Virus record (IMG/VR): IMGVR_UViG_3300036846_000743
Coordinates: 162,074-226,073 of that record
DNA: 64,000 nt
Reading direction: 5' to 3' (one strand)
In this document: positions 1-64,000 of the stretch, one piece after another
Numbering within the stretch: position 1 is the stretch's first letter
How the letters are laid out: every line of letters starts with the position of its first letter
Notes under the pieces: model-generated
The model's input: the letters and a program-made list of their open reading frames with translations, nothing else
Database searches by the model: none
Told to the model about the DNA's origin: nothing
Made by a program: the position numbers and the translations under genes

Positions 1-536
1 CTGGCCAGGTTCTCCCGGCGTGGAGACAGCGCAGGATCACGCAGCGGGGTCAAGCCCGGATCGGCCTGCTTCGCGGAGCTACCCCAGTCGTCCATGGCAG
101 CTCGAAGTGCCGCCATCTTCATGCCACCAGCCTGGGGCGGGCCCGTGGGGGGCTGCGCGCCGGGCGGCAAGGCCGCGCCCTGGGCCTGGGCAGCCTGCTG
201 CTGCTGGGCCTGCATCTTGATCGCACACTCGGCGCCTTGCTGGCTGTTGGGGTCGGCCACCGAGCAGGCAATCGCGTCGGGGGGCGGTGGCGGCGGGGGC
301 ATCGGCTGTCCGGTGGCCGGGTCTACCGGTGGAGCACCGCCGCCGCCAGCCATAGCATTCGGGTCCATGCCTGGGGGTGGAGCACCACCAGGCGGCGGCT
401 GTCCCCCGCCCTGCTGCTGGGCTTGCAGTGCTTGCTGGGCCAGTTGCATCTGGACATCAGGCGTCGCGGCCTGGGGGTCCATGCTGGGAGTAATTATGGC
501 CAGCTTGGTGAGTCGCTGCGTCAGATCGGCGCGCAT
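1..536 (-). CDS. Pro/Gln/Gly-rich hypothetical protein, runs off the left edge; possibly virion-associated
   Basis: Not in the ORF track because no stop lies in the window. AAGGAGG precedes ATG at 536. Translates MRADLTQRLTKLAIITPSMDPQAATPDVQMQLAQQALQAQQQGGGQPPPGG... Confidence 0.75.
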   Translation of the reverse strand, partial: MRADLTQRLTKLAIITPSMDPQAATPDVQMQLAQQALQAQQQGGGQPPPGGAPPPGMDPNAMAGGGGAPPVDPATGQPMPPPPPPPDAIACSVADPNSQQGAECAIKMQAQQQQAAQAQGAALPPGAQPPTGPPQAGGMKMAALRAAMDDWGSSAKQADPGLTPLRDPALSPRRENLA

Positions 537-563
537 CAACGAGCCCTCCTTGGCGGTAAAGAC

Positions 564-797
564 TTATGTTCGGTCCAGGCCAAGCATCGCGGCCCCCGCC
601 CGGATGCCCAGCAGCTCCGAGACGGACCTGGCCTGCTTCTCCAGCTCGGCCACGGCCTGGGCGCCCTTCACGTGCTCGGGCAGCTTCTTGATGCTCGGAG
701 TCTTGTGTGCCCATTCCTCGCAATTCCAGCCTTTGGCCTGACCGCGGCCCTTCATTGCGAAGCATTTTTTTGCCTGGGCTTTACTTGTAAACGGCAC
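564..797 (-). CDS. small phage protein (MPFxSKAQ type)
   Basis: GGAGG RBS; N-terminus MPFTSKAQAKKCFA resembles small proteins common in phage head modules. Confidence 0.7.
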   Translation of the reverse strand: MPFTSKAQAKKCFAMKGRGQAKGWNCEEWAHKTPSIKKLPEHVKGAQAVAELEKQARSVSELLGIRAGAAMLGLDRT

Positions 798-813
798 GAT
801 ATGTTCCTCCGTG

Positions 814-1452
814 TCAGGGGGTATTCAACCAGAGGCCCTTGCGCCGGCAACCAAGAACGTACTGGCAGCCGCAAGGACACCGGGCCGGGTTAATATCCTT
901 GGTTTCCTTGTCGTAAAGCATGCCTTCGATCTTCTCGAGATCCGCCCTGACGGAGTCAGGATTGCGAATGGCCGGGATCTCGATCTCGCCGGAGAAGAGC
1001 CGCTTCCAGCGCTCCTGGGCTCGCATCCAGCGCTCGGGGATCACGCCGGTGTTTTCCCCCGTGTCGTCATCAGCCGGCCGGGAAAACTGACTGGCAGACA
1101 ACGAAGGCGCATCGCCGGCCGGTCGCCGGTTAAGCTCCCGCTGGATCGACTCGCGCAGGTCGGACATGCCGTGAACAGCAGCGAGTTCATCAGGCATCAT
1201 GTCCTCACTGATACACCTGCCAAAGTTCGCTGACTCGTCGACCAGCTCGTTCACATCGATCATCTCGACCATGGGCCGGAGATCGGGATTGATCGGCTCG
1301 AAACAGCGCTCCCTGCCGGCGTACGAGTCCTGCGGGCCCTGGATACCAGGCACCATCGGGTCCAGCAATTCGCAAAGCTCGGCCTTCTGGGCAGGCGTCA
1401 TGGCCCGGACACAATTCAGCAGTCCTTCAGGTCGAAGCAGCATCAGCTTCAT
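814..1452 (-). CDS. hypothetical protein with C-terminal Cys cluster
   Basis: 212-aa ORF in operon; CPCGC...C near C-terminus. Confidence 0.65.
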   Translation of the reverse strand: MKLMLLRPEGLLNCVRAMTPAQKAELCELLDPMVPGIQGPQDSYAGRERCFEPINPDLRPMVEMIDVNELVDESANFGRCISEDMMPDELAAVHGMSDLRESIQRELNRRPAGDAPSLSASQFSRPADDDTGENTGVIPERWMRAQERWKRLFSGEIEIPAIRNPDSVRADLEKIEGMLYDKETKDINPARCPCGCQYVLGCRRKGLWLNTP

Positions 1453-1529
1453 CCTCCGTGCAGAGCGGGCTCACACAGTATCAGCGACCAAGGCTCAGCC
1501 CGCAAGCACCTCAGTCGTTACGCGGCGTA

Positions 1530-2183
1530 TCACGTGTCGATGACCCGCACTCGCGGCGGTCTCGGTACAGCAATTCCCGGCTCAGGGGCCGGTAGTTTCA
1601 CATTCTCGACCAGGGCGGCGAACTTGCCCGAGGCCAGCATGCCGTTATCGGCGGCCTCCTGCAAGACCAGGTCCCTGTCGATGCCGTCGTTGTTGCCGGC
1701 CGCCAGCTTGATCAGGTCCCGCATCACGGACTTGAGCGGCCTGAGCTGGACGGTCGAATCCCAGTCCACCGGCGTCCCGAAGGGCTTCGTGACCGGCGGA
1801 AGCGGATTGTCGAACCCCTTGGACCAGGCCCAGGGCGACATCCCCAGCGCGAGCAAAAACGGCGGCACGATCTCGCGCTCGATCAGCTCCCGGACGCCGG
1901 TCTCGATCAGGTCCAGGAGCGTGTCGATGTGCAGGGCAAGGCAGCGACACCGGAAGTCGACAGCGAGCACGCCGTCGGTCGTCTTCTGGGGCCGGCTCAC
2001 TTCCATGCGCTCGATGATCCGCTCGTGCTCCCACCATTCATTGGGGATCACGACCCCCGGGGTGAGCACCCCGCGGCCCATGATCCGCAAGTAAGGATCA
2101 GCCTTGGCCTGACGCCGCAGTTCCGTGTGCAGCTCCGAGAGGATGACCGACGCGACCGGCGTGCCTGGCGGCGGAGCAGCCAT
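1530..2183 (-). CDS. hypothetical protein with C-terminal RVRVIDT tag
   Basis: AGGAG RBS; 217 aa; ends PRPPRVRVIDT*. Confidence 0.75.
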   Translation of the reverse strand: MAAPPPGTPVASVILSELHTELRRQAKADPYLRIMGRGVLTPGVVIPNEWWEHERIIERMEVSRPQKTTDGVLAVDFRCRCLALHIDTLLDLIETGVRELIEREIVPPFLLALGMSPWAWSKGFDNPLPPVTKPFGTPVDWDSTVQLRPLKSVMRDLIKLAAGNNDGIDRDLVLQEAADNGMLASGKFAALVENVKLPAPEPGIAVPRPPRVRVIDT

Positions 2184-2194
2184 GTCCTGGTCTC

Positions 2195-2575
2195 CTACGT
2201 GTCGATGATCCTGCGGCGAGGTGCAGCCAGCTTCGGCTGGCCAATGGACGATGGCGACTTGGGCTGGGGCGGCGGTCTGGATACTGGCTTCTTCTGCACG
2301 TTGTGAATCACGGCCGTGTCGGGCAGCGGCTTGAGCCCCGGCCCCGACTTCGCCAGGAAGTCCCTGGCCTGGAGCGGGGCCGACTGCATCACGATGACCT
2401 CGCCGGGCCGGACATGCGCGGATCGCTTGATCGCGACGGAGTACGGCCTGTTGGAATACGCCGCGGTCATGGCCAGCTGATCGAGCACGTTGAAGACGTC
2501 GGGCGCGGCCACGAAGATGGTGCCCGGCGCGGCGGTATTGAGCAGATCATTGAGCTGACTGACGTTCACGGACAT
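2195..2575 (-). CDS. hypothetical protein with C-terminal RRRIIDT tag
   Basis: Start at 2575 (MSVNVSQL) or possibly 2686; ends APRRRIIDT*. Confidence 0.7.
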   Translation of the reverse strand: MSVNVSQLNDLLNTAAPGTIFVAAPDVFNVLDQLAMTAAYSNRPYSVAIKRSAHVRPGEVIVMQSAPLQARDFLAKSGPGLKPLPDTAVIHNVQKKPVSRPPPQPKSPSSIGQPKLAAPRRRIIDT

Positions 2576-2678
2576 CAAGCTACCCTGCTTCAAAGGGCAC
2601 CAGGACAGCAGCGGCGAGAAAGTCGCTAAACGCCGCTGCCACCCCGGACCGCCGGAGTGCACGACGGTGCCGTCGATC

Positions 2679-2912
2679 CTACTCATTCACGACCCGGGCC
2701 GCTATCTCACGAATTCTCAGGTCCAAGATCAGGTCCATGGAGCCCCGGGGCTGAGCTTTGCGCTCGTGGTGCAGGCAGAGCGCCTGGATCAGCAGATCGG
2801 GATAGGCAATGCAGCCCTTGTCCATGCTGTAGATCGCCACCGCCGGGCTATCGCACAGCGAGCAGTGCAGGACAGGGCCAAGGCCCCGACCGGGGCTGTC
2901 ACCGCAGGGCAA
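2679..2912 (-). CDS. small Cys/His-rich, possibly Zn-binding protein
   Basis: CSLC...C...CLHH; abuts the upstream gene. Confidence 0.5.
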   Translation of the reverse strand: MPCGDSPGRGLGPVLHCSLCDSPAVAIYSMDKGCIAYPDLLIQALCLHHERKAQPRGSMDLILDLRIREIAARVVNE

Positions 2913-3350
2913 TCACCTGGCCTTGCGGGGCTGCGCGCCCACGTTTCCCGTCGTGATCGGCATGGAGCTGTCCCGGACATCCATGTTCCTCATGCCCTTG
3001 GTCTCCCTGGGCATGGTGATCGGGATCGTGCTGTCGGGCCGTGGCCGCGGCAGCTTCCCGGGCTCGGTGTCCACGACGGGAACAGCCATACCCCCCTGGA
3101 AGACCAGGGAGAACTGACCATCGACGACGCCGGTCGAGATGACCGGATGCTCCTTCAGGTACGCGCAGCCGATCTTGATGAAGCGCTCGATGTGCTCCCA
3201 CGACTCCTGGGGCGGGGAGCCCGGCAGGAAGCTCCCCAGGTAGACGTTGTGCAGCAGATCCAGCAGGTCGATGCCGATGTATGGCTCGTCATCGCCGCCG
3301 GACGTGCCGGCGACCTGTCCCTGCTTCTGTGCGAATTCGTGCGGGTCCAT
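2913..3350 (-). CDS. hypothetical protein
   Basis: 145 aa; TGATG overlap with the upstream gene. Confidence 0.65.
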   Translation of the reverse strand: MDPHEFAQKQGQVAGTSGGDDEPYIGIDLLDLLHNVYLGSFLPGSPPQESWEHIERFIKIGCAYLKEHPVISTGVVDGQFSLVFQGGMAVPVVDTEPGKLPRPRPDSTIPITMPRETKGMRNMDVRDSSMPITTGNVGAQPRKAR

Positions 3351-3694
3351 CAGGTGTCAACTATCCTCCGGCGAATGGAAGGGACCGCAACCGGTGACTT
3401 CGCCCCTGGGCCGGTAGCAGAACTAACCGGCTGGTCATCCAGCGATGAAGGCGGCTGCGGTTGTATCACAGTTTTCTGGGGCCCTGCGTTGATGATCACG
3501 GGCTTCTCGGCGATGGTCTTGTAGAATGGCTTGACTTTCACGGGCTTGCCCGTATCGACGTCAAGTCCCACCAGGCCATTCGCCGCGGGAGCCAGCTGGA
3601 CCACGTAGCCACTGTCCAGCTCGACTGGCTCGGTGGCGGCCAGCTCGGCCCCGACTTGCTCGAAGAAGTCCCGCAAGCATAGCTGCGTTGACAT
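3350..3694 (-). CDS. hypothetical protein with C-terminal RRRIVDT tag
   Basis: GGAG RBS; ends PSIRRRIVDT*. Confidence 0.75.
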   Translation of the reverse strand: MSTQLCLRDFFEQVGAELAATEPVELDSGYVVQLAPAANGLVGLDVDTGKPVKVKPFYKTIAEKPVIINAGPQKTVIQPQPPSSLDDQPVSSATGPGAKSPVAVPSIRRRIVDT

Positions 3695-3698
3695 TTAC

Positions 3699-3911
3699 TC
3701 ACTCCGGCGACTCGTGATCTTCCGGGTGCTGCTGGATGTGCTCGCCCTGCTTCAAGACCTTGTAGTGCATGGCATCGTCCTTGATGGCGAGTGTGACCTG
3801 GAAAGTGGTACCGACAGGATCAACCCGGTTGATCTGGAACGAGATCGTTTCCCCTGTCTTTACATTAACACAGTGTACCCATCGGCCGCACTTTCGCCTT
3901 ACCATGAGCAT
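3699..3911 (-). CDS. divergent CsrA/RsmA-like small protein
   Basis: MLMVRRKCG...ISFQINRV...VTLAI..D...YKVLKQGE follows the CsrA strand pattern MLVLxRKxG...VRLGIxAP...IxRxE; 70 aa. Confidence 0.5.
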   Translation of the reverse strand: MLMVRRKCGRWVHCVNVKTGETISFQINRVDPVGTTFQVTLAIKDDAMHYKVLKQGEHIQQHPEDHESPE

Positions 3912-3933
3912 CGGTCAAAAGCCCTTCCGTGGT

Positions 3934-4563
3934 TCACGTCCTTGCGACATCTGATCGGACAGCACTACGAGCAGCCCGCGCGTCATCGATCCCGTGCGAG
4001 ACCTTGGTCAGCGAATCTCGTGCTGCATCGATCAGCGCCATGAGCGACTTGTGCCCGACCAGTCTGGGCATTGCCTGGAGAAGCTGGCCATGGCGTTCGA
4101 TGATGTGCTTGAGCTGCTGGCCATGACGCAGATACTCTCCCGGGGTGAGGTCAGTTAGCACCTTGTGCGCGAATGCAGCGATCTCGGCGAGCTTGATCAG
4201 CTGAGCTACCTCGGAGGCCAGTCCGAGAGCCTCGCGTAGCTTGAGATGACGGGTAGGCTCGGTCATGCGGTTGTCGGGCGTCACCTGGGCCAGCAAGTTC
4301 GCGACTTCCGGGCTGGCCAGCCCGCAGATCTCCTCGAAGGTAAGACCGTAGCCATCCATGGCGTAGATCAGGATGCCGGCGCAGCGCGCCACAATCACGG
4401 AGCTGGTCTCGCCGTCGTAGAGGTGAGCCCGGCGCCCGACGTACTGTTCGGCAAAACGCCCTACGCCCGGCGGATCGGCCCGGCATGGGACGGCGTCTCG
4501 CACGACCAGGTCTCTGTGCGGTAAATAAACATATAGCTCCAGCGCAGTTGGGTCGAGTGGCAT
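3934..4563 (-). CDS. degenerate HD-domain (Mesh1/SpoT hydrolase-like) protein
   Basis: LTFEEI...PEVANLLAQVT.D...ASEVAQLIKLAE resembles the (p)ppGpp-hydrolase scaffold, but the HD and ED residues are absent; GGAGG RBS. Confidence 0.5.
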   Translation of the reverse strand: MPLDPTALELYVYLPHRDLVVRDAVPCRADPPGVGRFAEQYVGRRAHLYDGETSSVIVARCAGILIYAMDGYGLTFEEICGLASPEVANLLAQVTPDNRMTEPTRHLKLREALGLASEVAQLIKLAEIAAFAHKVLTDLTPGEYLRHGQQLKHIIERHGQLLQAMPRLVGHKSLMALIDAARDSLTKVSHGIDDARAARSAVRSDVART

Positions 4564-4637
4564 TGGATCCTCCAATGGTAAATTCCATGAAGATGCCTCC
4601 CGCACCTTACCCAACAAGCACTTGGAGCTTCAATGCG

Positions 4638-5636
4638 TTACTTCTTGTGTTCCGGCGGCTTATGTTCCGGCGGCCGATGCGTTTCGGGTGACCTGGCATG
4701 GTGCTCGGCCGGCTTGGCATGGTGCTCGGCCGGCTTGGCATGGTGCTCGGCCGGCTTGGCATGGTGCTCGGCCGGCTTGGCGTGATGTTCCGCCTGCTTG
4801 GCCGCCGCCTCCTTCTTTTCGGCCTCGCCTTCGGTCTGGAGCCTGGGCGGCTCGACGAACGAACCATCGGGATGGACCGTGCCCTGGGCTGGCACGCTGC
4901 CGAAGCTGGCCCGCCGGGGCAGCCCAAACGCCCCGGTGATGCCGCCACCAGCACTGGGCGGAGTCACAGGCGCGCCGGCCGAGCCGCCAGGTGCTTCCGG
5001 CTGGAAATGGCCATCCGGCGTCCTGGCCGACACGGTACGCATTGTCTTGGGCGCCATCTTGGCCTGTTCGAGCGCCGTGACGACGCGCGAGCCCCGCGGG
5101 GTCACAACCGGGGTGACTGCGCGCACAACCGGCACGCCGCCGGCGATGCCCGTGCCGCTGTGGGTCGGGACCGTCATGTTCGCCATGGCTCGCAGCCGGG
5201 GATCGGCCTTGGCGATCTCATCCTCGTCCATCTCGGCCAGTATATTCATGACTTCGACGCGGGCACGTAGCCGGTCACGGTAGCCAATCTGGTTCTGCCG
5301 GTAGCCATCACCGCCGACGGTATAGGCCGTGCTGTAGCCGCCGCCTCGCTGCCCCTTGGTGGCAACCTGTGGTACTCCGACGTTGCGCAGCTTGGGACGG
5401 TTGGGATAGCGGCGGCCGCTGCGTCCCACGATCGCATCGGGATAACCGTCGCGATCGTAGTCGATCATGACCGGGCTGACCGCCCTGGCGCCGCGCTCGA
5501 CCCGGGCATCGAAGCTCTCGATAGGTCCGCCGCCAGCAGCAGCATCACCATTCTCGATCGCCTCCTTGCGGCGAGCCTTTTCTTCGGGCGTCAGCTGACG
5601 ATGACCTTTGTGCGCTGTCTCGTGTGCTTTGGCCAT
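4638..5636 (-). CDS. low-complexity protein with a DxDxDG motif and His-rich C-terminal repeats
   Basis: AAGGAG RBS; DYDRDGYPD; AEHHAKP repeats followed by PPEHK repeats. Confidence 0.75.
   Translation of the reverse strand: MAKAHETAHKGHRQLTPEEKARRKEAIENGDAAAGGGPIESFDARVERGARAVSPVMIDYDRDGYPDAIVGRSGRRYPNRPKLRNVGVPQVATKGQRGGGYSTAYTVGGDGYRQNQIGYRDRLRARVEVMNILAEMDEDEIAKADPRLRAMANMTVPTHSGTGIAGGVPVVRAVTPVVTPRGSRVVTALEQAKMAPKTMRTVSARTPDGHFQPEAPGGSAGAPVTPPSAGGGITGAFGLPRRASFGSVPAQGTVHPDGSFVEPPRLQTEGEAEKKEAAAKQAEHHAKPAEHHAKPAEHHAKPAEHHAKPAEHHARSPETHRPPEHKPPEHKK
4694..4798. repeat. 21-bp coding tandem repeat (4 perfect copies + 1 degenerate)
   Basis: tggcatggtgctcggccggct at 4694, 4715, 4736 and 4757; variant at 4778; encodes AEHHAKP on the minus strand. 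Confidence 0.95.
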
Positions 5637-5728
5637 GGGAGCGAACTCCTTCTCAAGGATCGGCCTTCCGAACGACTGAACAACGGATCTCTTATCTTAC
5701 GCATCAGCACGGTGTGACGGTAGAGCGT

Positions 5729-6385
5729 TCAGAAATGCGCCGCCACAACTCCCGGTTGGTGAATCACTGGCAGCTTGTGCGCGCAGCGCAGATAAGCCCC
5801 GAAATAGTCGGCGTCATGCCGCTCCTGTGCGTGCTTGAAAACGCCCAGCTCACAGGCCCTGATCGTGGGGAAAGCCATGCAGGTCAGATCAACTTCGCCG
5901 GGCCTGAGATCATCGACCGGGTGCTTGCGGCTCGGCCGCACGCCCAGATACATGGGATGCGGCAGCAAGACCTGGGGATTGTATTCGCGCGTCACCCACC
6001 AGTCGATGTCGACCAGCGACAAACAGCCAGGCACCCTGGCGATGTTCTCGGCGTGGGCCAGTAAGTAGTCAGGATACAGCATACAGTCGTGTCCGATGAT
6101 CACCGTGTAGTCGCCGGTCGCCAGCTCCAGCCCGCGGCGGCGTGAGACATTGCCCCATTTACCCGGCGCGCTGGGTAAGGTAACGAAGCTGAACCGCTCG
6201 GGCATGCCCGGTTCCATCAGCGTCGTGAGAAAGTCATCGAAGATAGCGCGGGCAACAGGGTGCGCGCCGTCGGCCACGAAGATCACGTTCCAGTCAGCCA
6301 GCTTTTGCCGCAATATCGTGGAAAGAATATTGGGCATGAGCCCTTCCCGCTCATAAACCGTGACGACGATGGTGAACTGGCTCAT
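5729..6385 (-). CDS. glycosyltransferase family 2 (GT-A)
   Basis: FTIVVTVYER...VIFVADG...RRRGLELATGDY...GHDC: GT2 N-terminal pattern. Confidence 0.8.
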   Translation of the reverse strand: MSQFTIVVTVYEREGLMPNILSTILRQKLADWNVIFVADGAHPVARAIFDDFLTTLMEPGMPERFSFVTLPSAPGKWGNVSRRRGLELATGDYTVIIGHDCMLYPDYLLAHAENIARVPGCLSLVDIDWWVTREYNPQVLLPHPMYLGVRPSRKHPVDDLRPGEVDLTCMAFPTIRACELGVFKHAQERHDADYFGAYLRCAHKLPVIHQPGVVAAHF

Positions 6386-7098
6386 AGCGCGACCCACGGC
6401 TTGATCGGGTGATGTCGGCAGCGGAAGAACGGGTTCCCCAGCCGTTGCTTGTTCCAGGGATCCCTGGTGCGGCCCGGCGAGAGCGAAATGCACTGCATAT
6501 TCAACCGCCACAGACAGTACGCAAATGACAGCTGGTCGCGCCGGCTGCCACGCTCGATCTCGCCCCACCACAGCTCGGAAAGCCGTCTGAGCTGCCCGCT
6601 GTGCCGCCGCAACAAGATCGATGTTTCGTGCAGCTTGTAACCCTTGCTGTCAAAGCCTTCCTCGCAGTAGCGCAGCATCTGGGCCTGAACCACGGCCGGA
6701 TCGTCAACCGGGATGGAGATGACCTGCTCGGCTTCTTCTTCGAGCGTATTCCGCGAAGGATGCCGGAAGCTGGCGATGTCCGGCCCCCGCAGGAACCATT
6801 CGGGGAACCAGGAGATATCGGCCACCGGTTCGTAATTTGCGTCCATCCAGATCGAGTATTCGTACTCCGGAAAACACTCCATGGGATTGTGCTTGTGCCA
6901 GCGGGCCGTACGCACCGGATCGGTCGCGTGTCGCCAGAGCAGCGGCCGCACGACCCACGGCGCTGTGCTGATCTGGGGATCAAGCTCCTTATCGAGGAAA
7001 AGCACATAGTCGAACTGAGGACAGACGAACGATACCTGCGGGCAAGGATCTCGGTCGGCGACGATGCAGGTGTAAAAGACCGTCTTCATGCTGATCAT
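6382..7098 (-). CDS. DUF616 / TOD1-MUCI70-like glycosyltransferase
   Basis: YSIWMDAN, RHPSR...EE and RRDQLSFAYCLW motifs. Confidence 0.8.
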   Translation of the reverse strand: MISMKTVFYTCIVADRDPCPQVSFVCPQFDYVLFLDKELDPQISTAPWVVRPLLWRHATDPVRTARWHKHNPMECFPEYEYSIWMDANYEPVADISWFPEWFLRGPDIASFRHPSRNTLEEEAEQVISIPVDDPAVVQAQMLRYCEEGFDSKGYKLHETSILLRRHSGQLRRLSELWWGEIERGSRRDQLSFAYCLWRLNMQCISLSPGRTRDPWNKQRLGNPFFRCRHHPIKPWVAL

Positions 7099-7919
7099 CC
7101 GCGGTAATGGTGGGTGATGTCCTCGTGGAGCCGGGCCAGGGACATCTCACGGACTTCTCCTCGCCAGTGATAGTCGGCTTCGACGGCGTCATTCCCCGTG
7201 TGGATGTGATAACACCGGGCGATGCTCCGGCACATGTTCTCGTGCAGGAGCCTGAGCTGTCGGTGCGAGTTGAAGTCATGCCCGAGCCGGATCAGTAATT
7301 CGATCTTGTCGAGATGGCCGAAATGATAGGACTCATCGTAGCGAATGCCCAGGTTCCAGCCGTGCCGAGTGATGATGAGCTGAGGCTCGTCCAGCTCAGC
7401 AGTCGGCACTGGCACACCTGCCAGCGCAGCATTCCAGGATGCATGACTGATCCGGAGCATCGGCAGCGAGTAGGCCAGCTTGCCTTTGCCGTCGACGTGA
7501 TCACTCACGATCTCGGCCATGACTTCTTCCCATAGGTCCCATGTAAACCCGCAGTCGCCATCCAGGACGGCTGCGAACTGGGCGCCATGCTCATCGAAAG
7601 CGATGCGGAGGCCCTCGTTGCGGGCGTGGTTAATTCCGGGGCAGTAAAGCAAGCGATCGTCGCGACCCTTGGCCTTGAAGTAGGGATCTTCCCTGAACAC
7701 CAGTTCGCGAAGTCGGCCCCGGTACCCGGGCGCGAGCAGCTTGCAGTAGGCCGCGACCAGCTCCGGGTTCCAGACCCGGTTGATGATCCAGTACTTGGTC
7801 ACGCCGCCCAGTTCTGGCTCCCTGAGTAATTGCTCGAGCACGACCAGCCTGCTGCCTGGCAGATCACGAGGTGGCAGCTCATTGCCCAGGATCCTGATCA
7901 CGAAGAAAAGCGGTCTCAT
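7095..7919 (-). CDS. putative GT-A glycosyltransferase
   Basis: INHARNEGL followed by a DxD motif (VLDGDC); lies in the GT cluster. Confidence 0.6.
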   Translation of the reverse strand: MRPLFFVIRILGNELPPRDLPGSRLVVLEQLLREPELGGVTKYWIINRVWNPELVAAYCKLLAPGYRGRLRELVFREDPYFKAKGRDDRLLYCPGINHARNEGLRIAFDEHGAQFAAVLDGDCGFTWDLWEEVMAEIVSDHVDGKGKLAYSLPMLRISHASWNAALAGVPVPTAELDEPQLIITRHGWNLGIRYDESYHFGHLDKIELLIRLGHDFNSHRQLRLLHENMCRSIARCYHIHTGNDAVEADYHWRGEVREMSLARLHEDITHHYRG

Positions 7920-8953
7920 CGCGTCTTCCACACCTCCCGCGGAACAGCGTCTAACCATGCGGCCTCGAAGTCAAGCCGCCGCTGTTCCAGACCGATCGAG
8001 CAGCCTGCGGATATCCGCGACAATTCGGCCGGTTCGGTGAGGAGCATGAGCGCGTCGATCAGGCTCTGTCGATCTGCCGGCATGAGCAGTGTCAGCTCAT
8101 CGGGGACGAAACTGGCAGCCGAGCAGGGAACCAGTATCGAATTCCTGGGGTTTGCCAGCTCATCGAGCGTCTGGGTGTCGAACCCCACGATGGGCGTTCC
8201 CATGTGGAGCGAGAACAAGGCCCACATGCCGAAGTTGTAGATGGTCGACGAGAGCAGAGTTACCGAGTGCTCGCCACAGCGCAGAAGCTGTTGCTGATAG
8301 TTCACCGGCCGATCGAGAGTCAGCCGGGGCTCGATCTTCGCCAGGTTTTCGAGCCGCTTGACCAGGACACCGCGGCGACCATCCATCGAAACTGTAACCT
8401 GAACAGACTGATCATATTCGAACAACGCCTCGACGACATCGATGACCGAGCCGTCACCGCTATCTTCCGGTCGGTCGACCGGGGGCACGTAAACCTTGAG
8501 TGATCCATCGGGTTGCCGGTTCGTGACCGGCAGCATCGGGCTCCACGGACATAAGGTCGCATTGCGCAAGCCGCGATCCTTGAGTATATGGACCCAGTGC
8601 TGACTGGGAGCCATGACCCGCCAGAACTGCCGACCAGCTTCACCGATCGCGCGCAGATCATCCCAGTCAGGTACCAGGATAGCGCGCTTGCCAGCCTTGG
8701 CCACCCAGGTCGGCTGAGCTGGCTGCGGGCAAAATGTCCAGATCACGATATCGAGCGTGGCCGCCCAGTCAGTAAACCGGATCTGCGAATCATGCCGGAC
8801 CCGTTTGTCCCAGAAACTGCTCACCAGTGGCTTCCTGGGCGTCGGCGTCAGGATGGTCACATCATGCTGCCACTGGCTCATCAGATCGGCGATCTGGATG
8901 GCCGCGTAGGTTGAGATCCGACGTTGCCATCGGGTATAGATGCCGACGTTCAT
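7916..8953 (-). CDS. putative GT-B (GT4-like) glycosyltransferase
   Basis: MNVGIY start; HDVTIL; C-terminal NFGMWALFSLHMGTPIVGFD resembles a degenerate EGFGxxxxEAMxxGxPVI motif. Confidence 0.6.
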   Translation of the reverse strand: MNVGIYTRWQRRISTYAAIQIADLMSQWQHDVTILTPTPRKPLVSSFWDKRVRHDSQIRFTDWAATLDIVIWTFCPQPAQPTWVAKAGKRAILVPDWDDLRAIGEAGRQFWRVMAPSQHWVHILKDRGLRNATLCPWSPMLPVTNRQPDGSLKVYVPPVDRPEDSGDGSVIDVVEALFEYDQSVQVTVSMDGRRGVLVKRLENLAKIEPRLTLDRPVNYQQQLLRCGEHSVTLLSSTIYNFGMWALFSLHMGTPIVGFDTQTLDELANPRNSILVPCSAASFVPDELTLLMPADRQSLIDALMLLTEPAELSRISAGCSIGLEQRRLDFEAAWLDAVPREVWKTR

Positions 8954-8966
8954 TCACCACCCCGGC

Positions 8967-9854
8967 TCAACCAGCCTTCGGCCGGACTTGCTGCGACCGG
9001 TGCGGCATATCCTTTCCGCGATCATAAAGGACCCAATCCAGGTCTTCCGGAAGCGACGCCGCGATGGCGTCTGCCACACCCGGTTCGAGTAGCTCGCGCC
9101 ACTCGTCAACAGTTGAATGGTCTAGTCCCACCGGCCGCGCCTTGCGCTGCTCTTCGACCCAGTGCGGATAAGTGAACATGGTCTTCCCGTCCTGCGCGTA
9201 GCTGTTCGCCGGGCTCGTCATGGCCGGGTCGTAGTCGATCCCGATGAACTCAGCGATCCGTGACATCTGCTGCTCGGGAAAGAGCACCACATCCTCGAAT
9301 CGCACCAGCAGGACCGGCCTGTCAGCATCCAGCGCAGCCACGGCATCACTGGTCATGTGTGCGTAACGGTGCGCGGCGCTGACGGGGTTTTCCTTGTACC
9401 AGGGTCGCTTGCACCACGAGCAGTAAACTGCTCGCGGATCTCTGACCATGACGAGCGTCGGTATGTCCGGCATTTTGGAAAAGACGTGGCTGATCAGGTA
9501 GCCGATGTAGAAAACGCTCCTGTCGACCAGGATATCCCGATCATGGATCCCGTAGTGCGCAACTATATGGTCGAAGACTTCCGCGTACATGCTTTGCCAG
9601 CTACCAGTGGCCCTGATGGTCTTGTCGGCAATCTTCTCCAGTTCGGCTTCAGTTATGACTCGGCCGAGCGGTGGCAGGGGCCCTTCCCCCGATATTGGCG
9701 CAAATGGATCTACGTATGGAGGTTTGGTGTTAATGTTTAGAATCCCCACCTCAGTCTCCGCGAGGATCCGGGGATGAGCCCGCAGCAGGTCCAGCATCAA
9801 GGTGGTGCCGCTGTTCGTGACCCCGCAAAGAGCCAAGACCTTTGTAAGTAGCAT
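8967..9854 (-). CDS. sulfotransferase (Sulfotransfer_3-like)
   Basis: 5'-PSB-like GVTNSGTTLM; 3'-PB VRDPRAVYCS; VRFEDVVLFPE. Confidence 0.85.
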   Translation of the reverse strand: MLLTKVLALCGVTNSGTTLMLDLLRAHPRILAETEVGILNINTKPPYVDPFAPISGEGPLPPLGRVITEAELEKIADKTIRATGSWQSMYAEVFDHIVAHYGIHDRDILVDRSVFYIGYLISHVFSKMPDIPTLVMVRDPRAVYCSWCKRPWYKENPVSAAHRYAHMTSDAVAALDADRPVLLVRFEDVVLFPEQQMSRIAEFIGIDYDPAMTSPANSYAQDGKTMFTYPHWVEEQRKARPVGLDHSTVDEWRELLEPGVADAIAASLPEDLDWVLYDRGKDMPHRSQQVRPKAG

Positions 9855-9878
9855 TGGTCGTCTCCGTTCGCTGGCAGC

Positions 9879-11873
9879 TCAGACATCCACTATCCGCACC
9901 CGCCGAGGTCGCTTCAGCATCAGCCCCGTCGGCACCGGCAGCGGTGCCGCCGCGCCTTGCTTGCCATACTGCTGGGCTAGTACCTGCTGTCCTCCCTGCA
10001 TCTGGGCCTCCTGCTTCTGGTCGTCCATCCGCGACTTGACGAGCGCGTGCAACGTAGGATCAGTCTTCTTGAGGGAGATCAGCTCGCTCTGTCGCTGACT
10101 GTCGGGCAGGCTCTGAAGCTGGCCCGCGATCTCCTCGGCCTTGGCCATCAGTTCCTGGGGTGTAACCGGCGTATTGGCACCACCACCTGCTGCGCCAGCG
10201 GCCCCTCCACCGCCTGGAGGCGCGCCACCCGGAGGAGCGCCGCCACCGCCGCCAGCGTCCGGAGGTGCACCTCCTGCTGGAGCACCTCCCGGCGGCGCTC
10301 CACCCGCAGCAGCGCCTTGGACCGCCTGTTGCATCTGTGCTTCATCGGCCATCTCCTCCTGCATCTTCTGGGTCTCGTCGGCAACGAACTTCTCTTCCTC
10401 CAGCATCTGCTTCTGCTCATCCTCGAAGTCCATGCCGACCGAGCGAAGCCCGGTGGTTTGCGAGATCTGCTTGCCCATCATGAGCTGGAGCTTGGCCGCC
10501 TGACGGTTCATGTCGTCGGCGTGAGTGACCTTCATGAGCCGCGCGGTGACTGGCTCCCAGTTCAAAGCCTTGGCGAGCGATTCGACCAGCCAGCCCAGGA
10601 AGCCATTCATGTTGTGCGTGAGCGGTGCCCAGTAGCTCTCGAAGAGCCGCAGGGCCGGCGGAGCCGCCGACATGGTCAAGGTCCCCTTGTACATGTCGGC
10701 CGGGATACCAGCTGCGTTCAACAGGTGATCAATGCCCTGGTCAAGCAGGTCCTTGGGTGCCAGCTGGTTGGCATCGCCACCCATGGCCTTGTATTCCAGT
10801 GGGAACGGGATCACGTTCCAGCGGGCTGGATCTTTGCGGCGCGCCGCCAGCATGCGGTTCACCCGCGAGACGAACGTACCCATGTTGGCACCGAGCACGG
10901 GATCCTGGGCCGCCGGATCGGCAGCCCCGCCCTTGGACGCCGGCATGATCACCCGGAATGGGATCACGTAGTCCAGGGCGATGGCTTCGTTGTATCTGTG
11001 CAGGACCTGGACGTACCAAGCCTGGCCGAAGTTCGACAGGACTTTCGAGATGCCCCAGCCCTTGTTGCGGACACCGGCTAGAGCATCGTCTTTCATGTGA
11101 TAGATGATGCCGGGGTCGAACTGGAGCATCTTGTTGTTCTTGACCGCCTGGATCACTTCCCAGTTGGCACGCTCGAGATGGAACAGCTTGCCGCGGCGAA
11201 TGTCCTGCCGGTAGTCCTCGGGGATCTTCCAGATGTAGGACGTATCGTCGGTCAACGTGTCATAGAGGATCTCCATGTAGTGGGGGTCCCACCGCTTGAC
11301 ATGAACGTCCGCTTCCTCGCCAGAGCGACGATCGATGTGATGCCAGGCGCCGTTGTAATTGCACTCCGAGTTGGGACACTTGGCATGGAAGTCGAAGTCC
11401 TGCCACTGAAAGTGGAAGTCAGGTGTGCTGTAAACTTTTCGTAAGGGCCACTCGGTATAGCAGCGAGGGCAGCTCAGATAGCGCCGGAACGGTATAACTA
11501 CAGATGTGAATGAGTTTCCGTAGCATGCATAGTCCGTGGCCACGTAGTTCAGGACGCTCTTGTAGTCGATCGTCTCGTCAAGGAACTCCTTGAATTTATC
11601 TTTCTCCTCGCGGCTGGCATCCTGGGAGCTGACTTCGATATCGGTGATGAAGTAAGAGACGATGCGCCTCATGGCCTCCCGGTACACGCCCATCTTGCTA
11701 AAGATGAACTCGCACCAGTACATTATATCTCTGGGATGCTCAGGCATCACAGTTGAAGCCATGTCGCAAAATGGATCTGGGAAATTCTCGCTGCCTCGCA
11801 TCGTGAAGTTCCCCGATGCGAAGAGCTTGTTGTCGCTGACGGTAAGACTCATCGTGTCGTCCTTGACGGCCAA
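9879..11873 (-). CDS. probable portal protein with Zn-ribbon insertion, Gly/Pro-rich tail and C-terminal RVRIVDV tag
   Basis: 664 aa; DYACYGNSF and IYHMKD...GWG segments and Q/G/P-rich tail fit large-phage portals; CPRC...CPNSEC insertion; alternative ATG at 11853. Confidence 0.6.
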   Translation of the reverse strand: MAVKDDTMSLTVSDNKLFASGNFTMRGSENFPDPFCDMASTVMPEHPRDIMYWCEFIFSKMGVYREAMRRIVSYFITDIEVSSQDASREEKDKFKEFLDETIDYKSVLNYVATDYACYGNSFTSVVIPFRRYLSCPRCYTEWPLRKVYSTPDFHFQWQDFDFHAKCPNSECNYNGAWHHIDRRSGEEADVHVKRWDPHYMEILYDTLTDDTSYIWKIPEDYRQDIRRGKLFHLERANWEVIQAVKNNKMLQFDPGIIYHMKDDALAGVRNKGWGISKVLSNFGQAWYVQVLHRYNEAIALDYVIPFRVIMPASKGGAADPAAQDPVLGANMGTFVSRVNRMLAARRKDPARWNVIPFPLEYKAMGGDANQLAPKDLLDQGIDHLLNAAGIPADMYKGTLTMSAAPPALRLFESYWAPLTHNMNGFLGWLVESLAKALNWEPVTARLMKVTHADDMNRQAAKLQLMMGKQISQTTGLRSVGMDFEDEQKQMLEEEKFVADETQKMQEEMADEAQMQQAVQGAAAGGAPPGGAPAGGAPPDAGGGGGAPPGGAPPGGGGAAGAAGGGANTPVTPQELMAKAEEIAGQLQSLPDSQRQSELISLKKTDPTLHALVKSRMDDQKQEAQMQGGQQVLAQQYGKQGAAAPLPVPTGLMLKRPRRVRIVDV

Positions 11874-11903
11874 GGTGCATCAATACGCTGCGTAACGCCG
11901 AAC

Positions 11904-12083
11904 TCACCCTGTCTTCAGCTTATCCTTGACCATGTCGGAGTCTCGCTTGTGCTGATCTTGCTGATCCAGCTCTTCCACAGTCTTCCTGGGCTGAACCGCA
12001 GCCTCCTTGGGGCTCAGTGACTTGGGATTGCTAAGATCAGGCGTGATGTCAGGACCAATCACGCCGCGTTTTTCCATGCTCAT
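11904..12083 (-). CDS. small hypothetical protein (59 aa, MSMEKRGVIGPD...)
   Basis: Below the ORF-track cutoff; ATGA overlap with the upstream stop; GGAGG RBS; fills the gap before the portal. Confidence 0.65.
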   Translation of the reverse strand: MSMEKRGVIGPDITPDLSNPKSLSPKEAAVQPRKTVEELDQQDQHKRDSDMVKDKLKTG

Positions 12084-13057
12084 GACTCGCCTCCCTGTGA
12101 TACGCGTTCCTCGATCAGCAAACTGACGTAGGTTCGACCCGTATCCGGGTCCGTGAATGATTGATCAGGCCAGACCAGCTTGTAGTCCATCGGGTCGCCT
12201 TCGACTCGAGCGGCAAACGGTCCATCGATCTGGGGGAGATACTTGTTGCCGCCCTGGTATCGCTCATCGTAAACCAGGACGAATTGCTGGTTGCTGATGA
12301 TGACCCGGTGATAGTAGGCTTCATGCAGCCCGAAGCCAGGCACGCCAAAGGTCACTTTCTTGGTCGGCGGGCTGACCGGCATGGATGCCGCTGCGACTTC
12401 GACAGGCTGCGCGCGGGACTTCTGAAAAGCACCAAGCAAACCGCCTTGCGGTTCGCCGGACTTTGTTTGAGGCTGGGTCTGGACGACCGTGTTATTGAAG
12501 CTCGCGGCCTTGATGGTTCGTGGGCCAGTTTCTGGCGGGGCCGACGGGATTGACCCCTGAACATCATTCTGGGGAACCGTGATGACCTGCTTGGGCTCGG
12601 GCGATTGTGGCGGTGCTGGAGCATCCTGGGATCGCTGGGAAGCGCCGATCAGATGGAAGGCAGCCGCACCCTGGAGCCGTACCTGCTCGATTGCGGGAAG
12701 CTGACTGCCGTGTTTTTCTGCGTATTCCCTACCCAAGGTCGCGGCCTCCTCAGCAATGTCCTGAGTAACCCGATCCAGGTCCACGACGACCGACTGGCCT
12801 TCGATATGGGGGTCGATGTGAATGCGCCTGTGCGGCGGCTTGTGCGGGTCGTAAGCCCTTGATCCACCAAGTGGTTTGGCATGCGGAACCACTACCCCGC
12901 GCAGTTGTTTCCCGCCGACCGACGACGGCATGTACCTGGCCAAGCTGGTGCCGTCGTCGAAGCCGACTTGTTCGGGCCGCTGGTATTCCGCGGATGCTTG
13001 CCGGTCCGTCTGATCGATGAACGGATGCAGCGAGATGCCCATAATGCCGCCTTTCAA
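12080..13057 (-). CDS. hypothetical protein
   Basis: About 320 aa; two domains joined by a Pro/Gln linker; start may be MGISL about 15 nt downstream. Confidence 0.7.
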   Translation of the reverse strand: MKGGIMGISLHPFIDQTDRQASAEYQRPEQVGFDDGTSLARYMPSSVGGKQLRGVVVPHAKPLGGSRAYDPHKPPHRRIHIDPHIEGQSVVVDLDRVTQDIAEEAATLGREYAEKHGSQLPAIEQVRLQGAAAFHLIGASQRSQDAPAPPQSPEPKQVITVPQNDVQGSIPSAPPETGPRTIKAASFNNTVVQTQPQTKSGEPQGGLLGAFQKSRAQPVEVAAASMPVSPPTKKVTFGVPGFGLHEAYYHRVIISNQQFVLVYDERYQGGNKYLPQIDGPFAARVEGDPMDYKLVWPDQSFTDPDTGRTYVSLLIEERVSQGGES

Positions 13058-13620
13058 TTGACTTTGGATCCTTTGCGCAGGTTATCGTCGCGCCACAGCG
13101 GTTGCAAGTTAGTCAGGGCCCAACAAGCCACAAAGTCAGGATCATCAACTGTTCTATACTTGAACTTCGCTTGAGGAATGACATGGTCAATATGCCATTC
13201 ACCATAATTATCCCAAGTCATGCCTGGGAGGAATCTCGACTCCAAATGGGTCTTGAGTTCCTGAACCGTATAGCCGACGAGCCCAAAGCAGCGGCCGCGG
13301 CGCAACCCTCGTTTGATGGTGTGGCTGATCGTCGTTGCAATACCAGTCCGGATCCGCCAATTGATGCTGCGTCTCTGCCACGCCCTCGTGTTCGCCAGAA
13401 CTTTAGCCGTGTTCTTGCGATAATATCCCCTCACAGACTTTCTGACAGAGCTGCGATAACGCTCGAGATTCGCTGGATTCGCCAACCATTGACCTTGGTA
13501 GTTTTTCTTGCATTCCTTGCAATAGGTATCCAGACCATCCTTTCGCCGCAACAACTTGTGAAAGTCGGCAACTGGTTTCGTGCGCTTGCATCGATAACAC
13601 GACTTCACAAGCACCTTCAC
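13054..13620 (-). CDS. HNH homing endonuclease with N-terminal Zn finger
   Basis: CYRC...CKEC; WHIDHVIP...NLQPLW..DNLRK; lower GC than flanks. Confidence 0.9.
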   Translation of the reverse strand: MKVLVKSCYRCKRTKPVADFHKLLRRKDGLDTYCKECKKNYQGQWLANPANLERYRSSVRKSVRGYYRKNTAKVLANTRAWQRRSINWRIRTGIATTISHTIKRGLRRGRCFGLVGYTVQELKTHLESRFLPGMTWDNYGEWHIDHVIPQAKFKYRTVDDPDFVACWALTNLQPLWRDDNLRKGSKVN

Positions 13621-13652
13621 CTCCTTGGGACCTACTCTAGCATCGAATAGCT

Positions 13653-13709
13653 AAAAAAAAGAGGCCGGCTGCCGCTTGACCCCTGATGGGACCAAACAAC
13701 AGCCGACCC
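13653..13709 (-). terminator. long GU-rich hairpin plus U8, intrinsic terminator
   Basis: Minus RNA GGGUCGGCUGUUGUUUGGUCCC-AUCA-GGGGUCAAGCGGCAGCCGGCCU-C-UUUUUUUU gives a 22-bp continuous stem. Confidence 0.85.
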
Positions 13710-13799
13710 GTCCCCACGTCACCACCACGCGACGCGTACCTGGTTAATTCTTGCACCCAAGCGATCTTCACCGCCCGAAGACGACCAGAGCGTCGACGA

Positions 13800-14360
13800 T
13801 CAGTTGAGTTCAGCCTCAGCCTTGGCCTTGGCTCGTGCAGCTGCCGCCTGGTTAGCCGCCTGGTCAGCAGCCTTCTCTTTGGCATCCCTCTTGGCCTTGG
13901 CATCCTTGATGAACTTCTTGGCCTTCTTGGCCATCTCTGCCGCTTCAGCTTTGGCTTGGGCTTGAACCTTGTGCTTGTGCTCCGTGACAGCCATGGTCCT
14001 CGCGGTGAGATCTCTGAGCATCGAAGTAGCTGCCTGCGTAACCTGCATGTCACCGTCCGCTGCAAGTACCAGGTCGGCGACCAGCGAGACCAGCATGGCC
14101 GCGCCTGGCTGACTATTCTCGCAGAACCGCCAAGACATCTTCTGGAGTTCGATCATATCGGTTGCGACCTGCGCGCCGAATCGCTTGGTCAGTTCGCTGC
14201 GCATGGACTCCCACCGCTGTATCATCCCCTGATGGTACTGATCATGATCCTGCCAGATCTTGGCGTCGCTCATGGGCGGAAACCCGAAATGCGAACCAAT
14301 TAACTCGAGAATGATCATCAGCCCCGGTGGGATATCATCGTCGTTCTTGCGCGTTTTCAA
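13800..14360 (-). CDS. hypothetical protein with Lys/Ala-rich coiled tail
   Basis: AAGGAGG plus TTG start at 14360. Confidence 0.65.
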   Translation of the reverse strand: MKTRKNDDDIPPGLMIILELIGSHFGFPPMSDAKIWQDHDQYHQGMIQRWESMRSELTKRFGAQVATDMIELQKMSWRFCENSQPGAAMLVSLVADLVLAADGDMQVTQAATSMLRDLTARTMAVTEHKHKVQAQAKAEAAEMAKKAKKFIKDAKAKRDAKEKAADQAANQAAAARAKAKAEAELN

Positions 14361-14413
14361 GGCATACCTCCTTCGTAGGGAACGAGAACAGGACATGGCA
14401 GAGCCACAGCGGC

Positions 14414-14797
14414 TCACCGCTTGTCGGCCTGGAAGCCGTAGTAGAGCCTGGGTCGATGGGTAAAGTAAAGTGACCCCAGCTGATTGTCCACCAGACGACG
14501 AACCACGAGCATCGGGGCCGCGAAGCCGACCGGCTCGAAGTGTTCGGAGAGTTCCTTGGTGTTGAAGACGTTGTCCTTGCCGTGCTGAGCTTCGAGTTGT
14601 GCGCGGAGCAATTCCTCGGCCATGTCGTCGCGCGCTCTGAGAAGCTCCTGGGCTTCTTCGTCGGTCACCTCGGTCGTCCCGGCCGCCTCTGCGGCCTGGA
14701 TGATCATTGCGCCGGCCGTGGCCAGCGCATCATGCGCTGGCTGGTTGACCTCCGGCAACAGCTCTCGCCTTCTCGCTTCAGTCGGATCGGTGCTCAT
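14414..14797 (-). CDS. conserved hypothetical protein
   Basis: AAGGAG RBS; GFAAPMLVVRR...GSLYFTHRPRLYYGF. Confidence 0.75.
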   Translation of the reverse strand: MSTDPTEARRRELLPEVNQPAHDALATAGAMIIQAAEAAGTTEVTDEEAQELLRARDDMAEELLRAQLEAQHGKDNVFNTKELSEHFEPVGFAAPMLVVRRLVDNQLGSLYFTHRPRLYYGFQADKR

Positions 14798-15099
14798 GGA
14801 AGATGCTCCTTGGCAGTTAAAGTACGTTCGATCATCTCGTCCTTGAGCCGATGCCTGGCCACTGTGAACCAGAGAATCTTGTACTCATGATTGGTCAGGA
14901 GATGGTCCATCTCCCCCGGAGTGGTGACCCAGAGAGCACGCGTATGCGCCTCGTTCCGCGGTCCGGGATTCCGGATCACCGCAATCAAGGCGAACCGCTC
15001 GCTCTCGGGCCACTCCGGAGCACGATGAACCTTCCCGATCATCACGCTGCGAGCCCAGTCAGCCGGCTCAACTGATAACTGAAGCAGATGCACGGCCAT
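14794..15099 (-). CDS. hypothetical protein
   Basis: 101 aa; overlaps both neighbours in the operon. Confidence 0.6.
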   Translation of the reverse strand: MAVHLLQLSVEPADWARSVMIGKVHRAPEWPESERFALIAVIRNPGPRNEAHTRALWVTTPGEMDHLLTNHEYKILWFTVARHRLKDEMIERTLTAKEHLP

Positions 15100-16348
15100 G
15101 ATCGAAACTCCCTGTTGGCCGCCCCATAGCCGGCACTACCCGGCTGGCCCAGATCCGCTTGGTGGAATACAGATCCACATGACCGCCAGGGAACTGCCAG
15201 GTCAATGCGTCAGGCCGCGGCGGGATGTTATAACGCACCACGCGCACACCAGTCGCATGCGACAGGGTCATGGGCAAGTGCGGATCATCGAGGGCCGCCT
15301 TGATGTCCGCGTCCGTGGCCATCTCGCTGTTGCGGCCCAGCTCCTGCCTCATCATTCCGACCAGCACCTCGATGATCGTGTCATTGGCTTCGAGAGCATC
15401 GAGAAGCTGTCGATCCAAGTTCGCGATATCGGGAGCCGCCATGAACTGCGGATAGCTCAGATCGGCTGGGAAGAAGCTGTTCGCTCTCAGCACCGTGAAG
15501 GCCGGGTTGCGAAATGGCCTCCCGAGTACAGTTGCCATGTTGGCGTAGACTCGATGCGGTCGCTGAGCGCCAGGGTTCCACCGGCCATCGCCAAAATACC
15601 ACAGTCCCTTCCATTGCCCTGATGAGCCGGCCTCATCAGGACGAGTACTGCCGTCAACGGGATGCACAGGGTAGTCGCCCTGGCGCGCAAAGTAGCGTTG
15701 CGGCAGCAAAATACAACCATTCTCCTCGAAGCTGTGAGCCCAGAAGAAGTCCTCCAGTTCCTGATCGGTGATGTCGTCGATTGCCTTACCAAGAGCAGAC
15801 GATGCCTCACGCTTGATCACGGCTCCTCGCTCGAAGACGGGTCTTTGAAGAAACGCACAGTAGAATTCCGGCAGGGTAGGCTGATGGGGGATTGGTTCAT
15901 CAGCCTCGACGACCCTGTTGGCCTCTCGGGCCAGCATGACCGCCAGGTGAGCCGCAGTCTTGTTCTGGTCGGGGTCAAGATGGTGGCGACACGCGCCCCA
16001 TGTGCTGCGAGGCAGCGCGCAGTCAAAAACTGCTGGGCTGCACTCCTCGTTCTGCTTCGCGTCCACGTAGACTCGGCCACTATGGACATCAAAGGCGAAC
16101 TTCAGCGTGAGTAGAATGACCGACCGCTGCGGGGTTTTGGCATCTGGCCGCATTGTACGCTGCCAGCGCATGACGAACATCGTCGGGCCGGATAAAGGAG
16201 TAAGTCCGTGCTCGGCGAACGAGTCGCTCCGGCGGCTCGGTGGCCGGAACCCGATCGCGATGAGCCCGGAAAGTGTGGTCCAGCGGACCTCGTCAACAGA
16301 CGTAAGCTCAGGAAAAGCGCTAGACTTGAGACGTCTGGGATTGAACAA
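15068..16348 (-). CDS. hypothetical protein
   Basis: 426 aa; AGGAGG RBS plus TTG. Confidence 0.75.
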   Translation of the reverse strand: MFNPRRLKSSAFPELTSVDEVRWTTLSGLIAIGFRPPSRRSDSFAEHGLTPLSGPTMFVMRWQRTMRPDAKTPQRSVILLTLKFAFDVHSGRVYVDAKQNEECSPAVFDCALPRSTWGACRHHLDPDQNKTAAHLAVMLAREANRVVEADEPIPHQPTLPEFYCAFLQRPVFERGAVIKREASSALGKAIDDITDQELEDFFWAHSFEENGCILLPQRYFARQGDYPVHPVDGSTRPDEAGSSGQWKGLWYFGDGRWNPGAQRPHRVYANMATVLGRPFRNPAFTVLRANSFFPADLSYPQFMAAPDIANLDRQLLDALEANDTIIEVLVGMMRQELGRNSEMATDADIKAALDDPHLPMTLSHATGVRVVRYNIPPRPDALTWQFPGGHVDLYSTKRIWASRVVPAMGRPTGSFDHGRASASVIS

Positions 16349-16402
16349 GATAAGATCCTCCTGACTGACATCCCCTCATTAGTCTCGTACCGAAATGTAG
16401 GG

Positions 16403-16430
16403 TCAGTGCATGGCGGATCACCTCCTTCCT
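16403..16430 (-). promoter_or_regulatory. extended Shine-Dalgarno plus Met-His-stop minigene
   Basis: Minus strand reads AGGAAGGAGGTGATCC-GCC-ATG-CAC-TGA. Confidence 0.6.
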
Positions 16431-16508
16431 TGGCAAGGGCGCAGAATCTCCGGGCACACCGCCGGATAGCGCTGCTCATTAGTAGATGACAGGTTTTGCT
16501 ACGAATCT

Positions 16509-17099
16509 TCAGTCGTCGTCTTCGACGCCTTCATCTTCATCTTCGTCGTCATTGCCTTCATCATCGAAGTCATCATCATCGTCAGCGTGATCGAGCACTT
16601 CCACGTCGGGCGCAAGTATCTCGACAACGCTGGCTGCCGGCGCAGGGACCGGCTGGAGAATGGGTGGGACCGGGCCGATAAAGCCATCCACGTCAACTTC
16701 AGTCTCGTCATCACTCACGAACAAGGGATAGCGGCCTTCCGGTGCTACCAGATAATGCCCGCCTCGGGATGGCAGCAAGAGATCGCCGCGAAAGGCAAAC
16801 ATCTGCCCGCCCTGCGAGCGACGTGCACGCATCGTGGTCAATAGTTCATCGAATGTGTTCAGGGTCGTGACAGTCCCTTTGCCGTAGTCGTCGGGGACAT
16901 GCACGAGGTGGCACTTGGCCGGCGGGGTCAAGAGCGACGCCCTGGCGCGTTGCAGCGCATCAGCTAGCAAGTCCAGAAGCATGATCGGGCGACTGGACAG
17001 GTAAAGTCGCAGCAGCTCGGTCATCTGATCGAGATCATCGGCACTGGATTGATCACCGTCAAGCGACGGTTCCTGGATCTGCTCTTGAGCTACGCTCAC
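16509..17099 (-). CDS. hypothetical protein with highly acidic tail
   Basis: 196 aa; ends DDDDDFDDEGNDDEDEDEGVEDDD. Confidence 0.7.
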   Translation of the reverse strand: MSVAQEQIQEPSLDGDQSSADDLDQMTELLRLYLSSRPIMLLDLLADALQRARASLLTPPAKCHLVHVPDDYGKGTVTTLNTFDELLTTMRARRSQGGQMFAFRGDLLLPSRGGHYLVAPEGRYPLFVSDDETEVDVDGFIGPVPPILQPVPAPAASVVEILAPDVEVLDHADDDDDFDDEGNDDEDEDEGVEDDD

Positions 17100-17815
17100 G
17101 GGATCTTCTCCTCGGCTTCCTGGATCTTCTGTTTGATGTCGGCTGGATCGGCCGGCTTCACTTCTAGCGTCTCCATGAGCGGGGCCATGTCACCGGCCAG
17201 GATAGCCTCGCCGACTCGTTTTGTCTCCGGGCGAATCGGCAGATGAACGACCGCCGCCGTATCTTGCGGGTTAGCCGTTCGCGCTGCGAAGCCCACGTGA
17301 TAGTGGGTCCCGTCGATCCCGAAGGCCGTGATGGTTATCGTGGGGGGCCTGGGTTCCGCGATGATCGCGTTGTAGACGGCCAGGTAGTCGACGATCTCCA
17401 GCTCCTGCGCAACCGGCTGCGCATAACGGCCCCGTTTGCGATCGACCAGGCCGGTCTGCGCGATGAAGGTCCGCAGATCTTCCCAGTACTCCAGGGGCGT
17501 GGCAAGCAGCACATTCTCGACCTCATGCGGATCCGCTTTCCAGCCTGGCGGGCACATGCCGCTGAAGAATGGCCTTATGGACTGGAGTCGCATCACCGAG
17601 CAATCTGGGTCTCCGTGACGGCTGGTGAACTCAGCGACAATATCGCGATCAAGCCCGCCGTAAGTGTAGATGCATCCGACCGAGAAAAACATCCAGTCAG
17701 ACGTCATCTCCTTCCAGCTGCCCGCAGCTCGCAACGTGTCGTCACAGTGAAGCGCGATCCGGTTGGTCCGATCGACTCCTGAGATACCTTCGGGCAAGAG
17801 CGGCTTCCATCCCAT
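17096..17815 (-). CDS. hypothetical protein
   Basis: AGGAG RBS; 239 aa. Confidence 0.7.
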   Translation of the reverse strand: MGWKPLLPEGISGVDRTNRIALHCDDTLRAAGSWKEMTSDWMFFSVGCIYTYGGLDRDIVAEFTSRHGDPDCSVMRLQSIRPFFSGMCPPGWKADPHEVENVLLATPLEYWEDLRTFIAQTGLVDRKRGRYAQPVAQELEIVDYLAVYNAIIAEPRPPTITITAFGIDGTHYHVGFAARTANPQDTAAVVHLPIRPETKRVGEAILAGDMAPLMETLEVKPADPADIKQKIQEAEEKIP

Positions 17816-17830
17816 GAGTGATCACTCCTG

Positions 17831-18058
17831 TTAGTTCCGCTTCCGGTAAGTCAATCCCAGGTTAGTGTGCAACGCACCGCATGAACAGCGTTTGCCGCCC
17901 CCGGCAAGCGACCAGACGAACGCCTTGGTCTCCGCCTGACAGAAGGGGCAGGTGATGTAACAATGAGAACGACCGAAGGCCGAATAGACGCCTGTGCGCT
18001 GATGCACGGCGCTCTCGGTCTTCGTGTTCTGAATGTCCTTGTAAGTCGTTTTTGGCAT
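17831..18058 (-). CDS. small Zn-ribbon protein
   Basis: CPFC...WSLAGGGKRCSCG. Confidence 0.7.
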   Translation of the reverse strand: MPKTTYKDIQNTKTESAVHQRTGVYSAFGRSHCYITCPFCQAETKAFVWSLAGGGKRCSCGALHTNLGLTYRKRN

Positions 18059-18081
18059 GTACACCCCGCATGCTGGCGGCC

Positions 18082-18105
18082 GCCGGCCGGCAATTGCCGG
18101 CCGGC
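18082..18105. repeat. perfect 24-bp palindrome
   Basis: gccggccggcaa|ttgccggccggc, intergenic. Confidence 0.9.
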
Positions 18106-18115
18106 ATGCTCACCA

Positions 18116-18631
18116 TCAGGACAAGCGATCGAGCATGGCCCGGATGTCTTCCTCTTTCAGCTCCGTAGTGCGGATCTCGACGTCGGTGTGCTTGACGTAA
18201 CAGGTCCAGTGAAAGTCCACCATGCCTGGCCGCTCGTGCGACACGGCACCGACCACGAGCAGCTGCTCGCATTCCACCCTGGTATTTCCGTGCTCGGGTA
18301 GTTCCGGGGTAGCATCCGAGAAGCCATCGGTAGGATATTCCTCATCCTCGAAAATGGCCTTGAGCCGCGCACGTTGCTCGGATGGAACATCGAAGTCCTT
18401 GTCATCTTCCTTGCCGGACTCGAAGTATTCCACGACATAGTCGTGATAGGTCATCTCGTAGAGTGCATCGTCCAGCTTGTGAGCTGCCCGCCAGTAACCA
18501 GCTCGATGTAGGAGCTGATCGATCATGGGCTTGCCCAGGGTCAGGGTAGCGAAGAACGGCCCGAAGGCATCTCCGCCACCGTGAACCGACAGCATCAGCC
18601 TGATCATCTTGGAGCTACGAGTCTTCGGCAT
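18116..18631 (-). CDS. hypothetical protein
   Basis: GGAGG RBS; 171 aa. Confidence 0.7.
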   Translation of the reverse strand: MPKTRSSKMIRLMLSVHGGGDAFGPFFATLTLGKPMIDQLLHRAGYWRAAHKLDDALYEMTYHDYVVEYFESGKEDDKDFDVPSEQRARLKAIFEDEEYPTDGFSDATPELPEHGNTRVECEQLLVVGAVSHERPGMVDFHWTCYVKHTDVEIRTTELKEEDIRAMLDRLS

Positions 18632-18684
18632 CTTCTTCCTCCACGAGGAATATCAGGTCGACCTTGCTCGGGTTGGTTCCGACT

Positions 18685-19050
18685 TCACTCTGCGGCGGGC
18701 GTCGGCTCCTGGAGGACCGGCTTGTAGACGATGGCCTTCCGGCCGCTCTTGTTGCGCCGGGTGACGCCGGTATCGTACAACTTGTTCATCAGAACCAGCT
18801 CCCGGATCCGGGCCGATACCGTCTGATGCTTCGCGGCCAGGATATCCTCGATCTCCTCGCAGGTTGCCCCGTCGGGCTGCTCCGCGATCGCATCGAGGAC
18901 GATCTGGCCGAGCTGGCTCGCGACGGTCCGCATCGAGATCGCAGCCGCCCATGACGTTGGCTTTCCGACGTGCGGTGGCGTCCCATCGTAGAGGTTGTAT
19001 TCACCATCTGTGGTTACCATCGGCCGTACCTCACGAAAGACGAACTTCAT
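18685..19050 (-). CDS. winged-helix DNA-binding protein
   Basis: GATCEEIE..L..KHQTVSARIREL...DTG..R...SGRKA.V. Confidence 0.7.
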   Translation of the reverse strand: MKFVFREVRPMVTTDGEYNLYDGTPPHVGKPTSWAAAISMRTVASQLGQIVLDAIAEQPDGATCEEIEDILAAKHQTVSARIRELVLMNKLYDTGVTRRNKSGRKAIVYKPVLQEPTPAAE

Positions 19051-19349
19051 CCACCATCGGCCTCATCATCCTCCTCCTCCTCGTCATCGTCATCATCCAC
19101 AGGAAAGATCAGGTCGGGGCGAGCCTTCGGATCAGGCTCGCCAAGCAACTCGTGCGTGCCCTCCTGGGGGTCGTAGTCATCTTGGTCGCACCAGTCATGA
19201 CTGGTGCCGTCGACTTCCTCGTAGATATCGGTGAGCCTTCCCTTGATCACCTCGTCGGTCCAGCCTTCAGGGACCGCCACGGTGAGCGTGACGGTCCGCG
19301 GGTGAAGCTGCTGAAACTGGATCTGGACCAGCCGTGTCGGTCTAGCCAT
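19047..19349 (-). CDS. hypothetical protein, paralogue of 19342-19662
   Basis: Shares RLV.I...VAVP..WTD...K.RL..IY...EG.H.LLGE with its neighbour. Confidence 0.7.
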   Translation of the reverse strand: MARPTRLVQIQFQQLHPRTVTLTVAVPEGWTDEVIKGRLTDIYEEVDGTSHDWCDQDDYDPQEGTHELLGEPDPKARPDLIFPVDDDDDEEEEDDEADGG

Positions 19350-19662
19350 CTGCAATCTCCTCGTGATCGAAGGTCACGTCGGCCTGGGGCTTGGCCTCGC
19401 CCAGTAACTGATGGTCGCCTTCTCCGTCAGTCATGGCCTCTTCGTCCTCCCAGAGCCCTGCAAACTCCGCGTACGGCGCAGCTTGCTGGTAGATGGTAGA
19501 CAGTCGGGCCTTGACCTGATCGTCGGTCCATGTGGCGGGAACCGCCACATTGAGTCTGGCGAATTGCGGGACCCACCGCTGGAGGCGAATCGCGACCAGT
19601 CGCCGCTCGATCTTGGGCTTCTTGCCCTTCTTCTTGTCTTTCTTCTTGCTGTTCTTCCCCAA
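19342..19662 (-). CDS. hypothetical protein, paralogue of 19047-19349
   Basis: AAGGAG RBS; Lys-rich N-terminus. Confidence 0.7.
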   Translation of the reverse strand: MGKNSKKKDKKKGKKPKIERRLVAIRLQRWVPQFARLNVAVPATWTDDQVKARLSTIYQQAAPYAEFAGLWEDEEAMTDGEGDHQLLGEAKPQADVTFDHEEIADG

Positions 19663-19680
19663 TGCACATTCTCCTTGTCG

Positions 19681-20100
19681 TTAGTCGAGCATGTGCACCC
19701 CGCACCTTTCACCATCGAGCAGCCGCTCCGAGAGCTGCACGAACCCTTTGCTCCGGGGTGATCCGCTCTGATCTGCGGAATTGAAGAGAAAGATCGGGTG
19801 CTTTTCGCAGATATCCAGGAACCGAGTGATGAAGTGGATCGCCACACGTTCACTGACGTGCTGGATATCACGACGACCAGGGTGCCGGTATGTATGCACC
19901 TCCCAGTAGTAAGTCGTGGCCTGACCACCACGTACCCGGAACTTGAAAGACAGCTCGCGCTGATAGCCATACTGGTCGAGTATCTGAACTTCGAGCTTGG
20001 GCACGGCCCCGTCTTTCCCGGGTACGTGCTCGACGTTGTAGATCACGGTCGCCTGCTCGAACTCGTAGAACTTGCGCTCGGTAGGTAAGTCGTCTCTCAC
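19681..20100 (-). CDS. hypothetical protein
   Basis: 139 aa; GTGA overlap with the upstream gene. Confidence 0.6.
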   Translation of the reverse strand: MRDDLPTERKFYEFEQATVIYNVEHVPGKDGAVPKLEVQILDQYGYQRELSFKFRVRGGQATTYYWEVHTYRHPGRRDIQHVSERVAIHFITRFLDICEKHPIFLFNSADQSGSPRSKGFVQLSERLLDGERCGVHMLD

Positions 20101-21029
20101 TCATCCTCCTCCTCTTCATCTTCGTCTTCGTAGTTATCCAGAGTGTCGCTAATGGTCTCCCAGTTCTTGGCAGCCTTGCCCAGGCGCGCCTTGGCGTCCT
20201 CCTCGCGCGTCATGGCCTCGGCCCAGGTGGCATCGTCGCGGTGGTTGCCGATGGCATCCTGGATCAACGTCACAAGTACGGCCGGGTCCAGAGCGTCAAG
20301 CTCCCACGACTCATCGCCGTGGAGCGCCTGATAGCCCACGAACCGGGCATCAGTCACCTTGGCCGGGTTAGGCGGCGGATGGTACTGCTGGACCTGGTCC
20401 ATGTTTAGGGCTAGCCGCTTGAACTCGACGTTCACTCCGAAGATCTTGAGCCGATCCACGATGTCCCGGGACATGTCAATCCCGGACGGATCGTGATCGC
20501 CCAGATGCAGGATCAGGATCTTCTGCCCGTCGCGCTTCCACTTCTTGAGCCTCATCGCAGCCGACCAGACTTCACTGATCGATGTATAGCCGCGGCAGCT
20601 GAAGTAAGGGACATCGAGCGGCTCGCAAGCCGACTCCAAGATGCCCACCAGCGCATCCTTCTCGATCCAGACTTCGATGCGGTAGTCCTGATCTTCCCAC
20701 TTATCGTAGGCGAACGAGGAAGCTGCCGACTTGATGATGTCGGCCGGGGAATCCCAGTGAGAGTTGCTTCGTAGATTGCGCGTGCGATCCGTGATCGCTT
20801 CCCAGTCGATCAATCCCAACAAGCGACCATCAGCGATGGTATCACCGAGCTTCTTGTATTCGGTGTCCTTATTGGGGATCAATCCACGCGCGACAAACTG
20901 ATAATAAAGTTGGCGAAGAGTCAAGTCGAATCCTTGCGCCTGATACTCGTCAATGATCTCATTCGCCTTACTGATGACGTTGAGACGATCTTGAGATAGT
21001 CTCTTCGTGATATACCGTATCTTCGGCAA
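20097..21029 (-). CDS. Topo VI-A/Spo11-like (winged-helix + TOPRIM) protein
   Basis: LTLRQLYYQ (catalytic-Tyr-like helix), EVWIEKDAL, LGDHDPSG (DxD) and ELDAL. Confidence 0.8.
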   Translation of the reverse strand: MPKIRYITKRLSQDRLNVISKANEIIDEYQAQGFDLTLRQLYYQFVARGLIPNKDTEYKKLGDTIADGRLLGLIDWEAITDRTRNLRSNSHWDSPADIIKSAASSFAYDKWEDQDYRIEVWIEKDALVGILESACEPLDVPYFSCRGYTSISEVWSAAMRLKKWKRDGQKILILHLGDHDPSGIDMSRDIVDRLKIFGVNVEFKRLALNMDQVQQYHPPPNPAKVTDARFVGYQALHGDESWELDALDPAVLVTLIQDAIGNHRDDATWAEAMTREEDAKARLGKAAKNWETISDTLDNYEDEDEEEEDE

Positions 21030-21224
21030 AGCTGTGGTCCTTCCAGGCTATGGCCACGGCTGTCTCGTCCGCGTACTTGGGTTTCCAAGCCGGACGTGTA
21101 TGGACCCTCGAGTTTCTGTAGCGGCGCTTGGCCGCGACCGGAAGCCCCATACATCGTTTCTCCGACAAGACCCTTCTTTCGGCGACCGTCCAGCCAAACG
21201 GCCAGACAGTGTAAACGAGTTGCT

Positions 21225-21512
21225 TCAGATCTTCGTGGACTTCTTCGACACGCCTACCTCCTTTCTGCTTTCACCGGCAAGCAGCCGCAGAACATGGGTC
21301 TGGCTAATGTGGTATTTCCTCGCCAATGCCGCCTGCTTCCCGCGAACCGGATCGGCAGCATACTCAGCGCGCAACGCAGCAACCTGCGCATCGTCGAGTT
21401 TCACCATCGGATGCTTTTCTCCGCGCAGGCCGGGCCCGCCACCACGAACAAACGGGCTAGCCTCATCAGCGATATCGCTGATCGTCTGCCGTTTCGCCTT
21501 TGCTCTCGACAT
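21225..21512 (-). CDS. stand-alone HTH domain of the type found at the C-terminus of HNH endonucleases
   Basis: RGEKHPMVKL....V..LR...QAALARKYHISQTHV..L..G. Confidence 0.65.
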   Translation of the reverse strand: MSRAKAKRQTISDIADEASPFVRGGGPGLRGEKHPMVKLDDAQVAALRAEYAADPVRGKQAALARKYHISQTHVLRLLAGESRKEVGVSKKSTKI

Positions 21513-21515
21513 CGC

Positions 21516-21746
21516 TCAGATCTCCAGGATGTCTTCCCTGACGAACTTCGCCAGGAACGCGGCTGCATTGATAATTCTCTCCTGCCTGTCCTGCGAAGTT
21601 CTGCTGAACCAGCGGGAAGCAGCAGCAGTAGTCTTGCCCGAAAGGGCACTGTCAATCTGCTCGACAGCTTCGACCAGCATTGTGTACTCCGTATGCGTGA
21701 TGTTGAACATCACATCCGCACTCTCTCCGATAGCGGGTGCTTCCAT
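21516..21746 (-). CDS. small protein, paralogue of 21749-21958
   Basis: AAGGAG RBS; T..EY..L.EA...RW.S...II.AAAFLA.F..E.I. Confidence 0.7.
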   Translation of the reverse strand: MEAPAIGESADVMFNITHTEYTMLVEAVEQIDSALSGKTTAAASRWFSRTSQDRQERIINAAAFLAKFVREDILEI

Positions 21747-21748
21747 AG

Positions 21749-21958
21749 TTACTCCTTGGGCCCGGTGATATTCTCCTTGGCGAATCTCGCCAGGAACGCA
21801 GCTGCTTTGATGATCTTCACCTGATCGACATACCTGCTGTCGCTGAGCCAACGCATGATTGTCTGGGCGTCGTTGTTCCGGACAGTACTGTAAACTAGGT
21901 CAGTAGCTTCGATCAGCTTCTCATACTCATCTCGTGTGAGTTCGAGCTGTATCTTCAT
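21749..21958 (-). CDS. small protein, paralogue of 21516-21746
   Basis: Same shared motif as its neighbour. Confidence 0.7.
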   Translation of the reverse strand: MKIQLELTRDEYEKLIEATDLVYSTVRNNDAQTIMRWLSDSRYVDQVKIIKAAAFLARFAKENITGPKE

Positions 21959-22326
21959 CAGTTGTCCAGGGTCGGGGGCCTGTATGGTTGTTCCTCGGGC
22001 TCTCGTTCGAGTGCTTCATTCACCTCCTTTAATGCCGCTTCCTTCACCTTCCTGCCGTTTGCGAATTGTTCGACCCATTTCTGGTACGCCTGGACGGAGC
22101 CGTGGCAGGCAGCCGGGACTTCGTTGTGGAAGTAGGCACAGAAGGCCGGCAGGTTTTCCAGGTTCTCGTCGTCGGCACGTCCGATGACGATGAACACGTC
22201 ACGATGACAGATCAATGCTTCGAGGAAACCACCTTCCTCGACTGGCCAGCCTTCGTCGACGTAATTCCTGATCGTGACCATCATGCGGTCCGGGACGTAG
22301 TACTTACGGAACCTGTACTCTGCCAT
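21958..22326 (-). CDS. hypothetical protein
   Basis: MAEYRFRKYY start overlaps the upstream stop. Confidence 0.65.
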   Translation of the reverse strand: MAEYRFRKYYVPDRMMVTIRNYVDEGWPVEEGGFLEALICHRDVFIVIGRADDENLENLPAFCAYFHNEVPAACHGSVQAYQKWVEQFANGRKVKEAALKEVNEALEREPEEQPYRPPTLDN

Positions 22327-22589
22327 CAAGGTCGCCTCTTGTTGATGTTGATACCGATCGGGACGAAGTCCAGGACATAGAGATGAAAGATGTCCTGTTC
22401 GTCGACCAAGTCCTCGACCGGCGGGAAGAACTGGATGGCCCACTTGCCGGGATAGCGATCCCGGAAGACTTCCCATGCTTCGCGCCAGGAAAGCGAACCG
22501 TAATTCTCACGGCGGATGCGAATGTAGAGCACTTCGCCGAGATCCGTCGTGACTGGGCCCATCTCCTGGACGAACGCGAAGTTGACCAT
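22326..22589 (-). CDS. small conserved phage protein
   Basis: SWREAW...AIQFFPP..DLVD...FHLYV. Confidence 0.65.
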   Translation of the reverse strand: MVNFAFVQEMGPVTTDLGEVLYIRIRRENYGSLSWREAWEVFRDRYPGKWAIQFFPPVEDLVDEQDIFHLYVLDFVPIGININKRRP

Positions 22590-22598
22590 GAAAGCTCC

Positions 22599-22880
22599 TC
22601 ATACTTCATAAGGAACCACATAAGCGATGTAGCGACCCTCGAAACCAGGAACCTCAAGAGTCTGATACGCTTTGGTGCAGTAAAGCTCTTGAAGGGCGTC
22701 GTAGGCTTCCTGATGTTCCTCGTTCTCGGGCTTCTGCCAGTCTTCTTCGGTCTCGTGCACCCGGAACATCTCCAGGTGATGACTGACGCCGAGGATCTCG
22801 ATCGTGCCCAGAAGCCGGCTACCGTCCTTCTCCTCGGAAACGTCCCTGGGCTCCTGGATAACCTTGAGTCTGATCCTCAT
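22599..22880 (-). CDS. hypothetical protein
   Basis: GAGGAG RBS; 93 aa. Confidence 0.65.
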   Translation of the reverse strand: MRIRLKVIQEPRDVSEEKDGSRLLGTIEILGVSHHLEMFRVHETEEDWQKPENEEHQEAYDALQELYCTKAYQTLEVPGFEGRYIAYVVPYEV

Positions 22881-23638
22881 GACAGCTCCTCACTGAGCAT
22901 CTCCTCGATATGGTTCTTGGCCTCGGTAAACTGATCATCGGCGTAAGCAAAAGACTGAGCAGCACGCTGAAGTCGTTCGGTCGCTGAATTGCGCCGTTCC
23001 TCGAATTCGCGCAGATAAGCGGCAGCAGCTTCTTCTCGCGAACCAGCACCTCCTTCTTCGATAAAGGTCCTGGTTCGCTTCTCGATCTCGCGGCCACTGC
23101 CGAGCTTGTAGGTTATCTTGCCGCCGCCCTGCTTGACGATCTTGCCTTCGGCGAACTTGTATTTACCGTCTTCGTCGCGAAAGACCCGGTAGACGCAGTC
23201 GGATTCGATCCGGGGATGCATGACTTTCTTAGCTGGGTCCCGCGGCGGCGGCCCATCGACTTCGCCCGGCTCGTCGAGCAGGAGCGTATGCTTCAAACTA
23301 ACTAATTCAAGCGGGAATTCGGTCTGTAAGTGACTGTAGATCTCAAGAGCGATCTCTTCCCACTTCGCCCTGGTCATGCGCCCTTCTGCGAGGGCTTTCT
23401 GCCTGCACCCACTGCCATCGTCAGTCGGGTAAATGGCGATCTCCGTCGCCCCGTAGTAGCGACCAGCACCGATGCCTCCCCAGTGCTTGGAGCCGCCGAC
23501 GTGGATGAGCTGAACCTTGATTCGCCCCTTCTTGGGATGCGTGATCGTGTTCTGGACCAGAACCGAGCGACGGCCACAACCATAGTCGCAGCCATTCTCA
23601 TGCTGTGGCCGGACGATCTGCTCGTCTGCATACCTCAT
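22877..23638 (-). CDS. hypothetical protein
   Basis: 253 aa; ATGA overlaps at both ends. Confidence 0.65.
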   Translation of the reverse strand: MRYADEQIVRPQHENGCDYGCGRRSVLVQNTITHPKKGRIKVQLIHVGGSKHWGGIGAGRYYGATEIAIYPTDDGSGCRQKALAEGRMTRAKWEEIALEIYSHLQTEFPLELVSLKHTLLLDEPGEVDGPPPRDPAKKVMHPRIESDCVYRVFRDEDGKYKFAEGKIVKQGGGKITYKLGSGREIEKRTRTFIEEGGAGSREEAAAAYLREFEERRNSATERLQRAAQSFAYADDQFTEAKNHIEEMLSEELS

Positions 23639-24090
23639 GGACTTTCCTTCCGCCGAGGTCCCTCCAACTGTAAGTGTTGCTCATTGAGAATTTGGAAGAC
23701 AGTCCGGTCGCCGTCCAGGAGGAGATACGGCAGCATGACTTCGTCAACAGTTACCAGCCCTGCTTCCACAAGTGCCATCTGCACTTCGACCCAATTGAGC
23801 AAGATCCGCCAGGCCACACGAGTAGCATGCTCCCGCGTGGCCTGGCTGTTCGTGACCTTGCGACGTTTACGATGTTGCTGGAGTGTACGCTCCACGCCGT
23901 CGATATTTGCGGGCAGTCGGAATGGCCGGTCGCCATGCCGGGTCGCGATCGTGAACGAGAGCCCGCTGGGCTGACGATCTTGACCGTACTCGACCAGGAT
24001 CCTCGATGCACCGTGCGCGCTCAGGACCTTACTGATCTGACCGACAGTGCGATCAGCACTGATCGAAGTGGTGTAGTTCAGGAGCGGCAT
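23635..24090 (-). CDS. conserved phage hypothetical protein
   Basis: MPLLNYTTSI...L..HGA..I...Y...FRLP.N...AWRI...WVE.QMA. Confidence 0.75.
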   Translation of the reverse strand: MPLLNYTTSISADRTVGQISKVLSAHGASRILVEYGQDRQPSGLSFTIATRHGDRPFRLPANIDGVERTLQQHRKRRKVTNSQATREHATRVAWRILLNWVEVQMALVEAGLVTVDEVMLPYLLLDGDRTVFQILNEQHLQLEGPRRKESP

Positions 24091-24430
24091 CTGATGGATC
24101 CTCCTTCTTGCAGCCGGGGCAACCCAGCCGTTCCCATTCGCGGTGCGTCAAAGCATGCGCCCCGCACAGAGTGCACTGTAGCGGTTGGGGAAGCTGGCCA
24201 GAGAGTGGCAAGTTTTCCCACTGGAATACCTTGATCGGTTTCCACTCATGGGCCCTGGGGACACATGGCGGATCATCTCTGCTGGGTATGTCGGCGTACG
24301 TACAATAGCCGCACTTCATACAGCGCAGAACGCCGAGTTTGCCATCATCCATGCGGATGCTGATGGCCCGTGTGAACACATGCTGTTCAGGGAACAACAT
24401 GCGCATCACGGCCGCGATCAACCTATTCAC
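24053..24430 (-). CDS. Cys-rich Zn-finger protein
   Basis: CMKCG, CTLCG and CPGC motifs. Confidence 0.6.
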   Translation of the reverse strand: MNRLIAAVMRMLFPEQHVFTRAISIRMDDGKLGVLRCMKCGYCTYADIPSRDDPPCVPRAHEWKPIKVFQWENLPLSGQLPQPLQCTLCGAHALTHREWERLGCPGCKKEDPSDAAPELHHFDQC

Positions 24431-24500
24431 ATACCCTCCAGATAGGTACTGGGCGTCCTTGCCCTGGTTCGAGAGATCGAACAGCTATGGTGATTCGCTC

Positions 24501-24740
24501 TTACCTGGACTTGCGCTCTGGACCGTGGCCCAGCGGGCAAAACCATTTTCCGGCGAATGAACCATCTGGCTCGTAGGCAGGTTCCATACGGTGGCATGGA
24601 CCTCCCTTATGGTTACAGTAAAACACATCGCTTGGATCGGTGTGTTTGGCGATCTCCCAGATCTTGGTTCCATCTGCCAGTTTATTGCCCTTGGCGTCGC
24701 AATAACCACGGTCTGGGGAACCAACGATGATCAACTTCAT
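24501..24740 (-). CDS. small Cys/His protein
   Basis: AGGAG RBS before MKLIIVG. Confidence 0.55.
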   Translation of the reverse strand: MKLIIVGSPDRGYCDAKGNKLADGTKIWEIAKHTDPSDVFYCNHKGGPCHRMEPAYEPDGSFAGKWFCPLGHGPERKSR

Positions 24741-24783
24741 GAAACCAACTCCTGAAAAACGAAAAAGGGACAGACACCACGAA

Positions 24784-25299
24784 CTAGGACAGCAAGTAAC
24801 GCACGCCGCCCACGACCAGGGACTCAAGAGTGCGGTGATCGACCAGCCGCAGGTTATCATCCTGCTCGAGTTCGAGATCGAGGCAGAGGCAGCGGCCGAA
24901 CTTCTCTTCGTGGCGAATGAGGTAGCCGCGCAGCACGCGCTGCTGGCCATCCTTCTTGACGAAAGCCACGGTGAACGGCACGCCGAAGCTGGTAGTCAGG
25001 ATCTCGACCATCTGGCTCTTGCTGATCCGGACTGTGTCGGCGAAATAGTCGGCCGAGGCCAGGCCGACGATCATGTCGCGGCCGTCGATAGTGAACTCGC
25101 CGCCATCGATCAGGTCCTTGACGGTCATGGACTCGGCGCCAGCGGTCACGTCCAGGACCTGCACGTAATTGCGAATGCAGAGAATATTGCCCTTCTCGAT
25201 CTTGTCGGGATCGAGTGGATGCGTAGGCCGGTCATGGACTGGATCGGGCTTGGGAAGCGGCTCGTCCATGTTGTCGAACTTCTTGGTCGCCTTGGCCAT
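24784..25299 (-). CDS. hypothetical protein
   Basis: AAGGAG RBS; FTVAFVKKDG..RVL.G resembles small beta-barrel domains. Confidence 0.7.
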   Translation of the reverse strand: MAKATKKFDNMDEPLPKPDPVHDRPTHPLDPDKIEKGNILCIRNYVQVLDVTAGAESMTVKDLIDGGEFTIDGRDMIVGLASADYFADTVRISKSQMVEILTTSFGVPFTVAFVKKDGQQRVLRGYLIRHEEKFGRCLCLDLELEQDDNLRLVDHRTLESLVVGGVRYLLS

Positions 25300-25853
25300 C
25301 AATATCTCCTTCGCGGTTGAAGTAACGGACTGGACGGCCGGCGCCGGCGAAGCTCCACAGCCATCGCCGCTCGCTTCTCGTCCGGTCCTGGTGCACGCAA
25401 GTTTTCATCCCACAACAGCTGCCAGAGCCTGGAGTATAGCTCGCCGGTCTTATGGGCTTCCATGATCGCACCAAGCCCGGGCGCCGAGATGATATCGGAC
25501 TGTTGCTGATTCTGCCCACAGTAGAAGAACGCGCATCCGAAAGGCGCATTCTCGTGGATCTCGCAGCGGCCGTTCTTCAGCCAGTGACAGGCCATGCCGC
25601 CCGTGATGTGGGCCGGCACCAACGTGCCGATCTGGATCACCTGCCGTTCGCCAGTTGCATTGTTGATGCGTAGGATCTTGGCGCCAGGTGAAGCCCGCAA
25701 GTGCTCACGGGCCCAGGTCTCCGGATCGGCCTCGGGCGGAATCATCCGCCCAAGGTCATCCGGGATCAGGTAGCCAGGTATGAACTGACAGTTCAGCACA
25801 CAGTGCTGGCAGGTACACGCGTTGCGGTTGAAGCCGAATTCGGTCCGGGGCAT
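25299..25853 (-). CDS. YkgJ-like Cys-cluster (Zn/Fe-S) protein
   Basis: CTCQHC..NC...PG; C.WL..GRCEIH...PFGC..F.C. Confidence 0.65.
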   Translation of the reverse strand: MPRTEFGFNRNACTCQHCVLNCQFIPGYLIPDDLGRMIPPEADPETWAREHLRASPGAKILRINNATGERQVIQIGTLVPAHITGGMACHWLKNGRCEIHENAPFGCAFFYCGQNQQQSDIISAPGLGAIMEAHKTGELYSRLWQLLWDENLRAPGPDEKRAAMAVELRRRRPSSPLLQPRRRY

Positions 25854-26446
25854 GGGTCCTCCTGAGAACCTGTGGTCTGGTTCTTGGGGGTAAGCTGCTT
25901 GAGCGTCTCACAGAGACACTTGTAGTTATTACCCCCGAACTCATCGATAGCGGCCTGTAGTCTCGTCCGGTTCTCCGGCGTATCCAGCATGTGGTAGACG
26001 AACCCACGGTCCGTCTTACCGAGCGACGGCCAGCCCGGCTTGACCTGAGCGCTGAACCGGCTGCTCCTGCCTTCGGTGCCGCGCCAGACCTGGGTTCCAT
26101 CGCTCTGCATGGCGATCTCGAAGCCCTCGATCAGGATATTGGTTGTGGCAGCGCGCCGGCCCTGATTGGGCGCAAAGAAGTCCTTGAGAAAACCGTCCTT
26201 GTTGATGGTCACCAGTATGTAGGAGGTCCACGTGACCTTGGTCCCATCCGCACAGCGGACGAATACGCGCGATCTGAGCGTGTTGGCGTTCTCATCCTGA
26301 TCGGTGAACGACATCGGTGTCCTCACTTCGGCCAGGAACGAGACTTTCTCGTCATTGATCACGGTGAAAACCTGGATCTTGTGCTCGCGGCTCGTAACTT
26401 CGTCCACGTAAGTCCACTGAGTAAACTTCCGCTTGCTGATAGGCAT
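25793..26446 (-). CDS. hypothetical protein
   Basis: GGGAG RBS; 217 aa. Confidence 0.6.
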   Translation of the reverse strand: MPISKRKFTQWTYVDEVTSREHKIQVFTVINDEKVSFLAEVRTPMSFTDQDENANTLRSRVFVRCADGTKVTWTSYILVTINKDGFLKDFFAPNQGRRAATTNILIEGFEIAMQSDGTQVWRGTEGRSSRFSAQVKPGWPSLGKTDRGFVYHMLDTPENRTRLQAAIDEFGGNNYKCLCETLKQLTPKNQTTGSQEDPCPGPNSASTATRVPASTVC

Positions 26447-26448
26447 GT

Positions 26449-26907
26449 TTATCTCCCTGGTAGGGCAGTCTTCAACATTTCAGCGACAGTAGCGAAGATC
26501 AGTTGCCGCTGCTTACGGCTACGAAACTGGCCGGGATCGTAGAGTCCGAGCCGTCTGGCAACCTGCCGCATCCGGTTCTCGGCTTGCTCGGCCGTGCCCT
26601 TGCGCTGGCGCTCGCAGAAGATCAGAGCGCCAGCACAATGGATATCCCTGGTCGAAGGTTGATACTCACACTCATCGGTCGTGTGACCATGTAGCTCCTT
26701 GTGACAAGAGAACGTGCTGCCGTTGGGATCAAGCAGGTCCTTGGTGATCTCCAGGATACGGCTGCGGCTGAGCCGGACAGCAAGGCGCCCACTACGCCGA
26801 AATGGACATTCGGCGCAGGGCGTCAGAACATCGAATCTCACTGGCTCCTCCCATTTGGGATCAGAACTCGATGTGTGGGCAGTGCACAACCACCTGAAGG
26901 GTCCCAC
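26449..26907 (-). CDS. Cys-rich phage protein
   Basis: PCAECPFRR...FSCHK...HCAGAL; true start probably near 26840. Confidence 0.6.
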   Translation of the reverse strand: MGPFRWLCTAHTSSSDPKWEEPVRFDVLTPCAECPFRRSGRLAVRLSRSRILEITKDLLDPNGSTFSCHKELHGHTTDECEYQPSTRDIHCAGALIFCERQRKGTAEQAENRMRQVARRLGLYDPGQFRSRKQRQLIFATVAEMLKTALPGR

Positions 26908-27301
26908 TGGTATACCAGGACTTTGAAGGGTCGGACACGCGAACGATCATCGACAACGCACGGATGGCCTTCAGTGTCTCCTTCGCCTCGTCGGAAAGCT
27001 GGTAGGGATGGCCGACCAGGAACAGGGGCTTACCGCCCTTGCCCCAGAGTTCGACGTGGTCGAACGGCGTACCGTAGCCATACGCATCCCCCAGCATGCC
27101 ATGTTCGGCATACCAGTAGCGCTGGAGCAATTCCTTGACCCGGACTGGCAACGCCCCTCCCTGCTGGAACAGCCGGAACAGGTTATGATAGCTGTTCCGA
27201 TACTCCCGCACTCTGTGCCGGGCCCTGAACATATTCAGGCGCTCCTGGCAGTTCGGCGCGAGAACGAAGTTGGTGGCGCTGGTACCTTGTAGGGCCTTCA
27301 C
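26861..27301 (-). CDS. hypothetical protein
   Basis: FDHVELW...LVGHPY...SWY motif. Confidence 0.6.
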   Translation of the reverse strand: MKALQGTSATNFVLAPNCQERLNMFRARHRVREYRNSYHNLFRLFQQGGALPVRVKELLQRYWYAEHGMLGDAYGYGTPFDHVELWGKGGKPLFLVGHPYQLSDEAKETLKAIRALSMIVRVSDPSKSWYTSGTLQVVVHCPHIEF

Positions 27302-27852
27302 GAGTCTTTCTCCTGAGTAGGTAGCACGGGCATGATGACGTCCATGCGAAGGCCATCATGCGACGGCATGCAGCGGTGTCGCGGCCTCGTACCGCTGGAC
27401 AGCACGTCTTCCGAATGAATGTAAGTATTCGCGTCCGGGCCGGGTACGAGCTTGGCAGGTTCCCCGCAATTGGGGCATTTTACGAGATCGACCCCCTTGG
27501 GCGGCTTGTTAATATCCATCCGATCATAATGGATCATCATGCCGCCGCAGCCGCAGACATCAGTCTCTTTGTCCGCGGTTCTGCTCCTGTCGGTCTTAAC
27601 ATTGAAGAAGCCGTAACCATGAACGTTACAGATTGCAGCAGCAGCAAGAAGCAGCCTGTTGATGTTCCTGGTGCGAGACGAAGAAACCTTCAAATTCTCA
27701 AGATCCGAATGAGCCGCGTGATAAACCTCTGCCATGTTCTTCGCCAGCGAGTCATCGACGACCAGTTGGTCCATGATCTCGGCTAGCAATGGATGTATGG
27801 CGCGGCTGGTCGTATCCTTCATCGCGGCACGTAACCGTTCGATCAGAGTCAT
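27298..27852 (-). CDS. hypothetical protein with Zn ribbon
   Basis: Start MTLIERL after AAGGGAG; CGCGG and CPNCG motifs. Confidence 0.55.
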   Translation of the reverse strand: MTLIERLRAAMKDTTSRAIHPLLAEIMDQLVVDDSLAKNMAEVYHAAHSDLENLKVSSSRTRNINRLLLAAAAICNVHGYGFFNVKTDRSRTADKETDVCGCGGMMIHYDRMDINKPPKGVDLVKCPNCGEPAKLVPGPDANTYIHSEDVLSSGTRPRHRCMPSHDGLRMDVIMPVLPTQEKDS

Positions 27853-28216
27853 CACAGCTCCCTTATGGTGACGAGGTACCTTCGGCCGAGAACATCCCGG
27901 CATACTGGGGCTGATCATGCCGGCCCACGCCGACACATTCCCAGCGGTTGCCCCTGCTCCGCTGAAATTCCCAGATGACCGCTTCGCGACCTGCTCGCGT
28001 GGGCGGATCATGGACGTAGAGCGTACCATCACGCAGAACGTGCTGGCATGCAAGCAGAGCTTTGGTCTTGACGCAACAGCCCAGTATGAACATGAGCATA
28101 AGAACCACTCCCGGGCGCTAAATGACAAGGGCCGCCGTCCGCCAGTTCGTGGCCTGGCAGACGACGGCCAAAAAGTTGACATTGCGTGTTTATCCGGATG
28201 CGCAACCCCCCGGTAT

Positions 28217-28948
28217 TCATTTTTTCACGGCACGGAAGATACGCTTTTCAATGATCATATTATTCCTGCGCAGGTTAGTAATGATCACTTGAACGCAATG
28301 ATGTCTGGCAGCCTCCAGAAAGGCGACCGGATCGGCATTTTGCTCGGCCAGCACCTTGGCTCGTAATTCCTTCACAGTTTGGTCCTTTCTTCTAAGCTCA
28401 CGACTTACGAGCACGTTGGTATATCGCGTGATGGACAGCTCGCTATGTATGCAGGGTGCCAGAGCCGCGACCAGAGCGTCCACAGAAATGCCCGGGTTTT
28501 CCTCAATCTTCTGGTAGACCGTGTTGTAGCTGAGGCCGTACTTTGTGTCAGCCGATGGCTTGTTCATGCTATCCGGCAATAGCTTGCTGCCAATAACTGG
28601 GTGACGCTTCGTCGCCATGACACAACGATACTCCTTTCTGCCGCGACTCCCTTCGCGAGCCTCAAATACCTTATTGCGGACAGCCGAGCCAACCGCATCG
28701 CGCACAAGTTGACGCTGCCCAAACTTGAGCAGCTGCTCGAAGTTACATTCAGCCTTTTTCGTCGGCTTGGGCGCGGCACGAATAGCCAGATGGTCTGGTA
28801 TCTTTCCCTTTTTAGCGAGGGCGACCACCATGTCGTGAATAGTCCGACATTTGCCGTCGCCGAATTCCTCACGAAGCATATCCCGGGTCACCGGGTTGCG
28901 ATCTCGCGGTAGTCCGTCGTCTTGGATCGTCGAAGGGGCTCTTCCCAT
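28217..28948 (-). CDS. hypothetical basic protein
   Basis: GAGGAGG RBS; lower GC. Confidence 0.65.
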   Translation of the reverse strand: MGRAPSTIQDDGLPRDRNPVTRDMLREEFGDGKCRTIHDMVVALAKKGKIPDHLAIRAAPKPTKKAECNFEQLLKFGQRQLVRDAVGSAVRNKVFEAREGSRGRKEYRCVMATKRHPVIGSKLLPDSMNKPSADTKYGLSYNTVYQKIEENPGISVDALVAALAPCIHSELSITRYTNVLVSRELRRKDQTVKELRAKVLAEQNADPVAFLEAARHHCVQVIITNLRRNNMIIEKRIFRAVKK

Positions 28949-30015
28949 CAAAGCCTCCTCTTGATGCGCGCAATGGTGACGTTGATCTTACCGCTCAGCT
29001 CGATGAACACTCGGCGAAGCTCTACGTCAGTCAGCACGTCCTTGGGATTGACATCGTCACCGAAGATCTTCTTGAGCATGTTCTGGCACTGTCTGAGTCC
29101 GCGTATTACAGTGCGCTGCCTCGCATCTGGCCCACGCTGGGGACCTGCTTCTAGCTCCAGCTCGTCCATAAAAGTTAAGATCTCGGTATCGACAGCCGCA
29201 ATCATCCCCCTTTCGGTATGGGGTTTGGCCGCTCTGACTGCGCGCTGAAGCCGCTCAGCATGATAGTGCGTAAAGCCGGAAAGAGTAAGCAGCTGTCCCG
29301 CAGCGTACTGGAGCACAGCATCATTCGGGATCATCGACAGGTTGTAGCGAACTGTGGAATTGAACGCCTCAGCGCCTGGGACCGGCAGATCGCCATCAAC
29401 TGAGAACCGGTGCTCCATGTCCTCAGCCTTTATCGCCTGCTTCAAGGAATGGAGGCCGACGCCGCCTATGTTGGCAGCTGCTTGATAGGAGCAATTCGGA
29501 TGACTCCTGTAGTATTGCTTCCCATGTCGCATCTTCTCATCATGAGACGAGCCACGACCCACAATGGCATTGGCTCCCATGGTGACCCCATCGATCTGGA
29601 TCTGGGTAGGGTCGACCAGGATGTACATCGCCGCATGGGTCGCGTGCAGACGCCGCACACCAGCGTGGCGGTGGTTGCCGTCGGCGTAGATCAGCTTACC
29701 TGCCTTGTTCCGCCAGGCGACCATCGCTGGTAAGTATAAATACTTATGCATACGTGCCTTGATCACCATGGAGTCGATGCTCTGTTGGTCCAGCCTTGGT
29801 CCCATTCTCGCCATGTTCTCCAGGCTCTTGCGCACATCGACCTCGGCGAGCGGGACATGCTCGCGATACTCAGCCTCGACATGGTGGTCCTTGAATAGTT
29901 GCTCCATCTCCGACCATTGCGACCAGATGATCTTGATCTTCTGGTCCTGCTGCGCGTGCTCTGCATCGTCCGAGTCATCCATGGTATGGTCTGCCAGCTT
30001 GACATTGTCGATCAT
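28948..30015 (-). CDS. ParB/Srx-like N-terminal domain protein
   Basis: LPAMVAW...LIYADGNHRHAG; GAGGA RBS before MIDNVK. Confidence 0.65.
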   Translation of the reverse strand: MIDNVKLADHTMDDSDDAEHAQQDQKIKIIWSQWSEMEQLFKDHHVEAEYREHVPLAEVDVRKSLENMARMGPRLDQQSIDSMVIKARMHKYLYLPAMVAWRNKAGKLIYADGNHRHAGVRRLHATHAAMYILVDPTQIQIDGVTMGANAIVGRGSSHDEKMRHGKQYYRSHPNCSYQAAANIGGVGLHSLKQAIKAEDMEHRFSVDGDLPVPGAEAFNSTVRYNLSMIPNDAVLQYAAGQLLTLSGFTHYHAERLQRAVRAAKPHTERGMIAAVDTEILTFMDELELEAGPQRGPDARQRTVIRGLRQCQNMLKKIFGDDVNPKDVLTDVELRRVFIELSGKINVTIARIKRRL

Positions 30016-30085
30016 TGCAGTCCTCGTGATAAAACTTGGTGAATGGCAAACTGTTGAGTTGCCCTGGTTGACTGACATGTTTGGT

Positions 30086-30213
30086 CTGTACGCACCTTGC
30101 GCACACAGCCCAGGGGCCGCGGGGCCTCCCCCTGGCGTTAATGAGCGATCCGGCTGCACCCCAGCCGGGAGAGCACGCTCCCTGCGGAAGCGGTAAGTGC
30201 CTGCCACGCAGGC
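30086..30213 (-). ncRNA. candidate structured RNA with five consecutive hairpins
   Basis: Stems at 30199-30213, 30169-30182, 30150-30168, 30110-30135 and 30086-30108; two need GU pairs that form only on the minus strand. Confidence 0.45.
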
Positions 30214-30234
30214 CCATTCTCTTGAACTGCTCGG

Positions 30235-31110
30235 CTAGCTATTACCCTGAATACCAGGTGTGTCCAGGGGATCGCCTTCCTTGACTGCATCTACCCGGAC
30301 CTGGGCCCGTTCACAGTCACTGCTCGACAGCTCGAAGCCGATCCAGTACCGTCCGAGCTTCTTGGCCACGCAGGCCGTGGTTCCAGATCCAAGAAACGGA
30401 TCGAGCACAATGTCTTCCGAGTTGGAGCAGAGCCGGATGATCCGGCCGATGAGCTGCTCCGGGATCTGTGTAGGGGTGCCTGCACGGCTCTTGAAGGTCC
30501 CGTTAATTCTCGGGCAATGCCAGGTCGTCTCACTGGCTTTGAAGCCGTCAGGCAAGTCCTGGGGCCGGATGATCCAAGTATCGTCTGGAAGTCGGCCTTC
30601 CGGGTTGGCTCGCTTGTCATTGTAGATCAGTTGGCGAGCCGACGGCACTCTGCACGCACTCACGTTGAACGTGAATTGATCCTTGTCCTTGACGTAGTAG
30701 AGCAGGTGCGCGTGGCTGCGGGTCAGCTTGTTCTCGGAGTTGACCCCGAAGGTGTAAGTCCAGATCACATGCGACCGCTTGTGCAACCCGAGTCTGGCCT
30801 TGCACATGACGTCGATCTCGGAGACCAGCTCATCAGGTATGAACAACCAGAACGTACCGGTATCGGTCAAGACCCTTACGATCTGGGTCAGCCACTGCAT
30901 GGCCCAGGCCAGATACTCTTCACGGGGCCGATCGTCGTCGTAGTGGTCGCCGTAGTCGATCCCGAAGTTGTAGGGCGGATCAGTGCAAACCAGGGCTACC
31001 GATCCTGGTTCCAGCTTCGACATGCCAACGACGCAATCGCTGTGAAAGATCGCCCCGCGATCGGGATCAACCACTTGGTGAGCGTCACCCCGTGCTCGCT
31101 TCTGGGGCAT
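30235..31110 (-). CDS. orphan N6-A/N4-C DNA methyltransferase (beta class)
   Basis: TDPPY precedes LDPFLGSGTT; no cognate restriction gene adjacent. Confidence 0.9.
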   Translation of the reverse strand: MPQKRARGDAHQVVDPDRGAIFHSDCVVGMSKLEPGSVALVCTDPPYNFGIDYGDHYDDDRPREEYLAWAMQWLTQIVRVLTDTGTFWLFIPDELVSEIDVMCKARLGLHKRSHVIWTYTFGVNSENKLTRSHAHLLYYVKDKDQFTFNVSACRVPSARQLIYNDKRANPEGRLPDDTWIIRPQDLPDGFKASETTWHCPRINGTFKSRAGTPTQIPEQLIGRIIRLCSNSEDIVLDPFLGSGTTACVAKKLGRYWIGFELSSSDCERAQVRVDAVKEGDPLDTPGIQGNS

Positions 31111-31774
31111 CTTGGATCCTCCGTTTGGACTTCTTTTTGGGCGTCTCTTCGGGAATACCCATACTGTAGCTTTCTATCCCGAGCAAGAGACAAAACGCAG
31201 CATCAGCTATGTTATCGACGCCACTGGTCTCGTAGCCTTCCGGATCAAGACCGACCTTGAACAACTCGTTACAGGCGTCGATCACGGCCACCTTGTCGGC
31301 GTTGCCACGCCCGGTGGCCCGCTTCTTGATAGCACCGATCGGGATCCCTTCGCAAGGGATATCGTGTTCCTCGCACCAGCAGGCCACCGTGGCCTTCAGG
31401 GCACCCAGAAACTCGATCGGCCGGGCGGCGCGCGCCAGGATGGCTGTCAGGTTGATCAGATTGGGCATGTCCGGCGGGACGTGCTTCACATCTTCGTAGA
31501 AGACGATCGCTGGCCGGAGCACGGCCAGGAACTGGCGGAGACGGACGAACCGGATCGCACCTGAGTCGTTCGGGCCGGCAGACAGGTCCCACTGACCGAA
31601 TGCCGTTGTGTGCGCTCCTGGAACATAAGGTTCGCCTGGAACAAAGTAAGTATACGCATAACCAGTAGTCGTGGCCAGGTCGAGACCTAGCGCCAGCCGT
31701 AGACCAGGATCCTCGACGGGCTTCCAGTCCCGTTCGAAAAGTCTGGGATCTCTCTGGATCAAAAACTTTGGCAC
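31085..31774 (-). CDS. RuvC-like Holliday junction resolvase
   Basis: LGLDLATTTGYA, FYEDV, IKKRATGRGNADK and DNIADA. Confidence 0.8.
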   Translation of the reverse strand: MPKFLIQRDPRLFERDWKPVEDPGLRLALGLDLATTTGYAYTYFVPGEPYVPGAHTTAFGQWDLSAGPNDSGAIRFVRLRQFLAVLRPAIVFYEDVKHVPPDMPNLINLTAILARAARPIEFLGALKATVACWCEEHDIPCEGIPIGAIKKRATGRGNADKVAVIDACNELFKVGLDPEGYETSGVDNIADAAFCLLLGIESYSMGIPEETPKKKSKRRIQDAPEASTG

Positions 31775-31784
31775 ATCGAACTTC

Positions 31785-32246
31785 CTAACGTCGAATTCGG
31801 TAGAGCCTGATCGGAACGGCAACCGCTTGGTCAGGCGTCAAACCTCTTCTGACCCGCGAGTGCAACGTACCATAGGAGCAGCCTAGCTCCTTGGCCCAAA
31901 CCATAAGTAGTTGTGTTCGGCCATCTTTGGTAGCTAAAACGTTATCTCTCCTGTTGTGGGCTTGGCCGGTCTTGGTTGTCCAACGGCAGTTACCAGGTGA
32001 GTATGATCCGTCGCCGTTCTTACGATCAAGCGTGTGGCCGGCTGGTGGCTCACCCATGTCCGCCAAGAAATTCACAAAACCATTTTTGCCTCGCCATCTC
32101 CGACACACAGCAATGCCACGACCACCATAGCTGTGATAGCTGCGTTCAGCTTCACGCGCGCACCGGTTGAGCATGCTGCGGTACCGCTTGTAGATAGCGG
32201 TCTGCGACTTACCATGCGTGCGAATGCGATCGCCGATCGACATCAT
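31785..32246 (-). CDS. HNH-type homing endonuclease
   Basis: THGKS...M..RC...YGGRGI.VC.RW...F..DMG...TLDR.N....Y.P.NCRW; lower GC. Confidence 0.85.
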   Translation of the reverse strand: MMSIGDRIRTHGKSQTAIYKRYRSMLNRCAREAERSYHSYGGRGIAVCRRWRGKNGFVNFLADMGEPPAGHTLDRKNGDGSYSPGNCRWTTKTGQAHNRRDNVLATKDGRTQLLMVWAKELGCSYGTLHSRVRRGLTPDQAVAVPIRLYRIRR

Positions 32247-32746
32247 GTGTCGATGACCCTTGTCCTTTTTGCTGGTCGCCGAACCGACGCCCGATCCTCA
32301 GCCGCCGTGATCCGTTCGACGATGCTCTGCTCTTGCGAGATCGCCGCGATGATCGACGATCGCTCGGGCTGCGTCGGGACGTAACCTCCACCTCGGAGAT
32401 CTTCACGGACGCTGATTGCGGCCTCGTGCGCTTCCTTGAAGTAGAGGTTGGAGTAAGCGGGCCTCTCCATGACCATACGGCGCGGACCATCAGTGATCTG
32501 GATCGACCATGTCCAGGGGCAACCGGGCTTGGTCGTCCGGTCACTCTGGAAGATGTTGATCCTGACTTCGATCACGATGTCGGACAGCTTCTTGGAGAGA
32601 AAGAATGATCCGACATAATTACCCGCCTTGGTAGGGACGAACCCGTTGAACCAAGAGATCAGGGCAGTATCCTGATCACCGAGGGTGCGGCCGCGCACCA
32701 ACTGATCAGGAATTCGGAAGTGCGTCGGCTCGACAAAGACTTCCAA
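32243..32746 (-). CDS. hypothetical protein with C-terminal RTRVIDT tag
   Basis: AAGGAGGTGA plus TTG; ends PAKRTRVIDT*. Confidence 0.7.
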   Translation of the reverse strand: MEVFVEPTHFRIPDQLVRGRTLGDQDTALISWFNGFVPTKAGNYVGSFFLSKKLSDIVIEVRINIFQSDRTTKPGCPWTWSIQITDGPRRMVMERPAYSNLYFKEAHEAAISVREDLRGGGYVPTQPERSSIIAAISQEQSIVERITAAEDRASVRRPAKRTRVIDT

Positions 32747-32921
32747 GGGTCACCTCCTTCTTAGCCGATGCCGACGATGGCAGCATTGGGCATCTGGGCA
32801 AGCTATCGTCACCTCCTTGCGGACTAACTTGACTCCCTGGATGTTCGCGCAGTGCTGCGTACGGCATCACGATCAATGTATGATCTGACCACGATAATGC
32901 ACAAGAACTTTCGTCCACCAA

Positions 32922-33683
32922 TCAGTGGTTCACGTCCGCCTTACTGAGCTGTCCGGCCTCCGCAAGTTCGCGGAAAGCCTCCAGGACGTAGTGGGTGCAC
33001 CGACAATCCTGAGCGGCTCCGTGCATCCCTTCCATGTCGATCTCGTAGCGCTCAATGAGGCCCAGCTCGTGCAAGCAGGTTGATAGACTCCACTTGCCCT
33101 TGCGAACCAGCCCGCGGACGTCCTCGTACCAGCGAAAGACATGCTGAGCCCCGGGCTCGGGTATGGGAAAGCCCGTGGCCTTGGCCTTGAAGATCATCCC
33201 TGAATCCATGAACCGTCTGTAGTCGAACCGGAACATATCGCCGGTGGCCGTGTAGGTCGCATTCTCGATGATCGGCCGGTCGAAACCGTAGCCGTTGTGG
33301 CCAGCATACCAGTAGTCGTTGGTTAGCGCATCTTCCAGGAATTCGCGAAAGAGCGGCATGATCTCCCGGGGATCGAGGCCCTCGTCGCGGAGCTTCTCCC
33401 AGCCAACGTGCGCTTTGCCCTGCTCCGCCATCCGCCGGGCGGTCTCGCGGACCGACTGTTCGAACCAGACCGGATCGATGTCCGGATGCAATGCCCAGTT
33501 GATCAAGAAGCTGTCCTCGTGAACCGGGACTCGACTCTTGATCATGCACCAGCCCAGATCGACGGGCAGCGTCTGCCGACTCCGCTCCTTGATACCATTG
33601 GTCTCGCAGTCGAAAACCAGATAGTTGTCAGGAAACCCACCGAGAAATGACGCCATCCGCGCATACCAGCGCAGATTGACCAT
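32922..33683 (-). CDS. DEDDh 3'-5' exonuclease (DnaQ-like)
   Basis: VFDCETNG, GHNGYGFD and HGAAQDC. Confidence 0.85.
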   Translation of the reverse strand: MVNLRWYARMASFLGGFPDNYLVFDCETNGIKERSRQTLPVDLGWCMIKSRVPVHEDSFLINWALHPDIDPVWFEQSVRETARRMAEQGKAHVGWEKLRDEGLDPREIMPLFREFLEDALTNDYWYAGHNGYGFDRPIIENATYTATGDMFRFDYRRFMDSGMIFKAKATGFPIPEPGAQHVFRWYEDVRGLVRKGKWSLSTCLHELGLIERYEIDMEGMHGAAQDCRCTHYVLEAFRELAEAGQLSKADVNH

Positions 33684-34141
33684 CACCGCAGTCCGTCCAG
33701 TGTCTGTAGATGCTGTTCCGCTGCCCATACGAGTGACTCCACATCATCCCGGATGCCGTTTTCCCCCATCGGGGTCGTGTCCTTGACGCCGGCCATGTAG
33801 ATGCCGGTTGTCAACTCGCCAATAACCATGAAGACAATGGCCTGCGCCGCCGCGGGGCTCAGAACGAACCCTGTTTTCGCGAAGGCCACATCCAGGCTAT
33901 TGATATCAGGGTCCAGGTGAGCCAGCTTCAGTGCCTGGATATAGCGCTGGGCGGTCTGGAAAAGGACCGTGTCCGTGATCGCGTGATGCTCAAGCATCTT
34001 CGCCATGTAGGGCGGTCGATGCTGTGGCAGCATGCGTTCGAGCGCGACCCGAAGCAGTGTTGGCCAGAAGTTGAGCACGTCGCCTGGCGGCCAGTATGTG
34101 CTCAGCTTCCCGGCCATTCGCTTCGGACGCGCCCGGATCAT
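33683..34141 (-). CDS. hypothetical protein
   Basis: 152-aa ORF in operon. Confidence 0.65.
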   Translation of the reverse strand: MIRARPKRMAGKLSTYWPPGDVLNFWPTLLRVALERMLPQHRPPYMAKMLEHHAITDTVLFQTAQRYIQALKLAHLDPDINSLDVAFAKTGFVLSPAAAQAIVFMVIGELTTGIYMAGVKDTTPMGENGIRDDVESLVWAAEQHLQTLDGLR

Positions 34142-34147
34142 GCTCGC

Positions 34148-34612
34148 CTACCTTTGCGCTACGATCATCTGGGTGTGCCCCTGCGGGGTGATCACCTTGC
34201 GGACCGCGTGGCCTTGCTTCGATGCCTGATTGCGGATCGCGTGCTCCGCGTATTTGCCCTTGAGTTTCTCAAGGTTTTTGCCCGCCTTGGCCTGGATCTT
34301 CTGGCCATAGGCCCCATAGAAGTCGTAGACCGGCATGAAGCTGCCATCGGCTTTCGGGTTGGAGACCAGGCCGATCTCGTAGGCCGTATTGTCTCCCTTG
34401 ACCGAGATGGCATGATCGCCTTTGCCGTAGTCCTCGGGCTTGATGCCATGCTTGTAGGCGGCATCTTGCTGGTGATAGTCGTTTGCCCATGACCCCCAGT
34501 ATTTCCAGGTCTTCTGACCGGATCGAAATTCCAGCCCCAGCTCCTCGCACGCTGCCGACAGCGCGTCGAAGTCGCTGAAACAAACATCTGGATGAGCTAC
34601 AACGTGCGACAA
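34148..34612 (-). CDS. DUF1257-like protein
   Basis: GGGAGG plus TTG; MSHV...D..AL..AC..LG...YEIGL...YD.Y...L..KYA. Confidence 0.6.
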   Translation of the reverse strand: MSHVVAHPDVCFSDFDALSAACEELGLEFRSGQKTWKYWGSWANDYHQQDAAYKHGIKPEDYGKGDHAISVKGDNTAYEIGLVSNPKADGSFMPVYDFYGAYGQKIQAKAGKNLEKLKGKYAEHAIRNQASKQGHAVRKVITPQGHTQMIVAQR

Positions 34613-34667
34613 GACATCACCTCCCGTCTTGCGGTCCACGCCAGTTTGACGCGAAAAACGCAATTGG

Positions 34668-35258
34668 TCAACGGTTGTCACCGCTGCCCCGGAGCACACC
34701 GCGGTGTGCCCGGTCAGTCAGCTTGTCGTAGTTGGTCTGGGCCACACAGCCCAGCGAGACCCGCATTTCGGTGCAAAAAGCAGACACGTACCACAGGGCA
34801 TCGCCGGCTTCCTTGACCATCCGCTCCCGTTCGGGCGGCTCCACGACGCAGACCGGCGGGAACTCGACACGCTGAGTGTGCTCGACGGCCACGCGGAGAA
34901 CATCCAGGGCCTCGCCGGCCGCATCGATAGCGTCGTAGATCGCCTTCTTTCGCTCCGGAGTCAGTTCCCCGGCCGGGTCATTGCGGTATGCCTTCTTCAT
35001 CAGCTCCATGAGGGCACCGCACGTGCCAGCGACATCGAGAACGTCTATGGCCAGGGCATAATTGTGCGGCTTGATCTGCCGCACGGCCATTTGCATGATG
35101 GCCGTGGCCAGCTCGCCGGCCTCACCGACCAGGGAGATAGCCGGGTAGATGAGCTGGTTGTCGCCGCGCCCTGGATAAACGGCCAGCTCCGTGGTCTTGC
35201 CCTGATAGTCGTCCAGGGTCATCGTAGGTTCCGCGTTACGCGGCGTATCACTCATCAT
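34668..35258 (-). CDS. MazG-like NTP pyrophosphohydrolase with internal insertion
   Basis: YQ......AVYP, GEAGE, KEAGDALWY and NYDKL.DR..RG.L.GSGDNR. Confidence 0.8.
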   Translation of the reverse strand: MMSDTPRNAEPTMTLDDYQGKTTELAVYPGRGDNQLIYPAISLVGEAGELATAIMQMAVRQIKPHNYALAIDVLDVAGTCGALMELMKKAYRNDPAGELTPERKKAIYDAIDAAGEALDVLRVAVEHTQRVEFPPVCVVEPPERERMVKEAGDALWYVSAFCTEMRVSLGCVAQTNYDKLTDRAHRGVLRGSGDNR

Positions 35259-35368
35259 CGTTCTCCGTGAATGGTCCACCGAGTATTCCTGGTAACTCTC
35301 CGTAGCTGAAAACCGAGCCAGTTAGTCCAGAGGCACCGTGACGAGACCGCAAAGCGGAATTACTCGTC

Positions 35369-35956
35369 TCAGCATGTTTCACTGGCTCGGTTGGCTTCTC
35401 GTGGCTCACGGCCCGCCGGGATGGTTCTGCATAGTATATGACACGAAAACGCGTCAGCGTTAAGTGGTTTGCCATCGGGCTTCCAGACGGGTGGCCCAGG
35501 CACCAGTCCCGGAAAAACTCGATCTCCTTCATACTCACCTTCGACGAGCGTCAAGTAGATCTTGTTGGCGAAAGGCAGAAAGATCTCGTAGACCTGGGCC
35601 CCGCCAATCACGACCGCGTCGGTCGCGCCGTTGCCGTTCCAGCCCCAAGCTGCCATATCCAGGGCCTCGAGCGGATTCCTGGCCCAGCGAGTCCCCTGTA
35701 CATCAACCCCGGCCGACGGCCAACTTTCATCCCACGGCCGCCTGCTCAGCACGACATTGACCCGCTTCTCGAGCGGCTGACCATTGCGCGTCAGGATCGA
35801 GTCGTAAGTCCGTCTACCCATGATGAGCGACTGGTGCAGCGTATGCTCGCGGAACCACTTGACGTCCTTGATATCGGGCCAGGGCAAACTGCCATCCCGA
35901 CCGATCACTCCTTGTTTGGTCATTGCCACGATGATCGCAAGATTGCGAATATGCAC
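35369..35956 (-). CDS. folA: dihydrofolate reductase
   Basis: VIGRDGSLPW, D..WF...T, MGRRTYDSI, PL..R.N.VLS and IGGAQVY. Confidence 0.95.
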   Translation of the reverse strand: MHIRNLAIIVAMTKQGVIGRDGSLPWPDIKDVKWFREHTLHQSLIMGRRTYDSILTRNGQPLEKRVNVVLSRRPWDESWPSAGVDVQGTRWARNPLEALDMAAWGWNGNGATDAVVIGGAQVYEIFLPFANKIYLTLVEGEYEGDRVFPGLVPGPPVWKPDGKPLNADAFSCHILCRTIPAGREPREANRASETC

Positions 35957-36028
35957 TGGTTAAAGTCCTTGGTACTTTTCGCGGCCAACCTGGCAGCGGT
36001 CTGCCGCCCGTTGGCTTAGCTGAGGTAG

Positions 36029-36925
36029 CTAAACGGCGACTTCGGCACGTAGCTTGCCCGGGTGCGGCGCGTAGCCGTCCAGGAAGAACCAGGCCGGATC
36101 GGCCTTCAGCAGCTGATCGGGGCTCAGGTAGGAGCACGCCTCGAAGAACTTGTCGCTGATCATCAGATTCGGCAACGGCCGCAGCTTGCGGGTGATCTGC
36201 TCCCGCACCTGGTCAAAATGGTTGTCGTAGAGGTGGCAGTCGGCGATGTTCGCCACCAAGTAGCGGGGCGTCAACCCGGCGAGCCGGCCGAAGATGTGGG
36301 CCAGCAGCGCGTACTGGACGATGTTAAAAGGCGCCCCCAGGAACATGTCGATGCTCCGCCAAAAACAAACGACATCAAGATGGCCGTTGGTCGGCAGCCA
36401 CTGGCTCATCGTATGGCAGGGCGCCAGGCCCATGTCCGGAACGACTGGTGGATCCCATGCCGTCAGCAAGATCCGCCGCCGGAAACGATGGCTCGGATCG
36501 GCAACCACGGCCTTGAGCTGCATCAAGATGTAAGTGATCTGGTCCCACATCTCGGCGAAGCCGTGCTCTGCCCGATATTCCCATCGCCTCCAGGCCCGAC
36601 CGTAGATCTTGGGCACATCTCCATCCGGCTGACTCCACTGGTCCCACAGCTTGCGGCGGATGAAGTTGCCGCTACCGTCCTGCCGGCCCAGCGTATTGAT
36701 ATTGGTCTCGCCACGCAGGAACCAGAACACTTCGTCAACGACCACGTCGAACGGTACCGGCTTGGTTGTGACGATCGGGAATCCATCCCGGAGATCGAAT
36801 CTGAGCTGCTGCCCCAGCAGCATTCGGCATGTAGCCTTGCGATCTTCACTCTTGATCACGGCGCCCGACTGAACGTCTTCACCCTCGTCGATGATCTTCC
36901 TGAGCAGATCAAGATACTGCTTCAT
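36029..36925 (-). CDS. thyA: thymidylate synthase
   Basis: MKQYLDL, LAPCH (catalytic Cys), RSIDMFLGAPFN, DCHLYDNH, C-terminal VAV. Confidence 0.95.
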   Translation of the reverse strand: MKQYLDLLRKIIDEGEDVQSGAVIKSEDRKATCRMLLGQQLRFDLRDGFPIVTTKPVPFDVVVDEVFWFLRGETNINTLGRQDGSGNFIRRKLWDQWSQPDGDVPKIYGRAWRRWEYRAEHGFAEMWDQITYILMQLKAVVADPSHRFRRRILLTAWDPPVVPDMGLAPCHTMSQWLPTNGHLDVVCFWRSIDMFLGAPFNIVQYALLAHIFGRLAGLTPRYLVANIADCHLYDNHFDQVREQITRKLRPLPNLMISDKFFEACSYLSPDQLLKADPAWFFLDGYAPHPGKLRAEVAV

Positions 36926-36940
36926 CTCGCAACTCCTGGA

Positions 36941-37195
36941 TCAACGGCCATAGAGTTTCTTGAGCCCACAAACCGCCTCTTTGCCAGCCGTAGTGAGGCG
37001 ATAGTAACGAACTCGACCGCGCGCGGCCATAGCGTAGGTCCGGGCTTCCGGGACGAACATCTCGGCAAACCCGAGTGAAACCAGCGAACTGCCGGTCCTG
37101 GCGTGTATGCTTTTGGTACTGACCTGGCCAGCCTCTTCGATCTTAACCAGGGCCTTGAACTGGGCTTCGCCAACCTTGATGCCGCCAATGGTCAT
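36941..37195 (-). CDS. small winged-helix-like protein
   Basis: SLVSLG.....YYRLTTAGK. Confidence 0.55.
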   Translation of the reverse strand: MTIGGIKVGEAQFKALVKIEEAGQVSTKSIHARTGSSLVSLGFAEMFVPEARTYAMAARGRVRYYRLTTAGKEAVCGLKKLYGR

Positions 37196-37512
37196 GGCCG
37201 CCCCTTTGGATGAACGTCGACCAGAATGGTGAACTGCTCGAAGCCGCCCTGCTGCTCGCGTATGAACGCCGTAGTATCGCTAAGGCCGTCAACAGCTTCG
37301 GGATTGCAGACGGCCCACAGGCTCCGCAGCACCTCGTAGATATCGACGAGCTTCATCGGATCGTCATCTTCCTTGAACTTGTCGACCTCTTCCTGGAGCT
37401 TCAACTTGAGCCAGCCTTTGCGATCTTGTGGGTCGGCCGTCTCGATGACAGGAGCAAGCCCCTGAGCGCTGATCGACAATGGAACACTGTCCCGTACCAG
37501 GCTCGGTATCAT
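37192..37512 (-). CDS. degenerate MazG/HisE-like pyrophosphohydrolase
   Basis: LVRD.VP..I...G...LK.KLQEE..KF...KLVDIYEV...GGF. Confidence 0.6.
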   Translation of the reverse strand: MIPSLVRDSVPLSISAQGLAPVIETADPQDRKGWLKLKLQEEVDKFKEDDDPMKLVDIYEVLRSLWAVCNPEAVDGLSDTTAFIREQQGGFEQFTILVDVHPKGRP

Positions 37513-37529
37513 TCGTGTCTCCTCGGCGC

Positions 37530-37576
37530 AACAAAAACGGCGGCTGTCCGCGCTCTGATAGCTCGAACAGCCGCCG
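37530..37576 (-). terminator. intrinsic terminator
   Basis: Minus RNA CGGCGGCUGUUCG-AGCUAUCAGAGCG-CGGACAGCCGCCG-UUUUUGUU. Confidence 0.8.
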
Positions 37577-37581
37577 GTCGT

Positions 37582-38004
37582 TCAGTAACCACACCCACTG
37601 CATTGCTGCGCGTATACCGTCTGCTGCTGGACGCATGCAGTCTGGACGCAGCGGGCTTTCCGGTGATGGCCGAAACAGCGCTTGAAGAAGCCGAGACGGC
37701 GCTGCTTGACCATCACCACTTCTGTCACCTGGCAGCCGCCGTAGCCGGGATAGGCCAGCTCGCGAATGCACGGGTTGATCGGGATGGCGATCGGCGGCAA
37801 CGCATAACCGGTCTGTGGCGCCGAGTAGACGACCGGGGCTTGGGGCGATGCCTGCGGCATCGTCTTGGTGGCCTGCTGCGGCATCGTCTTGACGGGCGTG
37901 CCCGGAGGTGCCTGCTGGACTGTCACGCCCGGAGGACCAGGCACGCCAGGCGGCGGAGGCGGATTCTGGGTCACGATGGCAAGAGTCAGAACGAGCGTGA
38001 ACAT
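37582..38004 (-). CDS. putative exported Pro/Cys-rich protein
   Basis: Hydrophobic N-terminus MFTLVLTLAIV, Pro-rich stretch, KTMPQ duplicated, Cys-rich tail; GGAG RBS. Confidence 0.6.
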   Translation of the reverse strand: MFTLVLTLAIVTQNPPPPPGVPGPPGVTVQQAPPGTPVKTMPQQATKTMPQASPQAPVVYSAPQTGYALPPIAIPINPCIRELAYPGYGGCQVTEVVMVKQRRLGFFKRCFGHHRKARCVQTACVQQQTVYAQQCSGCGY

Positions 38005-38009
38005 GAGGT

Positions 38010-38888
38010 CTAAGTCTCCTTGGGTTTGAGTCGGACCTTGGTGGCACAGCCGATACACATATCCAATGCCTCGTCGGCTGGGTCGTGCCACGCTTTCGGG
38101 TTCCCGCAACAATCGCAGATCTTCTGCACGTAGTCTAGCGGATGTACTGCCAGCGGACAGCTACCATAGCCCAGCCAGCACACGTGACAACCATGCGCAT
38201 AACCCCGCGGCTTGCAGCCCGGCTCCCTGGAGAACCGGTCCACCATCAAGGGCTCGTTGTATTTGGCCAGGCCCGGGGATAGCCGGACCTTGTGAAAGCC
38301 GGGCCGCTCGAACGACAGCTTGGGTTCGAATAGCGCCGAGAACCGGAGCCGCACCAGATAGGCTGGGTGAAGTAGCGGCCGGTCCCGCCGGCTCGAAAAG
38401 CCCAGCTCGATCCCGATGTAGCTGCATTGACGCTGGCTCCAGAACCTGACCAGGCTGAACCCAACCGGTGTGCCGGCCAGAACCAGAAACTGGAAGTAGC
38501 TTCCCGGGTCATCTTTGCTTTTGCCCTTCCAGCCAAGACCAGGCCAGCACCGCAGGACTTCTACCGGTGCCCATTCTTCCTCGGTTTGCGCGGTCCACGG
38601 CAAGACCACTTCGCCATGTCGCAATCGCTGAACATTGGCAGCGATCCGCCAGGCGAAAGCATTCAGCCGGGTCTCAGTCAGCTCCTTGCCGAGTAGCGAA
38701 ACACAGCTCTCCTCGAGCACGCGTATAGCAACACTACCGCCCAGCAGCCGGCCGACGTCGAGTACGAGGTTTGCGAAGATCTCGCCCGTCAGCACTGCGT
38801 TGTAGTACTTCCACATGCTCGGATCGGTCGTGATCTTCTTTCGTAGCGCTTCGATCTGCTTGAAGTTGTAGGCCGTCGCTCTCGCCAT
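38010..38888 (-). CDS. hypothetical protein with C-terminal Zn fingers
   Basis: CHVC...C...CDCC...CIGC; GAGGGG RBS. Confidence 0.7.
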   Translation of the reverse strand: MARATAYNFKQIEALRKKITTDPSMWKYYNAVLTGEIFANLVLDVGRLLGGSVAIRVLEESCVSLLGKELTETRLNAFAWRIAANVQRLRHGEVVLPWTAQTEEEWAPVEVLRCWPGLGWKGKSKDDPGSYFQFLVLAGTPVGFSLVRFWSQRQCSYIGIELGFSSRRDRPLLHPAYLVRLRFSALFEPKLSFERPGFHKVRLSPGLAKYNEPLMVDRFSREPGCKPRGYAHGCHVCWLGYGSCPLAVHPLDYVQKICDCCGNPKAWHDPADEALDMCIGCATKVRLKPKET

Positions 38889-38935
38889 CCGGCCCCTCCC
38901 ATCGATACTCAGGACAGCCACAGGTGCACCAAAGG

Positions 38936-39331
38936 CTACTTACCGGCCTTGGTAGGTTGCATCTGTTGCAGACCTTGGCTCGCATCAGCATTCTCCGGTT
39001 CGGGCGCGCCTTCCCGAGGAAACGCGAGATCATAAATTTCGCGGACACTCTCCGCGACAGCGATGATCTTGTCCATGCCAGTGGCGGTCTCCACCTCCTG
39101 GAGGAACTCAGCGATCTGCCCGAGATGCTGGATACCGAGCAGCTTGCCGGGATCGACCCGGAACCGTCGGTCGGCGACATCCAGCGTGAGCGTCATCTGA
39201 TCGACGGTGATGGTCTCCAGGGCCTCGCCCATCTCGGTAAGCCACTGGCTGTTGCCGTAGTGGGCGTTGAGCTGGGCCATGTCCCGGTTCAGTCTGGCGA
39301 GCAATTCACCGAAGGTCGACGGACGGGGCAA
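38936..39331 (-). CDS. hypothetical protein
   Basis: 3' part of track ORF 38936-39727; start uncertain. Confidence 0.5.
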   Translation of the reverse strand: MPRPSTFGELLARLNRDMAQLNAHYGNSQWLTEMGEALETITVDQMTLTLDVADRRFRVDPGKLLGIQHLGQIAEFLQEVETATGMDKIIAVAESVREIYDLAFPREGAPEPENADASQGLQQMQPTKAGK

Positions 39332-39363
39332 TCCTTCGAGGATCTGATCGGCCAGGTCCTCGC

Positions 39364-39753
39364 CTATTTGATGCGAATCGCTACCCCCACCCAAAAGCGG
39401 AACGCCTCCACTTCCGGGCGCAGGTCCTCCACCGGTCTCCCCCGAATCACGTGAATCCTGCGAACCGGGCCCCGTATCATGTTGACCTGGAGCCCGGCCT
39501 GGATCCCGGTCGCCAGCAGAAACGCGAACGCCCCCTCCGGTTCCAGCGTGACTCTGTACGGAACCAGCGGTACGTAAACCCCGTCGCCGTCCTTGACTAG
39601 CAACCACTCCATCGGGCGGTCGAACTCGATCGGACTCTTCGCTACCAGCCATTCTTCTTGTGCTCCTCTGGAAATAATGCCGACCGGTTCGCGCCCATCC
39701 CGGGCATAGGCGTCCAGGTCGGCCCATTGATGTGTGAGTTCTATCCCTTTCAT
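39364..39753 (-). CDS. hypothetical protein
   Basis: 129-aa ORF in operon. Confidence 0.6.
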   Translation of the reverse strand: MKGIELTHQWADLDAYARDGREPVGIISRGAQEEWLVAKSPIEFDRPMEWLLVKDGDGVYVPLVPYRVTLEPEGAFAFLLATGIQAGLQVNMIRGPVRRIHVIRGRPVEDLRPEVEAFRFWVGVAIRIK

Positions 39754-39915
39754 GTCACCGACTTTCTGTGTCTGACTGGTCGTGTAAAAGCCTCCTCAAT
39801 CAAGAGTTCTTAACGCTCCAATCGATGCCAGAGCGTAACTTTACTCATCTGTAACTCCTCCGCCCACATTATCAAGGGTCGACTACGAGTTTTCTTAGTT
39901 CGGTATTCCGCATTC
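39750..39915 (-). pseudogene. remnant of an HNH endonuclease C-terminal domain
   Basis: Reads ...PLIMWAEELQMSKVTLWHRLER*ELLIEEAFTRPV; matches LLMVWAKELGCSYGTLHSRVRRGLTPDQAVAVP of 31785-32246; internal TAA at 39810-39812; AT-rich. Confidence 0.65.
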
Positions 39916-40665
39916 TTACTCCCGTTTGATTGCTCGCCTCGCCGCCAGCGCCAACGCTTCGAGATCGGGTCGCGTGCCCCAGCCTCCTGCCATGAGCAGC
40001 TCACCCATCTGCACCAGCTTTCGATCTGCATCGGGCACTGCCGTGCCATCAAGCCGCGGCGATGCGCGCCCGCACCAGTTCTCGTACTGCCGGCCAATAT
40101 GCAGCACGGGAGACGGTAGCGCCGTACGAGTTGTGAACCTCAGCGCGAAGTCCCAATCTGCGTAGGCCGCATTCATGTAGCCCCTCGGATACCAAGGCAG
40201 CGACCTGAGCGCCGCCGCCTCGGCGTGGAAAAGCTGGAAATATCCCGCGCAGGGATCTTCACGCGTCAGCTCCCAGCGTTCCCAGTCGCCGTCAAGATCC
40301 AGCACGCCCTCGGGGAGCTGCCGGCGTGCTGCGCCGTAGAGCACATCCCGGTCCAGTTCTCCCAGCTCGAACGTCGCTGGAAGCGCGATATCGGCATCCA
40401 CGATCAAGATCCAGCCTGAACGGCCTATGACATCAAAAGCCTCCTCGATCGCCATTCCCTTGTTGAAGATTGCTCCATACCGGGTAAACGCGTCGGTGCG
40501 AAACAGCTCAACACCTTTCATGCCCTGTACGAGCTGACATGTCCGCTCATCCGTGAGCGAAGTTACCACCAAGCACCTGCGTAAGTGCCGCATGTTCCGG
40601 GGTAACGTGAGTGCGAGGATATCGTCGTAGTCCACGCAGACCGTCAGGGCGGAAACGTCATCCAT
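39916..40665 (-). CDS. GT-A glycosyltransferase-like protein
   Basis: CVDYDD.L..TL, FNKG, WILIVDADI (DxD) and GYFQLF. Confidence 0.7.
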   Translation of the reverse strand: MDDVSALTVCVDYDDILALTLPRNMRHLRRCLVVTSLTDERTCQLVQGMKGVELFRTDAFTRYGAIFNKGMAIEEAFDVIGRSGWILIVDADIALPATFELGELDRDVLYGAARRQLPEGVLDLDGDWERWELTREDPCAGYFQLFHAEAAALRSLPWYPRGYMNAAYADWDFALRFTTRTALPSPVLHIGRQYENWCGRASPRLDGTAVPDADRKLVQMGELLMAGGWGTRPDLEALALAARRAIKRE

Positions 40666-40694
40666 GAGCAGCCCCGGGCTAGATACAGGGATAG

Positions 40695-40719
40695 GGGCGG
40701 TAAGGAACGCTCACCGCCC
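40695..40719 (-). terminator. intergenic hairpin (terminator or stabiliser)
   Basis: GGGCGGUGAG-CGUUC-CUUACCGCCC right after the stop; no U tract. Confidence 0.5.
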
Positions 40720-40726
40720 TAACCTA

Positions 40727-41686
40727 TCAGCGTTTCATGACCTGTCCGTTCACCGCCTTGGGATGCTTGGCGAGTCGGACGCGCGGCTTGGGCTTGGCCA
40801 TGCCGGCCTTGCGGAGCTTGCCCTTGTGCATCCCGTTGCCGTTAGCCGAGACTTTGGCCGGCGCTTCTTCCTCGGTCTCCTCAGCATCCTCGGTCAGTTC
40901 GGGATTGCCCATGGCCGTGGACACCTCGGCGGCTATGGCCTCGGCTTCCTCGGCGTCGCGCTGGGCCTTGTTGGCCACGTCGCGGAGCTGGATAGCCGCC
41001 TCATGGGTGAGTTGTAGAAACTCCGGCGTATGCTTCTCGTCATCGCTGAGATTGGACACCAGGCCCTTGAACTGATCGATCCAGCCGTCTTCCTGGGCCA
41101 GCCACGCCCGGGAGCGCAGCTTCATAGCGCTGAGCGCCCCGACGTAGGTCTTGTACTTCGTCTTGCCGGGCTTGCGCCCGCCCTGCGACTTCTTGCCGCC
41201 CAGAATCCCGGTGATCACGTCTTGTAGCTCGCGATAACCCAGCCGGTCCCTGACGATCCGGGCCACCAGAGTGACCCGCTGCGCATCTGTGATGCCTTCG
41301 CGAAGCAGCTGCCGGAAATGCGCCCAGTTCAGCTCGTGACCACCAGCCGCTGCCGTCTTGAGCATCTCCTGGATCTGGGCCTGCTTGTAGAGCGCGGCCA
41401 GTCGTACGGAGAGTCGTAACGTCTGGGGGGCACGCTGGAGCCCGATCGAGTAAACGCGAATGGTCTCCTCGTCGTGCTCCTTGAAGCTCACGCCCAGGAT
41501 GTCGCCAACCTGCCAGTGATGCAGGACGTCGCCCTGGCTGTGAGTTCGCTGGAGGGTCTCGAGCTTCTCGTATCGCTTCCGTTCCGGCTCACCGCCCAGC
41601 TCCAGGACCATCGCGATGACCTGCTCGCGAGACGGTGTACTCGGACGTTTCTTGCCTTGTCGACTCTTCTGCGCTACTGCTGTCAT
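40727..41686 (-). CDS. DUF1016/YhcG N-terminal-like putative DNA-binding protein
   Basis: HWQVGDIL...LAALY...LNWAHFRQLL...R..L...L.YREL...I. Confidence 0.5.
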   Translation of the reverse strand: MTAVAQKSRQGKKRPSTPSREQVIAMVLELGGEPERKRYEKLETLQRTHSQGDVLHHWQVGDILGVSFKEHDEETIRVYSIGLQRAPQTLRLSVRLAALYKQAQIQEMLKTAAAGGHELNWAHFRQLLREGITDAQRVTLVARIVRDRLGYRELQDVITGILGGKKSQGGRKPGKTKYKTYVGALSAMKLRSRAWLAQEDGWIDQFKGLVSNLSDDEKHTPEFLQLTHEAAIQLRDVANKAQRDAEEAEAIAAEVSTAMGNPELTEDAEETEEEAPAKVSANGNGMHKGKLRKAGMAKPKPRVRLAKHPKAVNGQVMKR

Positions 41687-42828
41687 TTGTTCATCCTCTT
41701 GTCAGTAATTCGACCGAGCAGAATCTGAAAAGCCGCCTGTTCAATGGCTTCCATCACAGTCATGTCGAGGCCACGCGACTCGCGCGTGAGCGTACTGTAA
41801 AGGTCGAACCAGGTTCGGCCTTGTCGCAGCCGATCAGGCGCACGTGGCAGTTGCCTCGGCAGATCACTGCCATAACTCATCGTAGCCAGAATGATCCGAC
41901 GGGCCACACTCCGCGGTACATTCTGTCGGTGTAATAGTAGAGACAGGTCGTCAAGTCGCTCCTCTCGCTGTTGCTCCCCTTGCCCGAGATCGAGCGGCAT
42001 TTCTCGGAGGCGCTGCATTCGGCGCGCCAACAACGGACCATCTTGGTTGGTAGTCACGGCGCCAGCAAAGATCCTTATCACTTTCTTGACAAAGTCCTTG
42101 CCTGTATGAGCCAGGGGCCCGCGGCCAGGGAATGGGCCAAGAGATGTCGTCGCCGAGCGATGCCGATAGAGCAGCGTTGTCACACGGACACTGGCCTCGC
42201 CCACCTCCGAGTTAGAGACATGATACCCCCCGGAAAATGGTTCGCAGTCGGTTCCGGGACCGGTATCGACAACGAAGAGGGGCCGTACGTGGACGAACCG
42301 AAGCAAGAGTCGCCGGCCTTCCAGCACAGCCTCCAAGAACCGCACTCGTAATGGGCTCGATGCCATGGCGTCCCTTGCCATATCGTAGAGGGCGCGGTTC
42401 TCCAAGTAGTTATACTTCGGACCCAACATACCTTCAACCAGATGGCGCTGCACATCGCGGATCAGCCGCACCTTGCCTTCAAACCGTTCCTGGTAACGGA
42501 TCCTCAATGCTCTGTTGAAGACTTCGATGGCATCGGCGAATGAATAGTCACGCCGCGGCTGCACGGAGGTTCGCCTGATCCCCGACAGGTCAACCACGGC
42601 CTGATGCAGGCCGGGACAGGCCAGACCACAGACTTGCTTGAAGGCGGTCGACGTGTAGCGATAACCGCCGGGCAATTCGCCTTCATGGTTGAGCTGGAGC
42701 TGTGACAGCGCACCCACGTAGGGCGTCTGCGTGACCCGATCAGTCTCGGCCAGCTTGTCCACGAGCGCGGGCTCGGCGCCCTCGCCGTATGTCACCGCTT
42801 CGGGATACACGTAAAGGGCGTTCTTCAT
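41683..42828 (-). CDS. DUF932-like protein
   Basis: KYNYLENR...GGYHVSNSEVGEASV.V...LYR. Confidence 0.5.
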   Translation of the reverse strand: MKNALYVYPEAVTYGEGAEPALVDKLAETDRVTQTPYVGALSQLQLNHEGELPGGYRYTSTAFKQVCGLACPGLHQAVVDLSGIRRTSVQPRRDYSFADAIEVFNRALRIRYQERFEGKVRLIRDVQRHLVEGMLGPKYNYLENRALYDMARDAMASSPLRVRFLEAVLEGRRLLLRFVHVRPLFVVDTGPGTDCEPFSGGYHVSNSEVGEASVRVTTLLYRHRSATTSLGPFPGRGPLAHTGKDFVKKVIRIFAGAVTTNQDGPLLARRMQRLREMPLDLGQGEQQREERLDDLSLLLHRQNVPRSVARRIILATMSYGSDLPRQLPRAPDRLRQGRTWFDLYSTLTRESRGLDMTVMEAIEQAAFQILLGRITDKRMNK

Positions 42829-43384
42829 CGGGTCGTGTCCAGCCGATCGCCGCCAGCAGGCCGTCCAGGTCCTCGATCGTGTAGATCCATGGAGGTGCCT
42901 TTGGCCGCCCAACCGCGTAGATGAGCTTGGTTCTGCTCGCCTGCCCTGGCTCGCCAAACTCCCTGGGCAGCATGTGTAGGGTCATTCGCTCGCCGAAGCC
43001 GCGCCATCGGAACACCAAAACTGGTGGCTGTTCACCTGGGAATTCGTCGGCAGCTTCCAGGTACGCCCGATGTATGGGCGTGGCGGTGGGCCGCTTGAAG
43101 ACGTCTCCCACGGGCATGTCCACGAGTTTCAGCTTAGCCGCCACCAATCGCAACGGGAAGTCGGCGTACGTGCTAAAGGCGCGGAGACTAACCCCCCACT
43201 GGCCAGTTTCTTCCTGCACTCGCTGAGCGAGCATAGACACCCCGTTGAGCAAACCACCCATCTTGTAGACGTGAGCGATCACTGACTTCTCGTAAGCAGC
43301 CAGCGACATGCCGGCAGCCTGGGACGCACCGTCGCGCGCGGCGGCCTGCCACAGCGCATCTTCCTCGCTCTGATCGTAGCTCAT
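42740..43384 (-). CDS. hypothetical protein
   Basis: ATGA overlap with the RecA-like gene. Confidence 0.6.
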   Translation of the reverse strand: MSYDQSEEDALWQAAARDGASQAAGMSLAAYEKSVIAHVYKMGGLLNGVSMLAQRVQEETGQWGVSLRAFSTYADFPLRLVAAKLKLVDMPVGDVFKRPTATPIHRAYLEAADEFPGEQPPVLVFRWRGFGERMTLHMLPREFGEPGQASRTKLIYAVGRPKAPPWIYTIEDLDGLLAAIGWTRPDEERPLRVSRSGDIRRGRRARARGQAGRD

Positions 43385-44916
43385 TCCTCATCATCCCTTG
43401 ATCGCGGCGCTGTCTTCTTGTGCAGATTCTCCGTGACGTCAGCAAACTCGCTCAGGTTAGCATCGTAGTCGGCATAGTAATTGGGCAGCTCGGCATCAGC
43501 CTTCGCGGAGGCTTTCTCGATCGTATCGTCGAGCCGCTCCCCAGGCCGGAACACCGGCCGGCGCGTGATGCCCAGAATCGGGAACAGCTCGCGGCAGACA
43601 CCGCGGTCATAGTCGAGCGCTCTCCCGAATTCATGACGGCGTACGGGCTTTTCTTTAGATATGCCCAGCCGGGTTGACCAGTAGCGGCCCTGGCTTGCGG
43701 CATTGATGTCGACGATGTCGTTGATCGCGTTCCAGGTCTTCCTCGAGTCCTTGTCGGCCTCGTACTGAAGCAGAGTCTCGAGAGTCGCCGTATGCCAGTC
43801 GAAGTAAACGTGCTGGCGCCAGTCGGCAGCTTCCTCGTTGTATCTCCAGTCCCAGACCATAGCCACGCGCACGGACTTGAGCCGCTCGCCGATCGAACTC
43901 TTGAGGATGTCGATCTGAAGCCATACCCCGGACTTCGATGCCTCCTTGTACTTGTTCCGCCGCGTCATCTGGATCTCGCACGACTCCATGAACTTGAGCG
44001 ACTTGCCGCCCGGCGAATGCGGGGTCTCGTTGCCGAACTCATCACGCTTGGGCTTCAGATGGTTGGTGCCAGCGACGATGATCGAGGTGCCCCGGAGCTT
44101 CTCTGCCCAGCTCCGACCGTATTCGGATAGCAGATTGGCTTCGAGCGGGTGGCTGCGCCCGGGCGCACCCATCTTGTCCATCTTGGTGAGCTTCTCCTCA
44201 GCCATGGCGGACGTGAATGCGTCGACCCCGAAAATGTAAGGACTTTTCCAGCCGATGCCCTGCGAGCCGCCGTAGCCCTCGTTGTACCTGCTGACTTCGC
44301 CGATCTCCCTGTGCAATCGCTTCATCCATGCTTCCAGCGAGTTACACGGCTCGATCAGGCTGCGAACATCGAGCCAGGTCCGGTTGTACTCCCAGATCCC
44401 CTCGCGTAGCTCGGCGATGTCCTTAGCCTCGGTCTCGAAGATCATCGCGTAGCCGGAGTGGATCAAGACCCAGCGCATCATCTCGGCCAGGAAGCTGGAC
44501 TTGGACGAGCCCTCCTCGCCGATGATCTGGTAGAGCCGGCCCAACGGCAACACGCTGGACTGGAATAGGTGCATGAGTGAAAGACTGGGCAGCGGTAAGC
44601 CGACCACCAGCTTGCGGGCCTCGCCGCACGTGTGCACGTCCTTGCGGTCATTGTCCTTCTTCTGGATGTTACGCTGCGCCGTCCACGCAGCATCCTGAGC
44701 CATGTCGTGGCCCAGCTTCTTCACGCTCTCGTGATAGACCCGTAACGCAGCCCGGGCCGGATCGCCAATCCTCACCTTGCTCGTAGATTGTTTGCCTGTG
44801 ACCTGACCGTTCTTCGCTGCCTTGAGTTTAGCCTTGGCCTTGGCTTCCGCGGTGAACTCACCCTGGACCGTCGTGGCAGCTCTGATGGCCCCCTTTCGGG
44901 CTATCTTCTTGGCCAT
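43381..44916 (-). CDS. RecA/UvsX-like recombinase
   Basis: LPLGR..QI.GEEGSSKS (variant Walker A), FETE, GVDA, NHLK and PGGKSLKF. Confidence 0.8.
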   Translation of the reverse strand: MAKKIARKGAIRAATTVQGEFTAEAKAKAKLKAAKNGQVTGKQSTSKVRIGDPARAALRVYHESVKKLGHDMAQDAAWTAQRNIQKKDNDRKDVHTCGEARKLVVGLPLPSLSLMHLFQSSVLPLGRLYQIIGEEGSSKSSFLAEMMRWVLIHSGYAMIFETEAKDIAELREGIWEYNRTWLDVRSLIEPCNSLEAWMKRLHREIGEVSRYNEGYGGSQGIGWKSPYIFGVDAFTSAMAEEKLTKMDKMGAPGRSHPLEANLLSEYGRSWAEKLRGTSIIVAGTNHLKPKRDEFGNETPHSPGGKSLKFMESCEIQMTRRNKYKEASKSGVWLQIDILKSSIGERLKSVRVAMVWDWRYNEEAADWRQHVYFDWHTATLETLLQYEADKDSRKTWNAINDIVDINAASQGRYWSTRLGISKEKPVRRHEFGRALDYDRGVCRELFPILGITRRPVFRPGERLDDTIEKASAKADAELPNYYADYDANLSEFADVTENLHKKTAPRSRDDEE

Positions 44917-44936
44917 GAAACTCTCCTATACACAAG

Positions 44937-44966
44937 GGCGGGCAGGCCACGATTGGCCCGCCCGCC
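44937..44966 (-). other. 13-bp intergenic hairpin
   Basis: GGCGGGCGGGCCA-AUCG-UGGCCUGCCCGCC. Confidence 0.7.
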
Positions 44967-44977
44967 GAATGCCGCGA

Positions 44978-46726
44978 TCACTGAGCGCCCATGAACTTGG
45001 CGCGCGCTGCTGCCATCACATCCTTGGGATTGCGCTGATTGTTCGCTGTCGGCTCGGGTACCGGTTTAGCAGCCGCCGGTTTGGTAGCTTGCTTGGGAGC
45101 CGCAGCTGGGGGAGGTTCGGCGAACCCGCCAGCACGATTGACGACCGGACGATCATCATCGTCGTCGCCGCCATTGGCAGCCGCCGCGGCGGCCCGGCTG
45201 GGCCGGAATGTCGTAGCAGCAGCCGCCACATCCGGCGCAGCGCTGCCGCCAGCAACCCCGGCAGCAACGTCACCGGCAGCTTTGGTCGGCTTTGCCCGCC
45301 CACGGGCCACCCGCCCCTTCAGGGGCTGCGTTTCCTGCGGCGTAGCAGCCTCCTGCTGCGCAACCATGCGTGATGCGCGATGAGGCGGCGGGTCATCGTC
45401 AGCCGCTTCGGCTGGAGCCTGCACCGGAGCCGGAGCGCCCAGCCGTCGCGTAGAACGTGGCTGGTCATCCGCCCGCTCGGCGGAATCACCGGCGCGCTGC
45501 CGGGGCCGGCGGTCGGCATCATGCTGAGCGGCTGGACGATCGTCATCATCATCCACACCGCCGTCAGGATCGTACTTGGTAGAGACCTGATGCCGATTGA
45601 TCCACTCGGCCCAGATATCGGAGTCCTTGTCAGGCAGCCAGTCGGGATGATCCTGCCAGGCATAGAGCAGGACATCGAGCTTCAGCTCGCCGCCGAACCG
45701 CATACGGCTCCACAGGTAGCTGGCCGCCGTCTTGTGATCCGGGACCTTGATGATCTCGGGCCACGGATAGATCTTCTCAGCGAGTGCTGCGGCCAGATCG
45801 GGTTCGATGCCTGGCTCCCAGCCCTGGTATTCGTCCAGGATCGAAACCTCATAGCCGATCTTGTCGCGATCGCTGTCGACTTCCCGCTGCGCGCGACTGC
45901 GGCTCTCGGCCACAGCGGCACGGCTCAAGGACCGTCGCGGGCCCTGCACCGCAGGAGCATGCCCGTCACGGCTAGGGTCTTGGTTGGCCGGATAGAGCTG
46001 GACGAACTTGCCGCCATCGAAGGCGGTGATATCGCCGTACTGGTAATAGTCGGCGTAGCTCGCCACTGTGCCATCCTCCGGCAACTCGTCGGGCGACTTG
46101 CGCTTGTCCAGCAGCGAGCGCAAGCACTTGCCGCCGTCCGAGGCCAGATCGAAACAGACGATCTTCTCGCCCTCGTCGACGCCCATCGGTGGGTCATAGA
46201 GCTTGTCGCCACGGCCGTAGATCAGGCACTGGACCAGGAACATCGGCCCTGGCTTCTTGATGACCTTCCGTTGCTTGGAGGTCACCATGGGTGCCCAGTG
46301 GGATTGGACGTGCTTGTTGCCTTCGTCGACCGCCCAGTAGATGGCGTTGTAGAGAATGTAGCACGGATGTTGCCGCGGATCGTAATTGTGATCCTGCACA
46401 TCCTCATCAGAGCAAAGAAAGAAGGTCACTGCGGGCTCGCCGATCGCACGGACGGCCCAGGCCGAGTAGATCCAGCGGCCAAATTCTCCCTTGCCTGTGC
46501 CCGTGCGGAACTTCGACCAGCTGCCGTCGTTCCGTTTGCCAGGCATGACCCGTAGCACGGTGTCGAATTGCTTGAGTCGCGTCCCTGGTACGTTCCAGAG
46601 GGACTTCATTGGCGACACAAGATTGGCATCGACGAACAAGTTGCCGCTGTAACGGCTGTCATCGTCGAACATGGATGAGACGTACGAACGCTCGGGCGGT
46701 TCGCCGCCCCCGTGGGCGTGAGCCAT
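44978..46726 (-). CDS. putative ssDNA-binding/recombination mediator protein
   Basis: 582 aa; globular N-terminus plus long disordered Asp/Ala/Pro tail; directly upstream of the RecA-like gene; function inferred from position only. Confidence 0.45.
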   Translation of the reverse strand: MAHAHGGGEPPERSYVSSMFDDDSRYSGNLFVDANLVSPMKSLWNVPGTRLKQFDTVLRVMPGKRNDGSWSKFRTGTGKGEFGRWIYSAWAVRAIGEPAVTFFLCSDEDVQDHNYDPRQHPCYILYNAIYWAVDEGNKHVQSHWAPMVTSKQRKVIKKPGPMFLVQCLIYGRGDKLYDPPMGVDEGEKIVCFDLASDGGKCLRSLLDKRKSPDELPEDGTVASYADYYQYGDITAFDGGKFVQLYPANQDPSRDGHAPAVQGPRRSLSRAAVAESRSRAQREVDSDRDKIGYEVSILDEYQGWEPGIEPDLAAALAEKIYPWPEIIKVPDHKTAASYLWSRMRFGGELKLDVLLYAWQDHPDWLPDKDSDIWAEWINRHQVSTKYDPDGGVDDDDDRPAAQHDADRRPRQRAGDSAERADDQPRSTRRLGAPAPVQAPAEAADDDPPPHRASRMVAQQEAATPQETQPLKGRVARGRAKPTKAAGDVAAGVAGGSAAPDVAAAATTFRPSRAAAAAANGGDDDDDRPVVNRAGGFAEPPPAAAPKQATKPAAAKPVPEPTANNQRNPKDVMAAARAKFMGAQ

Positions 46727-46798
46727 GTCACTTCTCCTATCACGCGTTTCACTTCACAGATCACATTTTTAGCTGCCCGGACAAGCCGAGCACTAAGC

Positions 46799-46827
46799 AT
46801 CCTAGCAAGCCAGTCTGCCTCCGGCAA
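46799..46827 (-). promoter_or_regulatory. sigma70-type promoter with extended -10
   Basis: TTGCCG-17 nt-TAGGAT with TGn immediately before the -10. Confidence 0.65.
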
Positions 46828-46874
46828 TATCCCGGCTTTACGCGATGTAGATAGGATCCAAAACATCACTCCGA

Positions 46875-47627
46875 TCAATCCGTGTCGATCGATCGAACGC
46901 GTTGTGCTTCTGCCAGCGTATAGGTGTCTTCCGGCGGAGGAATACCTTCCTCGATCGGCGTATCTTCCAGGCCCTGCTGCGGGGAGCTTTCCTGGATGCC
47001 ATCCTTCATGAAAAGGGCCATGATGCCAATGACTACGTCATTGGCACCAGTGTCGCGGCATGTAACCACGTACTCACCGTCATCGAGCTTGCCTGAGAGC
47101 CGCGTGCTGTAAAAAAAGCCCGATGGCTTGCCCGGCGTAGCTGTGGGCATACCCGCACGCGGGGCGACCGGCAAGACCGAAAACTTCTTGCTGGCAAAGT
47201 CGTAGAAAAAGTTGTCTTTAACCCTCCGGATCGAGTAGATCAGGACGGTCTTCCTGTAAAACCAGAACACGATGTCCACGCCGCGCCTCCCGAGTGGGCC
47301 TTCCCAGGGCGGCTGTGAAAAGGCTTTGACGCCCGGATCGGACTGGAAGCCCATGACCTGAAGCGCCGTCTTCACGTCCTGCTTCGTAATGCCACCGCAT
47401 ACCGTTTGATCGTGCGTACCGGGCAAAGGAAAGTCCACGCCAACAGTATGTGACGGGACTTCCCCGAAAACTTCAGTCTTCCATTGGTGCACCGACATGT
47501 GGTCCTTGATCTGGCCCACGTACGGCGCAATCGCGTCCACGAACGAGCGGTCGCCGGTCAGCTCCGCAAGGAGCTGACCGGGCTTGGGCACGATGATGCG
47601 CTTCTCATCACTTTCCGAGGTACTCAT
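46875..47627 (-). CDS. hypothetical protein ending in a variant tag (RVRSIDTD)
   Basis: 250 aa; overlaps the polymerase stop region. Confidence 0.7.
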   Translation of the reverse strand: MSTSESDEKRIIVPKPGQLLAELTGDRSFVDAIAPYVGQIKDHMSVHQWKTEVFGEVPSHTVGVDFPLPGTHDQTVCGGITKQDVKTALQVMGFQSDPGVKAFSQPPWEGPLGRRGVDIVFWFYRKTVLIYSIRRVKDNFFYDFASKKFSVLPVAPRAGMPTATPGKPSGFFYSTRLSGKLDDGEYVVTCRDTGANDVVIGIMALFMKDGIQESSPQQGLEDTPIEEGIPPPEDTYTLAEAQRVRSIDTD

Positions 47628-50600
47628 CCGGGATCCCCAAGGACCGACCGCGCTCCGGATCGATCGCCTGTCCCCAATTCAGGAAAACCGAGCAATCGAC
47701 CTTGAAGTGATAGGGCTTCTCCAAGCAACGCCCGCCGCGCCCGGCAGCCTCCATCTTCTTCTTGTCGTCAAAGCGGATGCCATCAAGCGTTCGTGGCATG
47801 ATCTCCACGTCATCAGACAGCGCCAAGACGACCGCTTCGCGAACCTCCTCGATATGCGGAATTTTCACCTCCAGCATAACAGCGTCATGGATCTGGAGCA
47901 CGGTCCGGAACTTGTTGCGGAACCCGTTTATCCGGAGCTGGCGCAGGTTATACATGCCCAGCAAGATAGCGTCTGCCACCAGGTTCTGGATCGGATAGTT
48001 CTTGGCCGATCGGCCCTGGTCAGCCTGGGCTGACTTATCGTCAACCCTGCCGAACCGCCGCATCCGACCGAATGCTCCGACCAGATATGGCGTCCTGCTG
48101 CCAGGCCGCGCTTCGCATTCGGCCAGGAACGAACTGGCGGCCGGATAACGCTTGTAGTAGTTATCGATCAGCCGCTGACACTCCTGTACTGAAACATCAG
48201 CACCCTCTTCGCGGCACTGTCGCGACAGTGCCTCGGCACTACGCCCGTAAGGAACGCCGAACCTCACGTTCTTCGCAGCCACGCGCAGCCCAGGCTTGCC
48301 CAGGGCCTTGAGCGCCTTCTTGTTCGGGTCGCAGCTCAGCTTAAACGCCTCGACGGCTGTCGAAGAATGAAGATCCAGGAAGTCCGGATCATCCTCCGGA
48401 AGCATGGCCCGATTGACGTCCTCGATCATCTTCTCATCCCCGGACTCCCAGGCCAGGGCGGCAATCTCGGCCGCGATGATGTCGAACTCCATGAGCACCG
48501 TGGGCACATCGTCCCATTCACCGGCCGTCACGATCGACCGGATCGGGTTCTTGTAGAGAGGCGCACCCAGGATCTTGGTGTAGTCACCAATCACCTCGCC
48601 GTCTTCCACGTGTCCGAGGATGCGCGCGTAGTCATCCTCGCGGCGCTTGGCCAGGTTCTGGAGATTGGGGCCCGAACTCGAGCAACGACCCGTCTCAACG
48701 GGGTAGAACCGGCTGCGCACCCGGCTGTCCCGCGTATTGACGTAGCTCAGGAAGCCGCCGTCGAACTCGTCCGCCTCGTCGAAGACCACACTGCCGTTGG
48801 CTTCGGCACCCATGGCCTCGCCGATCTTGGGTGGACGAAGTACCGACTGGAGCACCTGGCGGATGTAACGGATGTCCCGCAGCTTCTTGACCCGATCATC
48901 CGTGTGGGCAAAGATCCCCAGAACTTCCTTGTCCACGGCCGGCACGAGCAATTGCTTATCCCTCGGGTTAAGGGTACCCCACGATCTCGACGGCTTACCC
49001 GTAGTCTTGATCGGCACCTTGCCGAGTTTCATCTCGGGATCGGGCATTTGCGGCCGGTTCTTGCCGGTTTTCTTGTCAATGACACGACTGAACTCCTCGC
49101 CGAAAAGCCACGCGCGCACCTGTGCCGGCGAGTTGGGATTGAATGATGGCCAGTTCAATTCCTCGCGGAGCGACGTGGTCAGCCGTTCCTTGACCAGCTC
49201 GAAGACCTTGATCAGCTCCTTGCCGCGATCGACATCGACTGTCACGCCGGTCTCTTCCATCTCCAGGAAGGTGAGCCCGGCCAGCATCGTTCGCCAGTAT
49301 GGTTCCCGTGAACTCTTGTGCCAGACATCCTGATCCAGGAATCCGTCACCATCGTTCAGGGTCCGGGCGAAGTTGAACCTCCAGAACAACCGAAGCGTCG
49401 CGTCGGCGTCATAGAGTGCGTAGGGCACAAGCACGTTATCGGGGATATCACCATATCCGCCCAGGTCCCGGAGTTTGATCCCCATTTCCTTGGCAATCCG
49501 GACCTTGGCTTCCTCCACATCGACGCTCCAGCGCGGGATCGTCGTCCAGCGCATGGCCAGCTGCTCCAGATCGAAGCTCTCCGTAGCCTCGAAGACTGCA
49601 TGCGTCATGTAGCCGGTGTCGAAGCCGCCCGTGTAACGGGTCATCTCCCATGGTTCGTGCGGCTCCACGAGCTGGTTACGGTCAACAAGGTCTCGCGATA
49701 CCAGTACTGGTGCCCGTTTCTCGGCCTCGGCATTCGCATCCTCCTCGATCTGGAACTTGGCAATCTTCTTGCGGTATGCAACACCATTGATCCGCTTCGG
49801 CAGTCGTTCCCTCCTCTGCTCCTCGGTCTCGCCTTTCGGCCCTGGTTCCTGCGGCGACGGGACCGTCCAGAGCGGAGCGAAGTCAATCCCCAGAAACTCG
49901 CGGATCCAGGGAATGTCCGCTTTGAAGAAGTGACCGCCGTGGCGGGTCTTGATGTGGATCTCGCCGTTGCTATGTCGGCCATCGATCAGGCGCCGAAGCT
50001 CGCGAGCGATCAACTCGGTGGTAGGACGCCCGAGGCCACCTCCTTGATCCGACAGGCCAACACAGGTGGCCTTCATGGGAGCCCTCCTGTAGTTGCCCCC
50101 GACAGAGAACTGGATGGTTCGCAGGTACGACCCAGGATCGCCAGGATGGCGGCCATGCCATTCCGCGTCCCAGGCGATCGGCAGGTCACCGTCGATCTCG
50201 GAGTCCCATTCACGACTGGCCTTCTCAAGGATATTGTCTATCACCCTGGCCAGATGCTTCGGCGTGTAGCAGACCGAATGATCCCTCGTGCTCTCGATAT
50301 CCTGCGGCCGCTCGCCCTTGATCAGCTCGGTGAGCTGCCTGAGTCCTGATAGCAGATCGGGATACGCCTCCTGCATGCGGAAGATGTAAGCCGGGTGCGG
50401 CATGCCTATGATCTGGACCGTCTGCTCGCCGTAAGAGCCCAGATCATCGAAAGCTGCGTGGGTCTCGGCATCGAACGGCGGGAAGTTGTACTTCATTTCG
50501 ACGACCCGGCCAGTCATGTTGCCGACGGTGAAACCCTTACCCAGGACCGCCCTGATTGCCTCGGTGCCGAGACAGGCGATGAACTTGGGTCGGACCAGGA

Positions 50601-51258
50601 GGATCTCCTGCCAGAGCAGCGGCGCGCAGTTCTTGAGCCACGCCTGCTGCATGGTCCCCGACGTGGGGTCCAGCCTGTTGAACTTCACGGTGTTGGTGAC
50701 ATACCAGTTGCTCCGGGCCTCCAGCGAGACTCCAAGCTCGCGAAGCGCACGGTGCAGTGGTTCGGACGACTGGCCGATAAAATTCTGCTCAAAGGTAAGC
50801 TCCTCAGCACCTGGATGCTTACCGATGATCATGACGTCGGAGTGATAACGCGGGCCGGCAGCTTTCCTGTATTCGACCCATTCGTAGTCCTGGCTGTTTA
50901 CCGAGCTGTTCCTCGAGTTGAAGAACGGCGGCAATGACCAGCGCCCACCCCGCAGGAATGTGGCGTTGACGAACTGGCCCTTGAAGCTGACCTGAAGTTG
51001 CCACTTGCGCTTGTAGAGCGCATTGCGGTAGAGATGTTCCAGGCCGATCATGGCCGGATCGTCGCGCGCCATCTTGGCCGAGACCTTGGATTCGGTCAGC
51101 TGGAGTACGGTCCTGGCAAAGTCAGGACCAGCCGCCGGAATGAGCGGATGGTCCATTGGCACCAGATGCTTCCATGCGTAGCGAGCCCAGCGTTGCTCGC
51201 GGGACAAATTCTTGACGTCGTCGAAAGTGGTGGAATCATCGTCTTTGGTCGTGGTCAT
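47608..51258 (-). CDS. family A DNA polymerase with N-terminal family-4 UDG-like domain and 3'-5' exonuclease
   Basis: UDG-like GKHPG..E...NFIG, TNTVKF, HPAY; exo DAEW, KADI, YALYD; pol TGRCSS..PNLQN, D....E, R..AK...FG..YG, NYPIQ, IHD; start after AGGGAG. Confidence 0.92.
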   Translation of the reverse strand: MTTTKDDDSTTFDDVKNLSREQRWARYAWKHLVPMDHPLIPAAGPDFARTVLQLTESKVSAKMARDDPAMIGLEHLYRNALYKRKWQLQVSFKGQFVNATFLRGGRWSLPPFFNSRNSSVNSQDYEWVEYRKAAGPRYHSDVMIIGKHPGAEELTFEQNFIGQSSEPLHRALRELGVSLEARSNWYVTNTVKFNRLDPTSGTMQQAWLKNCAPLLWQEILLVRPKFIACLGTEAIRAVLGKGFTVGNMTGRVVEMKYNFPPFDAETHAAFDDLGSYGEQTVQIIGMPHPAYIFRMQEAYPDLLSGLRQLTELIKGERPQDIESTRDHSVCYTPKHLARVIDNILEKASREWDSEIDGDLPIAWDAEWHGRHPGDPGSYLRTIQFSVGGNYRRAPMKATCVGLSDQGGGLGRPTTELIARELRRLIDGRHSNGEIHIKTRHGGHFFKADIPWIREFLGIDFAPLWTVPSPQEPGPKGETEEQRRERLPKRINGVAYRKKIAKFQIEEDANAEAEKRAPVLVSRDLVDRNQLVEPHEPWEMTRYTGGFDTGYMTHAVFEATESFDLEQLAMRWTTIPRWSVDVEEAKVRIAKEMGIKLRDLGGYGDIPDNVLVPYALYDADATLRLFWRFNFARTLNDGDGFLDQDVWHKSSREPYWRTMLAGLTFLEMEETGVTVDVDRGKELIKVFELVKERLTTSLREELNWPSFNPNSPAQVRAWLFGEEFSRVIDKKTGKNRPQMPDPEMKLGKVPIKTTGKPSRSWGTLNPRDKQLLVPAVDKEVLGIFAHTDDRVKKLRDIRYIRQVLQSVLRPPKIGEAMGAEANGSVVFDEADEFDGGFLSYVNTRDSRVRSRFYPVETGRCSSSGPNLQNLAKRREDDYARILGHVEDGEVIGDYTKILGAPLYKNPIRSIVTAGEWDDVPTVLMEFDIIAAEIAALAWESGDEKMIEDVNRAMLPEDDPDFLDLHSSTAVEAFKLSCDPNKKALKALGKPGLRVAAKNVRFGVPYGRSAEALSRQCREEGADVSVQECQRLIDNYYKRYPAASSFLAECEARPGSRTPYLVGAFGRMRRFGRVDDKSAQADQGRSAKNYPIQNLVADAILLGMYNLRQLRINGFRNKFRTVLQIHDAVMLEVKIPHIEEVREAVVLALSDDVEIMPRTLDGIRFDDKKKMEAAGRGGRCLEKPYHFKVDCSVFLNWGQAIDPERGRSLGIPDEYLGK

Positions 51259-51310
51259 CGCAGTCTCCCTTGTCAGCCAATGATAGGCATGCGCGGGAAA
51301 GGGATCGAAG

Positions 51311-52438
51311 TCAGGCAAAGCTGGCGATGTCGATCCCCTTCGCATCGCCAGCGGCGTAGATCAGGTTCCAGATCGTTTCATAGTCGAAATTCCCAGGGTC
51401 TTTCCCGTGGGGTAAGTGGACTCGCACGGCTGCCCCACCGGTCTTGGCATAACTGTTCCCCAGGCTGGTGAAAGCCAGAGCCAGCCGCCGCTGTTCTTTG
51501 TAGTCTTGATCGGCGTCAGGATCAAGCATGAGCACCAGGCAACGGGGCTCGCTGCTGTAAGCTGTCAGGCTCGCAAGCCTGAACATCTGGTGCGCCGTGA
51601 TTGACTTGCCCAGCAGCGCCACCGCAGCGTCGCCGACGGTCCAGACGCCGGTCACGCCTTCGACCACAACGATGATCCGGCCCTGGGATGCTCGATCCCA
51701 ATTGTAGAGGATCCTGCGCTTCTTCATGCCCGGCAGGTTGTAATACTTCCGGACCCCACAGGCGCTCCAGTTCAGTTCGCCGATGTAACGGGCCTGCCAG
51801 CCGACCAGCTGGTGTTCCATCTCGATGGGGACCACGAGCCGGCCCTGGACCTGGGAAAACTCGAATGCCTTGCGGCAATAACACAGGCCATACTTGCGGC
51901 CCAGCTTGGCCGCGTCGTAGCCGCGATCCTCGATGTATCGGACCGCCTGGTGATCGAACGACAACTCATCCAGACGAATAACCCGGCCTGGCATCTCGAC
52001 CGCGACGAGCGGCCCTTCATCGCTCCGGTTACCCGGCCGTGTTGCCAGCAGAAGGTTCCGCTCCCCGGCGCTCATCTCGGCACGGAACAACCGGATCTCA
52101 AGATCCTGTCGGTTCTCGACAGCCCGGCGATCACGACCTGACAGGCAACCCTCGTTGTAGCAGTTGACCAGCCAGTTGATCGTGCGACCATCATCGTCCA
52201 GCGAGCCGTAGCAATAATGGAACCAGAGCCGCTGACGGCTATCGCCGCAGTAAGGGCAGTTGACCCTGTAATACTCGCCCGACTGGATGATGTCCCACTC
52301 CATTCGCTTTTCGACGGAGTTCCAGTGTCGGCTGGCAATGACGACCTCCTCGCCTTCGTTGGCGATGGTGATCTCGCCGAACGCGCGGCGAAGCAATTCG
52401 TAAAGGCCAGGACAAAGCGGGCCGGTGAACTGCATCAT
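51311..52438 (-). CDS. DNA primase (Zn finger + TOPRIM)
   Basis: CPYCGD...CYNEGC, VVVEG and LMLDPD. Confidence 0.85.
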   Translation of the reverse strand: MMQFTGPLCPGLYELLRRAFGEITIANEGEEVVIASRHWNSVEKRMEWDIIQSGEYYRVNCPYCGDSRQRLWFHYCYGSLDDDGRTINWLVNCYNEGCLSGRDRRAVENRQDLEIRLFRAEMSAGERNLLLATRPGNRSDEGPLVAVEMPGRVIRLDELSFDHQAVRYIEDRGYDAAKLGRKYGLCYCRKAFEFSQVQGRLVVPIEMEHQLVGWQARYIGELNWSACGVRKYYNLPGMKKRRILYNWDRASQGRIIVVVEGVTGVWTVGDAAVALLGKSITAHQMFRLASLTAYSSEPRCLVLMLDPDADQDYKEQRRLALAFTSLGNSYAKTGGAAVRVHLPHGKDPGNFDYETIWNLIYAAGDAKGIDIASFA

Positions 52439-52441
52439 GAC

Positions 52442-52675
52442 CTACCCTCCCAGCGCCCGAAACGTGAACACGTTGCCGAGCTTGGTCCAGATCTTGATCA
52501 CGCCGTCTTTCCAACTCACCCGCTTACGTGTCAACACGACAGACTCAGCTCCGGTGGGGTGATACCACTCTCTGCCGTGAACAAGATTCAGCTTCCCGGT
52601 TGTACCAACAAGATCGCCGAATTCCTCCTGGTTGCCCGTGACCGAGATCAGCTTCACACTGACGAGTTCCATCAT
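52442..52675 (-). CDS. small hypothetical protein
   Basis: 77 aa between helicase and primase. Confidence 0.6.
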   Translation of the reverse strand: MMELVSVKLISVTGNQEEFGDLVGTTGKLNLVHGREWYHPTGAESVVLTRKRVSWKDGVIKIWTKLGNVFTFRALGG

Positions 52676-54354
52676 TCATCCCCTTCTGTGCCCGCGTATG
52701 GCTTCCACGGGGCGATCGGTGGGGCAGTCATGCCCGCCGGGACCGGCTCACCGTGGATCTCATTGTAGAGATGCGACTGGACAATCCGCTTGGTAACAAT
52801 CTTGTAATTGTTGCTCGCGTCCATCGTGCGACCGTAGCCGCCATCAAGCGATACCAGAGTGTCCATTCCCTGGTTCTCGCTGCGCCGCCCCTTGGTGTAG
52901 AAGACGCGGCAGCACCCGGTCGAACCATCCTTGACGCCAAAGACGAGGCAGTTGACCAGGTTCTCGGCGAAGTCGCGGGCCTCACCCGCATGAGCATGGT
53001 TCAGCGGGGCCGTCGGCGAGCGCGTATTGGCCTCGCCAGAAAGCTGCTGAAGCAACCACACGGTACAGCCGAATCGCTCGGCCAGCTCCATCTTGGCCAC
53101 CATCGGCGTCTCGTTGATCAGATGCCGCAGGGCTCGGTCCGGGTCCTTGTCCTGGGCCTTCAGGTACCGACGGCACATGATCTTGGTGTAGTCGACAATG
53201 ATCGTATCGATCGCCCAGCCGTACTGCTGTTGCTGCCGCTCGATGTACGAGGCCAGCTCGGGAACCCAGCCTACGCCGCGGCCATCCTTGCGCATGTCCA
53301 TCATCTGCAAATTCTGGCCGATCTGCGCATCGGCCTTGAGCAACCGCTCGTACTCGCCGTCCATCAACTCGGGATCAGCAATCTGCTGCATCTCATACCA
53401 CGTCAGCTCGTAGGGGCGCAGGTGGCCCTTGCGGCTGAGCTGATCCAGCGACTTGAGGCCCTCCAGCGTCGCTTTCCTGATGTGCGCAGCGCACGACATG
53501 ATGCGCGGCCGAATATCGCGATCGATGTCTTCCTCGTAAGACGCGAAGATGATCTGCCGGAGCCGTTCGTGGCCGGCATCGCCGTGGACGTGCCAGGCCA
53601 TACACAGCTTGGCTCGCTCCACGGCAGCTTGTACCGCGAACATGGTTTTGCCGCCGCCGAATGGCCCCAGGATCCCGTTCACGTCACCAGGAGCTTGACC
53701 ACCCATCAGGTTGTCTGCCCACTGGATCCCGATCGGTGTCGTATCGATCGTGGTCGGCACCCAGCCCGCAGGAAGCATGGTCTGAAATGGATTGCTGCCG
53801 ATCGCCTGGACGGCCCGGTCCTTGAGAGTGATCTTGTTCAGATAAGCGCCGAAGCCCATTACATTGCGGCCGCTAGCACTGTCGATCACGCGGCGGACCT
53901 TGTCCTGGATCTGCCGCTCCTGGAGGAACTTCCTCAAGAGCGTGAGGCCATACGGCACGCTCAAGTCATTCTCATTGACTCCCATGTACGCATGATAGAG
54001 AAGCCCGTTATACGGGTCGGCATCGTCGGGTCGACCGACAATATCGTTGATCAGGAACTGCGACTGCCGCAGAATCGCATCATCATCCAGAATGCGCTTG
54101 ACCTCGGTGTGGACCGCCACGTAAGGGATCCCACCGATCGTGTATAGCTTGGAGTCCCCCAGCTGGAAGAAGCCGTCGATCAAGATCCGATAATGCCGCT
54201 CAGAATTCGCATCCCAGTCGTCAATCTCGACGTGCTGACGAGCCTCGGCGTAGACTGCGGGCACCCGGATGATATGGATGAGCAACTCCTCCAACTCGGC
54301 CGGAGTCATGCGTGGCTCATCCTGTACCCCGCCACTCCCGAATTTCCCTGCCAT
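52672..54354 (-). CDS. DnaB-like (SF4) replicative helicase
   Basis: GPFGGGKT, SYEE, IIVDY, LQQLS and KGR. Confidence 0.85.
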   Translation of the reverse strand: MAGKFGSGGVQDEPRMTPAELEELLIHIIRVPAVYAEARQHVEIDDWDANSERHYRILIDGFFQLGDSKLYTIGGIPYVAVHTEVKRILDDDAILRQSQFLINDIVGRPDDADPYNGLLYHAYMGVNENDLSVPYGLTLLRKFLQERQIQDKVRRVIDSASGRNVMGFGAYLNKITLKDRAVQAIGSNPFQTMLPAGWVPTTIDTTPIGIQWADNLMGGQAPGDVNGILGPFGGGKTMFAVQAAVERAKLCMAWHVHGDAGHERLRQIIFASYEEDIDRDIRPRIMSCAAHIRKATLEGLKSLDQLSRKGHLRPYELTWYEMQQIADPELMDGEYERLLKADAQIGQNLQMMDMRKDGRGVGWVPELASYIERQQQQYGWAIDTIIVDYTKIMCRRYLKAQDKDPDRALRHLINETPMVAKMELAERFGCTVWLLQQLSGEANTRSPTAPLNHAHAGEARDFAENLVNCLVFGVKDGSTGCCRVFYTKGRRSENQGMDTLVSLDGGYGRTMDASNNYKIVTKRIVQSHLYNEIHGEPVPAGMTAPPIAPWKPYAGTEGDE

Positions 54355-55046
54355 CAGAGCACCTCACTGTAGAAATGGTCGGCCGCCTTGCGCAACTCAT
54401 CTGGAATACGATCGCCCCAGGTAGCGTCGTACGCCTCACGGTCGAAGACATACATCCGGAATGCCTCCTGTTTGAACCGCTCAGCTACATCATCAGCGCC
54501 ACCGATCGTTCCCACGCAGTAGCGGTAGAGCGGTGACAGTTCGTTGGTTGGATCGTTCAAGGCACGGCGCGCCGCAGCCTCGACGTCCATCTTGTCGTAG
54601 AGTTGGTGGACCGTGGTCGCAGCCTTGAACCGATGATCCTCCATCTTGAGGTTCTCGCTATAGACGGTGTACGCGTCTGCGAGCATCCGCGCACGCCGCA
54701 GCGACAGCGCATTGGCAAACTGGTTGGGAAAAGGCGGTGTCGGGCTCTTCCACTCCCGGAATGTACCCCGGACCAGCAGGATCGGGCTGATCGAGTTGGA
54801 GAGCGCGTAGCGGACGATGTCGAACCAGACGGGCTTGTCGTAGACCTTGCCCTGTCCATCGCGACCACCGTCCCAGCGAGGTATAGGCTGAGATCCATAC
54901 GTGCACGGCCCGCCACCTTGCTTGGTCTCGACATGCCGACGGTACTCGAGGATGTAGTAAGTTCGTACCGTGTTGGCCATGTCATAGAGATCATGGCCGT
55001 TGTCGACCCTGTGGTTGCTGCGCGTTGGCATCGCCAAGAGCCTCAA
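54354..55046 (-). CDS. hypothetical protein
   Basis: About 230 aa; translationally coupled to the helicase. Confidence 0.65.
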   Translation of the reverse strand: MRLLAMPTRSNHRVDNGHDLYDMANTVRTYYILEYRRHVETKQGGGPCTYGSQPIPRWDGGRDGQGKVYDKPVWFDIVRYALSNSISPILLVRGTFREWKSPTPPFPNQFANALSLRRARMLADAYTVYSENLKMEDHRFKAATTVHQLYDKMDVEAAARRALNDPTNELSPLYRYCVGTIGGADDVAERFKQEAFRMYVFDREAYDATWGDRIPDELRKAADHFYSEVL

Positions 55047-56587
55047 GTGAAAAACATCCGTGCAACGCCTGAACTGGAGAATGTGCCAGCTGGCTCGATC
55101 TGCACCCAGGCGTGCTTCTTGTAAACACGGCGTCGTGCCATGGCCTGCTTGTAAAACTGCTCGTCAAACTCGTCATTGAAGTCATAGACGACACCGTATT
55201 CCTTTCCGGACTCATCGTGAATACGCGAGACGCGAGACGGTCCCTGAGTCGCATCGATGGGCGAGGAACCCCCGCCAGCCCAGATCAGGGCCGCCAGGGC
55301 GTCGAATGACACACCCAAACGCCAGACGCCGGTAGCAATGGCGCCCCGGATCTTGCCTGCTTCGAAGTCCTCGCGGAGTTGCTTGCGAACAGCAACCGTC
55401 AATGGCGTGTAGTTAACCGGCAGCAACCCGTACTTGCGGTAGTAGCCCTCATCGGCCTCGTCGATGTTGCCGTAGCAGAGCGCGAAGTCAGGCATGAGCC
55501 TGGCCAGGTGCAGCAAATGTTCAATCTTATCGACCAGCACTAAGATCTGGTCGCCTTCTTCGTAGTGCTTTTGAGCGATCTTAGCGATATGCGCATTCCG
55601 GACCTTATTCGTCCAGATGCCATGCCGTTTCCTCGCTGTATCGCCCTGTAGCCCCTTCGTCGGGTTGCCACCCATTTCCACCCGCTGCCAGCGTACCTCG
55701 ATCGGTACGACCAGCTTGAGGCCAACAGCCTCGGGGTAGGTCAGCTTAAACAGAGTCCCGCCGAAGACCGCTTCCATGCGGGCATCTGCGTTATCGGATC
55801 GTCCCTCGACGGTGGCCGTGAAGCCAAAGCGAATGGCCTGGGGGGTCGTCGTGACGATATCGGCAACGTAGGTCTCGGCGAGCAGCTCGTGAACCTCGTC
55901 GCCAAGGAACAGATCCGCAGTCCCAGCGTAATTCCCCACCGACGCAGCCGTAGCCACAGTCACGCGGGCTTGCTTGGCCCGCCCGGCTCCGCGCTGGCCG
56001 ATCGACGGCTGCGGCAGATAGCGGAGCAGCACGCGGATTGTCTTCTGCACGTTGTCAGTCGACTTCACGCAGATCAGGATCTGGGCCGTAGGTAGAAGCA
56101 TTGCCAGGGCGGCGAATAGCTCAGTCTTGCCGAAACCAGCGGCAGCATCGATCACGCCGCCGCGACGAGCCTTGTAGGCCGCCTCGATGGTCCGCAGGGC
56201 TTCTTCCTGGCGGGGCCGGAACTGGAATGACCCCAGGTTGTCCCAGTGCCACTCCAGCTGCTGAGGAAACTGGGGGGAGTCATCAACATAGCAGATCTGA
56301 TAACCCTGGCTGGCGAGTATCTTCTGTACCCGGTCATAATAACCAGCCGGGAAGTTAAGGCAGCCGTAGTCATCGATGCTGAACAGCTTGCGCTGCTCGG
56401 TCTTGATCCGCTGACCGGAAGACTTACCGAACGCTTCACGGCCGTACAGCCGCGTCACGTGCCGGTACTGCATGTAGTAGGTCAGCTCGGAATAGACGTC
56501 GATCGGCAGTGGCTCGTCGAGCCGGCTAGCCAGGTAGAGCGCATTACCGTTTCGGACCAGTAACGCTTTGAGTGGCGAAGTGATCAT
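55043..56587 (-). CDS. superfamily 2 helicase (UvsW/XPB-like)
   Basis: RPRQ, AAAGFGKT, DEVH, GFTAT and Q...RVSR. Confidence 0.9.
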   Translation of the reverse strand: MITSPLKALLVRNGNALYLASRLDEPLPIDVYSELTYYMQYRHVTRLYGREAFGKSSGQRIKTEQRKLFSIDDYGCLNFPAGYYDRVQKILASQGYQICYVDDSPQFPQQLEWHWDNLGSFQFRPRQEEALRTIEAAYKARRGGVIDAAAGFGKTELFAALAMLLPTAQILICVKSTDNVQKTIRVLLRYLPQPSIGQRGAGRAKQARVTVATAASVGNYAGTADLFLGDEVHELLAETYVADIVTTTPQAIRFGFTATVEGRSDNADARMEAVFGGTLFKLTYPEAVGLKLVVPIEVRWQRVEMGGNPTKGLQGDTARKRHGIWTNKVRNAHIAKIAQKHYEEGDQILVLVDKIEHLLHLARLMPDFALCYGNIDEADEGYYRKYGLLPVNYTPLTVAVRKQLREDFEAGKIRGAIATGVWRLGVSFDALAALIWAGGGSSPIDATQGPSRVSRIHDESGKEYGVVYDFNDEFDEQFYKQAMARRRVYKKHAWVQIEPAGTFSSSGVARMFFT

Positions 56588-56692
56588 TGTTCCCCTTCCG
56601 CAGTCACAAACTGCGCAAAGGGGCTTGTCAGGGCTATTTGCGCCCTGTACACTTCCTTTGGCATGTGAGGAGCCCTGGTTTTGGGATCAAGT
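56588..56692 (-). other. 105-nt structured intergenic segment
   Basis: Hairpins at 56592-56623 (contains the helicase RBS GAAGGGG) and 56629-56647. Confidence 0.5.
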
Positions 56693-57235
56693 TCACGCGA
56701 GCCCGTCGGGTGGCCCCCCGGCGGGCTCGCTGCTTTTCAGCACGTCGCTCTGCGGGATGGCCCTCCCCGCTGGATGAACCGACACGACAGTAAACCGGCC
56801 GTATTCGCCCGGTTTATAGGGCGAAATACCCCGGAACTTGCCAGCCACTTCCATCAACGCTACGAACGTATTGACTGTGAGATCGACCGGTAGAACACAA
56901 TCTATGCCGACAACCCGCCCAGGCAGGAACGCCTCGTGCTGGGCATACCTGGGCCGGGCGTTCTCAGGCCGGTTAGGTTCTTGGATATACCGCTGCCAAA
57001 GCCGCGGGCTGCCGTCAATAGCCGGTGACCATTCGATCTTCTTGACGGTGGCAATCGGGATATTCTTGATCCTGGCGGCATGGGTCACTATAGCTCGCCA
57101 CCAGGTCTGATGGAACAGCACTTGGCCGTCAGGGGTCCGTGGGAAGCAAAATACAGTTCCCAACCCTTCACGGGGGCGCTTATCTGCACCCAAGCAAGGC
57201 AAAATAAAACGAAGCAGGACCTTGACCTCTTGCAC
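56693..57235 (-). CDS. stand-alone RAMP (Cas7/Csm3-like) protein
   Basis: VKVLLRFILPCLG; FPRTPDGQVLF...WRAIV..AA; HEAFLPG..V.I; C-terminal Gly loop AGKFRGISPYKPGEYGRFTV; AGGAGG RBS. Confidence 0.6.
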   Translation of the reverse strand: MQEVKVLLRFILPCLGADKRPREGLGTVFCFPRTPDGQVLFHQTWWRAIVTHAARIKNIPIATVKKIEWSPAIDGSPRLWQRYIQEPNRPENARPRYAQHEAFLPGRVVGIDCVLPVDLTVNTFVALMEVAGKFRGISPYKPGEYGRFTVVSVHPAGRAIPQSDVLKSSEPAGGPPDGLA

Positions 57236-57254
57236 GTCGGATCCTCCTGCCGAC

Positions 57255-57283
57255 GCACGGCGTTACGCTGCGTAACGCCGTGC
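57255..57283. repeat. perfect 14-bp inverted repeat with a 1-nt centre
   Basis: gcacggcgttacgc-t-gcgtaacgccgtgc between the IS110/Nop-like and RAMP-like genes. Confidence 0.95.
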
Positions 57284-57286
57284 CGG

Positions 57287-58312
57287 TCATTTCCCGCCCG
57301 CGACAACATCGCGATGCCGCACATAAGCAGCTGCTTCTGCGCGATCCACAAAGAAATGGTCTGGCGCGAACAAGCCTTCCTGGCGAGGACGCTTGCCCGG
57401 CGCTGCGGGCTTACCTTCGACCCGATCGCAGTAAAGCGCATCGAGCCACACCAGCCGCAGATAGTCCACGAACATCTGACTGGCTCGAAGAGCACCCTTT
57501 ACAGGGCCTTCTTCTCGCCGGTAGCGGCGCCAGAGAAAACAGCCTGGATGATCACGATGCTGGATCGGCGGTGGGCCAAGACCAAACCAGGTATCGAACA
57601 CCAGGCGGCACCGCGCCGTCCCGTCAGACTCCTTGTAGAACCCGAGCACGCTGGCCATCGTTCGCGGATCAAGGCCCAGATAAGCATGCAGCTTGGCCGC
57701 GTCGTCGTGATAAGAGATGACGTCGCCATCGCGGCGAGGCGCGCGCAGCGACACGTACCAGCGAGGATCAAGTATGACCCCCAGCAGCCGTGCCAACTTA
57801 TCCAGATGAAGATACTTGATGAATGACAGGGCCGGCCACGCCGGATGTTCCTCGAGCATCCGATGGCGAAAGTCGCCCATGCTGAAGTCTTGATCGTAAC
57901 CGGCGGCCGCTGCAATGGCGTATGCCGGATAGTCGGTATCGCCGAATTCGTGCCAGCCTCCCAGGGCCGGGTTCAGCCCGTCAGCAGCCGAATCACGCAT
58001 CCGAACCAGCATGAGCTTCGGATTGTCACGCTCGGCGCGAGTCCGGCCAACAACTGCCGGACTCGCAACTTCCAACCGTAGCAGATCACCGCTCCTCTTG
58101 CGGCCGTGCATCGCACACAGAGCCCGGGCGTTGCCGACGCTACCGACCATCCGGATATGACGGGCGCGCTGACAAGCACCGTCCCCGAGAAAGCTCTCAA
58201 CAGGTGCGTGCGTATTGGTGGCGACGCGACCGCCATCCACATACCACACAAGGCCATCCTGCGCCGTGTGCATCTTGAGAACCTGATCCTCGAGGACTTC
58301 CGGTAAAGACAT
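57287..58312 (-). CDS. IS110/Nop-domain-like (Tas-like) protein, apparently catalytically degenerate
   Basis: HPAWPALSFI.....LARLLGVILDPRWY...AKLHAYLGLDP...GALRASQMFVDYLRLVW; no DEDD tetrad recognisable in the N-terminal domain. Confidence 0.55.
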   Translation of the reverse strand: MSLPEVLEDQVLKMHTAQDGLVWYVDGGRVATNTHAPVESFLGDGACQRARHIRMVGSVGNARALCAMHGRKRSGDLLRLEVASPAVVGRTRAERDNPKLMLVRMRDSAADGLNPALGGWHEFGDTDYPAYAIAAAAGYDQDFSMGDFRHRMLEEHPAWPALSFIKYLHLDKLARLLGVILDPRWYVSLRAPRRDGDVISYHDDAAKLHAYLGLDPRTMASVLGFYKESDGTARCRLVFDTWFGLGPPPIQHRDHPGCFLWRRYRREEGPVKGALRASQMFVDYLRLVWLDALYCDRVEGKPAAPGKRPRQEGLFAPDHFFVDRAEAAAYVRHRDVVAGGK

Positions 58313-58345
58313 GTGGTTACCCCCATGATTGGACCGATAAAGACT

Positions 58346-60478
58346 TCATCCGGCCAGTCGCAGGACACCGTCGAAGAGAACCTCGAAGGATGGCTCGTGC
58401 GTGACGAGCAGGCATTGAATGCCACGACTCTCGGAGAGATCGCGCATCTTGCCGATCGCCACTTCCAGGCATGCAAGGTTCCTCTCGTCAAGCGACTCGG
58501 TCGGTTCATCCAGACACAGCAGCCCAGCCGTGCCTGCGAACAAGGAGTTTACAGCGACACGGAAAGCCAAGGCAAGCAGGACCTTCTGACCTTCACTAAG
58601 ACGCTGCGCGGGCGAAACCGTACCAGCATAGGCCCCACGCAGGAATGTAGTCGTGAAGTTCAGGCCATCACCCAGGCTCACCCGAAAGTCGGCATCGAAC
58701 GACTCCAGCAGCTCGTTGGTGTCGTCCGCCAAGATCTCCAAGTAATTATGCGCCACGATCTTGGGCAGGCGATCGTGGTGCATGACCTTGCGGACCTCGC
58801 TCAGGTGGTAGACCCAGAGACGGTCCATCTCGGCCTTGCGCTCGGCCGCTTCCAGCCGCCCTAGCATATCCTCGTCGGACTTCAGGGCGTCCTTGATGGC
58901 ATGCAGCTCACCTTCGGCCCTGACGACCAGCTGACCGAGCGGCTCGACCTCGCGCAGCGCTTCCCGAGCCTTCTTGACCGCAGCCTCGTCGGGAGCCGTG
59001 CCTAGCGCATCACTGCTCTTGACGTGCTTCAGACTGATCTCGTCCAGCTTGCCGCTGCTCCGGCTCACTTCCTTGCGCAGATGCGTAACCCGGATCTCGG
59101 TCTCGGCGATGGCCCTGTCCATGGTTATCCCGGCATCGATCATCTCGCGACAGGTGTCGGGATCAGCAACAGGAACTTCCCCGTTGCTGGCTGTGAAAGC
59201 CGCCTGGTCAAGAGATAGTGTGATCATGCGCTTGGCATGATCCTGGGACCAGCCTTGCCACCGCGCGTGCTCGCGACTGTAACCGGCGTGTTCCTCCTGG
59301 ACCTGAGTCGCATCCTTGAGCGCCTTCTTCAAGCCAGGCAGTTCAGTCTTGTAGAGCTTAACTTTCTTCAGGATCACATCGGTCTCCGTGCCGCAGGTCG
59401 GACAGACCTTCGGTTCGTCCTTGAACCATTTCAGTAGCTCTTCGCGCGTCCTGATCGAATGCCCCAGCTCATCGATCTTCTCCTTCACCACCTTTTCGCC
59501 CGGATAGCCCTTGGGCTCTTGCGGCTCTGGATGTGCTGTCCGTTCCGTTTTCAGGCCATCTTCTCGGGCCTTGAGCGCTTCTTCCTGCTCCCGCCGTTTC
59601 TTGGCGACTTCCCATTTGGCCAGGGCCTCCTGGGCGGCATTGATGTCCCCGGCGGCGCCCGCTTTGGCCTGTTCGAGTTCAGCCTGCTCCTGCACAGCAG
59701 CCGTCAGCTCTTTCTGCCTGGCCTCCAGGTCGGCTGCCAGCTCATCGACCTGCTCGCCCAGGGAAACGACGACCACGCGATCACGCCGCCACTGTTCGTC
59801 GCGACTGACCAGCGCCTGGGCCGCCGGGACGTCGAGCTTGTTGATCACGGCGTTGTCCTTGGCGATCGCCGCCACCAGCTCATCCCGGCGACCCTGGTTG
59901 CGCGCGACCCGCGCACGCAACGTGTCGATCTCCGGATTGGGCTGTGCCGGGTTGACCCGCTTGATCTCGGCATCCAGGAGTTTGTAGATAACATCGGCGC
60001 GCGCCAGGTCGAACAGCTGGCCGAAGGTCTTGTTGCGCTCGGCTGGCGTCTCGTCGATGAATGCAGCCATGTTCCGCTGCGGGACGAAAATGTACTCGGA
60101 CAGGATACGCTGATCCACTCCGAGTAGATCCAGGACCGCCGCGGTCACGGCGTTGTCGCCGTCGATCGCGTCGCCACTGCCGATCCGGCAAGTACTGACC
60201 CCTCGACGTAGTACGCGGATAATCTCGACCTTGATCCCGTTATGCTCGAAGTTGAGCACGATCCGGGACCGCTCCCGGTTATCTGCCAGCTGGCAGATAT
60301 TCTCGGTCTTAGTCCCCGCGTTGTCGATTGTGCCCAGGATGGCGCCTCGTATCGCCTTAACAACATTGCTCTTGCCAGAGCCATTCGGCCCCACGATGCC
60401 GTTGAGCCCGTGATGCCAGACATGCTTCAAATGCCGATGCTGGCAGAAATTCTCCAGGACAAGCCGTTCCAGCTTCAT
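58346..60478 (-). CDS. SbcC/Rad50-like ATPase
   Basis: GPNGSGKS, coiled coil with CPTC hook, LSEGQ, LDEP and VTH. Confidence 0.92.
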   Translation of the reverse strand: MKLERLVLENFCQHRHLKHVWHHGLNGIVGPNGSGKSNVVKAIRGAILGTIDNAGTKTENICQLADNRERSRIVLNFEHNGIKVEIIRVLRRGVSTCRIGSGDAIDGDNAVTAAVLDLLGVDQRILSEYIFVPQRNMAAFIDETPAERNKTFGQLFDLARADVIYKLLDAEIKRVNPAQPNPEIDTLRARVARNQGRRDELVAAIAKDNAVINKLDVPAAQALVSRDEQWRRDRVVVVSLGEQVDELAADLEARQKELTAAVQEQAELEQAKAGAAGDINAAQEALAKWEVAKKRREQEEALKAREDGLKTERTAHPEPQEPKGYPGEKVVKEKIDELGHSIRTREELLKWFKDEPKVCPTCGTETDVILKKVKLYKTELPGLKKALKDATQVQEEHAGYSREHARWQGWSQDHAKRMITLSLDQAAFTASNGEVPVADPDTCREMIDAGITMDRAIAETEIRVTHLRKEVSRSSGKLDEISLKHVKSSDALGTAPDEAAVKKAREALREVEPLGQLVVRAEGELHAIKDALKSDEDMLGRLEAAERKAEMDRLWVYHLSEVRKVMHHDRLPKIVAHNYLEILADDTNELLESFDADFRVSLGDGLNFTTTFLRGAYAGTVSPAQRLSEGQKVLLALAFRVAVNSLFAGTAGLLCLDEPTESLDERNLACLEVAIGKMRDLSESRGIQCLLVTHEPSFEVLFDGVLRLAG

Positions 60479-61587
60479 ACGCTCTCCTCACTTGATGCTT
60501 CGTAGAACTCATTTCTCATGGCCTCCAGCTCGATCCGCGGATCGGCGACTTCCAGCAGCCGTACCGATGAATCCCGCACTGGGCCGGGCTCGCAAACCAT
60601 GTGAACAGCACCGGCCAGGCCACGATCCGCAACCTGTCGACGAGCTGTAGCCGACGGTGCCCGTTCGTCGCGACGCCGGCTCCGGTGCCGCAGGAACAGA
60701 TGACAGCGATCTTCGAGTGCATTAGCCAGCTTGGCACCAAGGCCCTCGATGTCATCGTAGTAGGCAATATCGATCACGGCCCGCTTGATCCCCTCGCCGT
60801 CCAGGGGCAAGTCACGGCGCGCCAGAAAGGCTTCAGCTTCCTGATGTGTCGTGATCTGGTAGCGGCGAATCGGCCGCGTATCGAGATTGATCGACTCGAC
60901 ACGGAACGGGTTCGCATCGTTATAGATGGCATAGAACCGTTTTGTCTCTTCTTCGGCCACATCGCGGACGTGGGTTGAACCTGGCGAAAGCGCCACGCCC
61001 ATTGACCCATTCAGGGCCTTATAGCTCAGCTCTGTGTGCACGTGATAGTCACCAGCCAGTAAGTGCATCGCGAACGGTAACTGCGCCATCGACAGCTCGG
61101 CCTGGCGCACGTTGCCCATGAATTCGTGCCATACCTGGTGACAGAGCAGGAATGATCCTGACGGGGCCTGGAGGGTAGCATACGTCGCCATGAACTCGGC
61201 AGGCCGCATGTAGTCGAGCCCGTAGATCATGAAGTCGTCCACGTCGTACACCAGACCGTGCAAGTGAACCGGATCTGGATGGATCGAAGGCCAGTCCTGC
61301 CGGCCATCGTGCTGCCCGAGGACATAGACGACCTGTACTTCGTCACCGCTGAGCTTCTCGAACTGATCACGCAGGAACTTGATCGTCTCGGGCCGCGGCG
61401 TCGGCTTGTCCAGGATGTCTCCGCCCAGCGCCAGAATATTCGCTTTGTGTTCGCAGCAGAACCCAACGATCTGCTCGAACGAGTGCTGAGCATCCCCAGT
61501 GATGCCTCGGTACTTCCAGGCGCCGGTTTCGTCGAAATGCAGGTCCGCCGCGAACACGATGGACGGACGGTCGAGCTTGGTCATCAC
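60475..61587 (-). CDS. SbcD/Mre11-like nuclease
   Basis: ADLH, GGDILD, GQHD, CHQ, GDYH and PGS. Confidence 0.9.
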   Translation of the reverse strand: MMTKLDRPSIVFAADLHFDETGAWKYRGITGDAQHSFEQIVGFCCEHKANILALGGDILDKPTPRPETIKFLRDQFEKLSGDEVQVVYVLGQHDGRQDWPSIHPDPVHLHGLVYDVDDFMIYGLDYMRPAEFMATYATLQAPSGSFLLCHQVWHEFMGNVRQAELSMAQLPFAMHLLAGDYHVHTELSYKALNGSMGVALSPGSTHVRDVAEEETKRFYAIYNDANPFRVESINLDTRPIRRYQITTHQEAEAFLARRDLPLDGEGIKRAVIDIAYYDDIEGLGAKLANALEDRCHLFLRHRSRRRDERAPSATARRQVADRGLAGAVHMVCEPGPVRDSSVRLLEVADPRIELEAMRNEFYEASSEESV

Positions 61588-61877
61588 AACCCTTTCTTAG
61601 TCTTTTCGAGATACTCATGGAGAAGTTTCATCTGATAGTCAGTCAGGCGATGCCGCCGCTTCATCTTCTCCAGATAATAGCGCTCATTCGCCTTGTAGAC
61701 AGCTTCGCAGTACTCGAAGAACGACTGCCCGGACTTTTCGAGAGCCCTGGCCAGCCGGAGCGCGTCGACGGCGCTGGGGATCTTGTAGATCCTCCTCAGC
61801 TCAAAGACATGCTCCATGAGTTCACCTTCACGCTCAGAAGTTTCGTCCCACAACTTGTCGAAAACGATGGAAACCAT
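61584..61877 (-). CDS. hypothetical protein
   Basis: AAGGAG RBS before MVSIVFDK. Confidence 0.65.
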   Translation of the reverse strand: MVSIVFDKLWDETSEREGELMEHVFELRRIYKIPSAVDALRLARALEKSGQSFFEYCEAVYKANERYYLEKMKRRHRLTDYQMKLLHEYLEKTKKGL

Positions 61878-61886
61878 GATGGCTCC

Positions 61887-62011
61887 TTGACAGTTTGGCC
61901 GCTCCCTGGTGACCATGAGGATACAGCCTGGTTGGGCCCTCCAAAGTGCGCCGACTGGATGGCGCTCCCCAACAAGGATGGACCATGGATGTTTCGCACG
62001 GAGGAAGTCTC
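61887..62011 (+). promoter_or_regulatory. putative csrA promoter and GGA-rich leader (CsrA-binding sites)
   Basis: TTGACA at 61887 with a weak -10 (GACCAT); seven GGA at 61919, 61957, 61976, 61980, 61987, 62000 and 62003. Confidence 0.65.
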
Positions 62012-62260
62012 ATGCTAGTCCTATCGCGAAAAATTGGCGAGCGGATCCACATCAATGATGATGTCGTCATCACGGTGATCCGGATCCAAGGGGACAAGGT
62101 GCGCCTCGGTATCGAAGCCCCTCGCATCATCCCGGTGCACCGGGCAGAAGTCCTGGAACGGATCAGGATCGCGGCGGCCCTGGCGCCACAGCCCGATACA
62201 TCGGCTCCTGGCATGCCTGCATCTGAAGAGCGGCCTACCAGAGTGGCTCGCCGTCCCTAG
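62012..62260 (+). CDS. csrA: carbon storage regulator CsrA/RsmA
   Basis: MLVLSRKIGERIHINDDVVITVIRIQGDKVRLGIEAPRIIPVHRAEV; GGAGG RBS. Confidence 0.95.
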   Translation: MLVLSRKIGERIHINDDVVITVIRIQGDKVRLGIEAPRIIPVHRAEVLERIRIAAALAPQPDTSAPGMPASEERPTRVARRP

Positions 62261-63065
62261 TCTGCTTGCGGAACCACGCATAATACTGCCGCAGGGACTG
62301 TTCGTCGTGCACCGCAACATATCGAATGGGATGGTAGATGAGGAAGTCGCGGCGCAGAATCTTCGGGCTCGGCGCCAGTCGCATGTGATTGTGCTGGTTG
62401 GCGTAGATGGGCGGCTTGGGATCATCCATGCTGCCCCAGGTGACGACGTACGCGCCGAGAATCTGGGCGACCCACGAAATGTATGGGTCAGGCCAGAGTG
62501 GCCATCCCGCGCAGCCATCCGGCACCAACAGGCTACGTTCGACCATCGCATCGACCAGCCCGCGAGACATCCAGTTGATCGCGTAGAAGATCGTTTCTGA
62601 ACTCAGGTCTACGGGCCCGAAGATGTTCCTGGCTTCGGGCAGCCAGCGACCTAGCAGCTGGGGCACCTGCTTCCAGTAGTTCTGATAGTGGACCCTATCA
62701 CGGACCCCGAGCAGATCGATAGCTGTGAGATCCATCTTGGCGATTGCCCACTCGTCGATGCCGCAACCGATCGGGAGTGCGTCATCGTCGAGGCAGAGCA
62801 CATACCTGAAGTCGATGCCGTCGTTGAGGGCAAACTGGATGCCCTCGTAGTTCTTGAACCCTGATAGATGCTTCTGCCCGGGAAGCCGCGATGCGATCCG
62901 AAAGTAATTATCCTCACGGCGAATCACCGGATCGTCGCGCTCGAGTGTGTCGTCCACACAGACGATGGCGCACGGCAGTGTATGCGACCAGCGAATCGCT
63001 TCCACATGATCCTGGATGATACCCTTCCTGTTGGTCGTGAAAACGACCAGGGTTTCTACCTTCAT
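62235..63065 (-). CDS. putative GT-A glycosyltransferase
   Basis: VCVDD and VLCLDDDALP; ATGA-coupled to the GT75-like gene. Confidence 0.6.
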   Translation of the reverse strand: MKVETLVVFTTNRKGIIQDHVEAIRWSHTLPCAIVCVDDTLERDDPVIRREDNYFRIASRLPGQKHLSGFKNYEGIQFALNDGIDFRYVLCLDDDALPIGCGIDEWAIAKMDLTAIDLLGVRDRVHYQNYWKQVPQLLGRWLPEARNIFGPVDLSSETIFYAINWMSRGLVDAMVERSLLVPDGCAGWPLWPDPYISWVAQILGAYVVTWGSMDDPKPPIYANQHNHMRLAPSPKILRRDFLIYHPIRYVAVHDEQSLRQYYAWFRKQTRDGEPLW

Positions 63066-64000
63066 GACTCCCATCCTGCCTCCTTGAATTTGTCACACCA
63101 CTCCAGGATCCAGCCGCCGAGCTGTGGTATGTATTGTCGCAGCTGTTGATCACGAACCTGCACAACATGAGCCCCTTCGAGATACGTGCCGATGTGACTC
63201 ATGCATCGCAGTGGCGTATCGTCGCTTGGCCCCAGCGGCACGTCGTCGATGATCCTCCAGAATTCCTCATTGGCCCTGATACCGGGTGACTCCCCGACCA
63301 GGTTATCCATGGGCCGCGATGCCTTCATGTGATTGACGATCGGCTTACCCACCGAACAGGCCAGATCCAGGTGGCGCATGCACTTCTGGGCGATCACGCC
63401 GCCCCAGATATCATCAAACCTGCGGAATGGCATGCCTTCACCATTGCGCGGGAAATAAAGCAAGGGGGTGATCTCGCGGCGAAATGCGATGTTCATGCCG
63501 CAGAGTGGCCAGTACTGTCGCGGGCTCATCACCCGCGAGTGCCGGTAGATATTCTTCATGGGCTTCCAGGGCTTGTAATATCCCTCGGGCGTCCAGTTGG
63601 TCAGCTCGTGAACCGCATCACGGTCCGGGATCGTAGCCCAGACGCCCATGTTCAGTGAGGTTGTCATCTCGCCGAGAGAATTCTGACGGAGCCGCGGCCG
63701 CCGCCGACCATCATCATCAGTGCCGTAAGGCATCCCTCGTGGTATGAAGCCAGGGATCGAAGTCGTCCACCGATCGGTGTGATAGAGCGCTGCCACATGC
63801 TGTTCCACGAAGCTGGCACGCGCAGCCTCGATCAGCTGGTCATGATCAGCGCCCTTGCGGTGCCAGCTGGGATCAGCCGCCAGTGCACATGGCAGACAGT
63901 CGTCGTCGAGCGTGATGACGACATCGGCCCCATGCTCGAGCACCGCGGCCAGAAAGCCCCAGGTCTTGATGCCCGAGTCGCAGCGGGCCAACCAGCCTGG
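63062..64000 (-). CDS. reversibly glycosylated polypeptide / UDP-arabinopyranose mutase-like (GT75); 5' end outside window
   Basis: DSGIKTWGF, TLDDDC, PRGMPY, GVW..IPD.DA, CGMNIAFRRE, RFDDIWGG and H.KAS....NL..E..G; frame stays open to 64000. Confidence 0.85.
   Translation of the reverse strand, partial: PGWLARCDSGIKTWGFLAAVLEHGADVVITLDDDCLPCALAADPSWHRKGADHDQLIEAARASFVEQHVAALYHTDRWTTSIPGFIPRGMPYGTDDDGRRRPRLRQNSLGEMTTSLNMGVWATIPDRDAVHELTNWTPEGYYKPWKPMKNIYRHSRVMSPRQYWPLCGMNIAFRREITPLLYFPRNGEGMPFRRFDDIWGGVIAQKCMRHLDLACSVGKPIVNHMKASRPMDNLVGESPGIRANEEFWRIIDDVPLGPSDDTPLRCMSHIGTYLEGAHVVQVRDQQLRQYIPQLGGWILEWCDKFKEAGWES

Follow-up and report, generated by a model that had tools for sequence, protein, structure and literature searches.

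A Vipr-like minimal RAMP protein encoded beside a helicase gene in a phage replication module, outside any CRISPR locus

Introduction

What does a RAMP protein do in a virus that carries no CRISPR locus? The question is raised by a gene, carried by an uncultured jumbo phage, on the minus strand of a 64,000-nucleotide stretch of viral DNA (positions 162,074 to 226,073 of IMG/VR record IMGVR_UViG_3300036846_000743), which we call the window. An earlier note on this DNA described four RAMP landmarks within 180 aa, called the product Cas7/Csm3-like, and proposed that it could polymerise on its own non-CRISPR RNA or act as an anti-CRISPR. All characterised relatives of the protein, namely Vipr and Cas7, are guide-RNA proteins. 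According to Makarova et al. (2011, PMC3150331), a RAMP is recognised by an RRM/ferredoxin-like core with its first strand at the N-terminus and by a glycine-rich loop that has a helix on its N-terminal side and a strand on its C-terminal side.

VIPR systems, described in 2026 and proposed to be the ancestor of the CRISPR RAMPs, consist of a phage Vipr RAMP, a vrRNA made of GGY/NN repeats and accessory genes (vap1 to vap6), and every described type is defined by a repeat RNA of the GGY/NN kind; Escherichia phage SUSP1 and a P. fulva prophage are examples (bioRxiv 10.64898/2026.04.26.720920,.720927). The vrRNA is built of tandem YNNGG units, 9 to 16 in number (at least four in the discoverers' screen), or of the variants NNNGG, YNNNG or NNNNG, and the authors used Evo2-based detection for it. 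The seven types differ in the form of the vrRNA; in some of them the vrRNA is single or the vaps are helicases or nucleases. The GGY is read by residues H17, R138, D177, W178 and R179 of Vipr, K33 belongs to an alpha-bundle, and the system is dispensable on satellite-free hosts. We asked whether the gene in the window belongs to such a system or has found another place in the biology of its phage.

The RAMP gene and its family

The open reading frame at 56693–57235 (minus strand) starts with GTG, encodes 180 aa and is a real gene conserved in a family, as the frame itself, its homologs, their alignments and a structural model all show. The plus-strand frame over the same interval is full of stops. 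A Shine-Dalgarno sequence (GGAGGA) lies 5′ of the GTG in the window and in six of the seven relatives examined, with GGGGGA in L006, and the conservation of the family alignment starts at residue 1. The existing gene call of the genome has a shorter, 131-aa version of the protein (P0013).

The peptides quoted in the earlier note (LRFILPCLG, PRTPDGQVLF, WRAIVTHAA, HEAFLPGRVVGI and GISPYKPGEYGRFTV) are all found in the open reading frame. Moreover, the four landmarks drawn from them match predicted structural elements and the most conserved columns of the family (L15/G16; R33/G37/W45/W46; H100/E101/G106; G132/G136/S138/P139/G146/F148), which is more than chance would provide. His100 and Ser138 are near-invariant across the family, and the close clade also conserves Tyr140.

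The family is large and phage-restricted. A set of 5.8 billion proteins contains 22 homologs, and an exhaustive search extends the family to at least 172 clusters at 50% identity, all of them metagenomic or viral. Pattern-based retrieval of loci yielded one viral and three metagenomic loci, and the broad alignment is very diverse. The members are basic, with a median pI of 9.5 and a net charge of about +6. No source that we searched holds a name or an annotation for the family: the protein has no match in Pfam, PHROGs or PADLOC even at E <= 1, tblastn against 50,697 phage genomes gave no match, and sequence searches of the PDB with narrow and broad family profiles gave nothing significant. The search against PF03787 that the earlier note had suggested came out empty for the protein, for 63 family members and for the genome in six frames. 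The only NCBIfam family matched more than once is TIGR03115 cas7_csf2, which two of the 63 members match (best E 7.7e-4).

Predicted fold

In the AlphaFold model (pLDDT 85.6, pTM 0.77), residues 1–157 form a folded RRM core with a G-rich loop (G132...G146), and residues 158–180 are predicted to be disordered. The elements of the core are beta1 (2–10), a helix (43–57), strands between 68 and 115 (including 96–103 and 108–115), a helix (121–134) and a strand (148–155), beyond which the model has only the disordered tail of 23 residues; there is a single RRM and no further domain. The G-loop sits between helix 121–134 and strand 148–155. The conserved columns of the family coincide with the predicted beta1, helices, strands and G-loop; among the 63 diverse members, G132, G136 and G146 are invariant, and S138, P139 and F148 are conserved at >= 90%. 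A long hairpin formed by strands 78–84 and 96–103, with a variable tip, is, on predicted secondary structure only, a candidate for the thumb of Cas7 and Csm3, proteins that oligomerise head to tail along RNA. Both features by which Makarova et al. recognise the superfamily, the core with its N-terminal first strand and the flanked G-rich loop, are thus present in the model.

RAMPs dominate the results of four fold searches (Foldseek against the PDB, AFDB clusters, VIA-align and the ESM Atlas). Foldseek returned 98 PDB matches at E <= 1e-3, the top 50 being CRISPR RAMPs without exception; in VIA-align the Z-scores reach 11.8 and the first non-CRISPR match stands at rank 24; and in the ESM Atlas, once family members are set aside, PF03787 RAMPs come nearest (TM 0.64/0.56). 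As modelled, the fold is ferredoxin/RRM-like and specifically RAMP-like. The earlier note had held that a different fold would speak against its reading; since the predicted fold is RAMP-like, that objection falls away.

Comparison with CRISPR and VIPR systems

The model shares with the Cas7 group the RRM core, the N-terminal first strand and the G-rich loop that leads from helix 2 to the last strand, after which nothing follows (PMC3150331). The TM-scores to type VII Cas7 and Csm3 are 0.56–0.58 (Foldseek PDB), and the VIA-align Z-scores are 10.2 for Csm3 (6ae2_B) and 9.0–9.3 for Csf2. No specific Cas7 subfamily can be assigned, because the Cas5-type Csm4 matches about as well. The sole candidate for a Csm3-like catalytic Asp, which serves to cleave target RNA, is D18 in the beta1–helix1 loop, where the family alignments show N, A, V, R, K or other residues in other members. 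Furthermore, Cas7 and Csm3 belong to a cas operon with an array and with Cas10, Cas5 and Cas6 partners, whereas the gene studied here is accompanied by no array or other cas genes and its product does not match PF03787. The earlier note was right that there is no CRISPR locus: neither the window nor the complete 226,073-bp genome contains a CRISPR array, and six-frame Pfam searches of this CheckV-complete genome gave no RAMP, Cas1, Cas6 or Cas5 match. The only two regions of interspaced repeats, which lie elsewhere in the genome, were considered as CRISPR-like arrays and rejected, as they are in-frame coding repeats.

The nearest structural relatives of the modelled protein are phage Vipr proteins, a relation that is structural only (sequence E 0.76). 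In the search of AFDB clusters, the five matches at ranks 1, 2, 3, 4 and 11 (A0A2D6XG06, A0A1F4YLN4, A0A0F9A1L0, X1U2U4 and A0A661D0E2; E 9.5e-9 to 6.4e-5) are precisely the five entries from which the discovery of VIPR started. The label Cas7/Csm3-like is therefore sound as to the RAMP and wrong as to Csm3 being the nearest relative, since the Vipr proteins are nearer. The notion of a viral RAMP outside CRISPR was right in kind, and the suggested polymerisation on a non-CRISPR RNA would be essentially the published VIPR mechanism (bioRxiv 10.64898/2026.04.26.720920,.720927).

Like Vipr, the protein is a minimal RAMP with a single RRM, encoded by a phage outside any CRISPR locus, and its size is similar (about 180 aa, against 202 aa for SUSP1 Vipr); a candidate accessory gene adjoins it. 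In a HMMER register that is non-significant (E 0.76), it has a motif in common with SUSP1 Vipr, consisting of a helix, G-x3-G-[VI]-x-x-aromatic-[RK]-P...[FY]-G-R-F-x-V and then a strand. In the same non-significant register, D177 of Vipr falls on the near-invariant P139, W178 on Y/F140 and R179 on the variable K141. In addition, the model has three helices and no alpha-bundle, in contrast to Vipr.

At the loosest thresholds of the discoverers, no runs of YNNGG, NNNGG, YNNNG or NNNNG units were found on either strand of the CheckV-complete 226-kb genome, for which the chance expectation of four YNNGG units is 1.1 (Markov), and neither strict nor motif-free period-5 scans of the whole genome found a tract. 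Across 17 related loci there are only single YNNGG-type runs at chance level, inside genes and at inconsistent places. The window also gave nothing in a search of Rfam at gathering thresholds or in a tRNA scan. The observation of the earlier note that short-period repeats are lacking nearby thus holds, for period-5 tracts, for the whole genome. The note had left two options for a guide RNA, that it be non-repetitive or that it lie outside the window. Because no vrRNA was found genome-wide or in the 17 loci, a repetitive guide elsewhere in the genome is no longer an option, and any guide would have to be non-repetitive.

Two further differences concern the setting of the gene. In VIPR systems, vipr is flanked by long intergenic regions that encode RNA, whereas the gene here has a gap of 51 nt on its upstream side and one of 105 nt on its downstream side, and VIPR is a small accessory cassette, whereas the gene studied here is embedded in a core replication/recombination module and is apparently coupled to a helicase. 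The RAMP is therefore Vipr-like yet without the canonical VIPR features, as it has no vrRNA tract and no long flanking gaps. Its neighbours include two candidates for a DNA-interacting gene of the vap type, an upstream partner with dead-RuvC/Nop-like architecture and an XPB-like helicase.

Gene neighbourhood

The genes of the module listed here all lie on the minus strand. The downstream gap is filled by a micro-ORF of 26 aa (MPKEVYRAQ...; 56584–56664), the stop of which overlaps the start of the helicase gene (ATGA). The helicase (55043–56587, 514 aa) is an XPB/Rad25-like SF2 enzyme according to its matches to ResIII (E 8.5e-16), PHROG 16 (DNA helicase) and the archaeal XPB 2fwr_A (E 8.6e-8). 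It is followed by a conserved protein of 230 aa (54354–55046) with no Pfam, PHROG or PADLOC match, by a DnaB-like replicative helicase of 560 aa (52672–54354; PHROG 19, E 1.2e-14; AAA_25), and, farther on, by a family-A DNA polymerase fused to a UDG-superfamily domain (47608–51345, 1245 aa; DNA_pol_A E 1.4e-34, UDG E 9.9e-20), which is about 26% identical to T5-like polymerases. On the other side, beyond the partner gene, lie an SbcC/Rad50-like ATPase of 710 aa (58346–60478; Pfam SMC_N and AAA_23, PHROG 77) and a phosphoesterase of 370 aa (60475–61587), the latter assigned as SbcD/Mre11-like from synteny and a Metallophos match at E 4.1e-5, which is above the family cut-off.

The order SbcD, SbcC, (partner), RAMP, SF2 helicase, a gene of about 200–230 aa, DnaB-like, primase-like, PolA-UDG is kept as the RAMP identity falls from 86% to about 25%, with the identity of the RAMP confirmed by profile. 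A gene of about 190–245 aa between the two helicases occurs in every locus that is long enough to show it. The SF2 helicase is the most constant neighbour: of the 14 loci in which the context can be read, 13 have it immediately downstream of the RAMP gene. The micro-ORF is present in all ten close loci, where its stop each time overlaps the helicase start as ATGA or GTGA, and in the loci L009 and L012 the RAMP stop itself overlaps the helicase start by 4 nt. From these overlaps, the translation of the RAMP and the helicase looks coupled in 12 of the 14 loci, even at about 25% identity.

The partner gene is less constant. Two loci (L016 and L017) have the RAMP and the helicase without it, and a third (L010) has the partner with no RAMP gene adjoining; we therefore rejected the RAMP and the dead-RuvC/Nop protein as an invariant unit.

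The upstream partner

The partner gene (57287–58312, minus strand) encodes 341 aa, and its model (pLDDT 92.5) consists of a degenerate RuvC-like domain and a helical domain like that of Nop and the IS110 Tnp. The jumbo-phage clade has this gene and the distant subfamily does not. The model matches TasR (9mty_B) at Z 11.3 over 236 residues, TasH at Z 8.0 on the helical domain and ISCro4 at Z 6.6. IS110 matches occur in three libraries, among them AFDB clusters at E 8e-3 to 9e-3, and in the ESM Atlas, where features were also recorded for the partner, a Transposase_20 cluster matches at TM 0.56/0.50. The architecture found, RuvC-like at the N-terminus and Nop/Transposase_20-like in the helical C-terminus, is that of TasR, IS110 and Nop5. 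Pfam profiles PF01548, PF02371 and PF01798 do not match the partner.

The RuvC-like domain appears to be inactive, as it is in Nop5 and in the 'dead' TasR repressors. In the family alignment, no acidic residue of a DEDD tetrad is invariant on beta1, beta4 or beta5; R54 lies on beta4 and N61 where helix 2 starts, D19 (75% acidic, 71% Asp) lies in a variable turn, and E81 is 77% conserved. No serine of the C-terminal domain reaches 80% conservation, and the serine of the IS110 Tnp domain was not found. Because no catalytic residues are conserved, we rejected the partner as an active RuvC resolvase, an IS110 recombinase or a TasR nuclease. TIGR-Tas and IS110 systems carry a TIGR array or a bridge RNA, whereas neither was found here, and the partner gene abuts the SbcC and RAMP genes: the window holds no tandem array and no Rfam match, and the gaps of 33 nt and 51 nt contain no untranslated leader; a guide inside a gene is conceivable.

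A hairpin and a palindrome

Within its final 12 codons the RAMP gene contains a GC-rich hairpin of 14 bp (56697–56730) with a 6-nt loop that reads GGGCCA on the sense strand of the gene. No other hairpin in the genome combines this loop with 10 or more paired positions. The hairpin is present with an invariant loop in all ten close loci, and it is specific to the close clade. At third codon positions, the identity rises from 0.54 over the core to 0.89 over the hairpin (permutation p about 0.0003), and judging from this comparison the hairpin is under constraint at synonymous sites, that is, at the level of the nucleic acid. The covariation is modest, with four pairs, a value reached by 29 of 500 shuffles. 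The hairpin could be an RNA handle. In five of the ten loci an internal mismatch reads C.A on the sense strand and G.U on the antisense strand, and in L003 this pattern is shifted by one position; a sense-strand RNA is therefore not favoured. We also considered 56584–56664 as an antisense promoter (TTGTCA-17-TACACT) for a small RNA ending at the hairpin, and demoted this reading because the block is the conserved, helicase-coupled micro-ORF and the T-run that follows the hairpin is poorly conserved.

A perfect 13-bp palindrome (57255–57283; core CGTTACGC-N-GCGTAACG) lies in the 51 nt that separate the partner from the RAMP gene; its core is conserved in six close relatives and not in L003. The hairpin and the palindrome were rejected as universal companions of the RAMP, as distant family members lack the gaps altogether.

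Discussion

We consider the protein to be a Vipr-like single-RRM RAMP without a repeat guide that serves as a nucleic-acid-binding partner of the helicase in the replication/recombination module of the phage, and we give this reading a probability of about 0.45. Because the RAMP lacks a repeat guide RNA and is fixed beside the helicase, its job is probably different from that of Vipr. The nucleic-acid binding, the partnership and the role in replication are what we infer from these analyses. In the manner of RAMPs, the basic domain is predicted to use helix 1 and the G-loop to bind ssRNA or ssDNA, and it would act as an accessory subunit of the XPB-like helicase during replication or recombination; R-loops, primers and recombination intermediates are possible substrates. 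In the jumbo-phage clade, the dead-RuvC/Nop-like protein encoded just before the RAMP may also take part. The RAMP would then be neither a programmable silencer nor an anti-CRISPR.

In a broader form, which we regard as doubtful, the array-free RAMP would be a built-in subunit of viral replication and recombination, working with the helicase (and, in jumbo phages, with the dead-RuvC/Nop protein); its substrates would perhaps be R-loops or those transcripts by which replication is primed or directed. If this were true, the RAMP lineage would have a role outside defence and competition, and the locus would be the first to join two folds that bind RNA guides, the RAMP and the Nop/IS110/TasR fold, and would bear on where Vipr and the CRISPR RAMPs came from. 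The dead-RuvC/Nop-like neighbour would link the RAMP-type to the TIGR/IS110-type fold; the literature searched contained no link of Tas, IS110 or Nop proteins with a RAMP.

Some VIPR types carry helicase/nuclease accessory genes, and therefore the RAMP and the helicase could instead be a VIPR-like pair. According to this alternative, which we think unlikely, the protein is a divergent VIPR-type RNA-guided DNA binder with a non-repetitive or coding-embedded guide, of which the hairpin at 56697–56730 is the handle; the partner, the helicase or both are vaps, and the system silences rival mobile elements or regulates phage genes. Vipr proteins are after all the nearest structural relatives, and described VIPR types vary in the form of the vrRNA, sometimes with a single vrRNA or with helicase/nuclease vaps. 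The hairpin with its invariant loop also appears to be under selection at the nucleic-acid level, the architecture of the partner is common to the guide-RNA-binding TasR and IS110 proteins, and TIGR-Tas guide RNAs are documented inside disordered coding regions. However, there is no period-5 tract of any motif anywhere in the genome, and the distant members have neither hairpin, palindrome nor gaps, their genes abutting or overlapping. Moreover, the essential Asp by which Vipr reads G1 falls on a near-invariant Pro (in the non-significant HMMER register), the model lacks the alpha-bundle, and a system that is dispensable on satellite-free hosts is difficult to reconcile with a gene fixed in a replication module. 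Both this alternative and a helicase partner can be tested by simple experiments, and either outcome would inform the origin of RNA-guided immunity: in one case VIPR-like effectors are able to use a quite different, non-repetitive guide, and in the other RAMPs have or had a guide-independent role in the nucleic-acid transactions of viral replication.

It is distinctly improbable that the protein is a Cas6-like, structure-specific RNA binder or cleaver that recognises its own 3′ hairpin, and perhaps other stem-loops, and thereby processes or stabilises the polycistronic mRNA and sets the ratio of RAMP to helicase. The conserved stem-loop is located exactly at the 3′ end of the gene, before the micro-ORF and the helicase. 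His, Ser and Tyr are residue types that serve metal-independent RAMP ribonucleases such as Cas6f, and the near-invariant His100 and Ser138, together with Tyr140 of the close clade, would suit such an activity. Cas6 structures match the model at Z 5.9–7.8, but Cas7- and Cas5-type RAMPs match better (Z 10–11.8). In addition, the genome has no second such hairpin, distant members retain the protein but not the hairpin, and the C.A mismatch of the hairpin (five of ten loci, shifted by one position in L003) disfavours an RNA of the sense strand.

Anti-CRISPR genes are typically small, patchy and located in accessory regions. An orphan RAMP with the RNA-binding elements of its superfamily, in a phage without cas genes or arrays, might at first glance be taken for an anti-CRISPR or anti-VIPR decoy, that is, a free RAMP that would keep crRNA or vrRNA sequestered or poison the Cas7 filaments of the host. 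However, its place in the core module is kept from 86% to about 25% identity, in phages whose samples of origin differ widely, with apparent translational coupling to the helicase, it has no PADLOC match, and the GGY-reading Asp is not conserved (again in the non-significant HMMER register). We consider this role, which the earlier note had offered as its second option, very improbable, because the RAMP is a deeply syntenic gene of the replication/recombination module next to the helicase and not a variable accessory gene. There is equally little reason to regard the protein as a generic RRM/ferredoxin-like protein that has converged on RAMPs, such as a novel replication protein with an RRM-like core: the profile searches with PF03787 and PDB RAMP sequences gave no significant match and the TM-scores to RAMPs are moderate (0.5–0.64), but RAMPs top four independent searches, well above other RRM folds (VIA-align Z 10–11.8 against 7.5 for RNase P subunits), conservation within the family peaks in the RAMP-specific helix/G-loop/strand motif, which aligns with that of Vipr, and the cas7_csf2 signal is weak but specific.

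As for the helicase partnership that we prefer, common descent, and not function, could explain why the gene order is kept.

A widespread family of minimal phage RAMP proteins

The RAMP gene, named for the CRISPR-type RNA-binding fold, occupies 56693..57235 on the minus strand as an ORF of 180 aa with a GTG start; the plus-strand frame of this interval has stops throughout. All of the peptides quoted in the earlier note were found in the minus-strand ORF. Ahead of the GTG lies a ribosome-binding site that reads GGAGGA in the window and in six of the seven relatives compared, and GGGGGA in the related locus L006. A search of a 5.8-billion-protein set gave 22 homologs of 43-86% identity, some on contigs of 226-246 kb, and an exhaustive phmmer search matched 172 cluster representatives (E <= 1e-3). 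The gene is real, and its family is widespread and phage-restricted. According to the genome's own annotation, the locus encodes a 131-aa product, P0013, which starts at an internal codon; the family alignment, conserved from residue 1 onward, shows the upstream GTG to be the true start. Across 63 diverse members, G132, G136 and G146 never vary, and conservation reaches at least 90% at F10, L15, G16, R82, H100, E101, G106, P116, S138, P139 and F148; the four "landmarks" on which the RAMP assignment had been based coincide with the most conserved columns. The family is basic, with a median pI of 9.5 and a net charge of about +6. The window forms the final 64 kb of a single viral contig of 226,073 bp, complete by CheckV, which has no close cultured phage, since its PolA is only ~26% identical to T5-like polymerases and a tblastn search of 50,697 phage genomes with the RAMP protein returned no match.

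Pfam (E <= 1), PHROGs and PADLOC gave no match for the RAMP protein, and the suggested PF03787 profile found nothing in the six frames of the genome. The AlphaFold2 model built from 21 homologs is confident (pLDDT 85.6, pTM 0.77; residues 158-180 disordered), and its elements run in the order beta1, hairpin, helix 43-57, four strands, helix 121-134, G-loop and strand 148-155. According to the criteria of Makarova 2011 (PMC3150331), this model describes a single-RRM RAMP of Cas7-group organisation, with an RRM core, an N-terminal first strand, a G-rich loop flanked by helix and strand, and nothing past the last strand. In fold libraries without the experimental structures of Vipr, a phage RAMP considered below, Foldseek gave 98 PDB matches at E <= 1e-3, and the top 50 were all CRISPR RAMPs (Cas7-11, type VII Cas7, Csm3/Csm5, Cmr and Csf2; TM up to 0.59). 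VIA-align, which is independent of Foldseek, placed type III subunits including Csm3 first (Z 11.8, 11.8, 10.7, 10.4 and 10.2), and the highest-ranked fold from outside CRISPR, that of an RNase P subunit, stood at rank 24 (Z 7.5). The ESM Atlas shape search returned the family's own viral clusters, followed by PF03787 RAMPs (TM 0.64/0.56) and Csm4, and of the three significant matches among the viral structures of BFVD, one bears the annotation of a Cas-associated RAMP-superfamily protein. The RAMP fold that had been predicted is thus borne out by the RRM core and by the fold searches. No CRISPR is present, and the proposal of an orphan minimal viral RAMP stands, as a phage-restricted single-RRM protein.

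Position in the replication module and apparent coupling to a helicase

The RAMP gene keeps a constant position within a replication/recombination module. Wherever loci of the close and intermediate clades extend far enough to reveal the gene order, it reads SbcD, SbcC, partner (an unknown protein of 299-343 aa), RAMP, SF2 helicase, an unknown protein of ~230 aa, DnaB-like helicase, a primase-like gene and PolA-UDG. RAMP identity in the related loci was confirmed by profile (E <= 1e-60), and the SF2 helicase (55043..56587, minus strand, in the window) is XPB/Rad25-like. The profile search also reaches a distant subfamily of about 150 aa and 23-32% identity. Because two loci of this subfamily (L016 and L017) have no partner and carry the RAMP gene immediately ahead of the helicase within this module, and because no RAMP gene lies beside the partner in L010, the partner locus that diverges most, the link between RAMP and helicase is the deepest conserved one.

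Stop/start overlaps connect the two genes. The overlap between the RAMP stop and the helicase start measures 4 nt in L009 and L012. In all ten close-clade loci, a conserved micro-ORF of 23-26 aa is present (in the window 26 aa, MPKEVYRAQIALTSP..., 56584-56664, minus strand, filling the RAMP-helicase gap), and in each case its stop codon overlaps the start codon of the helicase (ATGA/GTGA). This micro-ORF probably acts as an upstream ORF for translational coupling. We infer, with a probability of roughly 45%, that the RAMP protein would bind single-stranded nucleic acid and would assist the XPB-like helicase.

Several further features of the module were observed. On the opposite strand, the micro-ORF block reads as a sigma-70-like promoter (TTGTCA-17-TACACT, 56625-56653). 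In L002, SbcC and the helicase have no gene call; at the expected helicase site (10649-12208), an 87-aa call is followed by 1.3 kb without a called gene, and this helicase is possibly disrupted or frameshifted. In L014 (3653-6178), the helicase is enlarged to 841 aa, and a weak LAGLIDADG_3 match hints at an intein or homing-endonuclease insertion. The PolA gene (47608-51345, minus strand) encodes a family-A polymerase with an N-terminal uracil-DNA-glycosylase-superfamily domain, a fusion kept in all related loci that cover this part of the polymerase. A small gene of the CsrA family, a homolog of the RNA-binding global regulator, lies on the opposite strand upstream of SbcD in L002 (4820-4981), L003 (5031-5267), L009 (4115-4330) and L012 (2521-2784).

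Kinship with VIPR and departures from it

According to three 2026 preprints (including bioRxiv 10.64898/2026.04.26.720920 and 10.64898/2026.04.26.720927), VIPR systems are phage-borne and consist of Vipr, a minimal RAMP, the accessory gene vap, and vrRNAs of about 100 nt with 9-16 YNNGG repeats and a structured tail, on which Vipr oligomerises with one protomer per repeat; their discovery was seeded by five AFDB entries. In our AFDB-cluster fold search, these entries took ranks 1, 2, 3, 4 and 11 (E 9.5e-9 to 6.4e-5) and outranked every CRISPR RAMP. A PDB sequence search gave a weak match to "SUSP1 Vipr protein", and HMMER paired the helix-2/G-loop/last-strand block of the family (aGkYrGiSPfkp..yGrFeV) with the same block of this protein (AGNLCGVGDWRPRFGRFSV) at a non-significant E of 0.76. 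The nearest relatives of the family are Vipr proteins. The earlier label "Cas7/Csm3-like" survives for the Cas7-group organisation and gives way to Vipr as the closest known relative; the wording "GGY-NN" in the same note refers to VIPR.

The family nevertheless fails the defining tests of VIPR. At the discoverers' own thresholds (at least four YNNGG units, plus NNNGG, YNNNG and NNNNG variants), neither strand of the whole genome contains a vrRNA tract, and the Markov expectation for four-unit YNNGG tracts is 1.1. A strict GGY scan and a motif-free scan for periods 4, 5 and 7 also found no tract in the genome, which disposes of guide repeats beyond the window, an option that the earlier note had left to a genome-wide scan. 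Period-6 matches were rejected as guide repeats because they are codon-periodic coding repeats. Across 17 related loci (about 205 kb), no consistent tract was found, and the isolated intragenic runs are at chance level and inconsistent in position. Whereas the VIPR gene has long intergenic flanks, the gaps around the RAMP gene are only 51 and 105 nt. In the non-significant HMMER register (E 0.76), the essential G1-reading D177 of Vipr falls on the near-invariant P139, W178 on Y/F140, and R179 on the variable K141; the Vipr alpha-bundle is not present in the predicted model. Moreover, VIPR is dispensable on satellite-free hosts (2026 VIPR literature), in contrast to the deep synteny and coupling of the RAMP gene. 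A VIPR-like effector that uses a non-repeat guide would fit the kinship, and we regard it as unlikely.

Hairpins and remaining alternatives

The final 12 codons of the RAMP gene, which encode the tail SEPAGGPxDGL, predicted to be disordered yet conserved, contain a GC-rich 14-bp hairpin (56697-56730). All ten close loci keep the hairpin, and its GGGCCA loop does not vary. Identity at third codon positions reaches 0.89 in the tail versus 0.54 for the core (p about 0.0003 by permutation), and the sole variable third position of the tail covaries across the stem; formal covariation is modest (four pairs, matched by 29 of 500 shuffles). An internal mismatch, C.A on the sense strand and a would-be G.U on the antisense, occurs in half of the ten loci; L003 shows this pattern shifted by one position, and a standard pair stands there in the remaining four. 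The conserved disordered tail has been shaped by a nucleic-acid element. In addition, a perfect 13-bp palindrome (57255-57283; core CGTTACGC-N-GCGTAACG) occupies the 51 nt that separate partner and RAMP; six close relatives keep its core, which is not conserved in L003. The palindrome may serve as an operator, attenuator or RNA-processing site. Since distant RAMP members have no gaps, hairpin and palindrome are clade-specific. A Cas6-like protein that binds the hairpin would suit its retention in the close loci, and we hold this reading to be improbable.

Convergence, a resemblance to RAMPs that does not reflect descent, seems very improbable; in an NCBIfam scan of 18,950 models against the 63 members, cas7_csf2 was the sole family matched more than once (best E 7.7e-4), which may be a faint sequence echo of RAMPs. 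The weakest idea is a decoy against CRISPR, as the earlier note had proposed, or against VIPR, which we scarcely credit because deep synteny and the coupling to the helicase speak against it.

The partner protein

The partner of the window (57287-58312, minus strand) has a very confident model (pLDDT 92.5, pTM 0.91) that joins an N-terminal RNase-H-like domain to a helical C-terminal one, the TasR/IS110/Nop5 architecture (RuvC-like plus Nop-like). Its best PDB match is TasR with tigRNA and DNA (Z 11.3, 236 residues), followed by TasH (helical domain, Z 8.0), the resolvases RuvC, RuvX and YqgF (N-terminal domain) and an IS110 recombinase. AFDB clusters, the ESM Atlas and language-model features point to IS110/Transposase_20 families; Foldseek matches in the PDB were weak (best E 0.067), and no match was found at the sequence level. 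The RuvC-like domain has no conserved acidic tetrad and is in this respect like its inactive counterparts in Nop5 and the "dead" TasR repressors. Neither catalytic residues nor a recognisable guide array were found for the partner. The literature searched contained no paper tying Tas, IS110 or Nop proteins to a RAMP. The partner family comprises at least 70 unannotated phage proteins.

The partner coding sequence contains a perfect 11-bp stem with an 8-nt loop (58037-58066). Three strong hairpins lie within 1.4 kb here, whereas the 226-kb genome as a whole has only some 22 sites with stems of at least 10 bp. Interspaced arrays outside the window, at genome positions 96.4-96.9 kb and 139.1-139.7 kb, were rejected as in-frame coding tandem repeats that mimic arrays, with periods of 42, 45, 78 and 87 bp. 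A further tandem repeat, of 21 bp in 5.2 copies, is located at window positions 4694-4802.

What the first reader, a model, noticed from the sequence alone, without database searches (positions are those of the whole stretch)
57287..58312. Apparently inactive IS110/Tas-like protein embedded as a fixed operon gene
Seen: the C-terminal half aligns by eye to the IS110 pattern L..IPG.....A.LL..I.D..RF....L.AY.GL.P. The N-terminal half keeps an RuvC-like spacing (LKMHT / IRMVGS / LEVASP / RDNP) but lacks most of the acidic catalytic residues, and the helix-hairpin glycines are lost (IKYLHL). The flanking gaps are only 33 and 51 bp, too short for a typical bridge-RNA end or TIGR array. Inference: a nuclease-dead RNA-binding scaffold whose RNA is supplied in trans.
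Basis: partly seen in the sequence, partly recalled or inferred. Interest (0 to 1): 0.7.

Follow-up and report, generated by a model that had tools for sequence, protein, structure and literature searches.

The report
Nuclease-dead TasR-like phage core gene
A 226-kb soil phage carries, directly after its Rad50/Mre11-type nuclease genes, a conserved protein with the fold of the RNA-guided TasR/IS110 enzymes but none of their catalytic residues, guide-RNA array or mobility, usually beside a Cas7-like protein, so parts of RNA-guided systems seem to have been reused in phage DNA recombination.

Summary

The family (>1000 clusters at 50% identity) has no conserved acidic residue in the RuvC-like domain and no conserved IS110-type serine. 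No Pfam IS110 model matches. X is not mobile. It is single-copy, and in 73 of 80 related phage loci it directly follows or overlaps SbcC, in a fixed order SbcD-SbcC-X-(Y)-SF2 helicase-DnaB-primase-PolA.

Best reading: X is an arrayless, catalytically inert TasR-like nucleic-acid-binding accessory of the phage SbcCD/helicase recombination module. A guide RNA supplied in trans is neither shown nor excluded.

The parts
57287..58312 (-). Gene X: 341-aa catalytically inert TasR/IS110-like protein (the finding)
57968..58312 (-). X residues 1-115: RuvC/YqgF-like RNase H-fold domain without a conserved acidic tetrad. K13 and R54 are conserved basic residues on strands 1 and 4.
57290..57967 (-). X residues 116-341: short helical hairpin in place of the Tas coiled coil, then a Nop/Tnp-like helical domain with motifs GGWH(118-121), D127, Y131, HP(156-157), DPRW(182-185), YLGL(211-214), W242, F259, R262, W289, and E326/H333 on the terminal helix
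58313..58345 (-). 33-nt SbcC-X spacer with a G-rich ribosome-binding stretch. In relatives it is 0-18 nt or an overlap.
   Evidence: Sequence. Gap distribution in 73 loci.
57255..57283 (-). 13-bp perfect stem with a CAG loop inside the 51-nt X-Y spacer, followed by AGGAGG and the GTG start of Y. No T-run.
   Evidence: Sequence. RNAfold -30.6 kcal/mol, z -3.3. Comparable hairpins occur in only some relatives.
58036..58067 (-). Intragenic 12-bp stem (8-nt loop) over codons about 82-92 of X. Significance uncertain.
   Evidence: Sliding-window fold z -4.3. Synonymous-codon control z -3.0 here and -5.3 in L018. Only a weak trend across 26 loci, median in-gene percentile 0.21.
56693..57235 (-). Gene Y: 180-aa Csm3-like Cas7 RAMP protein with a disordered C-terminal tail (159-180)
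58346..60478 (-). SbcC/Rad50-like ATPase with an invariant CxxC zinc hook. Its stop lies 33 nt before X.
   Evidence: Pfam SMC_N 9.6e-17 and PHROG 77 4.3e-34. C359/C362 invariant in alignment A6.
60475..61587 (-). SbcD/Mre11-like metallophosphoesterase
   Evidence: Pfam Metallophos 4.1e-5 and PHROG 1649. Syntenic in all loci.
55043..56587 (-). SF2 (ResIII) helicase, next gene of the module
   Evidence: Pfam ResIII 8.5e-16, PHROG 16 1.9e-38.

Best explanation
X is a vertically inherited, catalytically inert and arrayless relative of the TasR / IS110 RNA-guided enzymes. It has a RuvC-fold N-domain, a truncated coiled coil and a Nop/Tnp-like C-domain.

It has been fixed as a core gene of the recombination-replication module of a large clade of uncultured jumbo phages. 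It is expressed directly behind SbcC, often with overlapping stop and start codons, which suggests translational coupling.

It most likely acts as a non-catalytic nucleic-acid-binding accessory of the phage SbcCD (Rad50/Mre11-type) nuclease and the adjacent SF2 helicase. It may recognise a DNA or RNA-DNA structure such as an end, a hairpin, a branch or an R-loop. It often works alongside a Cas7-like RAMP (Y) that could coat a single strand.

Shown here: the fold, the loss of the catalytic residues, the gene's immobility, its coupling to SbcC, and the RAMP fold of Y.

Inferred: nucleic-acid binding, partnership with SbcCD, and the absence of a dedicated guide RNA.
For: Fold:
- AF2 pLDDT 92.3.
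- Foldseek's top PDB and AFDB hits are all Tas or IS110 proteins.
- The best ESM-Atlas match (TM 0.56) is a CPR-bacteria cluster carrying PF02371.

Sequence: NCBIfam TIGR_Tas_endo is the only family hit at E<=1e-3. It hits 8 of 43 members, best 6.1e-7.

Inactivity: no conserved D/E in res 1-115 and no conserved Ser after the GL.P motif. K13 and R54 are conserved on strands 1 and 4.

Fixed gene:
- Single copy in a genome CheckV scores 100% complete.
- The same gene order in 29/29 loci found through X.
- X directly after SbcC in 73/80 loci found through SbcC, 71 of them within 18 nt or overlapping.
- No deletion joints in the source metagenome.

Context: primase, DnaB-like helicase, PolA, UvsX-like recombinase and SbcCD.

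Basic proteins: median pI is 8.7 for X and 9.7 for Y.

No guide source: no tandem array with a non-coding period, no Rfam family and no tRNA in 226 kb.
Against: - No direct evidence that X binds SbcCD, DNA or RNA.
- The only complex prediction run (X+Y) gave no answer, with a score of 0.01.
- Gene adjacency and start-stop overlap are circumstantial.
- The C-terminal domain keeps a strongly conserved polar set (H121, D127, Y131, H156, D182, R184, R262, E326, H333). That could be an active site or an RNA-recognition surface rather than a passive scaffold.
- Stem-loop TIGR units have almost no sequence signature and could have escaped my searches.
- Profile-profile comparison with a TasH alignment was not significant (E 0.04).
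Confidence: 0.5

Rival explanations
1. One reading: X is an RNA-guided, nuclease-dead DNA-binding protein whose guide is encoded elsewhere, in the phage or the host. It would act like the catalytically dead TasR repressors, or it would recruit SbcCD and the helicase to a target.
For: - TasR is the closest fold.
- Dead-RuvC TasR proteins are proven RNA-guided repressors (bioRxiv 10.64898/2026.09.09.750476).
- The same preprint reports an arrayless TasR branch in densely packed viral genomes as an open question.
- The terminal helix, which reads box C in PateTasR, is conserved in X (E326, aromatic 330, H333).
- A Cas7-like RNA-binding RAMP is adjacent in 59/80 loci.
- A CsrA gene lies nearby.
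Against: - No array or candidate guide was found in a complete 226-kb genome.
- The largest non-coding region is barely conserved in the nearest relative.
- The coiled-coil dimerisation element, which forms the 2:1 Tas:tigRNA complex in all characterised Tas proteins, is cut to about half length.
- The HhH-like glycines are lost.
- X sits in a core DNA-metabolism operon rather than an accessory island.
Confidence: 0.2
2. X is an active enzyme using a non-canonical site in the C-terminal domain (the His/Asp/Tyr/Arg cluster). One example would be a metal-independent RNA or DNA-end processing activity like the Y/H dyad that dual-repeat Tas proteins use to cut pre-tigRNA.
For: H121, D127, Y131, H156, D182, R184, R262, E326 and H333 are each conserved in at least 81% of 198 sequences. 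A Y/H processing site in the Nop domain is known for TasH (PMC13421893; preprint).
Against: These residues are spread over about 210 residues, and I could not test whether they cluster, because no model coordinates were available. Many neighbouring conserved positions are Trp, Phe or Pro, typical of a structural core. The aromatic residue before H333 varies between Y, F and W.
Confidence: 0.1
3. X, with Y, is an anti-defence decoy: dead copies of Tas and Cas7 proteins that sequester host or rival-phage tigRNAs or crRNAs.
For: Both proteins are catalytically stripped relatives of guide-RNA-binding proteins.
Against: - X has a strictly conserved position behind SbcC inside the replication core across SbcC identities down to about 25%. 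This is unlike the variable islands where anti-defence genes usually lie.
- X occurs without Y and Y without X.
- There are no PADLOC hits.
Confidence: 0.07
4. X is a decaying or still mobile IS110-family insertion sequence that happens to lie in the operon.
Against: - Single copy.
- Intact and conserved in more than 1000 clusters.
- Same site in 73/80 loci.
- No non-coding ends.
- No DEDD tetrad or catalytic Ser.
- No PF01548, PF02371 or NF033542 hit.
- No excision joints.
Confidence: 0.02

Closest known systems
TasR of TIGR-Tas systems (TaTasR, PDB 9MTY; Faure et al. 2025, PMC12045711)
   Different: X has no catalytic acidic residues and no TIGR array. Its coiled coil is truncated, the glycine hairpin is lost, and it scores far below the family cut-off (12.5 vs 100 bits). 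It sits in a DNA-recombination operon.
Catalytically dead stem-loop TasR (PateTasR, CsTasR) and the 'divergent arrayless branch' (Xu et al. 2026, bioRxiv 10.64898/2026.09.09.750476)
   Same: A RuvC fold kept with basic residues in place of catalytic ones. The preprint's divergent branch lacks the coiled coil and any array and lies in densely packed viral genomes. That description fits X.
   Different: PateTasR and CsTasR have arrays and dimerise. Whether X belongs to the preprint's divergent branch could not be checked, because its tables are not public. The preprint's text does not mention SbcC/Rad50 linkage or a RAMP neighbour.
IS110-family bridge-RNA recombinases (IS621 8WT6/8WT9, ISCro4 9T56)
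   Different: X has no DEDD tetrad, no catalytic serine, no bridge RNA end, no mobility and no Pfam or NCBIfam IS110 hit.
Inactive RuvC/YqgF-like domains followed by helical HhH domains in nucleic-acid-binding proteins (Tex/Spt6)
   Different: The match covers only part of X, and there is no evidence of close kinship.
Csm3/Cmr4-type Cas7 RAMP proteins (for neighbour Y)
   Different: Y has no CRISPR array, no other cas genes and no Pfam RAMP hit. It lies between X and a helicase in a phage replication module.

Membership tests
IS110-family transposase / bridge recombinase | DEDD catalytic tetrad in the RuvC-like domain | tested here: not met
   No column with D/E >=0.8 in res 1-115 of 198 aligned members. 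The best are E8 0.70, E81 0.67 and E94 0.64.
IS110-family transposase / bridge recombinase | Conserved catalytic serine a few residues after the GL.P motif of the Tnp domain | tested here: not met
   Positions 217-225 show no conserved Ser or Thr.
IS110-family transposase / bridge recombinase | Match to PF01548 / PF02371 / NF033542 | tested here: not met
   None at E<=1 in 43 members. PF02371 finds nothing in the six-frame genome at E<=10. As a control, a true Tas protein (SpTasH) hits NF033542 at 9.7e-13.
IS110-family transposase / bridge recombinase | Non-coding end encoding a bridge RNA; multiple or variable insertion sites | tested here: not met
   Flanks of 33 and 51 nt. Single copy. Fixed site in 73/80 loci. 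No joints.
IS110-family transposase / bridge recombinase | RuvC-like domain plus helical Tnp-domain fold | tested here: met
TIGR-Tas (TasR) | Nop-like C-terminal domain fold | tested here: met
TIGR-Tas (TasR) | Family HMM NF052498 above its cut-off (100 bits) | tested here: not met
   The window protein scores 12.5 bits, E 0.11. Eight of 43 members reach E<=1e-3, best 6.1e-7. SpTasH as control scores 118.9 bits.
TIGR-Tas (TasR) | Central coiled-coil dimerisation domain | tested here: inconclusive
   About 40 residues (116-155) with two 12-aa helices stand where TasH has about 77 residues. This suggests truncation. Dimerisation itself was not tested.
TIGR-Tas (TasR) | Associated TIGR array (dual-repeat or stem-loop) near or inside the gene | tested here: not met
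   No tandem or interspaced repeat with a non-coding period in the window or the genome. Relatives have gaps of 0-18 nt. Degenerate stem-loop units cannot be excluded.
TIGR-Tas (TasR) | Binds a box C/D-type guide RNA and targets DNA | not testable with these tools
   No RNA run was listed.
Cas7 / RAMP superfamily (neighbour Y) | RRM-based RAMP fold with a glycine-rich loop | tested here: met
Cas7 / RAMP superfamily (neighbour Y) | Sequence-model match (PF03787 or similar) and a CRISPR-cas context | tested here: not met
   No Pfam, NCBIfam or PADLOC hit. No CRISPR array in the genome.
SbcCD / Rad50-Mre11 (upstream genes) | SMC-type ATPase head, CxxC zinc hook, metallophosphoesterase partner | tested here: met
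   (C359/C362 invariant).

The most novel reading that the evidence does not exclude
X and the Cas7-like Y form an arrayless RNA-dependent targeting module. They would load a trans-encoded, host-derived or nascent RNA (or sense R-loops) and hand the site to the adjacent Rad50/Mre11 nuclease and SF2 helicase. That would be a previously undescribed kind of RNA-directed nuclease recruitment, built from Tas and CRISPR parts and fixed in the replication core of jumbo phages.
Probability: 0.12. Interest if true: 0.9.

Novelty: new variant of a known kind. Interest (0 to 1): 0.62.

Why it matters
[quoted passage not shown] The field has explicitly left open what the arrayless TasR-like proteins in dense viral genomes do.

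This locus gives that question a concrete and testable context. The protein is almost always expressed right behind a Rad50-type ATPase, in a conserved recombination-replication operon, and usually next to a Cas7-like RAMP.

Two outcomes are possible. The protein may work without RNA, which would be a clear case of an RNA-guided effector scaffold reused in DNA recombination. Or it may use an RNA, which would reveal a new guide source and a new effector coupling.

Tried and rejected
- Pfam, PHROG and PADLOC on X gave nothing.
- A PDB sequence-profile search gave only chance CsgG hits at E about 1.
- tblastn of X and Y against 50,697 phage records found no match.
- BFVD Foldseek found nothing significant.
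- hhalign of the X family against a single TasH sequence and a 22-member TasH alignment gave E 0.03-0.04. It aligns the right motif but is not significant.
- Complex prediction for X+Y returned 'no answer' and is not evidence either way.
- The array hunt (TRF plus k-mer clustering over 226 kb) found only arrays with periods that are multiples of three, inside coding regions.
- The largest apparent non-coding stretch (genome 11.96-13.17 kb) has paired short hairpins but nothing TIGR-like. It is poorly conserved in the nearest relative.
- Rfam over the whole genome and ARAGORN found nothing.
- Gaps after X in Y-less relatives turned out to hold a small helical ORF plus an ordinary terminator.
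- No RNA run was listed for RNA-seq.
- A flap-endonuclease reading, suggested by the T5 gene order SbcC-D14-FEN and weak Atlas hits, was rejected. The strand meander is RNase H-like rather than PIN-like, and no acidic cluster is conserved.

Full report
**Observation.** The ORF at window 57287..58312 (minus strand, 341 aa, ATG) exists as described. The upstream SbcC-like ORF ends 33 nt before it, and the next ORF (Y, 56693..57235, GTG start preceded by AGGAGG) begins 51 nt after it. In the AlphaFold model they fall on strand 1 (LKMHT), strand 4 (IRMVG), strand 5 (LEVAS) and the following short helix (RDNP) of an RNase H-type fold.

**Where it lies.** The window is the last 64 kb of a 226,073-bp IMG/VR virus record that CheckV scores as 100% complete. 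The record is held by a soil metagenome. All neighbours are on the same strand. In order they are:
- SbcD-like phosphoesterase
- SbcC-like ATPase with an invariant CxxC hook
- X
- Y
- ResIII/SF2 helicase
- a 230-aa unknown
- DnaB-like helicase
- primase
- a 1245-aa family-A polymerase
- further on, a UvsX-like recombinase

The phage has no cultured relative. X and Y find nothing in 50,697 phage records, and the polymerase is at most 25% identical to T5-like polymerases.

**The family.** X has 70 homologues in the 90%-clustered collection, several on contigs of 211-246 kb. A profile search finds 1055 clusters at 50% identity, nearly all 280-366 aa. No member hits Pfam at E<=1, including PF01548, PF02371 and PF01798. 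PHROGs and PADLOC are also silent.

**Fold.** With a 43-sequence alignment, AlphaFold2 gives pLDDT 92.3 and pTM 0.91. The model has a b1-b2-b3-a-b4-a-b5 domain (res about 10-115) followed by helices.
- Foldseek against the PDB ranks TIGR-TasR first (E 1.2e-2, probability 0.99), then ISCro4, IS621 and TasH.
- AFDB clusters are led by IS110 transposases (E 1.6e-3, probability 1.0).
- In that pass the N-domain alone matches poxvirus resolvase, YqgF/RuvX, phage RuvC and the Cas12/TnpB/Cas9 RuvC domains.
- The ESM-Atlas shape search's best match (TM 0.56) is a CPR-bacteria cluster carrying PF02371.
- Language-model features point to viral PF02371-bearing clusters, which is a lead only.

At sequence level, NCBIfam TIGR_Tas_endo is the only model that hits family members at E<=1e-3. 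It hits 8 of 43, best 6.1e-7, and aligns to res 151-214 of X. This is far below the family cut-off. Profile-profile comparison with a TasH alignment is not significant, although it aligns the same motif. I therefore regard X as a distant homologue of Tas/IS110 proteins and nearest to TasR, but not as a member by the curated threshold.

**Catalytic residues.** I aligned 198 members.
- No position in res 1-115 is acidic in 80% or more of sequences. The best are E8 0.70, E81 0.67 and E94 0.64.
- K13 (K/R 0.86) and R54 (0.91) are conserved on strands 1 and 4. This recalls the arginines reported to fill the dead RuvC pockets of PateTasR and CsTasR. The residue-level equivalence is my inference, because no superposition was available.
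- The positions after the GL.P motif, where IS110 enzymes carry the catalytic serine, are variable.
- The glycine hairpin (PGIG in IS110/Tas) is replaced by non-glycine residues.
- The segment that forms the coiled coil in Tas proteins is about 40 residues with two 12-residue helices. TasH has about 77 residues there.
- A conserved polar and aromatic set remains in the C-domain: GGWH 118-121, D127, Y131, H156, DPRW 182-185, R262, W289, E326 and H333.

**Not a mobile element.** X is single-copy.
- All 29 loci retrieved through X show the order SbcD-SbcC-X-(Y)-helicase-230aa-DnaB-primase, down to about 25% identity in X.
- Of 80 loci retrieved independently through SbcC, 73 carry X immediately downstream. 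In 71 of those the longest-ORF start of X is within 18 nt of, or overlaps, the SbcC stop.
- The seven loci without detectable X have the most divergent SbcC (23-27% identity). Several encode unrelated ORFs of similar size at that position.
- Contigs of the source sample show no joint that skips X.

**Search for an RNA.** I found no evidence for an RNA partner.
- The flanks are too short here and shorter in relatives.
- TRF and a k-mer cluster scan of the whole genome found only tandem arrays with periods that are multiples of three, inside coding regions.
- Rfam at gathering thresholds and ARAGORN found nothing in the 226 kb.
- The largest non-coding stretch is barely conserved in the nearest relative.
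- No RNA run was listed.
- Two local hairpins were seen. One is a 13-bp stem in the X-Y spacer (57255-57283), present in only some relatives. The other is a 12-bp stem inside X (58036-58067), which beats synonymous-codon controls here and in one relative but is only a weak trend overall. Neither resembles a tigRNA unit.
- Stem-loop TIGR units have little sequence signature, so their absence is not proven.

**The neighbour.** Y (180 aa; homologues 160-181 aa) models at pLDDT 86.5. It is a Cas7-type RAMP.
- It has 118 PDB hits at E<=1e-3, led by Csm3, Cmr subunits, Cas7-11, type VII Cas7 and type IV Csf2.
- AFDB gives Cmr6 at 3.2e-8.
- No sequence model recognises it.

Y accompanies X in 59 of 80 loci. 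Two complete genomes have X and no Y anywhere, and one locus has Y without X. The constant partner of X is therefore SbcC, not Y. A complex prediction for X+Y gave no answer.

**Mechanism.** I commit to this reading: a dead TasR-like scaffold retained for nucleic-acid binding. It is produced stoichiometrically with SbcC and serves the SbcCD/helicase recombination machinery. Y is a frequent single-strand-binding helper.

The support is architectural and contextual. The function is an inference (confidence about 0.5 for the whole statement, and about 0.85 for the identity part alone). The literature leaves exactly this question open for an arrayless TasR branch in dense viral genomes. I could not verify that X belongs to that branch. 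That preprint's text mentions neither SbcC/Rad50 nor RAMP/Cas7.

**Novelty.** Dead TasR proteins and an arrayless viral branch are already reported. The following appear new, and they make the open question experimentally approachable:
- the tight coupling to a Rad50-type ATPase
- the placement in the replication core of a large jumbo-phage clade
- the Cas7-like neighbour

**Limits.**
- No model coordinates were available for residue-level superposition.
- I had one complex job and no transcript data.
- The host is unknown.

Noticed in passing
window 56693-57235 (-): The 180-aa gene after X is a Csm3-like Cas7 RAMP protein that no sequence model recognises. The record's own gene call (131 aa, P0340) starts at a later ATG, but homologues support the 180-aa GTG start.
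   Followed up: yes
window 61946-62260 (+): A phage-encoded CsrA homologue (Pfam CsrA 6.2e-22) lies on the opposite strand just upstream of the SbcD operon. It is conserved at the same place in distant relatives (L002, L003, L010).
   Followed up: partly
window 57255-57283 (-): A perfect 13-bp stem with a CAG loop lies between the X stop and the Y ribosome-binding site, with no T-run. Strong hairpins at this junction occur in only some relatives (L005, L015/L019, L020).
   Followed up: partly
window 58036-58067 (-): A 12-bp stem lies inside the X coding sequence, over the conserved ASP...R segment. It is more stable than synonymous recodings (z -3.0; L018 z -5.3). Across 26 loci the trend is weak.
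   Followed up: partly
window 56697-56730: A 14-bp GC-rich inverted repeat overlaps the 3' end of Y, which encodes its disordered tail. It scores as terminator-like on the + strand, and the metagenome contigs of the source run break exactly here.
   Followed up: no
window 47608-51345 (-): The family-A DNA polymerase is 1245 aa. Its counterparts in relatives carry an N-terminal UDG-family domain (Pfam PF03167 in L002 and L005).
   Followed up: no
L104:6512-7546, L107:6634-7596, L085:7103-8272, L090:7421-8491: In the most divergent SbcC loci that lack detectable X, ORFs of 320-389 aa occupy the slot behind SbcC. They could be unrecognisably diverged X proteins or replacements.
   Followed up: partly
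G000 11963-13174 (outside the window; L007:2960-4200): This is the largest apparently non-coding stretch of the genome (1.2 kb, GC 0.52). It holds two pairs of tandem identical short hairpins and a 13-bp stem with an 18-nt loop. It is mostly not conserved in the nearest relative.
   Followed up: partly
whole genome G000: No tRNA gene and no Rfam family at gathering score were found in a 226-kb phage genome. Several in-frame tandem repeats occur (periods 42, 45, 78 and 153 nt at about 91.8, 96.4, 139.2 and 155.4 kb).
   Followed up: partly
window 63062-63991 (-): A 309-aa ORF matches the Pfam RGP family (reversibly glycosylated polypeptide, 6.1e-16). Relatives carry a PfkB/CTP-transferase gene nearby, which hints at sugar-nucleotide or DNA/glycan modification functions.
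   Followed up: no

What the first reader, a model, noticed from the sequence alone, without database searches (positions are those of the whole stretch)
61887..62260. Lone plus-strand csrA with a leader packed with CsrA sites
Seen: csrA is the only clear plus-strand gene in 64 kb. About 90 nt upstream hold seven GGA, including ACAAGGAUG, CAUGGAUGU, CACGGAGGA (the SD) and one in a hairpin loop (gcgcc-gactGGAt-ggcgc, 61948-61965), downstream of a perfect TTGACA. Established: CsrA binds ANGGA motifs, preferably in loops, and autoregulates. Inference: the phage makes CsrA only when host CsrA activity is low, or the leader acts as a CsrB-like sponge.
Basis: partly seen in the sequence, partly recalled or inferred. 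Interest (0 to 1): 0.65.

Follow-up and report, generated by a model that had tools for sequence, protein, structure and literature searches.

The report
Phage csrA with conserved CsrA-site leader
A giant soil phage, probably of planctomycete bacteria, carries its own copy of the RNA-binding regulator CsrA behind a conserved, folded leader RNA studded with CsrA recognition motifs, so the gene is most likely switched off by CsrA itself, a known kind of feedback not yet shown in a phage.

Summary
csrA is at 62012-62260 (+) (Pfam E 3e-22). Seven GGA lie in the 87 nt before it, more than before any of the other ~225 genes of this 226-kb virus record. Every other dense GGA cluster in the genome is coding.

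Eight related leaders from other metagenomes, four of them fetched through the neighbouring gene, keep the same anatomy:
- a 10-bp helix P1;
- an apical hairpin P2 with GGA in its loop in 9 of 9 sequences;
- two single-stranded CA-N-GGA sites, the last being the Shine-Dalgarno sequence.

The structure shows covariation (92.5% of cells paired; 0 of 500 shuffles reach this).

- The GGA at 61919 is not conserved.
- The ACAAGGA site lies inside P1.
- TTGACA is conserved but has only a weak -10 partner, and it overlaps the neighbour's ribosome site.

Best reading (about 0.55): CsrA-family proteins, phage or host, bind the P2 loop and the Shine-Dalgarno site and repress translation, as at E. coli csrA and glgC. 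A stand-alone sponge RNA is not supported. No RNA data exist, so the transcription start and binding are untested.

Verdict: a new member of a known kind, of moderate interest.

The parts
61584..61877 (-). Divergent 97-aa gene of unknown function. It most likely starts at ATG 61877. It is syntenic with csrA in all relatives.
   Evidence: ORF list. An AAGGAG ribosome site lies 6 nt before ATG 61877. Homologues are 46-89% identical and sit next to csrA in L002, L004, L175, L178 and L181. There is no Pfam or PHROG hit.
61883..61893 (.). Block CTCCTTGACAG, invariant in 9 of 9 sequences. On the - strand it holds the ribosome site of the 97-aa gene. On the + strand it holds TTGACA (61887-92), the candidate -35 of csrA.
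   Evidence: Alignments A4 and A7. TTGACA is not enriched in intergenic DNA of this genome.
61911..61916 (+). GACCAT, a weak candidate -10 (A2, A5 and T6 of TATAAT), 18 nt after TTGACA. Relatives keep GAC(C/G)AT or GACATT at 17-18 nt.
   Evidence: Sequence and alignment. It does not pass the consensus scan. Inference only.
61919..61921 (+). GGA that is not conserved. It probably lies at or before the transcription start.
   Evidence: Present in 3 of the first 5 relatives aligned.
61927..61977 (+). Helix P1: 61927-61936 pairs with 61968-61977. It encloses P2 and contains the GG of the ACAAGGA site.
   Evidence: Predicted in the individual folds of all nine sequences. Pair 61929/61975 occurs as A-U 3, U-A 2, G-C 1, G-U 1, broken 2.
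61948..61965 (+). Hairpin P2: stem 61948-52 with 61961-65, and loop 61953-60 holding GGA 61957-59.
   Evidence: GGA sits in a 4-8 nt loop in 9 of 9 sequences with different stems and loops. Three of 5 pairs show changes on both sides. The unpaired probability of the loop GGA is 0.94-1.0.
61973..61982 (+). CAAGGA (site 2a, mostly paired in P1) and the overlapping GGA 61980-82 (site 2b, kept in 6 of the 9 leaders: L086, L175 and L180 have GGT or GAT there).
61983..61992 (+). Site 3, CCATGGATGT. CA and GGA are invariant in the eight leaders that reach this site, and the N between them varies. It matches 8 of 9 positions of the SELEX core CARGGAUGU.
   Evidence: The SELEX consensus is quoted from PMC7652899.
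61997..62005 (+). Site 4, CACGGAGGA, which is the Shine-Dalgarno sequence, 6 nt before the ATG. CA-N-GGA is invariant. A weak hairpin P3 (61992-95 with 62004-07) would place it in an 8-nt loop.
62012..62260 (+). csrA, 82 aa. The CsrA domain is residues 1-52, followed by a proline-rich basic tail.
62235..63074 (-). Convergent 279-aa gene. Its 3' end overlaps the 3' end of csrA by 26 nt.
   Evidence: The same overlap is seen in L002 and L004 (68 nt) and in L086.

Best explanation
The roughly 90-nt csrA leader is a cis-regulatory RNA that is bound by CsrA-family dimers, either the phage's own protein or the host's paralogues, which share the same RNA-contact residues.

Shown:
- The leader folds into a conserved stem P1 topped by hairpin P2, whose loop displays GGA.
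- Downstream lie a conserved CCA-N-GGAUG site and a CA-N-GGA site that is the Shine-Dalgarno sequence.

Inferred:
- A dimer docks on the P2 loop and/or site 3 and bridges to the Shine-Dalgarno site. This blocks the 30S subunit and represses csrA translation, which is negative feedback on total CsrA activity. The same mechanism is described for E. coli csrA (four sites, one on the Shine-Dalgarno sequence) and for glgC (a hairpin-loop site plus a Shine-Dalgarno site).
- Transcription probably starts near 61922-25, from TTGACA-18 nt-GACCAT, so the RNA begins at the foot of P1.
- The gene is a lone opposite-strand insert at the head of the replication and recombination module.
For: - Real CsrA with intact RNA-binding residues.
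- Highest GGA and ANGGA count of all gene leaders in the genome, and the only non-coding GGA cluster.
- Nine distinct leaders keep the design, four of them retrieved through the neighbouring protein and therefore blind to GGA content. The flanking proteins are only 46-61% identical.
- CA and GGA are invariant while the N between them varies, at three sites in the five leaders of A4 (46% of leader columns are invariant overall). In the fuller alignment A7 this still holds for sites 3 and 4; L180 has CAC for the ACA of site 2a.
- The P2 loop holds GGA in 9 of 9 sequences despite different stems and loops.
- P1 and P2 are 92.5% paired. No shuffle of 500 reaches that value or the covariation score. 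Slid controls give 32-52%.
- G-U pairs in L004 and L178 fit an RNA read from the + strand.
- A 2-nt indel between the Shine-Dalgarno sequence and the ATG excludes an N-terminal coding extension.
- The published precedent has the same architecture (PMC7652899).
Against: - There is no binding, transcription-start or expression evidence. No RNA run holds the sequence.
- No consensus -10 is present.
- Site 2a is largely base-paired in P1, and its variable N is explained by pairing rather than by the ANGGA rule.
- The P2 loops of four relatives are GGAG tetraloops without the A at -2, smaller than the preferred hexaloop.
- Any Shine-Dalgarno sequence of the GGAGG type contains GGA.
- Pairwise nucleotide identity of the leader (0.69-0.75) is no higher than that of the flanking coding DNA.
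- Nine related sequences are few, and the tested structure was derived from them.
- Most other phage and planctomycete csrA genes lack such leaders, with means of 2.9 and 2.6 GGA per 100 nt.
Confidence: 0.55

Rival explanations
1. The conserved P1-P2 element and flanking blocks serve a purpose unrelated to CsrA. Candidates are a 5' stem-loop that stabilises the mRNA, a site for another protein or RNase, DNA operators of the divergent promoter pair, or a terminator for antisense (- strand) transcripts. On this view the GGA motifs are by-products of P1 pairing and of the ribosome site.
For: - Site 2a is inside P1, and its N covaries with 61929.
- The CTCCTTGACAG block overlaps the neighbour's ribosome site.
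- In L086 the hairpin, read on the - strand, passes the terminator scan, and an A-run precedes P2 in most relatives.
- Convergent genes leave no other room for a terminator.
Against: - GGA stays in the P2 loop in 9 of 9 sequences although loop length and sequence change.
- Site 3 is single-stranded and matches CARGGAUGU, with only its N varying.
- The - strand T-run is absent or only 3 nt long in the window and in L085.
- The G-U pair of L004 becomes a C-A mismatch on the - strand, and L004 fails the terminator scan.
- The element sits directly before a csrA gene.
Confidence: 0.2
2. The leader works mainly as a decoy. It is transcribed strongly early in infection and titrates host CsrA in the manner of an RsmY/RsmZ-type sponge, either as part of the mRNA or as a processed fragment.
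For: Five or six GGA in about 90 nt is a density like that of the small Rsm sponge RNAs (my recollection, not tested here). The phage has no FliW with which to antagonise CsrA.
Against: - No terminator or conserved processing signal lies between leader and ORF, and the last site is the gene's own Shine-Dalgarno sequence.
- No Rfam sponge family matches.
- Only the P2 loop GGA is reliably unpaired.
- The model finds one copy per genome.
- A phage that adds CsrA while removing CsrA would work against itself.
Confidence: 0.1
3. CsrA binding activates rather than represses. It would open a structure that hides the start codon, or protect the 5' end from RNases, as at ymdA, moaA or flhDC, giving positive feedback.
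For: RNAalifold and single folds pair GGACCAUGG (61980-88) with the start-codon region in several relatives. The AUG is only 0.34-0.56 unpaired. Activation mechanisms are documented (PMC7652899).
Against: That helix has no covariation. The N of site 3 changes without compensation. The downstream structures differ between relatives. A CsrA site on the Shine-Dalgarno sequence is the hallmark of repression.
Confidence: 0.08
4. The GGA density is chance plus shared ancestry and has no function.
For: A triple CA-N-GGA within 30 nt is expected about 0.9 times in the genome by chance and occurs twice. The relatives are few.
Against: - The position is exactly at csrA.
- It ranks first of about 226 leaders.
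- The cores are invariant beside variable neighbours, across relatives whose neighbouring proteins are about 50% identical.
- The structure shows covariation.
Confidence: 0.03

Closest known systems
E. coli csrA leader (autoregulation; Yakhnin et al. 2011, as reviewed in PMC7652899)
   Same: A csrA gene is preceded by several GGA sites, one overlapping the Shine-Dalgarno sequence. The expected outcome is translational self-repression.
   Different: There is no sequence similarity. This one is a phage gene with a conserved P1-P2 stem-loop, a single candidate promoter instead of five, and no experimental data.
glgC and hcnA-type CsrA/RsmE-repressed leaders
   Same: A high-affinity GGA in a hairpin loop lies upstream of a GGA at the Shine-Dalgarno sequence. 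The spacing (43 nt from P2 loop to Shine-Dalgarno site, 13 nt from site 3) falls within the range I recall for bridging by one dimer. The weak P3 hairpin resembles the hcnA Shine-Dalgarno hairpin as I recall it.
   Different: The target is the regulator's own gene on a virus. Several P2 loops are GGAG tetraloops rather than ANGGAN hexaloops.
Phage- and plasmid-borne csrA/rsm alleles (Pseudomonas F116-like rsmM, Vibrio phages; PMC7366521; phage csrA knock-down in PMC11879866)
   Same: A CsrA homologue is carried by a phage. tblastn finds 88 phage records with one.
   Different: This one is closest to planctomycete CsrA and sits in a 226-kb phage. Of 80 other viral csrA loci only one has as many GGA upstream, and none matches the leader model.
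CsrB/CsrC/RsmX-Y-Z sponge RNAs
   Same: Several GGA motifs lie in about 90 nt, one of them in a hairpin loop.
   Different: It is not an independent transcription unit, has no terminator and no Rfam match, and most of its GGA are not in loops.

Membership tests
CsrA/RsmA protein family (PF02599) | Domain match above the curated threshold | tested here: met
   78.6 bits against a cut-off of 27, covering residues 1-52 of 53 profile positions. PHROG CsrA-like regulator at 7e-20.
CsrA/RsmA protein family (PF02599) | RNA-contact residues of strands beta1 and beta5 (L2, L4, R6, V42, R44, I/V47) | tested here: met
   Gapless alignment to RsmE 2jpp and other CsrA chains with these residues kept. They are invariant in the phage and Tautonia alignment. 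The importance of these residues is recalled from the literature.
CsrA/RsmA protein family (PF02599) | Domain-swapped homodimer fold | not tested
   No structure prediction was run. Sequence identity to solved dimers makes it likely.
CsrA-repressed mRNA leader (csrA / glgC / hcnA type) | Two or more GGA sites, one overlapping the Shine-Dalgarno sequence | tested here: met
   CA-N-GGA at 61997-62002 is the Shine-Dalgarno sequence. Site 3 is at 61984-89. Both are invariant in the eight relatives that reach them.
CsrA-repressed mRNA leader (csrA / glgC / hcnA type) | GGA exposed in a hairpin loop | tested here: met
   The P2 loop holds GGA in 9 of 9 sequences, with covariation in the stem and unpaired probability 0.94-1.0.
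CsrA-repressed mRNA leader (csrA / glgC / hcnA type) | The sites lie within the transcript (transcription start upstream) | not testable with these tools
   No RNA run holds the DNA. The promoter assignment is inference.
CsrA-repressed mRNA leader (csrA / glgC / hcnA type) | Direct CsrA binding and CsrA-dependent repression of translation | not testable with these tools
   This needs EMSA, footprinting, toeprinting and reporter fusions.
CsrB/Rsm-type sponge sRNA | Independent non-coding transcript with its own terminator | tested here: not met
   The Shine-Dalgarno sequence and the ATG follow directly. No + strand terminator was found in 61400-62600.
CsrB/Rsm-type sponge sRNA | Match to a curated sponge family (CsrB, CsrC, RsmX/Y/Z and others) | tested here: not met
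   No Rfam family reaches its gathering score anywhere in the window.
Sigma-70 type promoter | -35 and -10 hexamers at 16-18 nt, with at least 9 of 12 matches | tested here: not met
   The -35 is perfect and conserved, but the -10 GACCAT matches only 3 of 6, and the scan finds none. L002 has one unrelated weak hit.

The most novel reading that the evidence does not exclude
The leader is a sensor, and partly a decoy, for the host's CsrA network. The likely hosts are planctomycetes, which mostly control CsrA through the protein FliW and can carry up to 17 csrA paralogues. The phage brings a CsrA with a divergent tail and no FliW. Its synthesis would be gated by how much free host CsrA is available to bind the P2 loop and the Shine-Dalgarno site. 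In this way the phage would read the host's physiological or motility state and then override it with a CsrA that the host cannot antagonise.
Probability: 0.12. Interest if true: 0.65.

Novelty: new member of a known kind. Interest (0 to 1): 0.4.

Why it matters
Phage-borne csrA genes are widespread. They occur in 1.2% of phage genomes (PMC7366521), and here tblastn finds them in 88 phage records and 80 IMG/VR contigs. Their role was first probed only in 2025 (PMC11879866), and nothing is known about how they are controlled.

This clade offers a compact, conserved element of about 90 nt with clear predictions: three GGA sites and two helices with natural compensatory variants. It could show whether a viral CsrA is wired into the host's CsrA pool. 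It also adds an RNA motif that Rfam does not contain, from a phylum (Planctomycetota) where post-transcriptional control is almost unstudied.

If the prediction fails, the P1-P2 element still stands as a conserved structured RNA of unknown role.

Tried and rejected
- RNA evidence. The look-up of sequencing runs returned only the source soil DNA run. Read laying was therefore not used, and the transcription start is untested.
- Nucleotide similarity to known phages: none.
- More relatives through the neighbour protein in JGI metagenome and IMG/VR scans: none.
- Leader pattern in metagenome contigs: none.
- The relaxed core pattern in IMG/VR gave five chance hits in coding DNA (GWSKDV-type peptides), which I rejected.
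- Other GGA-rich places in the genome as candidate sponges:
  - 48834-48954 is the antisense of an Ala/Pro-rich coding repeat.
  - 29784-29921 is an acidic coding repeat.
  - 132510 is a KD-repeat coding region.
  - All three rejected.
- Global leader stability: the minimum free energy is no better than shuffles (z 0.65 and 0.96), so the case rests on covariation, not on energy.
- MAFFT alignment A4 mis-registers P2, and my first structure string had the wrong length. I used a narrower alignment, A8, instead.
- N-terminal extension from GTG 61946: rejected because of frame-breaking indels in relatives.
- TTGACA as a promoter family of this phage: not enriched between genes.
- Leader model R1:
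  - no further copy in the genome;
  - none in 160 other csrA loci;
  - none in 151 sampled Planctomycetota genomes, which means not found in those searched.
- FliW in the phage: none.
- No protein-complex prediction, 3D fold or large representative search was run, because no claim here rests on them.

Full report
**Where the window lies.** The window is the last 64 kb (162074-226073) of a 226,073-bp IMG/VR virus record that CheckV rates complete. A crude codon-usage gene caller puts about 215 of 225 genes on the - strand. Near the finding, the - strand carries a replication and recombination module:
- DNA polymerase, primase, a DnaB-like helicase, a second helicase and a UvsX-like recombinase;
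- SbcC and SbcD;
- an RGP-like glycosyltransferase.

**The observation.** csrA runs from ATG 62012 to the stop at 62260 and encodes 82 aa.
- It matches Pfam CsrA at E 3.4e-22 and PHROG 'CsrA-like regulator' at 7e-20.
- It aligns without gaps to RsmE (2jpp) and CsrA structures over residues 1-52. L2, L4, R6, V42, H43 and R44 are kept.
- GGAGGA at 62000-05 lies 6 nt before the ATG.
- GGA starts at 61919, 61957, 61976, 61980, 61987, 62000 and 62003.

csrA is probably the only + strand gene in the window. The single other + candidate, 38924-39454, overlaps a longer - strand ORF that also stays open in a relative at 65% identity.

**More than chance?**
- The + strand of the window averages 1.42 GGA per 95 nt, and 0.03% of positions reach seven.
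- Among the 100-nt upstream regions of about 226 genes, this one ranks first for GGA (7 against a maximum of 6) and for ANGGA (4 against a maximum of 3).
- Twenty-two clusters of seven or more GGA exist genome-wide, but all the others lie in coding DNA. The two my caller had left as intergenic are low-complexity coding repeats.
- A triple CA-N-GGA within 30 nt occurs twice in the genome. The other case is a KD-repeat coding region.
- Density alone is suggestive, not decisive.

**Relatives.** The protein word search found a 61%-identical CsrA on a 222,672-bp contig (L002) and others on short contigs (L004, L086). A DNA pattern found a 161-kb IMG/VR record (L085, handle G001). A search with the divergent 97-aa neighbour found four more (L175, L178, L180, L181). 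That route is blind to the GGA content of the leader.

All of them share the same gene order: SbcC, SbcD and the 97-98-aa gene on one strand, a spacer of 134-137 nt, csrA on the other strand, and a 271-279-aa gene whose 3' end overlaps the 3' end of csrA. The CsrA proteins are about 60% identical and the neighbour proteins 46-53% (89% for L181).

**Anatomy of the leader.** Nine distinct leaders keep the following features:
- The block CTCCTTGACAG. On the - strand it holds the AAGGAG ribosome site of the neighbour, whose start is therefore ATG 61877.
- A GAC(C/G)AT or GACATT box 17-18 nt further on.
- A 10-bp helix P1 (61927-36 with 61968-77).
- An apical hairpin P2 (61948-65).
- CCA-N-GGAUG (61983-92).
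- CA-N-GGA-R-G, which is the Shine-Dalgarno sequence (61997-62005).

Supporting results:
- Each sequence folded alone gives P1 plus P2.
- The P2 loops differ (GACUGGAU, GACAGGAU, GGAG, CCGUGGA, CGGGA, CUGGA), yet each holds GGA.
- On alignment A8, 92.5% of cells pair. No shuffle of 500 reaches that value or the covariation score (0.254 against 0.149). Partners slid by 1-3 columns give 32-52%.
- Three of five P2 pairs change on both sides.
- In P1 the pair 61929/61975 occurs as A-U, U-A, G-C and G-U.
- G-U pairs in L004 and L178 suit an RNA read from the + strand.
- At three sites CA and GGA are invariant and the N between them varies, in the five leaders of A4. Only 46% of leader columns are invariant overall. 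In A7 sites 3 and 4 hold in all eight leaders that reach them.
- A 2-nt indel before the ATG rules out a coding extension.

- The GGA at 61919 is kept in only 3 of the first 5 relatives aligned. It probably lies at or before the start of the RNA.
- The ACAAGGA site is mostly paired in P1, and its variable N is explained by pairing.
- Only the P2 loop GGA is reliably unpaired (0.94-1.0). The downstream sites are partly accessible and their predicted local folds differ between relatives.
- The whole leader is no more stable than shuffled sequence.
- Its pairwise identity (0.69-0.75) equals that of the flanking genes.
- No -10 passes the consensus scan, and TTGACA is not a recurrent intergenic word in this genome. 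The promoter is therefore an inference.

**How specific is it?**
- Eighty other viral csrA loci average 2.9 GGA in the 100 nt upstream, against a background of 2.2. One of them, L041, reaches seven, with its own unrelated GGA-loop hairpin.
- Seventy-nine of the closest bacterial csrA loci, nearly all Planctomycetota, average 2.6 with a maximum of 6.
- A covariance model of the leader (R1) finds one copy in this genome and one in G001, and recovers the held-out L180.
- It finds nothing in the 160 other csrA loci or in 151 sampled planctomycete genomes.
- Rfam has no match in the window.

**Host context.**
- The nearest CsrA proteins are planctomycete (Tautonia and many metagenome-assembled genomes).
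- In 101 sampled Planctomycetota genomes, CsrA is present in 42 and FliW in 36. The two genes are often adjacent, and some genomes hold 6-17 csrA copies.
- The phage has no FliW.
- The Tautonia plasticadhaerens csrA has a clear TTGAAT-16 nt-TATAAT promoter and a short leader with several GGA.

**Mechanism.** Published work (PMC7652899) shows three relevant points:
- CsrA prefers GGA in hairpin loops, with SELEX consensus RUACARGGAUGU.
- At glgC, a dimer bound to a hairpin-loop site bridges to a site on the Shine-Dalgarno sequence and blocks the ribosome.

The phage leader has this architecture. I therefore rate translational repression by CsrA-family proteins, acting as feedback on the summed phage and host CsrA activity, at about 0.55. 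The fold and the conservation are shown. Binding, the transcription start and the direction of the effect are inferred.

The rivals are:
- a CsrA-independent role for P1-P2 or for the DNA (0.2);
- a decoy role (0.1);
- activation by CsrA (0.08);
- chance (0.03).

The - strand terminator idea gets support only from L086. It fails in L004, L002 and the window.

**Novelty.** Phage csrA alleles are documented (PMC7366521; 88 phage records). A knock-down of one gave small plaques (PMC11879866). csrA autoregulation is textbook for E. coli. In five full-text searches of the held paper library I found no report of a cis-regulatory leader for a phage csrA. This is a new member of a known kind: a new RNA motif with the familiar logic, in an unstudied phage-host pair.

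**Limits.** There are nine related sequences and no RNA data. The host is unknown. The structure tested was derived from the same sequences.

Noticed in passing
window 62235-62260 (also L002 4188-4255, L004 3367-3434, L086 384-409): The 3' ends of csrA (+) and the 271-279-aa gene (-) overlap by 26-68 nt in every relative. This leaves no room for a terminator. Read-through of the long - strand operon would produce antisense RNA to csrA, a possible second layer of control or of timing.
   Followed up: partly
window 43381-61587 (- strand): A replication and recombination module: UvsX-like recombinase, DNA polymerase (1245 aa), primase, DnaB-like helicase, a second helicase, SbcC and SbcD. csrA sits at its upstream edge on the other strand.
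   Followed up: partly
window 61584-61877 (-): The 97-aa protein divergent from csrA has no Pfam or PHROG match and only six homologues among 5.8 billion proteins. All of those whose surroundings could be read sit next to this csrA. It shares the 134-nt control region and might be a functional partner. This was not tested.
   Followed up: partly
L041 about 770-903 (IMG/VR 85-kb contig): An unrelated viral csrA also has seven GGA in the 100 nt upstream, including a GCCGGC-AGGGAGA-GCCGGC hairpin with GGA in the loop. GGA-rich leaders may have arisen more than once in phage csrA genes.
   Followed up: no
L087 1900-2003 (Tautonia plasticadhaerens chromosome): This host-type csrA has a clean TTGAAT-16 nt-TATAAT promoter and a leader of about 60 nt with GGAUGGA and GAGGACGCAGGAGG. 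Planctomycete csrA genes may also be self-regulated, and sigma-70-like promoters do occur in this phylum.
   Followed up: no
Planctomycetota genomes G002-G097: Some planctomycete genomes carry 6-17 csrA paralogues, while most have a single csrA next to fliW. This is a striking expansion of an RNA-binding regulator.
   Followed up: no
window 38924-39727: Two long overlapping ORFs on opposite strands (176 aa on + and 263 aa on -) both stay open in relative G001 at 62-65% identity. The + frame has the more gene-like GC profile by codon position, and the - frame is longer. Which one is coding is unresolved.
   Followed up: partly
G001 (IMG/VR 161,481-bp record holding L085 and L184): The closest IMG/VR relative is classed as a provirus and is 78% complete. 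This hints that the phage group may be temperate and that host flanks might identify the host.
   Followed up: no
whole record G000: The strand bias is extreme, with about 215 of 225 genes on the - strand, and the cumulative GC skew falls steadily across the window.
   Followed up: no
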